From Octopus bimaculoides (Eukaryota): a DNA stretch of 64,000 bases. The translations under genes were made by a program, and so were the position numbers. Shown in pieces: positions 1 to 64,000 of this stretch. The stretch spans positions 80,257,139-80,321,138 of the forward strand of contig NC_068981.1 in NCBI RefSeq assembly GCF_001194135.2. Reading direction: 5' to 3'. Position 1 is the stretch's first letter; every line of letters begins with the position of its first letter. The notes under the pieces are model-generated. The model was not told the origin of the DNA. It saw only the letters and a program-made list of their open reading frames with translations, and did no database searches.

Positions 1-245
1 TATGTATGTGTGTGTGTGTGCTTGTGTCTGTGTTTGTACCTTTGTACCTCCACAGTTGCTTGACAACCAGTGTTGTTGTGTTTATGTCCCCATAACTTAG
101 CAGTTCAGCAAAAGAGACTGATAGAATAAGTACTAGGCTTACAAAAAAGAAGTTCTGAGATTGATTTGTTTGACTAAAACCCTTTAAGGTGGTGCTCCAG
201 CATGGCTGCAGTCTAATGAGTGAAACAAGTCACAGAATAACAGAA
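1..245 (+). mobile_element. 3' half of a SINE family A copy running in from before the window
   Basis: Reverse complement of the 3' portion seen at 476-660 and 23640-23830. Confidence 0.7.
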
Positions 246-475
246 TGTTGCTTCGCCTTCTGATAAATTATTTCATTTAACTATGCTCAGGGTTTAAATT
301 TTTTTTTTTTTTACAAGTGTGAATGAGATGATCATACCGTTCTAAGGAGCATTAGTGTTATTATAAATGAAGGGAAATTATTTGTATTAAGAGAGGAAAC
401 CAGGTTGTACACTTGATTCCTTAATGGCTTCTTGTTTTATTTACATACCACCTTCAGCAGATAATTGAAAACAAA

Positions 476-1098
476 TATCTTTTATTTGTTTCAGTCATTA
501 AGCTGTGACCATGCTGGGGTGCCACTTTGAAGAATCAACTCCAGTACTTATTTTTTTTTTAATCTGGTACTTATTCATCAGCTCTCTTTTACTGAACAGC
601 AAAGTTATGAGGACATAAACACACCAACACTGGTTGTCAAGCGGTGGTGGGGAGTAAACAGACAGAAAGAGACACATACATTACTCCACAGCAGAAGCAA
701 TAAAGCTGCTTCCCCTGGTGAAGACAATTGGGCTGCAAGTGCCCTGTGCTGGTGCTGTCTAAAAAGCACTCATACCAGTGCCATGTAAAAAGCACCCAGC
801 ACACTCAGTAAAGTGGTTGGCATTAGGAAGGGCATTCAGTGATAGAAACCATGCCAAATCAGACTGGGACCTAGTGCAGCTCTCCAGTTTACCAGTTCTG
901 GTCAAACTATCCAACTCATACCAGCATAGACAACAGATGTTAAATAATGGTGATGACAGGCTTCTTTCAATTTCTGTTTACTGAATCCATTCACAAAATT
1001 TCAGTTGAAGACACATGCCCATGGTGCCATGCCGTGGGACTGAACCCGGAGCCAGATAGTTAGGAAGCAATTTCTTAACACAGCCACACCTGCACCTA
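476..1098 (-). mobile_element. SINE family A (tRNA-derived head, internal (CA)n) interrupted by a family C fragment at about 700-958
   Basis: 3' part tcttttatttgtttcagtcatt...gttgtcaagcggtggtgggg; head ...gaagacac...gtgccatgccgtgggactgaacccggagcc...acacagccac. Confidence 0.75.
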
Positions 1099-1499
1099 TG
1101 AATAAAAAATATAAATAATATATTAATAAAAAAAAGTTTATTTTGAGAAAACAACATTTTTATTTTAGTTCATTGTTACAATTTTGTACAATTATTGATG
1201 CAGGACATTGAACTGGGAACCTCAAAAAATCAGAATAATTCCATGCAATTCAGCTTCCTCTAGCAGATTATCATTATGGTGTTTCTGTAATCGTTATAGT
1301 CATCATCGTTTAAATGTCTGCTTTTCTATGCTTGCATGGGTCAGATGGAATTTGTTGAGGCAGATTCTCTACAGCTGGATCCCTTGCCTGTCACCAACCC
1401 TCATTCTCTATAACCAGACATGTTTTCACTAAGAATTGGAAATGAAGGACATTGTTTTGCATGATAGTGACTCTCATTTACAACTATCACACAATGTCA

Positions 1500-1685
1500 A
1501 AGTAACAAACACGCACATATGCATCAAGTTTCTTTCAGTTTCCATCTACCAAATCCATTACAAGGCTGTGGTCAACCTGGGGCTATAGTAGAAGACACTT
1601 CCCCCAAAGTGCCACTTGGTAGGACTGAACCTGGAACCATGTGGTTGGGAAGCAAATTTATTACCACACAGCCACATCTGCATCT
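1500..1685 (-). mobile_element. SINE family A 5' half
   Basis: tttccatctaccaaatcc...gctatagtagaagacacttcccccaaagtgccac...gaacctggaaccatgtggttgggaagc. Confidence 0.75.
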
Positions 1686-2532
1686 ATAATATTCAACTAA
1701 AATAATAGGGATATTCAACTAAATATCTGAGAGTTTACTTTATTGTTTTCATGTATGCTGTGTAGAGTTTGGATTATAAAAGAAAATAAAAGAATAGATA
1801 CGAGATCTGGCAATCTTGCTTGCAACAGAGTTACATCCTATTCTATCCAGGAAAATACTTATCTCTTATCAAATTCATGTTGAATCTAAGGCTATGTACC
1901 AACTTTGTGTCTGTTTGGCCTTTGGATTTAGCTTTTATTTATAGATTTATTTATTTCACTGTATAGAGATTTATATTTATCTGTAGGATAAATATGAATC
2001 TCTGTACAGTGGAAAGAAAGAATATTTTCTTCATTAGTCCATTTTTGGTAAAATTACCTCACTTATTTTGTATATTTTGATTAAATGTATTTATTTTGTA
2101 AATGTCATATAAAAACGCGTGCATGTGTGTTTCTATTATCAAACTGGAGAGCACCACCCTCTCCGGATTAAGCATTGCAGTCTCACAAAAATTTTAACTA
2201 TATCAACCATTGTTAATTCCCATTTTAATGGGCCAAAGAGAGCCCAATTCCTACCTCCCTTAGTTCCATGGCTTTTTTTTTCTTGTTTTCTTTTTTTATT
2301 TACTTTTTTGTTTCGTTCTTTCACACATTTTCTCACAGAACAGCCATATTTTACTTTGAACCTGAAAGACTGCGCAATTGAACACAGCATACTATACAAG
2401 CTTGTTTCATGACTGTGCTATTAGAAGCATGAAACATAGTAGCTTGCTTTTAGTCCTGTGTATATTAAATGCTTTTCTCTTGATGATTGAAGTACTTTTC
2501 TTCTTTTTTTTTTTATGTTGATCCCACCATTG

Positions 2533-3210
2533 TTTCCACTTTTTCGAGATCAGTGACGTTTTTGTCACTGGAAAAAAGGATATATATATTTGCATTGAGA
2601 ACCATTTCCCAGCACCAACCAGTGATTGTCACACACTGATGACAGGTAAATACCCAGAAACCTGGGTCCATGTGTATCATGTCAGGATGGAAATGGGAAT
2701 GATGACTTCCCTTTGCAAATACTGATAGGGCACAGATAGTGTGTCAATAGCCAGCTGGAAGTGATGTCTTCCTGGGGCTACAAGCTACAGTAGTATCAAC
2801 CCTTGAGGGTTAGCCACATTTAGGTGGCAAATATACTTCACGATGTCGAGCGGCTACTGTTTATACCTCGCTCAGAGATTTATTATTGATTATTTCCACT
2901 TTTTCGAGATCAGTGACTTTTCGTCACTGGAAAAAGGATATATATATATTTGCATTGAGAACCATTTCCCATCGTCAACTGGTGATTGTCACACGTTGAT
3001 GACGGATAAATACCCAGAAACCCAGAAACTCGAGTCCATGTGTATCACGTCAGGCTGGAGATAGGAACGATGACTTCTCTTTGCAAATACTGATAGGGCA
3101 CAGATAGTGTGTCAATAGCCAGCTGGAAGAGATGTCTTCTTGGGACTACAAGCTACAGTAGCATCAACCCTTAAGGGTTAGCCACATTTAGGTAGCAAAT
3201 ATACTTCACG
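2533..3210 (+). repeat. Tandem direct duplication of an approximately 310-bp unit (2533-2842 and 2894-3210) related to the 38.0-kb MITE arm
   Basis: Both units start tttccactttttcgagatcagtgac and end ggcaaatatacttcacg. The distal ~130 bp aligns by eye with the reverse complement of 38001-38130. Confidence 0.85.
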
Positions 3211-6200
3211 TATATATGCATACATATATACATACTTACATACACTTTCTGTAGATACAACCTACATCAGTGTCTTGTCATTTTGTATTATTAAAAAACA
3301 TGAAATAAGCAGATGTAAAGAAACCCACCTGTAAAGACTTCTGAACTGGCACTAAATCACTCATTAATATAACATTGTACTGGATACGAAAACATTACCA
3401 ACATCTTCAAATGTAAACAATTATTATTGCTTTTTGCTCCACAATATTTTAATAATTCAATTAAGAGCTTTTAAAACATATTACAATTCAATCCCCTTTA
3501 TGACAAACTGTCAAACAGATTTTTTAGTTGGATGGATTTCTTCATAAATTATTAATTTAACTACATGTAAGACTAAAGGAGGGATATGTATTTATATTAT
3601 GTAAGCTGTGACATTTTTTCTTCTCATAAATTAAAGGTGAATTTAGTGCCCTGCAGTGACTAAATCTACTACATCTGTTATTAACTTAATTATCACCATT
3701 CCAATATGGTTGTAATTAGCCCAAGTTCTCTGTAATTTATTAAACTACCAGTCATCTGAGTTTTATTATTAACAATTCTTTGAAAAAATGTTTGCAGTTG
3801 TCTCTGTAGATAAATATACTGAGCTGTCTAATATATAACAAATAGAAATAGTACTATTTGAGTGACAAGCATAATAGAATTTATTTAACTAATTAGTAAT
3901 TATAATTAGAAATTCTACTTTATATATAATTCAACAGATGGATAAAAAATGTATATCCTGTTAGAGAAAAGTAACACATTTTGATTTAAGAGCAATGTTC
4001 ATGAAATTACTGGAAGAAATTATTTCTTTTTCTCTAGAGTAATGAGTTTTGGTGAAATGTAAATTTAAGTCAATATGAGTGCTGCTGATTGGTGGTATTT
4101 TGGCAGGCTGAATACATGACTTGGATTCTATTCCTTGTTGGAACCATTATGCTTTGTCATGCCTGGAAATTTGACCACAGTCAAATAGCTTGAAGAAGAA
4201 TTAACCAATACTTAACTTACCATCATTACATGAAGATAAAGTCTACCAGTAAACCCTAACACATGAATACATAATATAATTTACTTGGGTAGGCTAGCCT
4301 AGGTTATTAATCATATCATCATACAATTCCACTTCTAAGTAACAACATTATGGATGCAGCATGACCAAATACTTAAAAAGTTCCCTTTGCAAACATCTGA
4401 TCCTAGGCTCAATCTCACTGCATGGCTTCTGGAGTAAGTATCTTTTTTTTATAACCTTGTGTTAACCCAATTTTTTATGAATGAAATTGGATAAACACAA
4501 ACTGTGTGGATGCTCTACAGATGGATTTATTTGTAATTAGAATGTCCATCTTTGTTACACTGTTTCTCGCTGAATCTACCTGAGAATTACATTAAGAGCA
4601 CACATGTTTATGGAATCATCAGCCATCATTGTCATCATCATGTATTGTATGCCTGCAGTGCATAGATGACCATACAACAATCAGCCATACACATTCAATG
4701 AGCAGGCAATTGAGTTGATTGAACAACTGAATATTCATTGTGGAAACCAATAAGCATCCATTTACTTGATGTTATCTATATAGGGATGGGCAAAGGGCAT
4801 GTGTAATATGAAATATTTATTTTTTTTCTTTCTTATTGTGAATAACTTCTTAATGATGACCACAATAGTTTTAAGATTAATTGAAGAGCTGACTCCTTTC
4901 TCTTTTCATTATATTATGCTTTACAAACCACCACAAGGTCTCATACCTATTGCTGTGTGGTGGCTTGTGTACCTCAGTGACCCTGAGAACTCTGCCAGTG
5001 GAGAATAAAGGGCTGGACAAGTCAATGGATAGAGACCACCTCTTCCCAGAGAGTAAAATGTTTTTTGTTTTTTTTTTCTCAGACCAACACCCCTACCTTG
5101 AAAAAAGCAAAGTTGCAGAAGTGTCGATGACAATTCAAAGCCAACAAAATCTGGGTGGGAGGAGCAGAAAAAATGGCCCAGATTTGAGGACAGTGGACAA
5201 AAGTCTTTTACACTCACACAAGCTCTGTATCAGTATAATATTTACAATAACATGATTTCATTGAACCATAAACATAGACAAAGTGTTTGGTCATCTGGCT
5301 ATAGTATCATGTAATATGGCAGTAAAACGAACAGTACATGGTTAGAGATGCTACTATCTTATGATGCTGAGTGTTCTCTACAGTCAGCAATCTTGGTATA
5401 CTCCCACAAATAGAAGTGAAATATTAATGTTTGTTCATTTGTTTTTCTTTTAATTATTTATTATTGCTGTCCTTTTCATCTCTGTCTTGAGCAATTTCTC
5501 TTTCCTACTGTGATGCAGTATATCAGAATGCTGTCAATTATGTACTTGGAGAAGTTTGTTAGAATCCAAGAGGGAAGTTCTCTATCCTGATGTAACACAG
5601 TGGAGCTGAGCTTTCATCAGAACATAAGTGCTGAAGTCTCTTGAGAGATGATTGTGATTACACTATCTAAGAACTTAAATATTTTAACCTTTTTCTACGT
5701 CATTCTTTCATTTGAATTTAACCCTTTGCTTGTCATGTGATACACAAGATATATTTCCTTTGTATCATTTCTCTCATGTCTATGTATCATATATGATACA
5801 GTCTCAATTTTTTCAACCACCAGAGTAATCTGGAACTTATGATAGAAAATCTTTATATTATCCAGATGGTATGAAACAAGGGCTAACTAAAAGTCTGGAA
5901 ACTAGTACAGGTATTTAGGACAAGCTTATGAAAATGCTTTGGATAGGTAAAGGGCTAAAAACATACAGGCCCCACCTCAATATCTTACTCCTGAAGTGAG
6001 CCTCTTAAGTCTTTTGAGTATCAGGTTGTTTTCAGTATACCACATGATCATTTTCATTTATTTTATTTTCATTTTGTTTTTCCTGTGGAAAATTGTGATA
6101 CATGATTTTACAGATTCATACATATACTACATGTGTTTTAGAAATATGAGTCATTACTGGTATATAATTTCATAAACAGTAAATGGCACCTATATTTCAA

Positions 6201-7559
6201 CCATCTTGATTTAAGCTCACTTAGGGAACCAAATTTATCTTAAGCAAGGTTCGCTTCACTAAATATGGGTTGTTTCAAGTTTATCTGTTGATTTTTATCT
6301 TTTCCGTCAAAAAGAGGAAACAAATATGTCCAACAATTTGTTTAGAGTGCATAAGTGTTCCCCAGTGACTGAAAATGGTTTAGAATAGCTAAAATGTAAC
6401 GAAAGTAGTCTAGACTATGAAGTTTATTTTAGAATCTTTAGATTTTTATTTTTGTTTTATTCTAGTCTTTTGGGTTACAAGGTGGAGGGAAAATCATCTT
6501 TTCTTCTGTTATCACAAGATAAAAGCTGATAAACTTTTTAAGGGTGGCTACAGAAGAATGACTAGATACCTTTTTAGTCTGAGAGTACCGAAAAATAACT
6601 TGAAGTAAATGAAAATAAAACAGATGTTTATTTTTTTATAATAACTGATACTAAGTGTGCCTAGTAAAATGAAATTTAAGCTGCTTATTAAGTTTGCTAA
6701 AAAATTAAACATATATTGTAGACCATACAGCATTTTTCTTTAATCCATAAACATAATTGTTATTGGAATTTCGACTACAATACTGAATGTATGTTTATGG
6801 AAAATGCTAAATTGTGTAACAGATATGAGTGAGTAAACCTGTGGAAAATGTGTAAACATAGGCCAATAGATATTGAAATAATAATGGTGTTGATTTCTCT
6901 CATAAAAATGGTGGTTCCTTTTCAATAAATAAATGAATATATTATTTGTATTTCTTAATGGTTTTAAGTCAACATATTCATAACTCTTATCTTTGTCATA
7001 GTGAGGATGATTTCCTATTACCTTTTCCATGGGGGCTTTAACTTCAATATTTTTTTAGCAATGAAGATTCTGACAGGTGTAACATTCATGATTTCCCTAT
7101 AAGGCATTATTAATGGGAAGTTTTTAAGAACCAGTGCTTAACTTAGATGTCATAGTGTTAGGTAGATTAGTGAGTAATCTAACCCTCGATATGACAATGG
7201 TCTATCATTGGTAACCTTGCCACATGATCTGGTACCTGTTCCTGGCAGCTAAGCAATATAAAATAAAGCATTCTGTCTAGAAACATAATGAAATGCTTAC
7301 AGCAGATAGTTCAATACTTATTTGTTTTTTCCACCTCATGCCTACAAAGCATGAATGATGTAAGCGAAATAGCTATAACAAAGAACTGAAAGCAGTAGGT
7401 AAACTCACCTTGACAAAACCATACATTTGATCTATGGTACTCATTAGTATTCCAACAAAAAAAGTAAAATACTACTAGAAAGTATTCAATGTAGCAAAAT
7501 ATTTTCTAAAGTATACTGTTTATTGGCTCTGGAAAGAAATTTTCTACCTCACCAAAAGT

Positions 7560-7790
7560 CATTCCTGAGCCAGAGGCATATAAGGCCAGTTTCCCAAATT
7601 CTGTGGTATATATATTCTCCACTGGACATGGCACTGGTCTGCCACAGAAATACTCATTTTTGCCAACTGAGTGGACTGGAGCAACAAGAAATGAAGTGTT
7701 TTGCTCAAAAATACAATACATCACCTGGTCCAGGAATTGAAACCGTAATCTTACAATCATGAGTCCAGCACCTTAATCACTAAGTCATGT
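7560..7790 (-). mobile_element. SINE family D (tRNA head, Deu/Nin-like core)
   Basis: The reverse complement reads ...ttgctccagtccactcagttggcaaaaatgagta.... Homologous to 51900-52045 (+) and 54870-55110 (-). Confidence 0.65.
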
Positions 7791-8196
7791 GCTTCTTCTC
7801 ATAATATGATTCTATAATATAATATGATGTTATATAATATAACATGATACTATTATATAATAATAATGACAATGATAATTATAAGAGAACTTCTAATCAA
7901 CTGCTCAGCCTGCTAGAAATAGCAATCACTTGCCCTCATCACATTATATTGTCTTTAAAAGTGAAGGATACATTGGAGAATATAATCCTCAATATACAAA
8001 TTGTTGTGATAGTTATGACTGGAATGCCTTTTGATCATATGTCTGTTGTATTAGAAATAACCTGGATAAAACATAACATTCTAATGTTGTTAATATAATT
8101 TTGAAATACGTTTTTAATTAAATTGTAATTTAAAACTTTTTACTCCACAGGCTATTGGAAATTGCTTAGGTTTTATTGAAACAATTTTATAACATG

Positions 8197-8231
<35 letters not shown>

Positions 8232-8251
8232 NNNNNNNNNNNNNNNNNNNN
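8232..8251. other. Assembly gap (20 N) inside a (TA)n microsatellite
   Basis: N run flanked by TA repeats. Confidence 0.99.
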
Positions 8252-8840
8252 NTATATATATGATGGCTAAGCATTTGCCAAATATTTTCATAAATTGAAA
8301 TAAATCAAATAGTTTGCAAGTACTCTTTTAGTGACATATTTTTGTTAACACTTCATAGAAAATTAATATTCTTAACTAATAAGCCTTCTGGAGTTATATT
8401 AACATATAAATTTTGACTGATTATAAAAAATAGACATTAGTAATAAATAAATAGATAAATAAAAAGCCAATAGATTAAACATTTCTTTCTTAAAGTTTGA
8501 ATAGTAAATGATAATTTCTATATTGTAAAAGTGGCTCTTAAGAATATTTAATTTTCAAAAGAATCTGGAAAACTTATTTACTGGTTTCCACTGTGAAATA
8601 ATTTGTTTGTTTGACATATCTAGAAGATTAAAATCTGATTCATAGATTGATTGATTCTTAGACTTAATATGATGTCTGATTTAACATGACCACCTGGCTC
8701 TTGCAAGCATTCAGCCCAGGTCTTTGCTTTGAGCACCCCCACTAATCTCAGATGTCCTGAAAAGGCTCATTGGGGCTGCTGCTCTTCCTCCACTAACTAA
8801 GCTGCAAATAATAAAATAGAAAAGATCTTGTGTTTTGAAG

Positions 8841-9060
8841 TAATATTGGTTTCTAATTTAGGCAAAAGGCCAGCGATTTCAGGGGTGGGAGCCAAGTCAA
8901 TTACATCAACTTAAGTGCTCAACTGATACTTATTTTATTGACCCTGGAAAGATAAAAGACAAAGTTGACCCTGGTGGAATTTGAACTCAGAAAGTAAGGA
9001 CAGACAAAATGCTACTAAGCATCATGCCCAGCATGCTAACAATTCTGCCAGCTCACCACC
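8841..9060 (-). mobile_element. SINE family B (tRNA-like head, MetaSINE/Sauria-like core), minus-strand copy with a 15-nt TSD
   Basis: Reverse complement of the 9095-9311 copy. TSD ttttgaagtaatatt at 8833-8847 and 9066-9080. The family name is from recalled core similarity only. Confidence 0.85.
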
Positions 9061-9094
9061 TTATTTTTTGAAGTAATATTACAATTAACAATGA

Positions 9095-9311
9095 GGCAGA
9101 GAGTTGACAGACTCATTAGTATGCCAGGCAAAATGCTTAGAGGCATTTCGTCCATCTTTATGTTCTCAGTTCAAATTCCACTGAGGTTGACTCTGCCTTC
9201 CATCTTTTCAGGGTTGATAAAATAAGTACCAGTTGAGTATACGGGTCAGTCTCATTGACTTACTCACTCCTCAAAATTGCAGGCCTTCTGCCAAATTTTG
9301 AAACCAATATT
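9095..9311 (+). mobile_element. SINE family B, plus-strand copy with a 20-nt TSD
   Basis: Core ...gactctgccttccatcttttcagggttgataaaataagtaccag... TSD aatattacaa(t/c)taacaatga at 9075-9094 and 9306-9325. Confidence 0.85.
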
Positions 9312-9356
9312 ACAACTAACAATGACCCTCATATTTATTCTTAATATATAAGCAGC

Positions 9357-9538
9357 AAATTCAAACATGAATATGCTAATAGCTGTTGTGTTCTTTACAC
9401 AAGGAGAGCAGCTTTTCCTTTACAATGAATATGTGTTCATAACACTCACAATCCATTATGAACACATGCTTGTCATAAAGGAAAAGCTATTCGCTTGTAA
9501 TGACCACAACAGCTATTAGCATATTCATTTTCAAATTT
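9357..9538. repeat. Imperfect fold-back (about 85-bp arms, 13-nt loop), probably a small MITE
   Basis: Nested complementary blocks tgaatatgctaatagctgttgtg/cacaacagctattagcatattca, agcttttccttta/taaaggaaaagct and atgtgttcataa/ttatgaacacat. Confidence 0.85.
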
Positions 9539-11479
9539 CCCAGAACATTAAGAATGAATTTGCAAGTAATCATTTTGAATTTCACTATTCTCATCACATA
9601 TGACAATTTATTTATCTACGATTGTAATAAAAGTTAAATTGTTTGATAATCATTATTTTTTTCCCCTTAAATTAGCCACACAGTATTATTCTATGAGGTA
9701 CAAACAGTATTTCAGTAACAAGTCATAATATTTATATAAATCCAGATAAAAATTGAGGGCAAAATTTATGTACATGTGTGTATAATAAGTACATGTGTAT
9801 GAATTTACGATGTACATATATTATAAGTGCATTACTGTAGGCATGCATACATATTAATACACAGCTGTTTTACTTGTTTATGAAATGTGATTCATGACTT
9901 ATCCACAAACCATAGTACTGGGATATTAGAGGTTCTCGTGAGGAAGAACAAAGAAATCTGACAATCAGCATACAAATCCATTAGTAGATATCTAAAAAAT
10001 TTTCAGTGTTGCATATTTGAATCTTTTTCTTATACACATTCATTTAGCAACATGGATGGATATAAACAAATGTAAATGCTTATCACCTAAATACGCTGAC
10101 ATCATGTAAGAAATTTACTTTTCATTGGTTATAAAGAAAACAATATTGACAACATACATGTTACATGCACAGAAACATGTTCACATATTATTTTTCCTTA
10201 TCAAGCTTCTCAGTGTGTCTTGTAACCATCTGTTTCTTATTCATTGTTGCTATCTAATGCACTACACTACCATCCACTCCTATTATACTGAACACAATAG
10301 GACACAGTAAGAACACGTGTTGTAATCTAGGATTGGTGGACTCTGTTTTGTTCACTTACTCTTGAACGAATGGACAAAACACTGGCCATTCATTGAGAAA
10401 TTTTATTGGACATAATTTTGTTTCTTATTTTTCTTTATTTTTCCTTTATGTTCAATTACCTACATTTATTTATCTCACCTGTTGTACACAAATACAATAC
10501 ATTAAAGCTGTTTGCTCTATGCTCATTAGTAAACTGTTGATGTTCAATTTAGGCAAATCACTTTTTATCCAAACTCTTTTCTCTAGCTAACAACTTTTTA
10601 TTCTAGAAACTTTTTTACATGTAATTTTCATTTTTGTTCTGTTCAATTCTTTTTGTAGGTGCTTCAGACTTTTGTTAATGTAATCTTGCAGCTACTAGTT
10701 CTGATAAGCATCTCAGCATAACATTAAGCTGCATTACCAAACTAATGTAGATATTTGTTATTTATCGATTCTCTCTCATAATTTGAAAGGAAATCATCAG
10801 GTCATGGAACTTGGCATGTTTATGATACTAATTTTGTTTGTAAGCATACAGCTCTTTTTCCATTAGTTTGCTAAAGGTGTTAGCTTCCAAAATGCTCATC
10901 AGTTTCATAGTTCTGTTGCTTAAATTGATGGGCATTGTCATCTTGGGGAATCTAACCACTGCTTGATAATATGTATTAAGAAACTTTGTCGGGGACACAG
11001 CATAATGCCAGTGATAAGCCACTGACTTTTGACATCTTAATGACTGCCAGATACAAATTTTTCTTTATTATTGAGAGCTGAGTGAAAATGCATAGTCAAG
11101 ATTCCTTTCATGTGTATATAAAGATATTTGGGGTAGTTCATTTCTCCTATGTATAATGACTTACATTCTGACAGAAAATAATACTAAAAACTCTCTTTGC
11201 TCTTGAGATTTACTTGCAATGAAAGGAATTCTCACAAATAAATTCAAACTAGTCTTCACTGATATGGCCTTGATTATAAAATAAGAATAACTTTTTCTCT
11301 ATTTGCTACAAGGGCCCATACATTCATACAATGATAGGCTACAAAATAAAGGGGATGCAAGACATGTGGGGATGTATAGGCAATTATAAAAATGTGGGGT
11401 GTGGCAAAAGCTTATATTAAGACATTTAGTTTTAATAAACCACACAAATAGACTAAAATATAAACAATAAATACAAATA

Positions 11480-11900
11480 AAACAAATAAAAAACAGTTGA
11501 TGGTAGTTGATCTACACACAGGTGAGAAAGTATCAACCACATGGGTTGGTTCAGGGCATCCCACAGCCTCAACTATTTTTGCTCTTGGTATTAGAATCTT
11601 GGTCTCATGGATGTGTCTATAGATATTCTCATTTTGGACTAGGTTTGAATCCTACCATACATTCTCTGAAGTTCACATGTAGTTTTTGATAAACATCTTG
11701 TTTGCTTTTCACCAGAAGTCTACCATTTAAGCATTTAAAAAAAATCTGACACCATCCTTCCCTCAACCTGCATATTGATCTATCCTTCCTCCATTAAGAT
11801 AGTCAATCAGCTCTGTGAATTTCATGATTTTCTAGGGTGAGGAAAGCTTCTCTTCTTTGATCTTGCTTATCTTTGACCTGGGTTTACTTTATTTTTATTT
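11480..11900 (-). mobile_element. Possible Penelope-like RT relic
   Basis: Minus-strand ENIYRHIHETKILIPRAKIVEAVGCPEPTHVVDTFSPV loosely resembles the PLE PKIHK...RPIVSA.GCPT motif. Confidence 0.3.
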
Positions 11901-12164
11901 TTTTTTTTTCGTTCTTCTTGTCCCCATGAGCCTGCTACTCTTTTCTAGATAGGTAGGTTGTCAAGGTTTGAATTTTTGATATTTACAATTTAAATTTCTT
12001 GTTTCACTTAGGGGGAGGATTGGAAATCAAAAGCTTTTTTTTTTTTTTTTTTTCACCTTCACTAAGAAGTTTATCAAGACAATTATTTGGAAAATAGTTC
12101 TTCTGAATAGGTGAAATGTTTTTCATGCTTGTAATCTTATATCATTTTTTTCCTTTTATTGCAG

Positions 12165-12228
12165 ACTTAAATTTGGTGTCGCTATTTCAGTAGCCTTAAA
12201 AGCAGATTATATACCACGTCCATTTGTG
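12165..12228 (+). CDS. RhoGAP-domain protein, coding exon A (first exon located): (x)LKFGVAISVALKADYIPRPFV
   Basis: Acceptor tttattgcag| and donor GTG|gtaagt. 64 nt, phase 2 to phase 0. The FGV...IP..V motif is the typical start of a RhoGAP domain and joins exon B in frame. Confidence 0.85.
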
Positions 12229-12418
12229 GTAAGTTTGTAATATTTTTAATCAGTCATTGATTACAAAAAAAAACATTGATTTAAATGCTTACATTACATT
12301 CAAAACAAAAGTCTTTTCTTCTTTTTAAATACTAAAATTTAAAATGTGCACATTCCAAGTTAGTATAGTATATTACCTCTCACTCTCAGTAGAAAGAAAG
12401 AAAGATAGACACACGCAA

Positions 12419-12452
<34 letters not shown>

Positions 12453-12693
12453 GTTTGTACTTTCTTGCACTTGGTAAATAATGAACATAGTGTTTTAACC
12501 ATGACTAAAATATTTGCAAACATAAAATATCTTATATGTATGTACTCTTCCTTCAATTATTCTGTTTGTATACAGAGGGAATATTTTAAAATGCTAGTCT
12601 CAAATGCATCTATATTTAGGCGGGATAGTAGTTCTGAATTAGTTTAGTGGTATTAAAAAATTTTTTTGAATGTTTCATTCATAAATCTAAAGT

Positions 12694-12929
12694 TTAATCC
12701 TTTAACTTTTTAACTAGCCAAATCCAATACAAATATCTCCATCCCCTGTTTATGTTCAATCTGGCCAGGTCCAGCCTGTCTCACCTGCCCTACGATTTCA
12801 TTCTAAAAATAAACACTCACATCATCGAAATCACGAAGTGATTGAAATCATGAGATAATGCATGATTAATTCAAGCCATTGTGTATAAATGTTACATTTG
12901 ATAGAGTAATCTGAATGCCAGAGAGTTAA
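12694..12929 (-). mobile_element. MITE family P1 copy
   Basis: Reverse complement of 14576-14803, ending ctgaatgccagagagttaa. Confidence 0.75.
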
Positions 12930-14575
12930 ATATTAGTATTTATGCTTACTAAGGATTTTTCAATGATGGTTATGAATGAGATGAGAATCTTAACATTTTG
13001 GTAAGGACTTTGCTTTGAAGAATAAGAAGAGACGGGTAGATCTTGGTCATGATAAATCTTTGTTTGTTCTAAAATTCTGAAAAATTGCTGATAGAGAATA
13101 CCATTAGATCAGTTGATTAGATGTATGTGTTTGTAATGGTGTGTGCATGTGTATCAACATGTAGGAGGTACCATATTTATAAAATACTTTTTATGTTATG
13201 GTGTCTTGACTGTTAAAATTCAGTGGGTGTTAAAAATGAGAATTGCCTTGATGTAAGGATACTGTGTTATCAAACTAGGAAATGTTGTTTTGGCACTTGA
13301 TGATCTGTAAATATGGTGAATCTATTTAGCTAGGTGTCCCAAAGGTAGCTTTAACCATAGTTATTTGGAATTTTGGCTTGATATTTCAAACTTACTGAGG
13401 CAAGAAAGTTTCTACATGCACGCACATGCAACAGACTAGAAGTCTGACATCTCCCTTGATGACTATCAAAAGTATAACCAGTAAAACTATACTTTATAAC
13501 AATATTGCAAGCGAATGCATTTTAAATCAAGGTATTTTATAGAAAATGAATCCATTTTATTTATAGTAATCTTCATGTTCTATCTTTAGGACTGATAAAA
13601 TCTGATATATTGAAGTTGCTAGAATGGTGTTGTTTTTATTGAAAACATAACTAAAACATAACACAAAGAAAGAATAGATGATGGTCAATCAAAAATATAA
13701 ATATACTTTCCTTCTTTATAATGAGTATTTTAATTTAAAAAGTTTTTTAATGATTTAATTTTAATGTGTACTTATTTGAATGTCCATGCAGATAAAACTG
13801 CACATGACTACTGACCAAACAGACTACATTTTTGTCAATACTAAGTACCCTTGCAGAAAAAATATTGTTACATTTGTTCCCTACATGTTGGCCCTCTACA
13901 TGTTCTTTAAACACACACACAAAAAAAAAACACCTTTTAGACTCTTTAGTTTAATTTTTTCACTAGTATTTACCACAGCCAGCAATTACTGGAAAAAATT
14001 TTGGTCATTTAAAAATTGTCGTATTTATGTTATCCATAGGAAGGCCAACCACTCTGGCTCTGCCTATTAGTAACCAATTGCTTTCCTATCCAACATCTCA
14101 AAAGTGATGGATAAAAATTACCTTGAATATTTTTTCTCTCCAGTGGCCACCAATATATTTTCCACAGACACTCTGTCTCCTCACATACCGATGGTATCTT
14201 GCCTTTTGAGAATTGTAGTGAAAATAACTCTGTTGCTTTGTTATCAACACATCTTCCAACTGTGTCTCATCTATCACTAATCATCTGGACCAGAAGCTTC
14301 CTGTATGGTTAGTCATTCTACAGATGTGTGTGTATGTGTACTGGTAGAGCCCTATTCAACATTCTCTCTCATCTTTGGTGTTTCTCAGAAACTAGTTGTT
14401 ATATATATATCCCACATTCTTTCTTTTTTTTTAACAACTTTCATGTTGTTGCATCTATTTCACAGTCTTATGTTGAAGATTCTATTCTCTATATATTCCC
14501 CATTCATATAAAATCTCAGTACTACTAATGGATGTAAAAGTCTTTGATAATACTTCTGAGAGATTTAGTTTTGTA

Positions 14576-14803
14576 TTAACCCATTAGCATTCAGATTACT
14601 CTGTCAAATGTAATGCATATTTACTCACATTGGCTTGAATTAATCATGCATTATCTCATAGCTTTGAGATTTCATTAATGTAATTGTTTATTTTTGGAAT
14701 GACATTCAAGGGTAGATGTAAGAGGCTGTATCTGACCACTTTGGACATAAAACAGGTAGAATATTTGGGCCTGACATGGTTGGTTTAAATGCTAAGAGGT
14801 CAA
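14576..14803 (+). mobile_element. TTAA-flanked piggyBac-type MITE family P1 (about 228 bp)
   Basis: Ends ttaacccattagcatt...aaatgctaagaggtcaa. Homologous copies at 12694-12929 (-), 16537-16761 (-), 24776-25003 (+), 56215-56438 (-), and partial at about 18800-18945. Confidence 0.75.
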
Positions 14804-15164
14804 TGTAATGTTCCTTTTAGAATCCTCTCTCTATCCATTTGCAGTTTGTTGTGAATCTATTATATCTACAGAAAGGCTTGATGAAATAGTATTATTGCTT
14901 TTACTGAATAGACATGAAACCTAAGATTTTCTTGGATGACAAATGGTCTTTGCACTTTTCAAAAGCAGCAAAGTAACTGAAGTGAAATAACTACTTCTGG
15001 GGATCAAAAATGAATTATAGATGTAACTTACTGGATCCTCATTTTTTATTTTTCTGTAACAGTAATAAATAGTTTATCCTTATCTAATACAAGTCAAAGT
15101 TAACAAATTCACCATTCAAAATAGTTACAGCCTAATGGGAGATAATTGAGAAAGACTTGAAAGT

Positions 15165-15396
15165 TAATGTAAGATCATAATCGTGTAAAGTAAATATAAC
15201 AAATAATCAGGACTCTTTGTCTGGTACCAGATCGATCCAAAAATCTAATCAGTTCATGCCAGTCACAAGGTCAAGCATCCCTGAAAGTTTCATCCGAATC
15301 TATCAAGTGGTTCTAGGGATATCTTGTCCATGGACAAACAAAATAAACAAACATGACTAAAAACAATACCTCCACCTTCGCTAAGGTGGAGGTAAT
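15165..15396 (+). mobile_element. Putative non-autonomous Helitron/Helentron-like (DINE-1/HINE-type) element with a 3' hairpin
   Basis: Perfect 12-bp stem tacctccacctt-cgct-aaggtggaggta (15367-15394) followed by (TAA)n. The internal gaaagtttcatccgaatctatcaagtggttctagggatatc block resembles such elements. Class assignment is inference. Confidence 0.45.
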
Positions 15397-15434
15397 AATA
15401 TAATAATAATAATAATTAATATTGATAATAATTA

Positions 15435-15820
15435 TTTTGAATTTTGGCACACGGCCAGCAATTTTAAGAGATGGGTGAATCAGTTACATTAACCCCAGTA
15501 CTAGACTGGTTCTTTATTTTTATTGATCCCTAAAAGGATGTAAGACAAATTTGACCTCAATGGGATTTGAACTCAAAACATAAAGAGCTAGAAAAAATGC
15601 CACTAATCATTTTGTCCAGTGCACCAACCTGCCACAATTAGTAGTAATAATAACAATAATCCTTTCTACTATAAGCACAAGGCTTGGTACTTAATTTATC
15701 AACCCCAAAAGGATGAAAGGCAAAGTTAACCTTGGTGGAATTTGAACTTAGAATGTAAAGCTGGGAGAAATGCCACTAAGCATTTTATCCAGTATGTCTG
15801 CAATTCTGTCAGCTTGGCAT
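15435..15820 (-). mobile_element. Two tandem SINE family B copies (the second is partial)
   Basis: Both contain the reverse-complement core (...accccaaaaggatgaaaggcaaagtt...gaatttgaact...). Confidence 0.75.
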
Positions 15821-16536
15821 CATTCATCGTCATCATTGTCATAGTAGCAGCAGTAGCAGTAGTAACTCAGGAAAAGTTTATAAAAAAGAAAAAGACCACC
15901 CAAGTCCACCTCATGTCTAAACACATTGTGGATTGAATATTGAAAAACTTTTGACAGTACACCACACTTCTGGATATTGGAGACATAATACACAAACAAA
16001 GCAGTTCCAGTAGTAAAACAGTATATCAACTACACCATGTCAAAATGGAAAATGTCAGTAATAGTGCATGATAAAGAGATGATAAAAACAGCCCTATCCT
16101 CATGATAGGAATTTTTTCAGAGAGGTTCCTTGTTATCCTTTGTACTGTTCTGTTTAGATCTGACTCCATTAAGAAATCTGCTGAATCAAACAACTAACAG
16201 TAACAAAGTCTATATACAAAGTATAAACCATCTCATTCTGGATGCTTTGAAAGTATATGCATGCAAGAGCCAGCAGAAGATACTAAAAACTGAAAGTGAA
16301 TTCAGCTGAGCTGTCAAAATTTGTAGAACTAGAAAATGTGGTGAAGATACTCTAAGAAGATCTAGATTAATTCATACGTTTAAAAAGTGAAGTTAAATTT
16401 AGATACTGAAATCAGAGAATTAGAAGAGACCACTCACACAATTATTCAGTAGTGGAGGAAACTGATAAAGAAATAAAGGGGAAATATGAAAAGAAAACTC
16501 CTAGTTAGGAAAATTAGAAAATAGTTGGACTAATAT

Positions 16537-16761
16537 TTAACTCATTAGCTTTTAAACCAGCCATATCTGGCCTAAATATTCTACCTGTTTTATGTTCAAA
16601 CTGGCCAAATCCAGCTTCTTACACCAACTCTACAAAGTTATTCTAAAAATAAATAATCCCATTGAAATCTCAAATGTACAAGGTAATGCATGATTAATTC
16701 AAACTGCTGTGAATAAATATGCTTTACATTTGATAGTGCCATCTGAATGCTAAGGAGTTAA
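16537..16761 (-). mobile_element. MITE family P1 copy
   Basis: ttaactcattagcttttaaaccagcc...ctgaatgctaaggagttaa. Confidence 0.75.
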
Positions 16762-17060
16762 ACACTAAACATTATGTCAGAAATAAGATAATAGGAATAA
16801 ATTTGTGAGCTACTCCCATTCATATAGCTTCAACACATATAAAGAAGAAAGAACTTAATACAAATAGAGAGCTATTACTAAGTAATCCAAGTGGATCTAT
16901 GAAAATACTCAGGAGCAAACAGGGAGAAAGCAAAAATCATTTCTCTATTTGGGTACAGGTATGGGCTTGTGCATACGAATTTGCTTTGCAGCTACCTGGT
17001 TCAGGATCTTAGTGTCTTCTTTCAAAGATTCTGGTTTGTCAAAAGCCTTAAGTGACATTG

Positions 17061-17100
17061 AAGAAAAGACTGTTTTCTCTGCAGAAAACAGTCTTTTCTT
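17061..17100. repeat. Perfect 18-bp hairpin with a 4-nt loop
   Basis: aagaaaagactgttttct-ctgc-agaaaacagtcttttctt. Confidence 0.95.
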
Positions 17101-17289
17101 TAATGCTATGTTAATTCCCTGAAATTATCTTCCCTTTTCCTTTGGGGTCAGTTACAGTTGCTGTTAATTGTTTGTCTACCTTTTCATGAAAAGTGAAGAT
17201 TGTTTAATATATCAAGAGTTTATTTTGAATGATATTTAGTGTACCTTTTTCTCATCTTTGTTGTCCACTGGCCATTCTGATTTGAAAGT

Positions 17290-17662
17290 ATGCCCTGACA
17301 TCTTTGCCACCATCCTCTTCTTTCAACTGGGGTAATTACGTATTTCCTCTACAGCAAGACACTCTTCCTATCCCCCTATATTTCAAGGCATCATCGCCTA
17401 ACATAAAGCCACCTCCTTCAATATTGTCCCCCCCCCCATTCAGTTAAGGGGTCTTATCTTGTGAGTTACTTGTTAACCTGTGCTGCACAAAAAGAGCACC
17501 TAGTTCATGTCATAAAGTGGTTGATATTAGGAAGGGCATCCAGTCATAAAAAACATTCCAAAGCAGACAGTAGAGCTTGGCACAATCCTCTGATTTACCA
17601 GCCCCTGTTAAACCATCCAACTTATGCCAGCATGGAAAATGGATATTAAATGATGATGATGA
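17290..17662 (+). mobile_element. Family C retroposon with CT-rich 5' body
   Basis: Same 3' block ending taaatgatgatgatg. Confidence 0.7.
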
Positions 17663-18159
17663 ATATGCATTTATGTATATCAGTGACAAATGGTAATATT
17701 GGTTGTGTATCAAACAAATATCTTGAGGTATTTGGCTGTCTTTTTACACTCATGACAATTTTACCTTAATACAATAAATACTGGACTGACTATCAAAGCT
17801 GATATAATTGTATAAAGCTTTTAAAGCTGGTGCCTCAACATGACTGCTGTCCAATAACTGTAAACAATAAAATCATACCATTATTAATATATAAGGAAAC
17901 AAGAGGTTAATTACACTGATGAGAAAGATTTTAACTATAGACAAATATAATTAAAGTGAACTTTAAAAAAAAGTTTTTTAAAAGAATTGGGAGATAATAG
18001 GTAAGCCTATATCCTACAAGTGAACTAGTATAAAATCTAGAAAAGGACTCAGTTAAAAGCTCTGGTCACATGATAGAAATTGAAGATCAATGCCTTGTTA
18101 CAAATAAAAGAAAAAAAAGAAAAATTCACAAAAAATAATAAATCTACTAAAATATAATA

Positions 18160-18377
18160 GTTTCAAATTTTGGCATGAGACCAACAAGTTTAGGGGAGTA
18201 GGTAAGTCAATTACATTGATCCCAGCACTCAGCAGGTTCTCATTCTATCAATCCAAAAATGATGAAAGTCAAAGATGACCTTGGCAAAATTTGAATTCAG
18301 AATGTATTTAAGTGTTGGAAGAAATGCCACTTAACATTTTGTCTGATGTGCTGATGATTCTACCAGCTTGCTACTTT
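18160..18377 (-). mobile_element. SINE family B copy with 16-nt TSD aatctactaaaatata
   Basis: Family core present. TSD copies at about 18141 and 18378. Confidence 0.8.
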
Positions 18378-19299
18378 AATCTACTAAAATATAGTAATAA
18401 AACTAGAGATTAATGTCAGTTGTAGATGATGCAGTCAATGTAAAGAAATATTCAGTCACATCATTTCTTGCTGTTCAGTCCTCTGAAAGACAAAACATAT
18501 CCACAGACATAACCTGGTAGGCATGTTACAAGCATTTATTAAACCTTAATTTATATCTCTTGGATAATATATAGACACTTCAACATACATTTAGAATAAG
18601 TGATATAAGCATTGCATTATACCCAGTCTATGTCAATGACTTACCAACGAAAATCTGGGGCATGGTTGTCCAAATAATATTGTTGAATGTTTTATTGAAA
18701 TAACAAACATTGCTTTCTATTGTAATGTCTTTGTATATCAGCATTATATAATGTTTGAGTAACTGAGATTAAGATTATGAATTTTCATGCCTTTCTACCT
18801 TTTATCATTCGGATTGCTTTGTCAAATGTAATGCTTATATAATACATGTAACTGTTTTTTAGAGTGACATACTAGGATAGGTATGAGATGCCTGATCTAG
18901 CAGTTCAAACATAAAGCAGATAAAATATTTGGAGTTTATATTCTAAAGGGCTGAGCAACTTTTTCACTACACTACCAGCTTTGTATCTGTTTCTGGTGCT
19001 TGTAGAGGTAGTATTATATTTTGAAGAATGAAAATGTCTAGATGTTATATCTACTTTATTGTGCTGGAAACTGTTTTATTATATCTTACGATAGTTTAGT
19101 TTGTTCTTGTTTGCTGTGAAAATGTTAGTGTTTGGAGTTGACTGTGTAGAATATATACTGTGTGATTTATGTCACTGAATTGAAAATGTGTTGAATAGAA
19201 TATGTTGTGCCTATTTTGTAGAGGAATTACTTTGTATTGTATAAAAAATTGTAAATTCTGCTTTATTTTATTTTAAAGCTACAGTGGGTTTTTTTTTTC

Positions 19300-19760
19300 T
19301 TTTTTGGTGTGGAGAGAGTTCTTTTATCACTCCAATTGCACTGATTACTGTTTATGTGGTCTTATTGCTTACCTTCACCTTAAGGTCCTTGTACTTGGAC
19401 AGATTTTTTTACTTCCTCCCTGGCAATGTTTTTGATAGGAATAAATCAAGATGTGTAACATAGCTTTCCCGTCTTTTGTAGTTTGGATAATCGCATTCCA
19501 GATTCTTGTAACAATGTCCTTTACATGTATTGAGTTTGATACATTCTTCTATTAATCCTTAGTTTCATGTTGAAGTGTCTACCCAATAGATATAGTAACC
19601 TACATGTTCATGCATGTGGGTATATTTTGGCTTTCAGAGTACTAAGCTACTGGAAATGATGTAGTTTGTTGATTAATTGAAAAAACAAACACTATTCATA
19701 TTTCATGTCATTTGTTTTCATGTAGAGATTTAAGAGTAGTTTTCTGTGGAAGGATCCATT
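19300..19760 (-). mobile_element. Degraded R4/Dong-like 3' fragment
   Basis: Minus-strand remnants HVGYYIYW and KKLSKYKDLKVKV...VISAIGVIK resemble the R4-clade HxxVxxxIHW and EKxxKYxDL...IGALG motifs. Many disruptions. Confidence 0.5.
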
Positions 19761-20319
19761 GTTGGCTCTGCAAGCTACTAGCAAACTACTTGTCTGTTAT
19801 ACAACTCCTCTCCAGTTCTTACAATGATGTTATGTACCTAATAAAGAAACTTATTTGCAATTTAGTGGACTGAAGCATTATTATGAGTCTGTTGTAGTTA
19901 CCAGTAACACAGTATACAACACCAATGACAATTTAAACCACTGACCAAACAGCTTATCACCATTTTGATGCAGCCAGCTACAGTTTTGTATGTACGTACA
20001 TGCAATTTTATACAACCTAAAATTGCTGCATGTAGGTCTTGGTGTTGTTTAGTCCCAGTTCAACCCTACTTAAGTAGACCTATGATCAAAGAGATTCAAG
20101 CTATGACAATCCTGTGACTTTAGGGCTGTCTAGAACTACATTGTCTAACGTATCTGTCGCATTCTTTTTTAAATATGGCAGAGTATGGTTTGTGGCCGAT
20201 TTAAATGATATTTAAAGTCAAAGGACTATTTGTAAGCTTTTTCATTGGCTCATGGATATTTCATTAGCTTTAATGGAACAGAGTTAGAGTTAATATATGC
20301 TTATAGAATATAAAGCAGT

Positions 20320-20515
20320 GAGCTGGCAGAATTGTTTGCATACCAAACAAAATGCTTAGTGGCACTTCAGCCATCTTTACATTCTGAGTCTAAATTCTAC
20401 CAAGGCCAACTTAGCCTTTCATCCTTTTGGAGTTGATAAAATAAGTACCAGTTGAGTCCTGGGGCTGACGTATTCGACTTACCCTGTTCCCGATACTTGC
20501 TGGCCTTGTACCAAT
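20320..20515 (+). mobile_element. SINE family B copy
   Basis: gagctggcagaattg...cctttcatccttttggagttgataaaataagtaccag...gctggccttgtacc. Confidence 0.8.
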
Positions 20516-20963
20516 ATATGTGTATGGAGTATATTTTTAAAGTATTTTCTGCTGACACTGAAATTATATTTGACTCAAATAAAATAATAAATCTTATGCA
20601 GTTTTAGATTTTATTGTTATGTAAAAGTATAGCAAGTAGGAATGGTTGCATTCTTTGCTTATGTTGAGAATGAATTAATTCTAAATTTGCTAATCATTTT
20701 TCAGAGGACAACTTGGGGAAGAATATTTTGGTATTTGGTATTACACATTAGTTGTTATATGCTGTTTTATGTCTATTTGACTATATAAATATACTGATGC
20801 AGTAAATTTAAAATGTTTGTGTATGTTTGTGTCTGAGTGTACAGGCATCTTAAAACATTCAACATCCCTACATGATATAAAAGCATGATAAACAATAATA
20901 ACCAAATTCAAAATTCTTTGCACAATCTTTGTTTATTACATCAAACATTCCCTTTTTTAATAG

Positions 20964-21125
20964 GATCTCCTTGTATATATTGCCAAAGAAGGTGTCACAA
21001 CAACTGACTTATTTCGGAGGCCAGGTAACCCTTATGATACCCGACGGATTGTCAAGCGCTTAGAAGAAGGAAAACCTGTGATATTTACCAATTATAACTT
21101 TTATACTCTGGCATCTGTTGTCAAG
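20964..21125 (+). CDS. RhoGAP-domain protein, exon B: DLLVYIAKEGVTTTDLFRRPGNPYDTRRIVKRLEEGKPVIFTNYNFYTLASVVK (arginine-finger exon)
   Basis: Acceptor cccttttttaatag| and donor AAG|gtaagg. 162 nt (54 codons), phase 0-0, no stops. LFRRPG matches the GIFRxxG arginine-finger motif (Arg codon CGG at 21015-21017). Confidence 0.93.
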
Positions 21126-23639
21126 GTAAGGATTCTAATTTTTTATTTTTTTCTCTTTTATCATTTCAGTTGAAGGAATTTTTTTTTTTTTCATCTTTTG
21201 AGAAATTGCTTTTATGATTGAAACACCATCCTACTGCTAAATAGGAACTTATGGTCAATTAGCCATGACAAATAAAGTATACAGTTATTTACTTTATTCA
21301 TGAGCATACAAGAGTTACATAAGGTTTGAACTTATGACTATGAAGTCACTGATCCAACAGCTTGAAATCAACAATTGTGCCGCATTTAACTTTATAAGTT
21401 ATTAAAATTTGTTGACAAACAAAAGATAAGTTTCTGTTTGCAATTCAACCTCACCCGTTGTGTCATTATTCTTATTTACTTTTTTTAATCTTCATAAATA
21501 TGTGGCTGTATTAAACTTCAAATATTTTTGAAAGGTCACATCACATTGTTTTTAAAAATTGTTTACGCCATCATTTCGATGTTTTAAAAATTCTTTCTTT
21601 CATATTGTTTCGCTTTGTTGATAGTTTGTTGTATTTTTGTATCGTGTAATTCAAAATATTTGTGAAATGTTCTTCCCTTAATAACTAGGAAGATATTTAA
21701 AATATTTGGTGAAATAATAAGCATTTGTCATTGTATCAGTTTCCTCCTTGCTAGTTTAGAAATTTGCAAGTTTGTTTTTTTATATGTTGATGGTTGCCCT
21801 TTTTACCATTTACTCCTAAATTGTGAAGTTGAAGCAGAATCTGTTTGTCTGTCAAATTTGCTAGAAGCAGTGTTATGTACAAGTTAAATGGTTGCAAGAA
21901 GAATTATGATTGAAAATTTTAAAAAATCAAACTAGTGTTCATTTTCTCACTTGTTCAATATCTTAGCTTATAAAAACTGTGACTCTGCATCCAATAAGAA
22001 ATAATGTGATTGAGTATTTCTACATAAGATTTTCTTACGTACAAATCATCTAAAATCATGATCATCATTCTTGGTTTGATACTTGCAAATGGAATTTGTT
22101 TCTGTGGCCAGATACCCTTTGCATCACCAACCCTCACCTGTTTCCAAGCAAAGTAATATCTCCCCATGGCCAGATATTTTTCATGGAAGACTAGAAGTGA
22201 GGGACTTCTGGATCTCAAGATGAGGAGGCACACACATGCGCATGCACACACACACACACGATTAATTCTTTCAGTTTCCATCTACCATACAACTTTCATT
22301 GGCCCAATGCTATAGTATAAAAACACTTTCCCAAGATGCCATGCAGTGGGAATGGTGCTAACAAAAAATATATATATAATTTATCATCTTGTGTGGTTAA
22401 GAAGTTTATGGCAATTTTCAAGGTAATTTTTTTTTTTTACAAAAAAATTATCTTCCATGCTGCAAAATACAGTAAATATGATATTATAAAATTAATATTG
22501 TGAGAAAAAAACCAACATGATTTAGCAATCTAAATTTATATCCATATTCAGATCTAAACCCCACAGCTTACCAGCCCTGGTCAAACCGTGCAACCCATGC
22601 CAGCATGGACAACAGATGTTAAATGATGATGATTCAATTCATAAAAAAAACATAAATATTCAAAATGACTACCAAATATTTTTCTTTTCTTCTAATCCAT
22701 CATGTATATAGGCCAAACTAAATGCTTCCTATGAATTTAGCAATCTTAATTTAGATTTTTTTTTTTTTCTTTTAGCTCTTGAAATTTATTTCCTTATTGA
22801 ATTTATTTAAAAATATAATGTAAATATTCAACATGACTACTAACTATTTCTGTTTTTTCTACTTCATCAAGTATATAGGTCAAATTAAATATTTCGTATT
22901 AATTTCTGCTTATGATTTATTGTTCTAACAAGGTTCTTTCGCATATATAACAGTTCTGTCTTGAAATAACTTGTGAACCAAAAGATTGAGTGGCTTTCTA
23001 TTATGTACTATTAAGGGACAATAAATTTAAACTCTAGATTAAAATTAGATCTTATATCAGAATGGTTAATTTCATTATTCAAATAGTTTTTTTTTGTTTG
23101 TTTGTTTTGTTTGTTTTTTTTAACACTGCACCAGTTTTTTGAAAAGATTGAAGTACAGATATTTGAATTGACTCTTGGATCTTAAAAGTGTGTTGTCAGT
23201 TTCCATAGAATGTAAAGAAAAGCTGTCTTCAATAGGATATGAAATTAGAACAGTGAAACATTAATCTAGTTATGGTGAAGCATCTAGTTTGGTCAACTCT
23301 GTCTTCTTTCTCTCCATGACCTTTATGTAAAGTTTTTTTTTATAAAAAATCAAAAAAAATCTGTGATTCGCTGCAAGAAACATAGATGCTACAAATTAAT
23401 GTATATTTTTACAAGACCATTTAATTATATCTTTCTAGAAGTGCTACTTAAAAAAAAAAAAAGAACTTCATTGTAGAACTTCATAGATATGTATTAAATT
23501 AATTTGCTTTAGCTATGTTGAAGCAAACAAAGATACTATTTGTATGAGCCACAGGCTCAAGATCGAGGTGGTTTTACTCTTTGCTAATTGAAGTATTTAC
23601 AACTAAAGCTTATTTAACTGGTTCTAATAATAATAGATC

Positions 23640-24000
23640 TTTTATCTTTTATTTGTTTCAGTCATTGGACTGTGGCCATACTGGACCTTCAAGGGTTCAG
23701 TCAAACATATCAACCCCAGTACTTATTTTAAAAGCTTGGTTTTTATTCTGTAGGTCTCTTTCGCCAGACCACTAAGTTATGGCGCCATAAACAAACCAAC
23801 ACCAATTTTCAAGCACTGGTAGCAAACACATATGCAGAAACACACACACACACAACAGGTTTCTTTCGGTTTCTGTCAACCAAATCCACTCACAAGAATT
23901 TGGTTTGCCTGAAGCTATAGTAGAAGACACTTGCCCAAGGTGCTATGCAATATAACTAAACCTAGAACCATGTAACTGGAAACCAAATTCCTTACCATAC
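23640..24000 (-). mobile_element. Near full-length SINE family A copy
   Basis: Both the 3' block and the tRNA-like head are present, with (CA)n between them. Confidence 0.8.
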
Positions 24001-24775
24001 AAATTCCTGCCCCTAATCTTAAGTTTATTTTTGATTTTTGCTTTTATGCAGTTAATTTTTTCATGTTGATAATTCACATTGAACAGTCAGCTAATGATGA
24101 GGAGAAAACAAAAATTGTGGTACTCCAGCATGGCTGAAATCAATAGAAGAGTAATAAAAGAATATTTTTTTTGTGTGTTTTTAAAAGTAATCTGAATTTG
24201 TATTCTTTTTATTATCTCTATAAAATGTCATGTCTTTGATAGGACATAATGCTGTCAATAGAACCGTTCATGTCATTAATTTGAACGGTTTGACTTTCTT
24301 ATGCTTTTCTATGAATACAATGAAACTTTTTGGGAGAGCTTAATTCGACCTTGACATTTTTGGTGTATTTACTTATTTCAGTTAGGCTTCTGTCTCTGTA
24401 TATTGAGGCTCCTGCTTAAGCTGTTGGCAGTTTGCTGATAGATTTTTTACTATGCTGGGGATTTATCATTCACCAGCCTGTCATTAATATTAGAATCCAC
24501 CTTATTTTAATTACTTTTACTTTTGTTTCTGTCAAAAGGTGATACTTCATTGGACATTCTTTTGGAGTCTTTAAGTAGTTGACATTTAAAAGATTTTGTG
24601 TGTGTGTGTGTGTAGTATGATCTCTACCATTATTATCTTCTCATTCTTAATTTCTCTCCAATTATGTTGTTAGGTAATCCTGTCTATTGTATCTGAAATG
24701 TTATAAACATATAGCAGTTTAATGGCAACATTATATTAAGGCAATAGGTTCAAATTCTGCTATACGTAACCTTAA

Positions 24776-25003
24776 CTAACCTTTTAGCTTCCATATTACT
24801 CTGTCAAATGTAATATTTATTTATTAACATTGTTTTGAATTAATCATGTATTATCTCATAGCTTTAAGATTTCAAAGAAGTGATTATTTATATTTAAAAC
24901 GATGTTGTAGCATAGGGGTGAGAGGCTGGATCTGGCCCGTCTGAAGATAAAATAGGTAAAATATTTGGATCAGATTTGATCAGTTTAAATTCCAAAGAGT
25001 TAA
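24776..25003 (+). mobile_element. MITE family P1 copy
   Basis: ctaaccttttagc...ttactctgtcaaatgtaat...tttaaattccaaagagttaa. Confidence 0.75.
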
Positions 25004-25559
25004 GGCATGTTATTTGCTGTAGTCAAGCTGAGTATAGGTACAACTTTGACTCAAGAGATTGACATTAGGATACCATTCTTCATAATTTCCATTCTCTGTA
25101 GTTCCAATACTAAAATTTGAGAACTCTCCCAGCTCACATTGTGATTTTTAAAATTGTTAAGGATTCATCATATATACATGTGTTTGTCTCAGTGTTCGTT
25201 TACTTTTGTCCTTCTCTGAAAATTGCTGAGCTTATTAGTGGTGACATTGTTGTAACCTCCTTCTCTCAATAAATTATTTGCTGACTCTATTTTTGAAGCT
25301 GCATGACAAAGAAGAGCTCTCACTTGGAAACTGGTAATGGTTAGTCACAGAAGAGCATCCAACTGCAAAATAACATCACAATTTTATACTCATAGTAAAG
25401 CTGAGTTCTGGAAGCACTGTACATTCCACTCACACATAACATGTCATCTCCCTCTCTTGTCCTCCTACTGCCAACTGTATCATTGCTATCCTGTTGCTTC
25501 CCTATATACTTGTGTTTCGCCCCTCACTGCAGTCTCCTTTCCTTTCCCTGTCCCCCTTT

Positions 25560-25988
25560 TCATTCTCATGAGCTCACTGCTCATGCAATCCTCTATCATG
25601 CCTTTTACATTCACCTCCTTGTACCTTAAGGATATGCTCTGGCACATCACCACCATCTCTCTCTCTCATAACCCCCTTTTCTCCCCCTCTGAGATAACCA
25701 TGTATCTCTTCTACAGCAAGACACCAGTTTCTGTCCCTTTATCATAATTCATTCTCTGATCACTTGGCAGTTGAGGGATCTTGCATGTTACTTGGTGACC
25801 TCACTGGTGCCATGTAAAACAAGCTGTCAGTACACTTTATAAAGTGTTTGGCATTAGGAAGGGCATCCAGCCATAGAAAGCATACCAACGCATATAGTAG
25901 AACCTGGTGCAGTTCTCTGACTTGCCAGCTCCTGTCAAACCATCCAACCTATGCCAGCACAGAAGATGGATGCTAAATGATGATGATG
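25560..25988 (+). mobile_element. Family C retroposon with CT-rich 5' body
   Basis: ggcattaggaagggcatccagcc...aaatgatgatgatg. The pyrimidine-rich body produces the spurious ORFs at 25337-25747. Confidence 0.75.
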
Positions 25989-26216
25989 TGACTCATGCTA
26001 GCATGGGAATACAGAGAAACGAACAAAATGAATCAATATATATTTACACAAAATAAGCTTCTAACAGCTACTGTCTACCTGTTTCACTCATGAAACATTA
26101 AATATATCCATGTTATGTGTATATGTTTGTGTATTGTGTTATGTAATAGAATTTCACTTGAATAATTATCTGAAAATGGTTCCCTTAAGAAAGTATTTCT
26201 TTTTTGTTGTTTACAG

Positions 26217-26326
26217 AAATTTTTATTAAAATTACCAGGCGGCATTTTTACACCAAGCGGAGAAGAAAAATTGCTTGAAGTTCTTAACATGTCTGAATAT
26301 TCCGATCAGTGTCAGCATGTTAATCA
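26217..26326 (+). CDS. RhoGAP-domain protein, exon C: KFLLKLPGGIFTPSGEEKLLEVLNMSEYSDQCQHVN(Q)
   Basis: Acceptor tttttgttgtttacag| and donor CA|gtaagt. 110 nt, phase 0 to 2. With exon B it gives ASVVK-KFLLKLP, aligning to the RhoGAP ASLLKLFLRELP motif. Confidence 0.92.
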
Positions 26327-26594
26327 GTAAGTAATTCATTATGCCATTTCAGTATATTCTATGCATATAAAATGTCAGACATTATGTACAGTTTTACACT
26401 AATCAGGTTAAAATATTTGTTTTTGGATTTTACTAATTGAGCATCCTGAAATGATCCATAAGACTGTACACCAGAATACATACATATCTAGGAGCCGTAC
26501 ACTCAACACACTGGAACATGAAAATGTAATGGAATATCTATAGCCTTATCTCTCTACTTTCTTATTTTCTTAAAAATATATGTATGTGTATGTG

Positions 26595-26639
<45 letters not shown>

Positions 26640-26814
26640 TGATGATTTTTTGATGTAATTTTTCCTGCTCTTTATTTTATAATATATAATTGCTCTTATT
26701 AAATGTCTAAATACCTTTAATATTTTAGACATTTCCCTACCAAGATCACTTATTCAAAATTCAGTATACTGTATTCTCATTCAATATATTCGATTAACTA
26801 TATGTATATATATA

Positions 26815-27201
26815 NNNNNNNNNNNNNNNNNNNNNNNNNNNNNNNNNNNNNNNNNNNNNNNNNNNNNNNNNNNNNNNNNNNNNNNNNNNNNNNNNNNNNN
26901 NNNNNNNNNNNNNNNNNNNNNNNNNNNNNNNNNNNNNNNNNNNNNNNNNNNNNNNNNNNNNNNNNNNNNNNNNNNNNNNNNNNNNNNNNNNNNNNNNNNN
27001 NNNNNNNNNNNNNNNNNNNNNNNNNNNNNNNNNNNNNNNNNNNNNNNNNNNNNNNNNNNNNNNNNNNNNNNNNNNNNNNNNNNNNNNNNNNNNNNNNNNN
27101 NNNNNNNNNNNNNNNNNNNNNNNNNNNNNNNNNNNNNNNNNNNNNNNNNNNNNNNNNNNNNNNNNNNNNNNNNNNNNNNNNNNNNNNNNNNNNNNNNNNN
27201 N
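26815..27201. other. Assembly gap (387 N) flanked by (TA)n
   Basis: N run. The X-containing ORFs are artefacts. Confidence 0.99.
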
Positions 27202-27244
<43 letters not shown>

Positions 27245-27505
27245 ATGGACTGGCTCTTGTGCGGGTGACACATAAAATACACCATTTTGAGCGTGGCCGT
27301 TGCCAGTATCGCCTGACTGGCCTTCGTGTGGGTGACACGTAAAAGCACCCATTACACTCTCGGAGTGGTTGGCGTTAGGAAGGGCATCCAGCTGTAGAAA
27401 CTCTGCCAAATCAGATTGGAGCCTGGTGTAGCCTTTGGGTTCCACCAGTCCTCAGTCAAATCGTCCAACCCATGCTAGCATGGAAAGCAGACGTTAAACG
27501 ATAAT
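27245..27505 (+). mobile_element. Young (CpG-retaining) copy of retroposon family C, which ends in a (GAT)n-type tail
   Basis: aaaagcacccattacactctcggagtggttggcgttaggaagggcatccagctgtagaaac...acccatgctagcatggaaagcagacgttaaacgat. Confidence 0.8.
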
Positions 27506-29620
27506 GTAAATCTCTGCAAAATATAAAAACATTGATTTGGAACTTATGTTTCACTAAAATATCTCTAAAATTATTTAAAGGGCAAGAATATTAAATGAAA
27601 ATGTAATCAGTTAGAAACAAAACTATAGCATCATCTTTTGATGTAAATGTGTTAAGAATTATTGCTTTCTTAATAAAAAAAAAAAAAAAGCTTGTATTTC
27701 TTGTGTTGTTGCTCTTGACATCAGCAAATCTTTGACCATATCTGACAAGAATTTATAACTAAATTATCCATCTATGGGCTTCAATCATCTCTCATCTTTT
27801 GGATTGGAAATTTCTTAAAAGACCACTAAGTTGCAGAATATACTGATGGGACTCCCTGCATAAATTATAGTGTATCAATAAAGTTGATTTATATCTCCTA
27901 CATCCTTCCTTTCAATTGATTTATCAATACTTCTAATTAGATTGACTCCTATATAGATAATACTATTTTTCCCTTTACATTCTTCTATAAACTTCACATA
28001 GATGTATGTCATCTATATGCATCCTAAACATTTCATACCAGACATACACAACTTTCATAGGAATAGAAGCCACAAATTACTTCTTTATTTCTATAATGGG
28101 GACATGGCCATCTAATTTCCTTTAACAGCACACAGTTACAATTACTAAATGTATAAATGTAAACAGTCTTTTACTACACCTTCTCAACACATGAAGAATT
28201 CATGACTAAAGTGAAGGTGCTGACACTATATATGCAAATATCTAAAATGCATTAAAAAAAATTACAAAAAAACCCCCAGACTATTTGGCTAATTGTCAAA
28301 TATTTGATCACCAACACACTAAAATCACTGGTTCATAAACATGCTGTTTCTTCTCCCCATCTCTTCTATTATACTGTAACAGTCTCTGTTCCTCTCAGTT
28401 AGCTCACTACATGTCACTTAGTCCCAAGCTTGGGTCTAAATGGCATTCCTCATACTCTCTCCCCTCTCAAATCTCTCACTAAACACTTTACTGAATCATT
28501 ACTTCCCAGAACTACAATCTTCTGAAATTCTCATCTACATTTTTCCTACTCATGCTCAAACTGAACATTAACTGTATTGCTCTCTCCAGTTTGGAGAGCT
28601 TGCAGAAGTTATGGATACTGCTACACTTTCTCCTCTAACTAATGAAAAAAATTGCTACATGTTCTGGTATCTGTTGTAGTATCATGGTTTTTTTTTTTTT
28701 TTATTGTTATTATTTTAGTAATTTTACTTTCCTGTTTTTATGGGCTTGAAAAATTAGGGGTTTGTCAGGATTTTGCTAAAGTAATTATAATCTTTCTGAT
28801 ATGAATGTAATATAGATTTTGTGGTTGATGAGAAATAATTTCTAGTTCAATACATGTATTTTTCTAATATTCATAGCTTGAATTCAATCTGGGATTACAT
28901 GGACATCTGGAAACAAGACACCTGGTAACAATTGGAGTGTAGATCAGATTGATCAAAATGTCAATATACACTGTAAATGTGTGGTTAATGGTTCAGAATT
29001 GCATAATCTTATGACTGAAGCTCTTTTGTTGATATTATGATAACTGTGTAATTCAGCAGTAAAACATTAATCCTAAAATATGTAGCCTCATCTATTACTG
29101 GGTTGTTTATCACTGACGCAGGATAACATGACACGCTCAACTGTGACCCATGTTACACTTATCATAAATTGATCTGTGATAACACAGGTTTGTAATCAGC
29201 TGAAGATTTTGCTTATACCACAACAATGCACCCTAGTGACCAGCCACAATGCCCAGTTACCCAGAATGCATGGTCTATCACTTGTATTTACATCACTGTG
29301 CTACAAGGCTGTGTATTCTTTTCATGAATTTACATGCACACACCCATCATAAGACCTATAAAAAGAAAACATGCAAAGGTACTTATCCTAACAAATGATG
29401 CAAATGAGTATATTCTCTACAGGAAAAGGACTGCAAGTTTGATGTCAATGACACTAGCATTATTTCTATTTACTAAGTGGAGAAGATTCATTTTCGACTG
29501 TGACATTTTTTTAAACTAAATTCTGTGATAAACATGTATTTGCTAAATTTACACCTTTATTTTTATTTATTTGCATTGTTTTTTTATGATTATTATTCTC
29601 TATTCTTATTATCTTTAAAG

Positions 29621-29955
29621 GTTTATCCAGTCCCTTAGTGTTAGTCACCGTCAACTTGTTTCTTTACTGTTTGGAATATGGTTTCGTATTGTTAATCATT
29701 CCGATATCAATTCCATGACAGTGGAAACATTGGCTCGGAGTGTTGCTGGAAGCATGTTTTTGACATGCGCTGATGACCCAGACAAAGTGGAACTAGCTAT
29801 TCGGATTATGCAATTGCTCATTGACAATTTCGGAGTAGCCAATATGTTTGGCCATGAAAATATTACCTACTTCACACAAACTACACTCACTGGTATTAAT
29901 GTGCGGGAAAAATTTCGCTATGAATATAATTACCCACCTGAGGAAATCCTGCCTC
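29621..29955 (+). CDS. RhoGAP-domain protein, exon D: FIQSLSVSHRQLVSLLFGIWFRIVNHSDINSMTVETLARSVAGSMFLTCADDPDKVELAIRIMQLLIDNFGVANMFGHENITYFTQTTLTGINVREKFRYEYNYPPEEILP
   Basis: Acceptor ttatctttaaag| and donor CCTC|gtaagt. 335 nt, phase 2 to 1, matching exon C. Same frame as ORF 29715-30125. NSMTVETLA aligns to the RhoGAP NKMxxxNLA motif. Confidence 0.93.
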
Positions 29956-32900
29956 GTAAGTATCGTTGCTGCTTTTTTATTTTATACTTTATTAACTTAT
30001 TAACTCATGCACTAACTCACTTATTCAAGACTCAGTTGTTTTTAAAAGGACATTTAACATTTTGTACATATCTATTGCATAATTTGAGCTTATATTTGAA
30101 GAGAATCAGTAAAATTTCAATGTAGAAAAACTATTGATTTATATTAGAGTATGGATAGTTCTTTGATTTTGATTATGTCTATGTTTTTAAATGTTTTCAC
30201 ATCTTCATATCCTAACAATATTCTGATTTTAATTGAACAATACATGTCTGGTTTATTGTTTAATATGTTAAAGCAAACATAAATAAGTTTTTACTTTACA
30301 TTTTGATCTCAACTTTGTTACTTTATAACCTTAAGTAGTTTTATAGTTAAAAATAATAAAAACTAGTGTGTTATGTAGCATGATAATCTTTTTTCGAAAA
30401 ATTAGCCAAAATATAAATAACAAAGAATGATGAAATGCTACCACTTAATATATTTTAACTTTCTTTTCTATCATTTCTGCTCAAGAATTTTAAAATAATG
30501 ATTATATTTTTATTATATATTTATTATTACTGTTCTTTCTTTATATTTTTATATATACTTTTGCTATTATATCTTTCATTTTGAGTTTGTCAGTTTTCTT
30601 TTATTCGCTTAAACTTTATGAAAAAAACTGAAATTGAAGATTTAATAATACTAAGAACATTATATAGTTTAAATTTAGTTCAAATCAATGCTGAATCTAA
30701 ATCAATACTGAATCAATTTAAAAATGGAAAACAATAAGTGAAGAAAACATGAGAGAAAACAATGTAGTCATGAAATATTCAACATGCCTTTATTATTATA
30801 TTTGAATAGTGAGTGTGTGTGGTTGTATGGTGACTCACACTGTATGTGCTGATAGATATTTTCTTCTGAACTATATAACTTTTTCTTTTCTAAATTACAT
30901 TTGCTCTCATTCCAAAGGGAATTAAAATAATAATAATAAAATCATAAATCATACTGTTTATACATCAATATTTTTTTAAATAATAAATCATTTACAATAG
31001 TAAAAAACAATTTTATTGGTTTAGTTTAAATCACTCAAAAATTCCTGTTTTTTTTTTATTATTATAGAAATTAATATAATTCTGTTTTGTTTCCAGTATT
31101 TGTTTTTATTTTGCACTATTTCTACTATATAATATTTTTCATTTTCAAATCTAGTTTTCAAACTTAGCTTCGTGCATAACAAACCTGATTATGAATCATC
31201 ATGTAAACTCAAGAAATTCCTTATGAAAATTATGTAATGTAAAGTGCCTAAAAATAAGAAAATCTACCTAACTTTTTTAAAGCACAATAAAAATTTTCAA
31301 TATTTTAGTGTGTGAATCAGAAGTAGAATGGTGATATGTTTGAGTGCCAGACAAAAGTCTTGCAATATTCTATATCCCTTAGTTCAAATCTTGCTAGGCT
31401 CAATTTTGATATACGTAGTCAGAAGTAGTCCAGATCTGAAGAAAGATATTCCTTGACAACTTGTAGATTCAGGTCTGGGGTTAATTTCCAGATGATCTAC
31501 TATGAACTAGATGGACTGAGGCAATGTAGAATAGGAGTGAAAGCTTATGTTTGTAAAAGCAAGTAAACCATGATAGGTGGAGCTATGAGCTTCACTGAAG
31601 TACAACATAGATGCCATGTAAATAGTAGTACAGCTTTCCTTAGTGTCAAAGAAATTCAGTTTAAGACACTTCATAAGAAAAATGCAATAACAATAAAATA
31701 TTTCATTTTGTACACAATCCTTTCTCATTTTATAATATTCAACAGTATTTCTCTGAGCCAGTTAATATGGCTGGTTTGTATGTAATAGTATTCCTAATAA
31801 ATCAATATGACCTGCTAGTGCTTAGACATCATTACTGATCAGTGACATTCCTAGTCCAATAATCTGAAATATATTTTGCAACAAGATATTTCAGTTTAAG
31901 TTTGTTTCTTTACCATCTTTACCAAAATAGAATTATTTCCTTTTGTTTTTACTTTTTCCTATTTCAAATATTTACTATTTATATTTACTTTTGAAAATTT
32001 CTGCAGATTTCCCTTTTAACTAATCATTCTAAATCACAAGTGTCCAAAGTTCCAGTGCTCAACTCTGGTTCTCTTAAGTGAATAAAAGATAAACCACATA
32101 AAAATCAGCAAAATCATGGTCAGTACCATTTTCTTAGTGAGATATAAGGTGTAAATTGTAGCAGATAAGATTGGATGATGTTCAAACTGTTTCTCAAGGA
32201 TATCAGTAGTGCATGCAAAAGGAATCGGTTTCAACTCATAATCAAAACCATGTCTCTGTCTGGAGCTCACCTTTTATCTTAAAATACTTCCCACTGTTGT
32301 ACTCTATGTTACTTTGCTTCCTGACAGACACATTTTTACTTAGAGTAAGATAAAATATTATTTGAAATTCATAATTGTTTTTTACATTGGCACAAAGCCA
32401 TATATTCGATCGGGAAGCAGGAGGGAAACAAAACAATTGTGGTAGATTTTTAATTTCAATCACTGATTCATGAAACTAAATAGTTGTAAGTCATTTAGTC
32501 TATTGCTCTCTCAATTCCTGTCACTCCTATTTTTTCCCATTTCATGTTCATAATAAGTAGAGTAGCTTTAGGAAAGTGGAGTTATTTGCCATAATCAGAT
32601 ATTCAAAACGAGGCTTGCAGGAGGATACAAATTCATGGAATGTTCATTAAGAACACGATACTATCATATTGCTCATTACCCTTTTAACAGTTTATATTGT
32701 TTACTTAATTATGTTGTATTTTTCTGTGGTGAAGCAAAGTGCTTATTGGTAGCCTGTCTTACTTTAATAATTTCTAAAAAGAATTAAAATCAAACATATG
32801 CCCTTTTATTTTGCTGATAGTTATTCAAAATATTCACATCTTTTCTTTTATGGTATTACTTTTGCTATTGCTGAACAAGTTTCGTACATTCTCTTGTGAA

Positions 32901-33835
32901 TTGATTTTGTATCTTGTTCTTATTATTTGAAAATAGTTTGAATCCAGCCTGTCTAAAAGATGTTTATAATTTGAAACTGGTTTTATATTTATATTTTATG
33001 ATGTGACTTGTGATATTATTTTATCATTAGACACTAAGGTTCTTTATATCAAGAACAACCTGAACTTTGACTCTTATAGCAGCTGCTGCTAGATTTCAGA
33101 AGAATTATGATCTTTGGAGATTAATTCAGAAATGTTATATCTTGTAGCATTTGAGTTCACCATTCAGTTTTGTGTTATAAACCATCTATTTTGAGGTGAT
33201 CAGTAAATAATGTATAAGTACATTTAATCATCTCATTTCAGATATTTATGGAAGAGTAAAAATTTTAAGAATTTTCTAATTTTTGAGTTAACAGTTACAC
33301 TGATGAAATTACTCATTTTATTCAAACTTTTAATAATTTTCCAACTATGTTCAAACTAAATATAAATAAAATGTGATAAGTTGAAGTGTAAAAAAACAAA
33401 AACTTTTTTATCACGTGTTAACAAAAACTTACGAGATCAGAACCATATGTTGACTTACTGAAACAGTCATGTTTCCTTACAGAAGTTTAAGTAGGGAGTA
33501 ATTCAGTGATTTAAACTTTAGTGTATTATTTTTATTTGAATGTTTAACCTTTTAGCTGCTTACCAAAGAATTTACTGAGTTTTATTTTTGTTTGGTACTA
33601 AAACAATCAAGATACTTCTAATAATTTGTATTTAATTACTCTTTATCTATAAAATCATTTATCAACAAGGGTGTTTATTTGGAGCTATAGAGATCTCATT
33701 CCCGTTTGTGTTCCTTGTAGAGATAGTATTAAAGTATGAAAAGAATGTTAGCTGTTATTACATACACACAGTGTGATAAGCTTTAAGGGATTTATGTAAC
33801 ATTTATTAATTCAAACATTAGCAGTTAAAACAAAT

Positions 33836-33941
33836 TATAAATTATTATACAAGTTGTGATCAGATAAGTAGAATACAGTTACAATAATAAATTATTATAT
33901 AAGTTGTGATCAGATAAGTAGAATACAGTTACAATAATAAA
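33836..33941 (+). repeat. Tandem duplication of a 50-bp unit (1 mismatch)
   Basis: attattata(c/t)aagttgtgatcagataagtagaatacagttacaataataa occurs at 33841 and 33891. Confidence 0.95.
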
Positions 33942-35114
33942 GTTTTATAATAAAATATCTGATACAATAACTATTCTGAAATCTCTAGTATGGGAGGTTT
34001 TTAGAAACTATATTTCTATAAGAGAAAATCCAATCTGTTTATTTTCCAAATCCATATGCAGTCTAAATATTTCAGTTAAAAATGTTGATTCATAGTGTTA
34101 TTCTGAAATTATAATTGTAAGAAAATAGCCTACAGTTGTATGCTGGTTGTTGGTTCCCTTCCCCCTAATTCTATTATATTTAATATAAAAGGCTAAAATA
34201 ACTGAAATTCATAGAATTTTCATGGATCTAGTTCGTTATTTTAAGGAAATATCATCACTGTGTAGAGTAGCTTTAATTCATTCTGCTAAAAAACAATAGC
34301 AAACAAATTTTAGCAATACCTTTTCAGTGAGTGAAGATGTTTTGAATTGTAAACTTGATTCAGTCATTATTATAATCAAGTTGTTGAAATATTAACCCTT
34401 TCAGATTTTCAAGCTAGTACTTGCTTTAGTTTAAACCCAGGACATAGTGGTTTGATGAAGCGACAAGGGTTTAAAGAGTGATTCATTTTAGATGGAGCAT
34501 CTAGCTATTAAAATTCCAACTTCTACAATACATGCAAATCTCACATATTTGCACTTGGTACTAGTCCTTTCTAGAATTAAAAGAAAATGTTGAAAACAAT
34601 AATAAAAAAAAAGAAAATGATCATGTATTACTATATGAGATGCATTAAAGAAAAGAAGCTAAATAAAAGAAAAAAGATTTTTTTCAAATGTTGAGCTTCT
34701 GTATTTTGTATAATTTCATATTGATGAATGCTTCCATTTGACAAAACCTGTCTAAATATTTAATGAAATTTTGTAATGTTAATGGAAGATATATGTGAAA
34801 GATATACTGAGCAGATTATTGTTTGTAAAGAAATACAAAACAGTAGCACTTACGTATATGTATTTATATCTACGGATGAGTCACTATTATTAGTTCTATC
34901 AGCAGAGCTAAGAATACCATAGTGTTCATTACCTTATACATTAGCATCACTAGAATTTTTTAAATGGATTTCATGTAGACATAATACTTAAAGTAAGAGG
35001 TAGTTGTGTTAAGTTTATACTTAAGTCTCTGCAGTTCTCTTGGGTGATTTTCTCAGTATTATTCATGATCAGATGTTAATAAAGGAAATTTTTGGACTGT
35101 ACCAATGAAGAAAC

Positions 35115-35150
<36 letters not shown>

Positions 35151-36042
35151 CCCATTGTAATCTATAGTTTGAGAATTTCCATATCTTTGTAATGTGTTCA
35201 CTAACTTCAAAAACGAATTCCTACTTATCTAAATGATCATCTGGAAAAAATAAAATACAACCTAATTAATTCATTTCTCTGGTTATGTTGCATAATGAAT
35301 GCAAATAGTTGGAAACATTTATTGGTTAGTTATCTTGGGAAAAGCTTGATCATCAGTTCAATATCAGATTTTAGCAGCCACATCATTACTCATTGCAATT
35401 CTGTGTGGCTTTTCCATGACTAAATAATTAACAGAGAAAGAGATTAAAAAAAAAATCATGTTTCAGAGGTACCGCCTTTCACTTATATATTGATTTCTAT
35501 CAGATCTTAACCTTATTTGATATTTATTGAAAAACGTTTCTTGTATCATTGGTATTTGTGGAATCTGTTCTTCTGATGAATGTCATAAAAGTTAAATCAT
35601 TGTTATCAATGGACAATGACTCAGTAATACAGTATGGTACTTTTATTCTTATTGTTGAGAGATGGTTGCTCTTCCATAATTCTGTTGTCAAATGTTGAGT
35701 TATTTGGACAAGCCACATAATTTTATATTTGTGAAGGGAGTGAAATGTGAAGTTGTAGATTTTCCATAAGCATAAGTAGCATAGGGGAACTGAAATAACT
35801 TCAGTTAGGACTTTATGGCATATTGCATATTCACCAAGTGGTATAAAAATGTAACTATTCCCGTTAAAGCTCTTATATCTTCAGCATGTTTGTAATCCAG
35901 TTTGATTCCTTGTTCAAACTGTTTTGTGTAATTTATTAATTTCCTTGCAAAATCATTATTATAGATTACTATTTCTCTTTTATGTGAGCATGAAAGTTTA
36001 AGAATTTGGATTGCTAGACCAATTCTTTTATCATCATCATCA

Positions 36043-36230
36043 TCCTTTAACATCCATTTTCTATGCTGGCATGTATTGGACAGTTTGGCCAGAGAGCTGC
36101 ACCAGGTTCCAGTCTGATTTGGCTTGGTTTTTATGGCTGTTTGCCCTTCCTAACACCAATCACTTTACAGTGTATACTGGGTGTTCTTAATGTAGCACTG
36201 GCATAAGTGCTTTTATGTGGTGCTGCCACA
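36043..36230 (-). mobile_element. Family C retroposon 3' fragment
   Basis: catcatcatcatcctttaacatcc...gcccttcctaacaccaatcac. Confidence 0.75.
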
Positions 36231-37017
36231 GGACTCTTGCAAGCCAATCCTCTTCCCTGGGGAATGCGGCCTTAACACTTCTGCTGTGGAAAATGGGTCT
36301 TCTTGAGCACCAAGTATCTCAGTCCTTTGTCATTTTCTCTAAAAGGTTTGGCGTCCTGAGGTCTTTATCCCATATATTCCTACTTCATGTACTTCTGTAC
36401 TTCATCCCATATATTCCTAGGTCTTCTTCTTCCCAAACAACACCTTATAGTATACCCTCTTTTAAGTAATATTGACTCCTAAATTTAGAAATGGTTGGTT
36501 TTGTTTAAAAATTGTTTATTATTTGTCAGTATCTTCTTGTCTCTGATATTAATAAATGTATTATACAGTTTTTTTTTTATTGTACTCTAAACAAATATTC
36601 ATTTGAAAACTATAAAAATGATACATTTCATGCTTTTGTTGGTTTTGACAAATGTTTAGATTTTTTTCTATACTTTATTGGGTGAATATAAAATTCAGTT
36701 GCTATTTATTTCTGAACTTTTTCTCGGTTTAACCATTCTTTCTCTTTCACATTTTTTAAACATCAAATATTTTGTCTACTTATTTGTGTAGCTATTAATT
36801 ATTTATGTCTGTTCTTTATATTTCCAACCATTTTTCCCCACCAGATATATACACAAGTCTTGAATCCATTATTGGTTATTAAAAAAAAATGAAAAATTAA
36901 TAATCAACTGTGGTGATAAGGTTGTATTTATTGCAGTTAAATAGAGGATGATTAATGGTGCCCACAGCTCTGTTTTAAGATCCTTTGGCATAGGATTATA
37001 TTATATATATATATATC

Positions 37018-37325
37018 ATGATCATCATCGTTTAACGTCTGCTTTCCATGGACAATTTGACTGAAGACTGGCAAGCCAGAAGGCTGCACCAGGCTCCAAT
37101 CTGATCTGGCAGAGTTTATACAGCTGAATGCCCTTCCTAACGCCAACCACTCTGATCATCATCATCGTCATCATCCTTTAACATCTGTTTTCCATGCTGG
37201 CATCGGTTGAACAGTTTGACCAGAGCTGGAGAGCTGCACCAGGTTCCAATCTGATTTGGCTTGGTTTCTATAGCTATATGCCCTTCCTTACACCAACCTC
37301 TTTCATGTGGCACTGGCACACGGCT
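37018..37325 (-). mobile_element. Two tandem family C 3' fragments (37018-37150 and 37153-37325)
   Basis: Each begins with a (CAT)n tail and carries gcccttcct(a/t)ac(g/a)ccaacc. Confidence 0.75.
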
Positions 37326-38000
37326 CTTGCAGACCAATGTTCTTCACCAGGGGAAGTGGCCATATATAAATATATGAATGAGGTTAATATAGTTGTAGTC
37401 ACCTTGTAATCACGTTGCTTGTTAGGGATTAGAGTGTATACTTGAGGAGGGAAAAGGGAATTGCAGAGTTTCAGGTCTGGTAAAGAAGGACTCAGAAACC
37501 TGCTTAATCAAGGTGTTGCGACTGTGCTGATGACATGTAAGGTTGGAGTGATGGAAAGTGCAGTTTAAATTGGAGTAATATAGAGCTAGCCTTTTCAGTG
37601 TTATTAAAGTTTTTGTCAGTGTTGTTTGAGCTTATATGTGCATTTGCATATATGTGTGAAAAAAATGTGTGTAATTTAGTTTAGATACAACAATTTCTAT
37701 ATTTCGCTCGATCCAAGGTGATGATGAAGTGTCACTGAAAATGTTATGGCATTAATAGATTCCACAATTGACCATTTGTTGGAAATATGGTGTTTTGATT
37801 CGATTAAGCTTAGTTTTCTCAGGTTTTATTGCTCAAAGTGGCAAAATTATAACTTTTATATATTGAAGAAAGTCTTAATCTATATATAAGCATATCAATT
37901 TGAGTTTATTTCATTGAATTTTTTTAATTTGGTAATATCAGTCAATATATACACTTAGTTTTATAGAATATCAAAATTAACAGAAATCTTTAGTAAACAT

Positions 38001-38329
38001 TAAAGATTATTTGCCAACATAACGTGGCAGTCATGGTTAGGATGAATGCTACTGCTATTTAGCTCCAGAAAACATCGTCTCCAGCTGACTATACAAAACA
38101 CTATCTGTGTCCTTATATTTTCGAAAAAGGGAGTTTAGTATACCCGCTCAGCATAAAATAATATGTGTGTATCGTGATTTCGGGGTTATTTCTCTTCATC
38201 AGCACAGAATAACTGTTCAGCTGGAGGTGGCATTGCCAAAGTCTTGTTCGAATAGTGCTTCCTGGGGCTAAATAGTAGTAGCATTTGTCCTAACTAGGAC
38301 TGCCACGTTATGTTGGCAAATAATCTTTA
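38001..38329. mobile_element. MITE with about 68-bp terminal inverted repeats, TA at both ends
   Basis: taaagattatttgccaacataacgtggcagtc...ttagctccag at the left end; near-exact reverse complement ctggggctaaa...gactgccacgttatgttggcaaataatcttta at the right end. Confidence 0.85.
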
Positions 38330-38456
38330 CTCTACAGTACTGTTACTGAATGCCTTTCGTTGAGAGATTTACAAATAGTGATTTAGTAAATATTTTTCTT
38401 ATGTAAATGTGTGTACCTTGGTGAGTGTGTGTTTGTAGGAAATGCCAAGGACTCTA

Positions 38457-38838
38457 TAATTCTCTTGACTTTATGCACTTATAACACCACTTATTCTGCA
38501 TCTAAGCTGATGATGCCAAATATACTACTTAATTCTTCTGTGAATCACTGGATGACCAACAGGCTGGTCTAGAAATGCAGGATCTTTTTTTTCATTGGAA
38601 TTGGTGAAAGTAGATAATAGCATCATTTGGTTCATTTCTTATAGCAAGGGTGACAAGAAATGAACCAAATGATGCTATTATCTACTTTCACCAATTCCAA
38701 TGAAAAAAAAGATCCTGCATTTCTAGACCAGCCTGTTGGTCATCCAGTGATTCACAGAAGAATTAAGTAGTATATTTGGCATCATCAGCTTAGATGCAGA
38801 ATAAGTGGTGTTATAAGTGCATAAAGTCAAGAGAATTA
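38457..38838. repeat. Perfect inverted repeat: 184-bp arms (38457-38640 and 38655-38838) with a 14-nt spacer
   Basis: Checked base by base: no mismatches or indels, including the T8/A8 run. Confidence 0.97.
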
Positions 38839-39959
38839 CAGAATAAATATCACTAGAGTCTTGGTTCAAAAAGCACAAATTTTAAATTTTTGTGAGGGTG
38901 TTTTTTAAATGTCACTACATATATGTATATGCATGGACACATATACAGTGAATTTCTCCGTAGTTTTCTGTCCATCAAATTCCACTCAAAAAGTATTGGC
39001 CAGCTTGAGGCTATGATAAAAGACTTGTCCATTCAGTAGGATCGAACCTAGAAGTAAATTATTGTGAAGCATAATTCTTAATCACATAGCTATCCCTGTG
39101 GCATAACAAGTTCCATAAGAACCTCTCTATGTCGTGGTGGTGATGTTGAATACATTGTTTACCTAGATTAGTGAAGTGAGTACATGTGCCTTTTATGTCT
39201 CATTTATAGTTTATGTTTTTGTTTAATTTAACTTATTCAATTATTTATATTGATTTGATTTCTTTTTTTTTTTATTTTAACATTTGGTTAATTCTATTAA
39301 ATTTTCTAAATAAATATAAATGTAAAAATACTTTGAAATAATTCCATTTTAATTTGTTTGTTGCATTGTTTTGTTTCATTGTTTTCTCTTCAATTGATAG
39401 AATGTTCATAAAATAAAATAGTTAGATAGAATGTTCATAAAATAAAATATCAGCCATATGAACAACAAAAACATCTTTCTCTAATTGTTAATATTAATTT
39501 TAATTTTTGATATTATCAGTTACTGAGTGACTTCTATTGTAGAAAGGAATTAACGTACTTATTTGTAAAATATTCATCCTTCATAATTAAAATTACTTGG
39601 AATGGAGAATTCTCACAGAGCAATTAACACTAGTCTTTGTTGTTGTTGTTGTTGTTACTCTTGTAGTTATGTTAACAAAGATAGAATGCAAGTTTAATTT
39701 TTGTTGGGTTAATTAACATAAATACGACTAATAGTTGTAAAATAATAACAAAGGACTATTAACAAACAATGCACATTTTGCTTAAACAAATTGGCAATGT
39801 ATCCTTTAATTACATGTTATATAAATATAATTACCATGACAGATTAATTAATTTGATAACAGATTTAGAAAATCTGTAATTAACACTGCCACCTCTCCCA
39901 TGATTACCAGCGCATGCTCTCTCTGTAGTGCATGTATGTTTTGTCCCTTGCATGTGTAG

Positions 39960-40037
39960 GTGCCGATGCCCTGCCCTGGTTTAATTTTATCCTGCAAGAG
40001 GAAGCCAAAATACATGGGTTCGATCTCCAGCAACATG
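39960..40037 (+). CDS. RhoGAP-domain protein, exon E (78-nt frame-preserving exon): (R)ADALPWFNFILQEEAKIHGFDLQQH
   Basis: Acceptor ttttgtcccttgcatgtgtag| and donor CATG|gtaaga. Phase 1-1 fits exon D (C|GT = Arg). Open, protein-like frame in unique, locally GC-richer sequence. Confidence 0.7.
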
Positions 40038-41214
40038 GTAAGATCAGAAATTAATCCAAATAACTCTTCGCATGAACAATCCCTTGCAATGTGTAAAAAA
40101 AATAGCATTGTGCCTAATATTTCTTTTATATTTTTTAATTTAATTTTTTTTTATCTGTTAAATAAACGTTTTTTTTTAATGCTATATTACATACTTCATA
40201 TGCTTTGCTGTTTACAGCAGTTTTCTATCTTTAGCATGTTGTGTAGTGATGATGATATGCTGTTGAAAAAATGTTATGAATTAAGAACTGCAGATATCAT
40301 TTGTGAAAAGTTGGCAGAAACTGTTTCACTGAAGAAATAAATAATAGGTATAGAACTAAACTGAGTATGTCACAGAGGAAATAAAATTGTAATGTGATTG
40401 ATAAAAATAAAGTACTAATTAAATACTGGGGTTGTTAATATATTCTTATAAAGCAGGCTAGAGCAAATGAGATGGTTACACAAGAATATTTTATTAGGAA
40501 TATCATGATTTCATTTTTTAGTTTCCAAACCCTGATTTCTCTTCAGCTCTATTTTCCTGTTTTCATTTAACCATCGTTTAAAAAGATGAATTCTGTTTTG
40601 TTTTTTTGTTGTTTTTTTTTTCCAAAGAAAAGAAACATTACTTAAAAATAACTGGTTTGGTATGTTTGTTTCAACTTTTGTTCTTTGTGGATAAAACTTT
40701 CACAACGAAGAGGTTTGATATAATTTATGTTGAAGAACATAAATCTTCCAAGTAAAATATTTTGTTCTAAATGAAATGATAATATGAAAAATTGAAGAAA
40801 GAAATCATTATATTTGCTCTTTTTTCTTTAACTTCAACATTTTCTAACAAAATGGTAAGAGGAAAAAGAAGACAAAAACAGAAACTCAGTGGAATTGGTG
40901 AATAAGTAACTCCAAACCCAGAGCAAATTTGGGGAAAAGTTGTTAGAACAACAATCTAAGAATTCCAAAATTGAAGTGAATGTTGACAGCAGAAATTGAA
41001 ATGAGTCATTTAGCATAGCACAGATACTATTGTGTCTGTTTTTTCAGTATTTCTGTATTTAATTGGTTATTAAATATGGACAGCAATAAGCAATACTAAT
41101 TTTAGGATGACATCCCATTTTTAAACAACTGTATTCATATCATGCTTTAATGAAAGTTAGTGAAATTGCTGTTAAGAGTTCCAACATTACTAATTTCTTG
41201 CATCTCCAATGTTG

Positions 41215-41880
41215 GAGGCAAATAATGCTAGTAGTGACAATCAGTGTTTATGCAACTGGCCTTAGAAAGCCTGTACCTTGTCAACCAAGATAGCTCTGTT
41301 GATAATTTCTGGAGATTTGTTCCATATTCTGATAATCAAGTGCAGAAAACTCCTGTTCACAGTGTGCATCTTGGTATTGAGTGAGTGTTGAGATGCCAGG
41401 TTAAATGTACTAGCTTGGGTCTTTACTAAGTTCTTATAGGCCATGGCCTGTGTGATTTTTGTCGATTACTGTAGTAAAGCTATTCATAGTGAGCATCTTT
41501 GCAGCATTCCTCCTTCAACTTCAATGATCCTAAGAGATTTTTTGGACTGCAGAGAGTTGGCTGAGTATGATGTGTGAGGTATTTATCAAACATAGATAGG
41601 CCTACTACATAATGCTTTGTAAATTATGTGTCTCAGAGCCCCCAAGACTTTATGCAGCTCTGTTATATAGTGAACATTTGTTCTGCCCACACCCGCTTGC
41701 CATCCATCTATGATTACACCCTAAATCTCAAGCTGCTTTACCATAGGCAATTTGTAGTTTCCAAGGTTTGATGGGCTTCATTTCCTTGATAAAGCCATTG
41801 CCTTACTTTCTGATTCAAAAACATGCCAGTCTTCTCTCCAGGCCTCTACTTAAACCTTTTGATATCAAACCGCCTGAAGC
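41215..41880 (-). mobile_element. Degraded CR1/L2-like LINE 3' fragment
   Basis: Minus-strand remnants such as NRSFLHLIIRIWNKSP and QKISLRII resemble the C-terminus of CR1/L2-type ORF2. Heavily disrupted. Confidence 0.45.
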
Positions 41881-42079
41881 TGCGTCTGGCTCTATAGTAG
41901 AAATGTCTTTTTTTCAAAAGTTCTGAATTAAAATCTTCAACCAAACCTTAGTCACAATTTATGTTCATAACACTAGCTTAATGATAACTAAGTTATTTTA
42001 CTAAATTCTTTGTTATATTTAAAAGTGATTGAAAGAAATACAGAGCATCTCAACAGAAATGTGGTAACAAAAGGGTTAA
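41850..42079. mobile_element. TTAA-flanked MITE family P2 (about 230 bp)
   Basis: ttaaaccttttgatatc...ggtaacaaaagggttaa. Homolog at 50653-50880. Confidence 0.7.
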
Positions 42080-42257
42080 GCTAACTGCCACTGCTGCAAC
42101 ACTTTCTCCCATTGCTTTTACTTGTGCAACTATCATAGAGTTGTTAGCATGGGATATGACAGTGAATATGAATCATAATTATGACTGATGTACCTATATG
42201 CTGTAAATATGGTCTATTTTTGCCCTTGTCTGCAGTCTCTTGCCTGTACCAAACACA

Positions 42258-42260
<3 letters not shown>

Positions 42261-42342
<82 letters not shown>
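42261..42342. repeat. (TC)41 microsatellite flanked by short (CA)n
   Basis: Read directly from the sequence. Explains the ERER/SLSL ORFs. Confidence 0.98.
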
Positions 42343-42354
<12 letters not shown>

Positions 42355-42519
42355 CCATGCATAATGAATTAGATATAAAACCTGAATTTCAGTTTCATGT
42401 TTAAACTTATGTTATTAATGTATTTGAGTGTATAAATTTTCCTTGAACCTAACTCTCTTAACTTGAAGCTATGTAATTACATCAAATGATTATGTAGACA
42501 GAAAAATAGCTCATTACAG

Positions 42520-43405
42520 CTTTGTGCCAGTGAAGAAATTATTGGGATTTCTGAGTTTAAATCCTGCTGAGATTGGCTTTGCCTTTTATCATTCAAATCA
42601 ATAAAATAAGTGTCACACAAATACTGGAGTTGAGTGGCCTTATATATCTATCTTGGAAACTGAAATTAATTAAAAGGTGACTGAGTGCAATGAGCGAAGC
42701 CTGGGTGAATGGGCTTATATTTAACTTGTATCTATAATCTGGAAAAGCTTATTTTTCTCTTGGTAATCCAAGAAATCCTGTGTAGGTGCAGCTTTCCTCT
42801 ATGGGGTCTCTATCAAATTTTTGAATACGGCTTTTTTTCAAGCATTCAGTTTCTTTGTAAACCCTCATATTTTTTGCAAATTATACTCTCATTCATTGTC
42901 CTTGTACCAATAATTAGAAATCATTGCTGTTGTTATTGTGTTGAACAAAATATCTTATGGTATTTCTTCTGATTTCTTTATTCTCTGGGTTCACATCCCA
43001 TCAAAGTGAGCTTTGCCTTTCATCCATCAGTGGGGTGATAAAATAAAATAGCAGTCAAGGTTAGGGTCAGTAAAATAAAGTACTAGTCAAGTACTGGGAT
43101 TAGTATAATTGACTATTCCCCTCCCCAAATACAGACTTTAGAAACAATTATTATTGTTGTGTATTGAAGTGCATGGATGTTTTTGAGATAGCTCTGTGAA
43201 AAGCTAGCAGAATATTTAGTGCTTTGGATAAAATGCTTAGCAGCATTTCTTCAGGCTGTTTACATTCTGAGTTCACATCCTGCCAAAGTCAACTTTACCT
43301 TTCATCTTTTCAGGGTCACTAAAATATTAGTCAAGTACAAGGGTTGTTATAATCAACTAACACCCTCCTAAAATTACTGGCCTTGTGCCAAAATTTGAAA
43401 CAGTT
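42520..43405 (+). mobile_element. Cluster of three partial or complete SINE family B copies (about 42520-42650, 42975-43145, 43195-43405)
   Basis: Repeated family core ctttgcctttcatc...ataaaata..gt and the 3' end ggccttgtgccaaaatttgaaac. Confidence 0.7.
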
Positions 43406-43534
43406 ATTGTTTTTATTAATATTCCAATAGTCTTATTGCTATTATATGCTTTCAGTATACTCTTGTGTTTAGCTCCATTTACCTTCCTTGCATATATGTA
43501 TTTTTCTGTTGGTGTTTTTTAACTCTAAGTAATA

Positions 43535-43540
<6 letters not shown>

Positions 43541-43573
<33 letters not shown>
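43541..43573. repeat. (TA)n microsatellite
   Basis: Read directly from the sequence. Confidence 0.95.
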
Positions 43574-43575
<2 letters not shown>

Positions 43576-43619
43576 GTGCAGTGGCTAGTCATGGTTAATG
43601 TCTGTATTTTCTATGCCAT

Positions 43620-44050
43620 GGGGTTTTATTTGTATATTTATATATTTGTCTGCTTTTTTTTTTCCTTTCTTTTTTTGCCATTCCCAAAGCACTAATTATT
43701 AGGATTGTTCCTATATTCACTCTTCACATTCTAGCTAGATACCACTTTGCATTTGGACTTTCTTTCTTCAGAACTATATTATCATCTTTTGGAATTTATA
43801 TGTCAATCTATTTCTCCCAATGTTCTTTGACAGTAATGCCTGAGAGATTTGTCATAATTTCTCTGTGAATGAATTGGAATATCCCTAGAGTATCATCAAT
43901 GTGTCATTCTTTGAAACATTTTGTAGCATGTTTTACCACCTCTTTTCTGTGGATGTCCCTTCATATTGATATTTATTCCAGTTTATGACACATTAAAACC
44001 CTATCGTTTCTGTTTATATATTCCATTTTCCCATTTTGTTTGAGACTAGG
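43620..44050 (-). mobile_element. Older, degraded R4/Dong-like 3' endonuclease fragment
   Basis: Minus-strand remnants resembling WDIPIH...DDNIVLKE...TIPIIISALGM, paralleling the 3' end of the younger adjacent copy. Confidence 0.5.
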
Positions 44051-44280
44051 CAGTCAGAAGCAATATGTTTTTCTTTTTTGTTTTTTTTTTGGTTTTTTTT
44101 TTCATAGCCTCCACATATTCCGAAGTTACTTTTTATACTTTGCTTCATGTTTTTTTTCTGTAGCTTTTTCTTTTTGATGGGAAGGCTTTAATCTTGTGTT
44201 ATGATCAACAATCCTTCAGTATCAGCTTTGAGTTTTGCTATTTTCTGTCAGTGAGGTGTATTTTTAATTTGGCTTTATCA

Positions 44281-45765
44281 TTATTATTATTATTATTATC
44301 ATTATTATTGCTTTTGCACAGCTTCTAATGCTGGAGATGTTCTACAGCGTCAGCTGTTCACTACCAGTGAACTAAGGTAACACCTCTTATTTTTCAAGCA
44401 CCTTCCAGAGTATTCAAGCGGTTCCAAGCAGTGCTGTTTTCTACAAGTGCTCCACCCTTATTGCAGCCCCTATTTGTTCCACTTACTTCTCGAGATTTTT
44501 GCTCACTGTTCCCAGGGCTCCGACTATTATTGGTACTACTTCTACTTGTTTCATCGACCACAACTGGTTAACTTCTCAAGCTAACCTGTCATATCTCTCA
44601 ACTTTTCTTTCTTCCTTATCGCATACCTTGTTGTCAGCTGGACATGCTATGTCTATGATCCAGCATAGTTTGTTTGCTTTCTCAATTAAGACTATGTCCG
44701 GCTTCCTATCCTCAATCTCATGGTCACACTGAATCATAAAATCCCATAGGATTTTTGCATTTCTATTTCCAACAATGCCTTCAGGTTTATGGTCATACTA
44801 ATTTTTTACTCTGTCAAGTTCATACTTGTTGCAAAGTGTCCAATGGACAAGCCTGGCTATATCGTCGTGGCGTCTCTTATATTCCTTCTGGGCTAGTGGT
44901 GTACATTGGCTGGTAATATGCCATACGGTTTCACCATTTTGTCCACAGATTCTGCACTTATCACATTCTGATGTGTTGTCTATTCTGTATTTTATGTAGT
45001 TTGGTTTTAGTGCTTTAGTGCTTGCTCTTGGGCAGTACAGATTAGAGCCGCCATTTCCAGTTTTAAATCACTTTTAGTCATCCACAGCCATCTTTTTTCT
45101 CTGTCTGTCTTATCTAAAACATCCCTATGAAACTGACCATACATTCTTTCTTTACCCACCTATTTTCAGTTTCATTCGTTTTCAATTTCTTGTATAGTGC
45201 TTTATCTTTGCAATCTTTCATCCTACACAAGCCTGACCTTCTTACGTCTAGTAATAGTGGTTCTGTGGCATTTTTTACATACCATGCTATGTTGTTTTCT
45301 TCTGCTCTAATGCTGTGTTCGCATCCAATAAGTCCTCTTCCCCCTCTTTTTCTTGGAACATACAGTCTGTCTGTGTCACTTTTTGGGTGGAGTGACCCAT
45401 ATCTAGTTAGCAACTTCTTTGTTTTTCTGTCTAAGCTTTTTCGTTCGTCTACTGTCCATGCGATTACCCCTGCTCCACATCTAAGGAGTGAAACCACCCA
45501 GGTTTTGATAGCTTCGATCTTATTCCATCCATTTAATTTCAACTTAAGGATCAGTTTCAGTCTGTGCAAGTACTCCAACTTAAATTTTTCTGTCATTTCT
45601 TTCTCCATCAATTTATCCATTTCCAAAATCCCTAAGCACTTATAGCTCGTTTCTTCTATCTGCTTCATAACCTCCCCCGACAGTATCGTTAGTCCTTCCA
45701 TACATTTGATTTTGCCTCTCTTCAATACTAACACACCGCACTTTCCTTTTATTATTATTATTATT
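44281..45765 (-). mobile_element. 5'-truncated R4/Dong-clade non-LTR retrotransposon (RT C-terminus, CCHC zinc knuckle, restriction-like endonuclease), with stops and frameshifts
   Basis: ORF 45114-45842 carries YKCLGILE...LDRKTKKLL...LHPKSDTDRLYVPRKRGGRGL. Downstream on the minus strand are CRICGQNGETVWHITSQC (CCHC) and RKPDIVLIEKANKLCWIIDIACP (PD-(D/E)xK). (TAA)n tracts lie at both ends. Confidence 0.88.
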
Positions 45766-45774
45766 CTTATAAAA

Positions 45775-45980
45775 GGCGGCGAGCATAGCACATCAGACAA
45801 AAATGCTTTGTGATATTTCTTCCAACTTTGCTTTCTGATCAAATTCTAGCAAAATCCCCTTTACCTTTCACCCTTTCGGAGTTGATGAAATAAGTATCTG
45901 TTGAGTACTGTGGCTGATGTAATCAACTCTTCCCCTCCTCCCAAATGTCAAGACATGTGCCTGTAGCAGAAATGGAATTA

Positions 45981-46017
<37 letters not shown>

Positions 46018-46120
46018 GTAAGGGCAGTGATTCTATAAAAATGCCTTGCAGTATTTTGTTTGACTCTTTACATCTGAATTCAAATCCTTTTGAAATCAAC
46101 TTTGATTTTCCCAGTGTTGA
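45775..46120 (+). mobile_element. SINE family B copy plus a truncated second copy cut by the mariner insertion
   Basis: Family core at 45860-45910. The second copy starts after (ATT)n at about 46020 and stops at the mariner TIR. Confidence 0.7.
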
Positions 46121-46125
46121 TGAAA

Positions 46126-46787
46126 TATGAGGTGGTATCAAAAGGTTCCCAGATTAGTTATGTTTAATAAAAGATAACTCATTTACCTAAGTTTTAACAT
46201 CATCTCCTTTGAAATAGTCACCTCGTGCAGCAATATACAGGCTCCAGCATTCCTGCCACTTTTGGAATCTGGCCTGGAAGCCATTTTCCATAAGTGAGTT
46301 GAGGATCTTCTGCGATTCACTCTGGATCTTGACAACAGTGTTAAAGCAGCAACCTTTGAACTGCATTTTCATCTCGGGGAAGAGGTAGAAGTCCACCAGT
46401 GCTAAATCTGGTGAAAAGGGCAGGTACAGAAGCAATACCATGTTGTTTTTGGCAAGACACTCACAAGTAAGGAGAGCTTGGTGACAGGATGCATCATCGT
46501 CATGAAGAATCCAATTCTTCATGCTCCACAGATTTGGTCACTTTTCCTAAATGTCATCCCTCAAATGCTTCAAAATGTTGCAGTAGAACTCTTGATTGAT
46601 GGTCTGGCCCTGGGGGATGATTTCTTGATGCACAATACCATATTTCTGGGGGTGTCACTCGTGGCAGGTTTTCCAGATAGCTCATTGTCTTCCAGGGACA
46701 TTCTTCCTCTTTTGAAGTGCCCATGACACTTGAAACATGTTGGCACACTACAGAACTAGTCTCGGAACTTTTTAACACCACCTCATA
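46126..46787 (-). mobile_element. Internally deleted mariner (Tc1/mariner DD34D-type) element with both TIRs and TA target duplications
   Basis: Left end TA-tgaggtggtatcaaaaggttcccagattagt; right end actagtctcggaactttttaacaccacctca-TA. Transposase remnants GIVHQEIIPQGQTINQEFYC, WILHDDDASCH and PFSPDLALVDFYLFPEMK...GDYFKGD. Confidence 0.92.
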
Positions 46788-48179
46788 AAGTACCAGTCAA
46801 GTACTGGTTTCAATTAAACCTTCCCCTACCCTCAAAATTGCTGCCCATGTGCCTAAATTAGAAATCATCATCATTGTTACTATTAAATGAAAGCCTTCAT
46901 GTGTGTATTTATTGTCTCCATATCTTGACATCATGTAATAGTTGGAAATGAATGTCACCATAGTACAAGTGATTTAACTTGTTTCCAGTATTCTGTAAAA
47001 ACATTTCCAGGCATGGTTTCCTTGCTTGGAAACAAGTGTGGGCATGCACCAAGAGGAGCATCTACCTCAATGAATTCTGTCTGACCCATGCAAGTGTAGA
47101 AGAGTGAACATGAAAGCAATGGTGATAGGGTGGCCTTTGCAGCAGCAGTGGTGGCATAAATGCAGACATTTAGTAGTATTAAGATATAAATATACACACA
47201 TTGAATAGTATACATTTGTGAGTACCAATTTAAGAGTCAAAAATATGTTGCTTGGTGTGTAAAGGCATTGGAATTAGGTTATAGTGGACAACTTTTGAAG
47301 ACTGTTTATGCTATAAACATTCTTTTAGTGCTAAATGCTGCAGAGAAATCTTCTGATTAATCAAGTCTACAACAAAGTTTATATTCTTTGTTGTAGCTAT
47401 TTCATTTCATTCACATTGCCAATAACTTTGAAAATGATATGAACATCATAAAATATTTCCTCTATCACTTTATTCTGTGATATTTCCTGTTATATTTTGT
47501 ACTGATGGTCAAGATAGCTGAGTGCATAATGTATGAAACTCTCTGCTCGTTTATTATGAACCCAAATCTGCTGCAGGCATTTTGTTAATTGCCTTTCTTC
47601 ACCTACTTATCAAAAATATGCAGATTTTCAGAGATAAAAGATAACAGGACCGATCTAACATTGATAAATATCTTTAGTTACAAAAAAATCAAGCATGGTT
47701 CAGTTTAGCAAAAGCTAACTGAAACTAGGTCTCAATATTTCTTATTATGCAGTTCAATACTCCATTAATCTGATTTCAAATCAATTATGAGATTCTGTGA
47801 CTATTGGTTTTATCAAATCTACTTTTGAAGTAAAACAAACACCAATATTGACAACCTTCCCTTACAATATACTTGATGTGTCATATGTTATCAGTTAACC
47901 ACAAGGTGATAACAGATGTGAGGTTAACAGACTGAACAACAGACCGTGTCTTTGTATCATATACTTCACCAAGGTTGTAACTTTGTGCTTTAGACAATTA
48001 GTTTCACTTACAGTTGAGTGATTACAAAGACCATCCATCTCCAAAACTCATATAGAAAAGCATGTAAAAATAGCATTTCAAAAAAGCAAGAAAATTAGCA
48101 TAGAAAATTATTTTTCTATTCAAGTTTAGTCTGCTTATTTAAATAAGTAAATAGAAAGTATATAATAAACAATTTTTTC

Positions 48180-48790
48180 ATCATCATATGCCTGTGTTCG
48201 ATGTTGGTATAGATTGAACAGTTTGATGAGATCTGATGGACACAAGGACTGCATTGAGCTTCACTGTTTACTTTAGAATAGTTTCTATAGCTGGATACCC
48301 TTTCTAAAGCTAATCACTTTTCAGTGTATAGTGAGCGCTTTTTTCATGTCACCAGTACTAGTGGCTTTATGCTGGGAGATGAGGAGTTAAAACTATTAGA
48401 GAAGGGGCCAGAGCAGAAACAGATTTCTTACTGTAGAGAGACTACATGGCTACTCACATTTTAAAAGAGTGGGTGTGGGCCAGTCAAGGTGGAACAGGGA
48501 AGAGATAAAAAGTAGTAATGATGAGGTGTCTGTATGAACCCTCAACTTACAAGGTGAGTAAAAGTGAGTGGAGACAGAAGAACTGGACATGTAGGTGGGT
48601 GGAGATTGCAGGAGTGTATAGGAGAGAGAGATGGAGAGTGGGTGAGGGGGTGAATGTAGTAAATGAAGAACAAGTGTTGAATGACTGATAAGTGGTGGGG
48701 TAGAGAGGAGTAGGTGACAACTTGATTGGATAGGCTTGAGGTGTAGATGTAGTGAATGGTGGATAAGGAGTGGGGTGACCAATGATGCAT
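48180..48790 (-). mobile_element. Family C retroposon with long purine/pyrimidine-biased body
   Basis: (CAT)n tail at 48180 plus a degraded family 3' block. The GA-rich plus strand explains ORFs 48450-48790. Confidence 0.65.
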
Positions 48791-50652
48791 ATGGAATTAA
48801 TTATAAATGATATTTCCTATCATTTACTGGATTTTTACTAGATTAAATACTAGATTGTGTTGCCTCCAATTTAAAGTCTGTGGAATACAGTGCACATTTA
48901 AGAGTAATAAGAAACAAGATAATGGGTACTTAAATGGATTATTTTGCATAAGTTGTGATTAAAAGTGACTTGGTTTATCAGCATCCTATGTTCCTTCAGA
49001 CATTCACCTGCACTATTTTCTTCTGTCTTTCTCCCCCACCCCACCCCCACCACCACCATTAACAACATCTAGAAAAGATTTTCCTGATATAAATCCTCTT
49101 GATTGCTTGCTTTTGAATAACTTAAAGGTATGTGTAATTCACGTGACAGCCTCCCTTGAAATTCCTGCTCTTAAAAGGCAACTGGCAAGAATATGCACAC
49201 ACAGCTGAGAAACTGTGCAGCTGTAGTGTTTTGTTTAGACTTTTTATGTATCATAGCAAACAGGCTCCTACTAGGTGCCTTGTATATAGGTAAACTTTGT
49301 TTAAGAATTCTTTACAGTTCCTTACTAATATTTTTTTATGGAAAGGCTATTAGAATATTTTTTTTAGTTTTTGCATAACTTTGTCTGTGCTTTTCTTTAC
49401 ATTAAAAGATTTTAACATAAATGATGATGGCAGTAATAATTTCTAACTTTAACTTGGTAGTAGGGGTCACATTTATGAAGATGGTTTATAATTTATTCAA
49501 CTGATTACTGGTATTTATTTTGGTAGTCTCTTGATGAACAAATGGCAAAGTCAGTTTCCTCACTCAGATTTGAATTCAGTACATAGAGGGATGTAATTAA
49601 ATACCGAAATGTATTTAGCTATTGATTTCTAATTTTGTCACAGAGTGCCACCAACCTTTATGGAGTGGGGTGTAATTGACTGAATCAACCTTGGTATATT
49701 ATTGGTACTTATCTACAGAATGAGGTGTGATGAGGGGCAAAGTCAACCTTGGTGGAATTTCAACTTAGATTGTAGTACTGATTTTTAAAATAGGTAAAAG
49801 ATATGACATTTTAGATAAGGAATTGAGTCAATTATGCCAACTCAAGCCCATAACTGAATTCCTATTGTAAGATTATCTTGAATTTATAAAATTATAAAAT
49901 AGTAGGTTTTCTATTAGTATTTTGTTTATATCATACAGTTATCATGATTTATAGTTAAACTTTACATAACCAGATACATTCATCAGTGGGTGAGTCACAT
50001 CATGACAGTATTATTTATAAATAAAAATACCTTAAAGACCACGCAAACTAGTTAGGTTTGTCATCTTTGTTGTTTTTATAATAATGGACTAATAAAAGTG
50101 AAAGAGCATAAGAAGGATATGCATTGTAATGTCTTTTAAGATTAAAAAAACTCAGTGTGTTTATATTTATTTTTTTCCCTAATTGAATCATGTATTAGAT
50201 TCTGAAAATCTCAAATTTGTATCAACTAAAGGAAGAACATAATTTATACTGAATACCTTTCTTAAATCCAGATATTTAAGACATGGGCTAAATGCAGTAG
50301 CTATATCCAGTTAGGTAACTGTTAGAAGTAAAATGATGTCATACAACAAAACAGAATGTCTGAAGTAGATTTTGAGTCAGAATTTCACCATTAGTCTGTA
50401 AGCTGAACATTTAAACTACTAGACCTTATTGCTACACTGTTTTTTAAATTATCTCTATTAGTTTTTTTTCCCGAAAGAACCAAACTTTTAAATGATTAGG
50501 TATGTGCACTCTAAGAAACAAATTAAAATTCTTAAAGAAGATTGCTTTTCTTGAAGTAGTTTTAAAAGAATTTGGTGGTAGAAGAAATACTGTGACTTAA
50601 GAGTATTTGAATGCATTGAAAGACTGAGTGGAACTTGCTAGGAACGAGATTA

Positions 50653-50880
50653 TTAACCCTTTTGATGCTAACTCACCTGAGACTGATCCTGATTCCTTGA
50701 TACAGACTTCCTGTTTCACGGTGATCTCAATTAAGGCATTCCTTCAAAATTTCATGTTAATTTGTGTTCCAAACATCAGCTTGATAATAATGAAGAACTT
50801 AGTAAAATAACTGTTTTTTTCAAAATTGATTGAAACAAGGGCTGTGTATTTCATCGGAAATATGGTAACAAAAGGATTAA
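50653..50880. mobile_element. MITE family P2 copy
   Basis: ttaacccttttgatgc...atggtaacaaaaggattaa. Confidence 0.7.
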
Positions 50881-50924
50881 GGCATTTATAATTAAACACA
50901 AGTTAGTAATGAACTCCCTAATTG

Positions 50925-51128
50925 TGGTTTCAAATTTTGGCACAAGTTTCGGGGAACAGGATAAGTCAATTACATTGACCCATGTTCAATTGGTGCTTAT
51001 TTCATTGACCCTGAAAGGATGAAAGGCAAAGTCTACCTTTGCAGAATTTGAACACAGAAGATAAGGTTGAATGAAATGCTGCTTTAGCATTTTGCCTGGT
51101 ATGCTAATGAGTCTGCTAGCTTGCACCT
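50925..51128 (-). mobile_element. SINE family B copy with TSD taatgaact(c/a)cctaatt
   Basis: Reverse-complement family core. Flanking direct repeats at about 50907 and 51129. Confidence 0.8.
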
Positions 51129-51399
51129 TAATGAACTACCTAATTATGAACACATATTACAGATGGTTTGTGTTGACTGAAGAGTTAGCCATTGGCTAGT
51201 TGTTATGTAACCAGGGTGACATAAAAAAGTAGATATCATAGGTGAAATGTGAAGATACGGAGAAATGGAGGAAAGCTTTTTTGGGAAATGGAAAAAAACA
51301 GATATTAATATGAGTGGTAATAGTGATGAGGGCAATAACATTTTCAGAAAGGAGACCAAAATTGTTGTTCTCTGTAATTGTACTTGCTGACTGATATCA

Positions 51400-51730
51400 T
51401 CTTTTATCTTTTATTTGTTTCAATCATTGGACTACAGATGTGTTAGGACATTGCCATGAAGAGTTTTGGTTGAACAGGTTGACTCCGGTTCTTATCTTTT
51501 AAAGTTTAGCATCTATTCTAGTGGTCACTTTTGTTGATTCTTGGGGAGGGAAGGAAGAACACACACACAATGGGCTTCCACACACTTTCCATCTACCAAA
51601 TTCACTCACACAGCATTGGTCAACCCAAGGCTATAACAGAAAACTCTTGCTCAAATTTCTACAGAGTGGGACTGAACTTAAAGCCACATGGTTGCAAAAC
51701 AAGCTTTTTAATCTCACAGCCAGCCATGTC
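51400..51730 (-). mobile_element. SINE family A copy
   Basis: Same blocks as the 23640-24000 copy. Confidence 0.75.
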
Positions 51731-51899
51731 TGGAGCATTATTTTCCAATTTGTGCTATTCTCTGAGTCTGAGCAGAGCATCATGTACTACATTGTGACTG
51801 TTTTATAATTATCAACGATCACTTCACAAATTCTGTTTATACTTTTACAAGTCAAGGTTATAGGTACTATCTGTCCTTTACAGATTAAATTGTAAAAAG

Positions 51900-52045
51900 T
51901 ATATGGCCTAATGGCTAGGGTGTTTGGTTCATGATCATAAGGTTTTGGGTTCAGTTTCTGGACAGGGTGGTGTGCTGTATTCTTGAGTAAAGCACTTTAT
52001 TTGATGCTGTTCCAGTCTACTCAGCTGTAAATGAGTACCAGTTGG
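51900..52045 (+). mobile_element. SINE family D copy
   Basis: ggcctaatggctagggtgtttgg...gggttcagtttctgg...ccagtctactcagctgtaaatgagtacc. Confidence 0.65.
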
Positions 52046-54869
52046 CAGTTAGTACAGCTCTCTCACCCCAGCTGTCATATATTGGATGTGCTGCTGGGTC
52101 AAAGGTCAGTGGACTGAGAGAGTGTCTGTGTTTGCTCGTGACGACAAAGACTACATAAAGCAATAATTGAAAGCATGATATATGTTAGCAGGCCATATTC
52201 ACACATGATTAAAGACTGGCTGTATACAAAATCATGGAAAAAAAAAAAATTTTTTATGGCTTTAATAGATAGGATGTAAACCATAATGTGAATTCTCCAG
52301 TTGAAACGGTGTGAGTTTAAACACCTTGCTTAGACATTGAAAGGTTTACTGCAGATATGAACTTATGAATGAATGTTTACTGCAATGTTTATTCAGCTAA
52401 TGTTTTACTTTAAATAAGTAGGAACATAGAAAATGAACTTGTTAATAAATGTTTTCAGTAAATTACCATATTATCTATCATATATTTTTGTTTGTTGATG
52501 TATTATATAATACAAATGCATCATTCTTTATAATTGCAATACGCTTGGGTTTTGCTTATAGTTGAGAATTTTAATTTTGACTTTAAACATTGAATTGTTA
52601 AGTAGCCTTTCTTTTGAGAAATGTCCTAACAAACTTCAAACTTCAGTTGAGTTCATATTTGGAGTCATTAGACACAAGAGCTTGAAAAAATGTATTATTC
52701 TGCTATAATATTCTTTTGTAGTCCACATCCACATGCATGTTGGCTCTTTCCCAAATATTTAGAAGAAAATGAGGCAATAAGAAAAATAATAAAATAAAGC
52801 TAAGGCAAAAAAATCTTGGAAAACTTTAGGCTGTGACAGGTTTAGATTTCTGTAATACTGTTTCTGGCCTTGAAAACCTTATTTCCATGATGCAATTATT
52901 TATTTTGCCAAAGGACATTATTTTTTAGAAAAGCCAAGTTAGTTATTGCAGATTTTATCAGTTGTATTGGAATGTAGTCTCACTGAATTTCTGTTTGATA
53001 AATTTGCTATTCACTCAGTTTTCATGCCAGTCTTCCAACCTCCTGTTTTTTTTTTTTTTAATTTTTTTTTTTTTTTAGTTGCTCTTCTTTTCTCTGGTCC
53101 CATCCCTCTCATCCTACTAACTGTTTATTTGTGTTGCTTCAGTTTGTTTATTCTTCCAATGCTGCTTATCACAAATATTCAAGTAGAAGTTTGAGAAAAC
53201 TTTATATTTTAAAAGTTATTTGATTTCTCCATGCAATCTGTTCATTTTTACAGCTCCAGATCATCACAACTATATTTGACATTATTGTTTATCTTTACCC
53301 TCTAATATAGTGAATGTTTTGGGTAATGGGTATATATTTAGCATAGTTAATTTTTAAATCAGATTTCATTGGGGTTTTTTTTTAATTTTTTGTTTGTTTT
53401 TTTTTAAGGTCTTTTTCCAGCTAGAATTAACATTTCCATGTGAATAATATCTCAGGGAAATATTGTCAATTACATCTCATATTTATTGATAAAAATGGTA
53501 CTTCTAAAATATTACTTTAGTTTTGGAATATCTTGTTATATAATGGTCATCTGTATAATAACTCTTCTTCATATTTAAGTTTTAGTCTTAATTTTTTTTG
53601 ATTCCCTATATATTTTATGTTTTCTTTTGTCCTTAGAATATTGTTTAATAGAGTAGAAAGAGTATTTCTATACATCTATTGTGACAGACTAATAGTTTAG
53701 AAAGTTTCTTGTTAGATATAAGCTATAACTTAGTTTGGCAAGATCCCTATATATTTAAATGTGGATTCAAACCCTTGTTCTGCATCACTCTAGTATTTTA
53801 CTGTTTTTTGTTGCTGTTTTTCATTTTAACTTAGAACCAATTTGAACAGAGTTTTAGAACTGTTACTTTAATTGGTATACTGAAGAAGTTTGGCTTTTAT
53901 TTTCATATTGTTACATTTGTTCCTTTAATCAATATAGTTTTGACAATATTTCATAATCTTACTAATGGTTTTTTAAATTGGTTTCATTATTAAACAATGC
54001 TAATTAATCAATTTCTGTTGTCATGAGATTGCTGAAATACTGTGTTAAATATGTATCATAATTGTAAACTAAATTATTTACATAGTTAATCATAGCCTTG
54101 TTTAATTGACCTTGTATTGGTCTCTTAATACTGACCAACCACAGATGTTTAATGTGAATGTCATTAATTTAATTAGCTTCAATACATGTTCAGTGTTTGA
54201 CTTTGAGAAAATGGAAGACTTTTATCTTGGTGGACGCTTGAACTCAGAACACAGAAGAATAACATTCAATACTTCAAGCTATTTAATTCAGAACATTCTC
54301 ACTTCAGTCTTGATTTTAATTAAATTTTATTGAGGATTTTTTTTTTCCTTTGCTGTTGATTTAGTCTGGAGGAAGGGATCTTTCCCATAGACTTTATAGG
54401 TTCTTCAGTCTTCCAGTTCCTTCCTCCACTGCTGAAAATGTATAATTTATAATGGTAGTATTTAGCAGTTATCACTACTACTGTTTATAACAACTGACTA
54501 CTGCTATTGTTTAGGTGTTCCAGTCACCTCTGCTATGGTAGACCTATTGCATGGATGTAATCAATCAGGCAAACACTTAAGAGATTTCCCTAATTATGAG
54601 CACATTGTCTTTAGTGTTAAAATGGCCCAACTTCACTGGACATTTGTCTTTAGTGTTGGAATGGCTCAACTTTACTGTATGTTTTCTGTAGAGTTATATT
54701 CAGTAAATAAATTAGTAAAACTGGCTATAAAACAATTAAATTCAGGTACAGATATGAGAAATATTTTATTTTGGATGGGTTTCAGTTATACATTTGTAAT
54801 TATGAAATATTGAAGCATACAAGAACTTGAAATTATAGACTGACATGTATTTACAGGACAAAGAATAAA

Positions 54870-55110
54870 ACCCCTTCTTGAGTTACATTGACTCATAAGG
54901 CCAGTTTCCCAGTTTCTGTGGCATATATATTCCCCCTTGAACGAGATTCTGGTCCAGCATAGGGTTACTCACATCAGCTGAGTGTATTGGAGCAACATAA
55001 AGTGAATTGTTTTGCTCAATAACATAATCCATTGCCCCCATCCAAGAATCAAAACCACAATCTTACAATCATGAGTCCAACACCTTAATCACTAAACAAT
55101 GCACATCCAC
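54870..55110 (-). mobile_element. SINE family D copy
   Basis: Aligns along its length with 7560-7790. Confidence 0.65.
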
Positions 55111-56214
55111 ATGTATTTACAGACAAGCATGTATCTAAAGAAAAGAATTATGTATTACAAAATTAGAAAGCTTACAAAATCATGAAGAAACAACAGATAA
55201 AGGACATAAGCTTTACACAGTTGCCAAACAAATATACAAACAGTCGACTCATGACAGAATGTCGATATTTTATTTGTGTTTCTTTCTTTGTATTCTTCTT
55301 AAAATCTTTTGTCACACAGCATCAGATGACTGTCATTTACTTTGTTTTGTTCCAATCAGGGAATCTCTATTGTTCCACTTTTCTTTCAGTAAGCACACAT
55401 TTTACTTTTCTTGAGCTCTGTCTAGTTGAAATTAGGTAATACATTCCCCATTTCATGGCTAAATTAGCAGCTTTAAGGAAAGACACCAAGCTGAAGAAAC
55501 ACTTTCTGATAAATATATTTTGAAGTTTATTAAACTTCTGTCCTACCCATACTAGCATGGTGAATAAATAAATTCAAAATGGTATCTCAAACAGGAACAT
55601 AAAATGGAAGACAAAATCATTTTACTTTCATGCTACCTTATTGTTAATATCTAAGTTGAGTTGTGTTCTAGAGCATAAAGTTTAAGTTCCTTGTTATTAG
55701 CCATGATAAGATCTCTAAAATAATAATTCAAATAAACTGGCTGCAGAATAAAAGTAGAAATTATTTTGAGAATGGTCTCTTGATTTAAGATTTGCAGTGA
55801 CTTTCATGGAATAGCATATCTCAAATTAGTGAGTAATATTCTTTTTATAGTCTGAGTTAGAACTTTATAACTCTAAGAAAGAATCTAATTCAAAATTGAA
55901 ACTTCACTTAAAAAAATTTCCCCCACCCTGTAGAACTTTAGAAGGAAGTCTGTGATTTACCAGGCAACAAATATCTAGTGTAGTTACTAAAAGGCTTTCA
56001 GTGTTAAAGTACCACTATAAAAATTTGATTGTGAAATATTTCTTAAGAATGTGGTTACATAGTAACACTATTAATCAACCATATAATGAGGATTTTTGTT
56101 CTTCTGTGAAATTGTCACCATATTGATGCAGTTTGACTACATATAAGATTAATCAGAAATGAAAATGACTTCAATTTTTTACACCATGATAATCTTAAAG
56201 CAGAAGAGACTAAT

Positions 56215-56438
56215 TTAACTCTTTTAGCATTTAAACCAGCCATATCCAGTTCAAATATTCTACCTGTTTTGTGTTCAAACTGGTCAGATCCAGCTTTTCA
56301 CACCTACTCTGTAATGTCATTCTGGGAATAGTCATATCATTGAAATCTCAAAACTACAAGATAATGTATGATTAATTCAAAGCAATGTGAATCAATAGGC
56401 ATTACATTTCACAGAGTAATCCGAATGCTAAATGGTTA
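56215..56438 (-). mobile_element. MITE family P1 copy
   Basis: ttaactcttttagcatttaaaccagcc...gagtaatccgaatgctaaatggtta. Confidence 0.75.
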
Positions 56439-57221
56439 TGAAATCTCATCAACAACTCATTCTTTTAGACTTAGATTTTAGATAAAGATGATCCACAGGG
56501 AAATTCTTAAAGCATTGTGGATTGGCTTACATAGTTGTGTAGGAGATAACCAGTAGTGCTATTAGATGATGTAAAGGATCCCAAAATAATCTATAATTAA
56601 ATAGGTTATTGATATAAAATATAAAGATATATATCTTTATATGGGAGACTGAATTAGCCTACCATGAGCTGTTCAAGCAGTCACCACTGGCAATGCCTAC
56701 AGTATAGGTGAAACTAGGCCTAGTCTGGTTGATCCTCGAGATTGTCATGGGGCAGTTACCTCCCCTGTCAGTATATGTTTATTTTTGCATTCCTCTTACA
56801 GCATTAAGAGTATTTTAACTCTTATTTCTAGTAATGTAACTGCTTAGGCACCCTTAGTTACATTTAATGATGATTGAATTTTTCCTTTTTGGTATCACAT
56901 TGCACCTGGCTGTTTATATTAATTTTTGTCTGTGTGTGTGAAATTAATAGAGATAGCAGCAGTATTAATACCAAAAGGTAATCTTGATCTCCAACTTAAT
57001 GTGAAGGTTGTGTTAGAAACACAGAATACTGCATTATTTACCTTGAGAGGATCTCACATAAGGACTCATGGGGCATAAAAGCACTCGTCATTATATTGTT
57101 GACAGATGTGAATAATCTGCTACAGCCAGCATTAGTTACTAATATTACTTTATAATCTGCCAACAGCTAGTTTTTGTGCATTTGTGTTCGTAGTTGCAAA
57201 TAAATTCAAAACATTTGTGTG

Positions 57222-57600
57222 TTAGATGTTGCTGTCATTCAAAAATCACAATGTTTGATGTTATCATTCTCAAGTCTGTATGTTAGATCTTGCTAACAGT
57301 CAATAAATTTGTATCTTAGATGTTACTAGCATCCAAAAGTCTGTACATTAGATGTTGTTAACATGCAATAGTCTTTATGTCAGATGTTGCTAATATTCAA
57401 CTGTGTGTATATTAGATGTTGTTATTGTGCAAAAGTCTGTATGATTAATGTTACTATCATTCGACAGTCTGTCTGTTAGCTGTTGCTAATATTCAAAAGT
57501 TTGTCGGCTGTTGCTAACATTAAAAAGTATTTGTGATAGATGTTGCTAACATTCAATAGTCTATATATATATCAGATGTTGCTACTATTCAATAAGTTGT
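57222..57600 (+). repeat. Degenerate minisatellite, about 31-32-nt unit (agatgttgctaacattcaaaagtctgtatgtt), roughly 12 copies
   Basis: Recurring gatgttg(c/t)ta and agtctgta at about 30-33 nt spacing. Confidence 0.8.
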
Positions 57601-58639
57601 GTCATATGTTGTTTTCATTTTATGTCTTTTATGTTGGATGTTAATATCCTTTCATAGTATATTATTTTGGGTGATGTTATCATTTGAATATTGACTGTTG
57701 CTAACATGGGTTGGGTGTTGCTATCACATTTATTAGCTTATAATATGTGTGTTGTTAAAATTCTGTAACTTATGCATTTGTATTGGCTGTTGATACTACT
57801 TGGTACTTTATATCTGTTACTGTATAGTTTTGATTTTTCTTATTATTTGATAATCTATATCTGCATATATAGTTGTAACTGACTACCTTCTATCAATGTT
57901 CCTTTGATGCTCAAATGTGTGCCTTGATAGTTAATGTCATTAATATTTTGTTACTGTGTTTAATATGTCATACCAAACATGTGATTAGTTGCTGTTATTG
58001 AATGGAAAATATTGTTTTTCTATTATTTTGCTTCAAATTCATTTTTGAGACTCAAATTAACTTCATAATTTTTTTCTAATTTCAATTTTGTTATTTTACT
58101 TTTCCTCTCATATATTTTTGTTTCTTCATTCTTTGTTTCTTAAATTGTTTGAAGGTGAGTTTTCACTAAAAATTTTCATGTTTGTATTAATTTTTAATTC
58201 GCGTGTGTGTGTGCTCATGTGCTAGTGTATGTATGCTTTCTTCAAAAAAAGGCCCTGTTCAAAACATTAGTGTTTATTTTGACTCATTGCACAAAAATAA
58301 ATAATTTTTTCGCTTATATAGCCATCATTAACCTACCATTCCTAATGAATATCTTTATACACATAAATACACAGATACATATATTTCATGTATGGCTCAG
58401 ATTCTGTGCTACTAATTATAGAATAATGTGTTCAAACATTCAAGGGACATAAATTTGCCAGATCCAATCTGCAAAACACCACCCACTTCTTTGTGATTGA
58501 AGAGAAAAAGCATCTAAAGTTTCTTGCATGCTTTCAACTTCATAAACCTGTGTAGGAGGTTAATTGACTCAACTCTAGCATATAGCTGGCTATAATTTCA
58601 TAACTCTCAGTTATTATTTAACGATTGTACGGAAGAGTA

Positions 58640-58885
58640 GATGTGACTGCATGGTAAGAAGTTTGCCTCCCAACCACATAGTTCTGGGTTCAGTCCCACT
58701 GCATGCCACCTTGGGCAAGTGTCTTCTGCTATAGCCTCTGGCTGACCAAAGCCTTGTGAGTGGATTTGGTAAACAGAACCTGAAAGAAGGCTGTCATGTG
58801 TACATGTGTTTCCCCCTCCTCCCTTGACAGTTAGTGTTAGTGTGTTTACACCCCTATGACATAGTGGTTCAGCAAAAGTGACAAA
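58640..58885 (+). mobile_element. SINE family A copy, sense orientation
   Basis: ggtaagaagtttgcctcccaaccacatagttctgggttcagtcccactgcatgccaccttgggcaagtgtcttctgctatagcc (B-box-like ggttcagtccc). Confidence 0.8.
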
Positions 58886-59180
58886 CTTTAAAAGAGATAA
58901 TGAATATTGGGGGTCAATTCATTAGATTCATATTGGGGTCAATTCATAAAATTCTTCTAGATGCAAGTCAATTTAATCTGGTAGCAAAGAATTCTGGGCT
59001 TCCTGTACCGAGGAATTCTTCAAAGGTGTTTTGAGCTACCACGTAGTTGTTGGAGAACATTTTGCAGGCATTTATTGAGCTGCTTGAAAAACTGATAGTT
59101 GGCTGTAAAAAGATCTGGAGAGTAAGCTGGCTGGGTTAATTTTTTGTAGTTCAAGTTCATTTGAGAAACACGTGATCTGG

Positions 59181-59530
59181 TATGAGATGGTATCAAAAAG
59201 TTCCCAGACTAGTTTTGTAGTGCACCAACAGATGGCAGCACATGGTTGCACATGTAATGAGAGCTAGCAGTGATTCTCAGGAAGCAGTGTGCCAAGTGAT
59301 GTTGCTGTGTTTACTTCACAAGTTGTGAAATTTGTGTTTTGGGGATTACATATATGCTGTAGTCTGCGATTTTGTCTTGGACAGGATCAAAGAGCCAACA
59401 AAATTCTGTATTAAACTTGAGAAATCTGCTACAGAAACATTAAGCATGCTTTGCTAAGCTTATGGTGACACGGGTACTTCAAAAGCAGAACATCCCTAGA
59501 AGACCTAAAACAAGTGTCACCCCGAAAATG
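59181..59530 (+). mobile_element. 5' fragment of the same mariner family
   Basis: TA-tgagatggtatcaaaaagttcccagactagt TIR, followed by KFCIKLEKSATETLSML..AYGD N-terminal transposase remnant. Confidence 0.85.
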
Positions 59531-60555
59531 TCAATTTAACTCTCCAATGTCAATCAACAGTTGGATGGTGAACATTTAGTTCTACAGCTGCAAAAGTTCC
59601 TTTGCTTAAGTCCACAGGTCATTTTCAATTGTAGGAAATCATTCACAAGCAATTTCTGCTACTTCACATTTCATTTTGAACTAAATAAAATTGTTCCAAC
59701 TTGCTTTTTTCTTCTTTTAACCATCTTTAATTTGACAGCCTAAAATAAACAAGAATAAACATTGACAGTAAATGTATTAGCATAAATCAATAAACTGAAC
59801 TCTGTTCTTCAAAATGTTTTTTTATTACATGTACACAAATAAAAAAAAAGTTTATTCCAAAATAAGCATCAAAGTTTAAAATAATGAAAGCCACAATTAC
59901 TTTTGCATTAATCTAATAATGATTTATAAAGCAAGAGATATTGTAAAGGTATATAATCAATTGAATTGACTGTCTATTTTATTGACCTCAGGAATATGAA
60001 AGACAAAGTGTTCTCAAAAGGGTATTTGATTTTAAAACATAGAATGATGAAAGTAAATGCTGTTAAGTTTTAAGACTGCTACTTCATCACTTATTCACTC
60101 AGTGTTATAAATATTGACTTAAGGAAAGTGATACAAAAACAGACCATTGTGACCATGATTCTCCAAAATCTTCACAATAATATTAATTATTATATACATT
60201 TAATAAGCTTGTAGTATATACTTTATAAAATTTTGTTGTTTTAATATGCTCATATACTACAGAGTGCCTCTAAGACTTTTAGCCTAACTCCAAGATTATG
60301 TGGGACAGCAGGATTGGACAAGGGTATTAGGAAACTTGAAATATTGATAGTCTACTTCCATTATTTCATATTTTCATTAACTAAAACTAATCAGCAAAAC
60401 TTTGTATTGCTATATAAACATAAAACCTACCAAACTACCAATTAGAAGAGAACTCCAATAGATCATTATTTTATTCACATTTCATCTCAACTGGTGGTCC
60501 AAAAAGACTACTAAATAATGGTATTTTAATGATGAGATTATTTTTTATGTTGCAG

Positions 60556-60584
60556 AAACAGTTGCAAATGAAACTGCTACATAG
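60556..60584 (+). CDS. Candidate terminal coding exon of the RhoGAP gene: (E)TVANETAT-stop
   Basis: Strong acceptor ttattttttatgttgcag|, phase-1 compatible with exon E. Too short to verify without transcript data. Confidence 0.25.
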
Positions 60585-60899
60585 ATTTTATTTCACTATT
60601 GAAATTTCTCTCCAGTTTTTTCAACATTGATTACACAAATTTTCCCCCACCTTATCTTGTCTTATTGCTTCACATTTTTTTTATATTTTACCTACTTTTC
60701 TGCTATTGTTAGTTATTTTATCAGTTAACAAGAATTATGCAATTTGTTATCTGTTTAATGTTATCTCTACTAAGGAACAAATACACAGAAAGTGAGTAAT
60801 CGAGGCATTGGTGGCTATAAATAGATGCTCTTTGAATTGATTCTCCAATCTCTGGTCCACTTCCCTATATACACCTCCCAGTAGTTTCTCATCTTCTCC

Positions 60900-61245
60900 A
60901 TTCTCTCTCCTTACTCTTCTCTCTCCTCACTCTTCTCTCTCTCACACTCTCTCACCTGAGGCAGCTCTGTTACTTCTCTACTGCAAGACACCTTTTACTG
61001 TCCCTCTGTACTACTCCCCACCTCAGTTGAGGGATATTGTCTTGCAAGCTACTTAGTGATCTCACTACTGTTGGAGCTATGTAAAAAGCACCCAATACAC
61101 TCCAATTAGGAGGGGCATTCAACTGTAGAAACCATAGCAAAGCAGATGGCAGAGCTTGGTGCAATTTTCTGACTTGCCAGTCCCTGTCGAACCATCCAAT
61201 GCATGGTATCATGGAAAACATACATTAAATATGATGATGATGATA
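60900..61245 (+). mobile_element. Family C retroposon
   Basis: CT-rich body, ...cagttgagggatattgtcttgcaag...gtaaaaagcaccc..., tail atgatgatgatg. Confidence 0.7.
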
Positions 61246-61445
61246 ACAATGATGACTACCAAGTTATGTGATATGAGTTATACCTGCAGTTATTGTTTTT
61301 TGTCGCTATGCAGGAATTTAGAGTCAAGCCACTTGTTTTGGTCACCTGTTGTTTTTAAAAGAATTAATATGAAATTCATTTGCAGTACAATGCTTCAGTA
61401 TGACCATGGTCCAGTGACTAAAACAAGTGAAAGATAAAAGTAGTC

Positions 61446-62352
61446 TACTATGTGGTATCAAAAGGTTCCCAGACTAGTTATGTTTAATAAAAAAATAACT
61501 TATTTACCTAAGTTTTAACATCATCTCCTTTGAAATAGTTACCTTGAGTAGCAATACACCAGTTCCAGTGTTCCTGCCACTTTGGGAATTCAGCCTGGAA
61601 GTCATTTTCCATAAGTGAGTCAAGAGCCTTCTGCGATTTGCTCCGGATCTCAACAATGGTGTTAAAACAGTGGCCTTTGAACTGCATTTCCATCTGGGGG
61701 GTGGGGGTGGAAGTCTGCAGGTGCTAAATCTGGCAAATAGGGCAGGTGTGGAAGCAGTTTGATGTTGTTTTTGGTGAGAAACTCAAGAGTGATAGAGAAC
61801 CTGGTGACAGGGTACATTGTCATTGTGAGGAATCCAATTCTTCATGCTCCACAGATCCGGTCACTTTCCCCAAATGTCCTCTCTCAAATGCTTCAAAACA
61901 TTGCAGTAGAACTCTTGATTGACGGTCTGGTCTTGAGGGATGAATTCATGATACACAATATCACATTTCCAGGGATGACACTCATGGCAGGTCTTCCAGG
62001 ATGTTCTTCCACTTTGGAAGCACCTGTGCCACTTGAGACATTGAATATGACCCATTGCCTTGTCACTGTAAGCTTGCTGAAACATGCTCAATATCTCTGT
62101 AGCAGACTTCCCAAATTTAACACAAAATTTTGCATTGGTTCTTTGTTCCTGTTCATGACAAAATCACAGACTACAGCATACACATGATCACAAAAACACA
62201 AATTTCACAACTTGCAAAATAAACACTGCAATTGTCACTCATCACACTGTCTTATGAAGGTCACTGCTAGCTCTCATTGTGCACACAACTGTGTGCTGCC
62301 ATCTGTTGATATGCTACAGAACTAGTTCAAGAACTTTTTGATACCACTGTAG
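61446..62352 (-). mobile_element. Internally deleted mariner element of the same family, with both TIRs
   Basis: TIR gtggtatcaaaaggttcccagactagt at 61452 and its inverted copy at about 62321-62350. Transposase remnants KFCVKFGKSATEILSMFQQAYSD, IVYHEFIPQDQTVNQEFYC and FKGHCFNT...QGNYFKGD. Confidence 0.9.
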
Positions 62353-64000
62353 TTCATGTAAATAGTATTTACATCAGTGCAACTATCAGATGCATACTTG
62401 TATGTACGAGGTGTAAAATGTTAAAAAATGAGAGAGAGAATTTTGCAAGTTAAAATGTATTTAATTTGTATATAATCAATGAATAATTGACATATTTACT
62501 AGTTAACAATCCTGATCCAGTTTCACTAATATGAATAAATCACAAGGTTTGCTCTATAAGTTTCATTTTACTTCTATTTTTCATTTACTGCTGTCACTGG
62601 AAAAAGAGAAAGTCTTTTTCATATCTTAAGTACACATATTTCAGACATATTCGTAGTATTGTTTTCATCAACTCTAAATGCAATTAATTTCATGATTTCT
62701 TCAATTATACCTTTATCACTTTAATCATCCAAACTATTTTTCCGTAAATAGATTAGTAGCAACCATCCTTCAACTAGCATGCACTCTATATCTTGCCTGT
62801 CTTGTAAATTGAGCTCCAAGAGTGTTGAGTGAGACATTCTTTGTCAAAGATTGCAGCCATGCATTGTCAGTTAAAAATATCCTTTGCTTAAAGTAAAACT
62901 TTCAACCAACCAATCCTATTTGGCCACTTGCAAAATGCATCTTAGGAAAGATCTCCCTCCCATCCCCCATCCTCCCCACTCTTTTTCATTACCTATCTTT
63001 TACAATTCTCATAATTTCCAACCTTGTACTGAATAACTTCTGTGAAAGACATTGTGCTAATCTCATTGGCATCTGTTATATCTGTACATTTGCTTTATTG
63101 TTGTATTTTATAAGTTCTTTCAAGAAGAAAACTCTTAGATTTTTTTAAATCAGATCAGATCATGCCTCTGTGATATTCAGATAATAATGAATAGTTTTTT
63201 GGGGCTTTTAAAATTTTTTATTATTATTATTATTATTATTTTTTTTTTTTTTTACATTACTGCTCTTCTACTGCACAAACTCAGTGTATTTGTGAAGTTC
63301 AAACAAAGCTGCAAACTGGCATTGACTCTGCTATCTTTATCCAAGAATCAGATATTTTACTGCCAGGCTATAAATATATATACTTCTTTTATCTTTTTTA
63401 CTTTATTATTCAGTTGTGTGTGTGTGTGTGTGTGTGTGTGCATGCTTGATTGGGTGCCTGCTGTGAATATCTGTGAAGCTTTTGCGTAGTCTATGTGCTA
63501 TCAATGTAAATTTGTGCACTCATACAAAGACATGCACACACATATACACATGTACATATATATTACTATGTTTGTAATGTGCTGTCAATTATATAGTAAT
63601 TATCTATATATTGTAAACATGCATGTTTTTTAGCATCATCTCTGTGCGTGTGTGTGAGAAAGAGAGCGTGAGACACAATTGTGTTGGTGTGTTATTGTCC
63701 TACATATTTCTTCAAGTTTACTTTGCTTTTCCATAAAGAAATCTATGTCTGGGTGTGTTCTCTTATGTAGCTACTGGGTTCATACCCTAATTGTTTCTCT
63801 AATACTGTCTTTACTGTAGTGTATATTTACATTAAATTGTGTGGGTGTATATGTGTGTGTGTGTCAACTGTGCAACATGGCACCCCAATTTGACAAATGT
63901 TTTTGATATTTGGGTGTGTGTCCCCAGTAAGTAATTGACATAAAAAAACAAAACAGAGAAAAACAAGAGTTGGGTCAGGAAGGAGTACAAGAGAATTAGT

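What the first reader, a model, noticed from the sequence alone, without database searches (positions are those of the whole stretch)
38445..38864. Perfect 184-bp inverted repeat with a 14-nt loop inside RhoGAP intron 4
Seen: arms 38457-38640 and 38655-38838 are exact reverse complements, whereas the longer repeats in this window are visibly diverged. The arms match no other repeat here. A short imperfect outer pair (ccaaggactcta 38445-38456 / tagagtcttgg 38854-38864) continues the palindrome beyond a 15-nt insert. Inference: either a very recent fold-back duplication, or an older palindrome homogenised by template switching or gene conversion. If transcribed, it would form about 184 bp of perfect dsRNA 1.1 kb upstream of exon E. 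Coleoid cephalopods are known for extensive ADAR A-to-I editing, so it could be a hyper-editing substrate, an endo-siRNA source or a cruciform-prone site.
Basis: partly seen in the sequence, partly recalled or inferred. Interest (0 to 1): 0.75.

Follow-up and report, generated by a model that had tools for sequence, protein, structure and literature searches.

The report
Perfect 184-bp palindrome in an intron
A stretch of intron DNA in a RhoGAP gene is followed 14 bases later by its exact mirror-image copy; it is real in the assembly and evolutionarily young, most likely a copying accident, and no function is shown.

Summary
Window 38457-38640 and 38655-38838 are perfect reverse complements (184 nt) around a 14-nt loop. 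A 12/11-nt outer pair lies beyond a 15-nt unpaired insert. The arm has no other copy in the 64-kb window, where all other repeats of at least 100 nt are 66-88% identical. The palindrome lies in a roughly 10-kb intron of a plus-strand RhoGAP-domain gene, 1.1 kb upstream of a small conserved exon.

My best reading (about 50%) is a young local inverted duplication made by replication template switching or snap-back repair synthesis. Zero differences in 184 nt bounds arm divergence at 1.6% or less. The rivals are a young hairpin-type MITE, an older palindrome that was re-homogenised, and an assembly artefact.

The physical consequences are predictable: a very stable pre-mRNA hairpin and a DNA quasi-palindrome of the kind shown to be fragile in yeast. 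ADAR editing, siRNA production and any selected function are untested. The octopus origin is also unverified. Genome-wide copy number could not be measured, because a positive control showed the protein database does not detect this genome's non-coding repeats.

This is an ordinary kind of feature in an unusually clean state. Interest is low to moderate.

The parts
38445..38456 (.). Outer left half-site CCAAGGACTCTA
   Evidence: Reverse complement of 38854-38864 apart from one extra base. Chance probability is about 1.4e-3.
38457..38640 (.). Left arm, 184 nt, 34% G+C, no CpG, contains a T8 run
   Evidence: Exact reverse complement of 38655-38838.
38641..38654 (.). Asymmetric 14-nt loop/spacer ATAGCAAGGGTGAC
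   Evidence: It stays unpaired in the DNA fold.
38655..38838 (.). Right arm, 184 nt
   Evidence: Exact reverse complement of the left arm.
38839..38853 (.). 15-nt unpaired segment CAGAATAAATATCAC between the right arm and the outer right half-site
   Evidence: No template longer than 9 nt exists within about 1 kb on either side. It forms a bulge in both folds.
38854..38864 (.). Outer right half-site TAGAGTCTTGG
29607..29990 (+). Context: upstream coding block holding the end of the RhoGAP domain. The limits are alignment limits; splice sites were not mapped.
   Evidence: tblastn to L001/L002/L003 gives 65-82% amino-acid identity. It matches Pfam RhoGAP profile positions 99-144.
39960..40037 (+). 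Context: next conserved exon (peptide ADALPWFNFILQEEAKIHGFDLQQH) with AG acceptor and GT donor, 1,121 nt downstream of the right arm
   Evidence: Sequence. Weak collinear matches in L002 14388-14492 and L003 11227-11334.

Best explanation
This is a genuine, evolutionarily young quasi-palindrome created in place by a local inverted (fold-back) duplication.

Proposed origin (inferred): during replication or break repair, the growing DNA strand reached the end of what is now the loop. It then switched template onto the complementary or nascent strand and copied about 184-196 nt backwards. It then returned to the original template. The 15-nt unpaired segment and the 1-nt deletion at the outer right end are the untidy return junction, or two later indels.

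The element sits passively in a roughly 10-kb intron of a plus-strand RhoGAP gene.

Consequences that follow from the sequence:
- Any pre-mRNA or lariat that includes it can fold into about 184 bp of uninterrupted duplex, which is shown by calculation.
- The DNA is a closely spaced perfect inverted repeat, the type that forms hairpins or cruciforms and is break-prone. That behaviour is shown in yeast, not here.

Inferred only: it is transcribed with the host gene; the duplex would be edited promiscuously by ADAR and/or diced. I see no evidence that it is maintained by selection.
For: - The arms are identical at 184/184 with a short asymmetric loop.
- There is no other copy of the arm or of its flanks in the window.
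- The symmetry continues for 11-12 nt beyond the perfect part (p about 1.4e-3). A duplicated tract that ran a little further would produce this; a transposon boundary would not.
- No direct target-site duplication flanks 38445/38864 (sequence).
- Zero substitutions together with two indels, both confined to the outermost 27 nt of one arm, fits junction complexity better than gradual decay. This is inference.
- Template switching is documented to create perfect hairpin stems in a single event (PMC8794818; PMC5453318).
- The upper 95% bound on arm divergence is 1.6%, against 12-34% for every other repeat in the window.
- A fold-back assembly error would run back into the reverse complement of the left flank. 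Here the right flank is different, unique sequence, and the nearest gap is more than 11 kb away.
Against: - No outgroup or second individual was available, so the ancestral state is unknown.
- Documented short template-switch events are tens of bases long; the largest pattern in PMC8794818 was 59 bp. A copied tract of 184-196 nt is therefore long for that class.
- The 15-nt segment has no identifiable nearby template.
- Genome-wide copy number could not be measured. The negative database searches carry little or no weight: a known multi-copy repeat of this window is equally invisible to the protein search, the DNA collections searched are unlikely to contain this genome, and the one hit was spurious.
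- The window holds two older hairpin-type elements (9337-9557 and 38001-38329), which shows that mobile hairpin elements exist in this genome.
Confidence: 0.5

Rival explanations
1. It is a young copy of a non-autonomous hairpin-type transposon (a MITE or foldback element) whose arms run almost the whole length of the element. It was inserted recently into the intron, possibly at a TA dinucleotide.
For: - Two older elements of the same build lie in the window. One is 9337-9557, with about 100-nt arms at 82-88% identity and a 13-nt loop. The other is 38001-38329, with 74-nt terminal inverted repeats at 89% identity, only 116 bp upstream.
- If the element is taken as 38459-38836, it is flanked by TA on both sides. 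That is the Tc1/mariner and Stowaway target duplication.
- An ORF at 46187-46522 looks like a mariner-type transposase C-terminus. This is from memory only; Pfam gave no hit.
- The outer pair plus the 15 nt could then be a pre-existing small stem-loop that was hit by the insertion. The joined flanks fold at -6.8 kcal/mol, z = -2.8.
Against: - There is no second copy in 64 kb. This is weak evidence: a family would need on the order of 10^5 copies for one to be expected here.
- TA is its own reverse complement, so the 'TA duplication' cannot be told apart from the inverted repeat.
- With ends at 38445/38864 there is no target-site duplication.
- MITE arms are rarely 100% complementary over 184 nt unless the family itself arose very recently from a fold-back event.
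- The termini show no similarity to the mariner-like remnants in the window.
Confidence: 0.2
2. It is an older, partly decayed palindrome whose inner 184 nt were recently made perfect again. The mechanism would be intra-palindrome template switching (quasi-palindrome correction) or arm-to-arm gene conversion. The outer 12 nt and the 15-nt indel were left untouched.
For: - There is a sharp boundary between a perfect inner part and an imperfect outer part.
- Template switching is documented to repair imperfect stems to perfect ones (PMC8794818; PMC8604942).
Against: - The outer remnant is only 12 nt long and carries no substitutions, so nothing shows real age.
- Beyond it the flanks share no symmetry.
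- A conversion tract that covers the whole arm up to the loop amounts to re-making the palindrome, so this reading differs from the best explanation only in timing.
Confidence: 0.12
3. It is an assembly or library artefact: a fold-back chimera or a gap-closing error in a scaffolded draft. The real genome carries a single arm.
For: - The window comes from an assembly with sized N gaps of 21 and 387 nt, meaning it was scaffolded and gap-closed.
- Perfect identity is also what an artefact would give.
- No independent assembly of this locus could be retrieved.
Against: - The centre (arm end, 14-nt asymmetric loop, arm start) and two different unique flanks all need read support.
- A simple fold-back would continue into the reverse complement of the left flank, and this one does not.
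- Palindromes from missed long-read adapters are kilobases long and carry adapter sequence at the centre (general knowledge).
- There is no gap within 11 kb.
- An older natural structure of the same design exists at 9337-9557.
Confidence: 0.08
4. Whatever its origin, it is a functional RNA element. It could be a hairpin-RNA (endo-siRNA) locus. It could instead be an ADAR-binding or hyper-editing structure that influences processing of the RhoGAP transcript. Its perfection would then be maintained by selection.
For: - It is a very stable 184-bp perfect duplex if transcribed.
- It lies on the transcribed strand's intron, 1.1 kb from an exon.
- Nearby inverted repeats are the usual ADAR hyper-editing substrate across metazoans, and that study included Octopus bimaculoides data (PMC9989829).
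- Young hairpin-RNA loci with near-perfect arms exist in Drosophila (PMC10317233).
Against: - There are no expression, editing or small-RNA data.
- The arm has no similarity to any exon or other sequence in the window, and no protein-level match exists, so no target is identifiable.
- No Rfam family reaches its threshold. The sub-threshold hits go to a dozen unrelated miRNA hairpin models on both strands, which is a generic hairpin signal.
- The orthologous introns of two distant relatives hold no long hairpin.
- Perfection is fully explained by youth.
Confidence: 0.07

Closest known systems
Closely spaced perfect inverted repeats ('quasi-palindromes'), such as the 320-bp Alu-QP12 construct studied in yeast
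   Same: Identical arms of a few hundred bp are separated by a 12-14-nt asymmetric spacer. In yeast such repeats raise gross chromosomal rearrangements more than 10,000-fold through hairpin-capped breaks (PMC8053094).
   Different: The arms here are shorter (184 against 320 bp). This is a natural locus in an animal intron. No fragility was measured, and spacers above 8 nt already lower breakage in that system.
Hairpins created or repaired by template-switch mutations (Löytynoja & Goldman 2017; Mönttinen & Löytynoja 2022)
   Same: A single event yields a perfect reverse-complement stem with a short loop and possibly untidy junctions. The same process can also re-perfect an imperfect stem.
   Different: Reported events are typically tens of bases long; the largest pattern in the rRNA study was 59 bp. 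This one is 184-196 nt, and no ancestral sequence is available to map the four switch points.
Palindromic AT-rich repeats (PATRRs) of human chromosomes 11, 17 and 22
   Same: They are near-perfect palindromes of several hundred bp, some of them intronic. They are polymorphic, cruciform-forming and translocation-prone. This comparison rests on my own knowledge and was not checked with a tool.
   Different: PATRRs are very AT-rich with essentially no spacer. This arm has the G+C content of its surroundings (34% against 32%) and a 14-nt spacer.
Drosophila hairpin-RNA (hpRNA) endo-siRNA loci
   Same: They are long, sometimes near-perfect inverted repeats. They are often evolutionarily young and may sit inside other transcripts (PMC10317233).
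   Different: hpRNAs are defined by Dicer-2-dependent ~21-nt siRNAs, and their arms are usually homologous to a target gene. No small-RNA data exist here and no target homology was found.
Palindromic MITEs (for example mariner-derived or Stowaway-like elements)
   Same: The size is a few hundred bp, the arms run nearly the full length, and a TA target is possible. Older elements of this build are present in the same window.
   Different: Multi-copy status and unambiguous target-site duplications define a MITE. Neither could be shown here.
Intronic inverted Alu pairs as ADAR substrates
   Same: Two inverted copies in one intron form an intramolecular dsRNA in the pre-mRNA, which is the standard hyper-editing substrate (PMC9989829).
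   Different: Alu pairs are independent insertions. In my recollection they are roughly 10-20% diverged and usually hundreds of bases apart. This pair is a perfect duplex with a 14-nt loop.

Membership tests
Quasi-palindrome / closely spaced perfect inverted repeat (a structural class) | Two reverse-complementary arms of high identity | tested here: met
   184/184 complementary.
Quasi-palindrome / closely spaced perfect inverted repeat (a structural class) | Short non-repeated spacer (about 20 nt or less) | tested here: met
   14-nt asymmetric spacer at 38641-38654.
Quasi-palindrome / closely spaced perfect inverted repeat (a structural class) | Hairpin or cruciform formation and breakage in vivo | not testable with these tools
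   Only the predicted single-strand DNA fold is available: -227.9 kcal/mol, z = -41.
Template-switch-born hairpin | Ancestral sequence lacks the reverse-complement copy, and the derived sequence is explained by four switch points | not testable with these tools
   No orthologous intron from a close relative is available. The nearest coding match is 88% amino-acid identity on a 1-kb contig. The orthologous introns in L002 and L003 show no nucleotide similarity to the palindrome.
Template-switch-born hairpin | Perfect stem with clustered changes confined to the junctions | tested here: met
   There are zero differences in 184 nt. The only irregularities (a 15-nt segment and a 1-nt deletion) lie at the outer end of one arm.
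MITE / foldback transposon | Multiple dispersed copies in the genome | tested here: inconclusive
   No second copy in the 64-kb window. Database searches were negative, but a positive control with a known multi-copy repeat of the window was also negative.
MITE / foldback transposon | Target-site duplication flanking the terminal inverted repeats | tested here: inconclusive
   No duplication at 38445/38864. A TA/TA pair at 38457-58 / 38837-38 is possible but cannot be told apart from the palindrome itself.
hpRNA / endo-siRNA locus | Long inverted repeat able to form an intramolecular duplex | tested here: met
   RNA fold of -355.8 kcal/mol, z = -38.
hpRNA / endo-siRNA locus | [quoted passage not shown] | not testable with these tools
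   No small-RNA data. The criterion is taken from PMC10317233.
hpRNA / endo-siRNA locus | Arms homologous to a target gene or transposon | tested here: inconclusive
   None found in the window or at protein level. The rest of the genome could not be searched.
microRNA precursor (Rfam families) | Score at or above a family's gathering threshold | tested here: not met
   Zero hits at gathering thresholds. The best sub-threshold hit is plant MIR2630 at 110 bits against a threshold of 144. About 12 unrelated hairpin models also hit on both strands.
ADAR hyper-editing substrate | Clustered A-to-G mismatches in RNA relative to DNA | not testable with these tools
   No RNA data. Only the structural prerequisite (long intramolecular dsRNA) is met (PMC9989829).

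The most novel reading that the evidence does not exclude
The palindrome is a newly born functional hairpin-RNA locus nested in a RhoGAP intron of a cephalopod. Its 184-bp perfect duplex would be diced into endo-siRNAs against an unidentified target elsewhere in the genome. It could instead act as a high-affinity ADAR sink that modulates editing or splicing of the host transcript. Its perfection would be kept up by recurrent template switching or by selection.
Probability: 0.05. Interest if true: 0.6.

Novelty: new member of a known kind. Interest (0 to 1): 0.3.

Why it matters
If real and young, the locus is a snapshot of how long perfect hairpins are born in a single mutational step. That step is the raw material for hairpin-RNA and miRNA genes and for ADAR substrates.

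It would also be a natural, well-defined test site in an animal known for heavy RNA editing, if the octopus attribution holds. It could show what the cell does with a perfect intronic dsRNA and whether such a DNA structure is tolerated or polymorphic. The arm length of 184-196 nt would extend the size range usually discussed for short template-switch events.

Without reads, RNA data or a second genome, it remains one clean example of a known class and is not a new phenomenon.

Tried and rejected
**Independent assemblies of the locus.** Exact-product look-ups for the two ORFs overlapping the palindrome and its right flank found nothing on record. The conserved exon's best database match is 88% identical, so the window's own species seems absent from the protein and contig collection.

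**Copy number and repeat-family membership through translated arm ORFs.**
- The 5.8-billion-protein search found no hit at E<=10.
- The exhaustive representative search gave one hit, a 1283-aa tandem-repeat protein. It matches mostly the flank-encoded residues at 34% identity and is spurious.
- A positive control with an ORF from a repeat family that has several copies in the window also found nothing.
- I therefore discard these negatives as evidence on copy number.

**Exact 29-mer from the arm.** There were no matches in metagenome contigs or viral contigs. These collections are unlikely to contain this genome.

**Template for the 15-nt insert.** The longest match nearby is 9 nt, which is chance level in AT-rich DNA.

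**Empty-site or flank paralogues in the window.** None were found.

**Conservation of a long hairpin in the orthologous intron.** Two distant relatives (L002, L003) have only 21-35-nt inverted repeats there. At about 65% amino-acid identity they are too distant to be informative.

**Rfam membership.** No family reaches its threshold, and the sub-threshold miRNA hits are a generic hairpin signal.

**Identifying the organism from run or assembly accessions in the literature.** No paper mentions them.

**Arm derived from the host gene's exons, hpRNA-style.** No similarity was found.

Full report
**1. Observation**

- Window 38457-38640 is the exact reverse complement of 38655-38838 (184 of 184).
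- The two arms are separated by the asymmetric 14-nt loop ATAGCAAGGGTGAC.
- The repeat finder reports the same pair as 188 nt at 99%.
- Outside the arms, CCAAGGACTCTA (38445-38456) pairs with TAGAGTCTTGG (38854-38864), apart from one missing base.
- That outer right half-site lies beyond a 15-nt unpaired stretch, CAGAATAAATATCAC (38839-38853).
- In 400,000 trials on window sequence, an outer pair this good within 45 nt of either end arose 562 times (p about 1.4e-3). It therefore belongs to the structure.

The predicted folds are extreme:

| Molecule | Energy (kcal/mol) | z-score |
|---|---|---|
| RNA | -355.8 | -38 |
| Single-stranded DNA | -227.9 | -41 |

**2. How unusual it is locally**

- Blastn of one arm against the whole window (word size 7, E<=10) returns only the two arms plus chance matches of 31 nt or less.
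- The flanks are also unique in the window.
- A window self-comparison gives 66 repeat pairs of at least 100 nt. Their identity runs from 66.5% to 88.5% (median 74%), and the palindrome is the only outlier.
- The arm has the composition of its surroundings: 34% G+C against 32% for the window.
- The arm contains no CpG, in a window whose CpG observed/expected ratio is 0.18.
- 'Perfect' should not be over-read. Zero differences in 184 nt gives a 95% upper bound of 1.6% on arm divergence. The structure is much younger than the other repeats, or was recently homogenised. It need not be only a few generations old.

**3. Genomic context**

Plus-strand coding blocks are conserved with three contigs from other organisms (L001-L003).

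| Window block | Pfam RhoGAP profile positions |
|---|---|
| about 12157-12237 | no Pfam match |
| 20964-21128 | 8-61 |
| 26199-26327 | 57-97 |
| 29619-29760, within conserved block 29607-29990 | 99-144 |

- The three matching blocks hit the RhoGAP profile in order, so one RhoGAP domain is split over three exons.
- The next conserved piece is a 78-nt exon with an AG acceptor and a GT donor at 39960-40037. Its peptide is ADALPWFNFILQEEAKIHGFDLQQH. It matches collinear positions in L002 and L003 weakly.
- The palindrome therefore lies in a roughly 10-kb intron, 1,121 nt upstream of that exon, on the transcribed strand's pre-mRNA.
- The same intron is only about 1 kb in L003 and about 4 kb in L002.
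- The label 'intron 4' and the octopus origin could not be checked. No tool output names the organism, the best coding match is 88% identical, and the accessions appear in no paper in the library.

**4. Is it a known RNA or a coding fragment?**

- No Rfam family reaches its gathering score anywhere in the window.
- With relaxed thresholds the hairpin hits about a dozen unrelated miRNA-precursor models, mostly from plants, on both strands. All are far below threshold. This is the generic signature of any long hairpin.
- The longest open frames across the arms are 35-38 codons within an arm (about 50-60 when read into the flanks). They match no Pfam family and nothing in the protein collections.

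**5. Copy number could not be determined**

- I tried to detect other copies through translated arm frames in the 5.8-billion-protein collection.
- I searched the 1.8-billion representative library (the one hit is a spurious tandem-repeat protein).
- I searched an exact 29-mer in metagenome and viral contigs.
- All were negative.
- A positive control was also negative. It used an ORF from a repeat family with several copies inside this very window, searched in the 5.8-billion-protein collection.
- At least that collection therefore cannot see this genome's non-coding repeats. I give the negative results no weight.

**6. Origin: reading the anatomy**

Three features constrain the origin:
- There is no substitution in 184 nt, or in 195 nt if the outer pair is counted.
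- The only irregularities are two indels, both within the outermost 27 nt of the right side.
- Symmetry stops completely beyond 38445 and 38864, and there is no direct repeat flanking those ends.

The simplest account is a single local fold-back event.
- The nascent strand copied through the left arm and the loop.
- It switched to the complementary or nascent strand and copied back for about 184-196 nt.
- It then returned to the original template, leaving an untidy junction.

Supporting literature: template switching is documented to create perfect stems in one step and to re-perfect decayed ones (PMC8794818; PMC5453318 and PMC8604942).

Counter-arguments:
- Described short events are tens of bases long, with a maximum of 59 bp in the rRNA study.
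- The 15-nt segment has no identifiable template nearby.
- No ancestral state is available.

The 'older palindrome, homogenised' variant differs only in timing, and nothing in the 12-nt outer remnant shows real age.

**7. The MITE rival**

The window contains two older hairpin-type elements:
- 9337-9557 has inner arms at 82% identity around a 13-nt loop and outer arms at 88%.
- 38001-38329 has 74-nt terminal inverted repeats at 89% identity around a 181-nt core, 116 bp upstream of the finding.

Neither is similar in sequence to the finding.

If the element is read as 38459-38836, it is flanked by TA on both sides. The joined flanks (CCAAGGACTCTA-CAGAATAAATATCAC-TAGAGTCTTGG) would then form a small pre-existing stem-loop of -6.8 kcal/mol, z = -2.8.

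Two points weaken this rival:
- TA is self-complementary, so that 'duplication' cannot be distinguished from the palindrome.
- 100% arm identity over 184 nt is unusual for a MITE.

Only genome-wide copy number can settle this.

**8. The artefact rival**

In favour:
- The assembly is scaffolded, with N runs of 21 and 387 nt.
- A perfect palindrome is also what an artefact would give.

Against:
- The asymmetric loop needs reads that join it to the arm on both sides.
- The right flank is unique sequence and is not the reverse complement of the left flank.
- No gap lies within 11 kb.
- An older natural structure of the same design exists in the window.

I put this rival below 10%. It is untested.

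**9. What it does**

Shown by calculation: an RNA containing the region folds into about 184 bp of uninterrupted duplex, extended by the outer pair.

Established elsewhere:
- Nearby inverted repeats in one transcript are the conventional ADAR hyper-editing substrate across metazoans, and that survey included Octopus bimaculoides data (PMC9989829).
- Near-perfect inverted repeats can be young endo-siRNA (hpRNA) loci in Drosophila. These are defined by Dicer-2-dependent ~21-nt RNAs, and their arms are usually homologous to target genes (PMC10317233).
- Identical 320-bp inverted repeats with a 12-bp spacer raise chromosomal rearrangements more than 10,000-fold in yeast through hairpin-capped breaks. 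Breakage declines once the spacer exceeds 8 nt (PMC8053094).

Inferred only: this locus is transcribed, edited, diced or fragile. No target homology was found, and nothing indicates selection.

**10. Verdict**

- The feature is a new, very clean member of a known class, the closely spaced perfect inverted repeat or quasi-palindrome.
- It is most likely a young template-switch inverted duplication (about 0.5).
- The rivals are a young hairpin MITE (about 0.2), re-homogenisation of an older palindrome (about 0.12) and an assembly artefact (about 0.08).
- A selected RNA function is possible but unsupported (about 0.05-0.07).
- Interest is 0.3.

Noticed in passing
window 9337-9557: An older hairpin-type element of about 220 bp. 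Its inner arms (9410-9442 / 9456-9488) are 82% complementary around a 13-nt loop, and its outer arms (9357-9399 / 9496-9538) are 88% complementary. It has the same architecture as the finding but no sequence similarity to it.
   Followed up: partly
window 38001-38329: A MITE-like element with 74-nt terminal inverted repeats (89% complementary) around a 181-nt core, only 116 bp upstream of the palindrome. No clear target-site duplication was seen.
   Followed up: partly
window 8894-9261: Two SINE-like copies lie head-to-head with no spacer. The arms are 184 nt and 72% complementary. Short direct repeats (GAAGTAATATT, AATATTACAA.TAACAATGA) around them look like target-site duplications. Related copies lie at 15685-15814 and 20321-20450.
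   Followed up: partly
window 39396-39449: A perfect tandem duplication of a 25-nt unit (GATAGAATGTTCATAAAATAAAATA, period 29), 550 bp downstream of the palindrome. It is a second very young local duplication in the same intron.
   Followed up: no
window 46187-46522 (- strand); related copy at 61452-61999: A 111-aa ORF whose sequence (..HDDDA..PFSPDLA..DFYLFP..) looks, from memory, like the C-terminus of a mariner/Tc1 DDE transposase. Pfam gave no hit at E<=0.1. An 82% identical 548-nt copy lies 15 kb downstream.
   Followed up: partly
window 45114-45842 (- strand): The longest ORF in the window (242 aa). It has no significant Pfam family, only a sub-threshold Baculo_FP hit at E = 0.05. It may be a transposon remnant.
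   Followed up: partly
window 8232-8252 and 26815-27201: Assembly gaps of 21 and 387 N. Both are bordered by (TA)n / (TATG)n-type simple repeats, which themselves score as short palindromes.
   Followed up: no
window 29990-39960 compared with L002 10276-14388 and L003 10246-11227: The intron hosting the palindrome is about 10 kb here but only about 4 kb and about 1 kb in the two distant relatives. The other introns in the RhoGAP-domain region are similarly expanded in the window.
   Followed up: partly
whole window: Strong CpG depletion (observed/expected 0.18, against 1.07 for GpC) at 32% G+C.
   Followed up: no
window 36030-36166, 37161-37303, 27360-27506, 810-956: A multi-copy SINE-like family (78-84% identity between copies) fills the 2 kb upstream of the palindrome. 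An ORF from it, used as a positive control, found nothing in the 5.8-billion-protein collection.
   Followed up: yes
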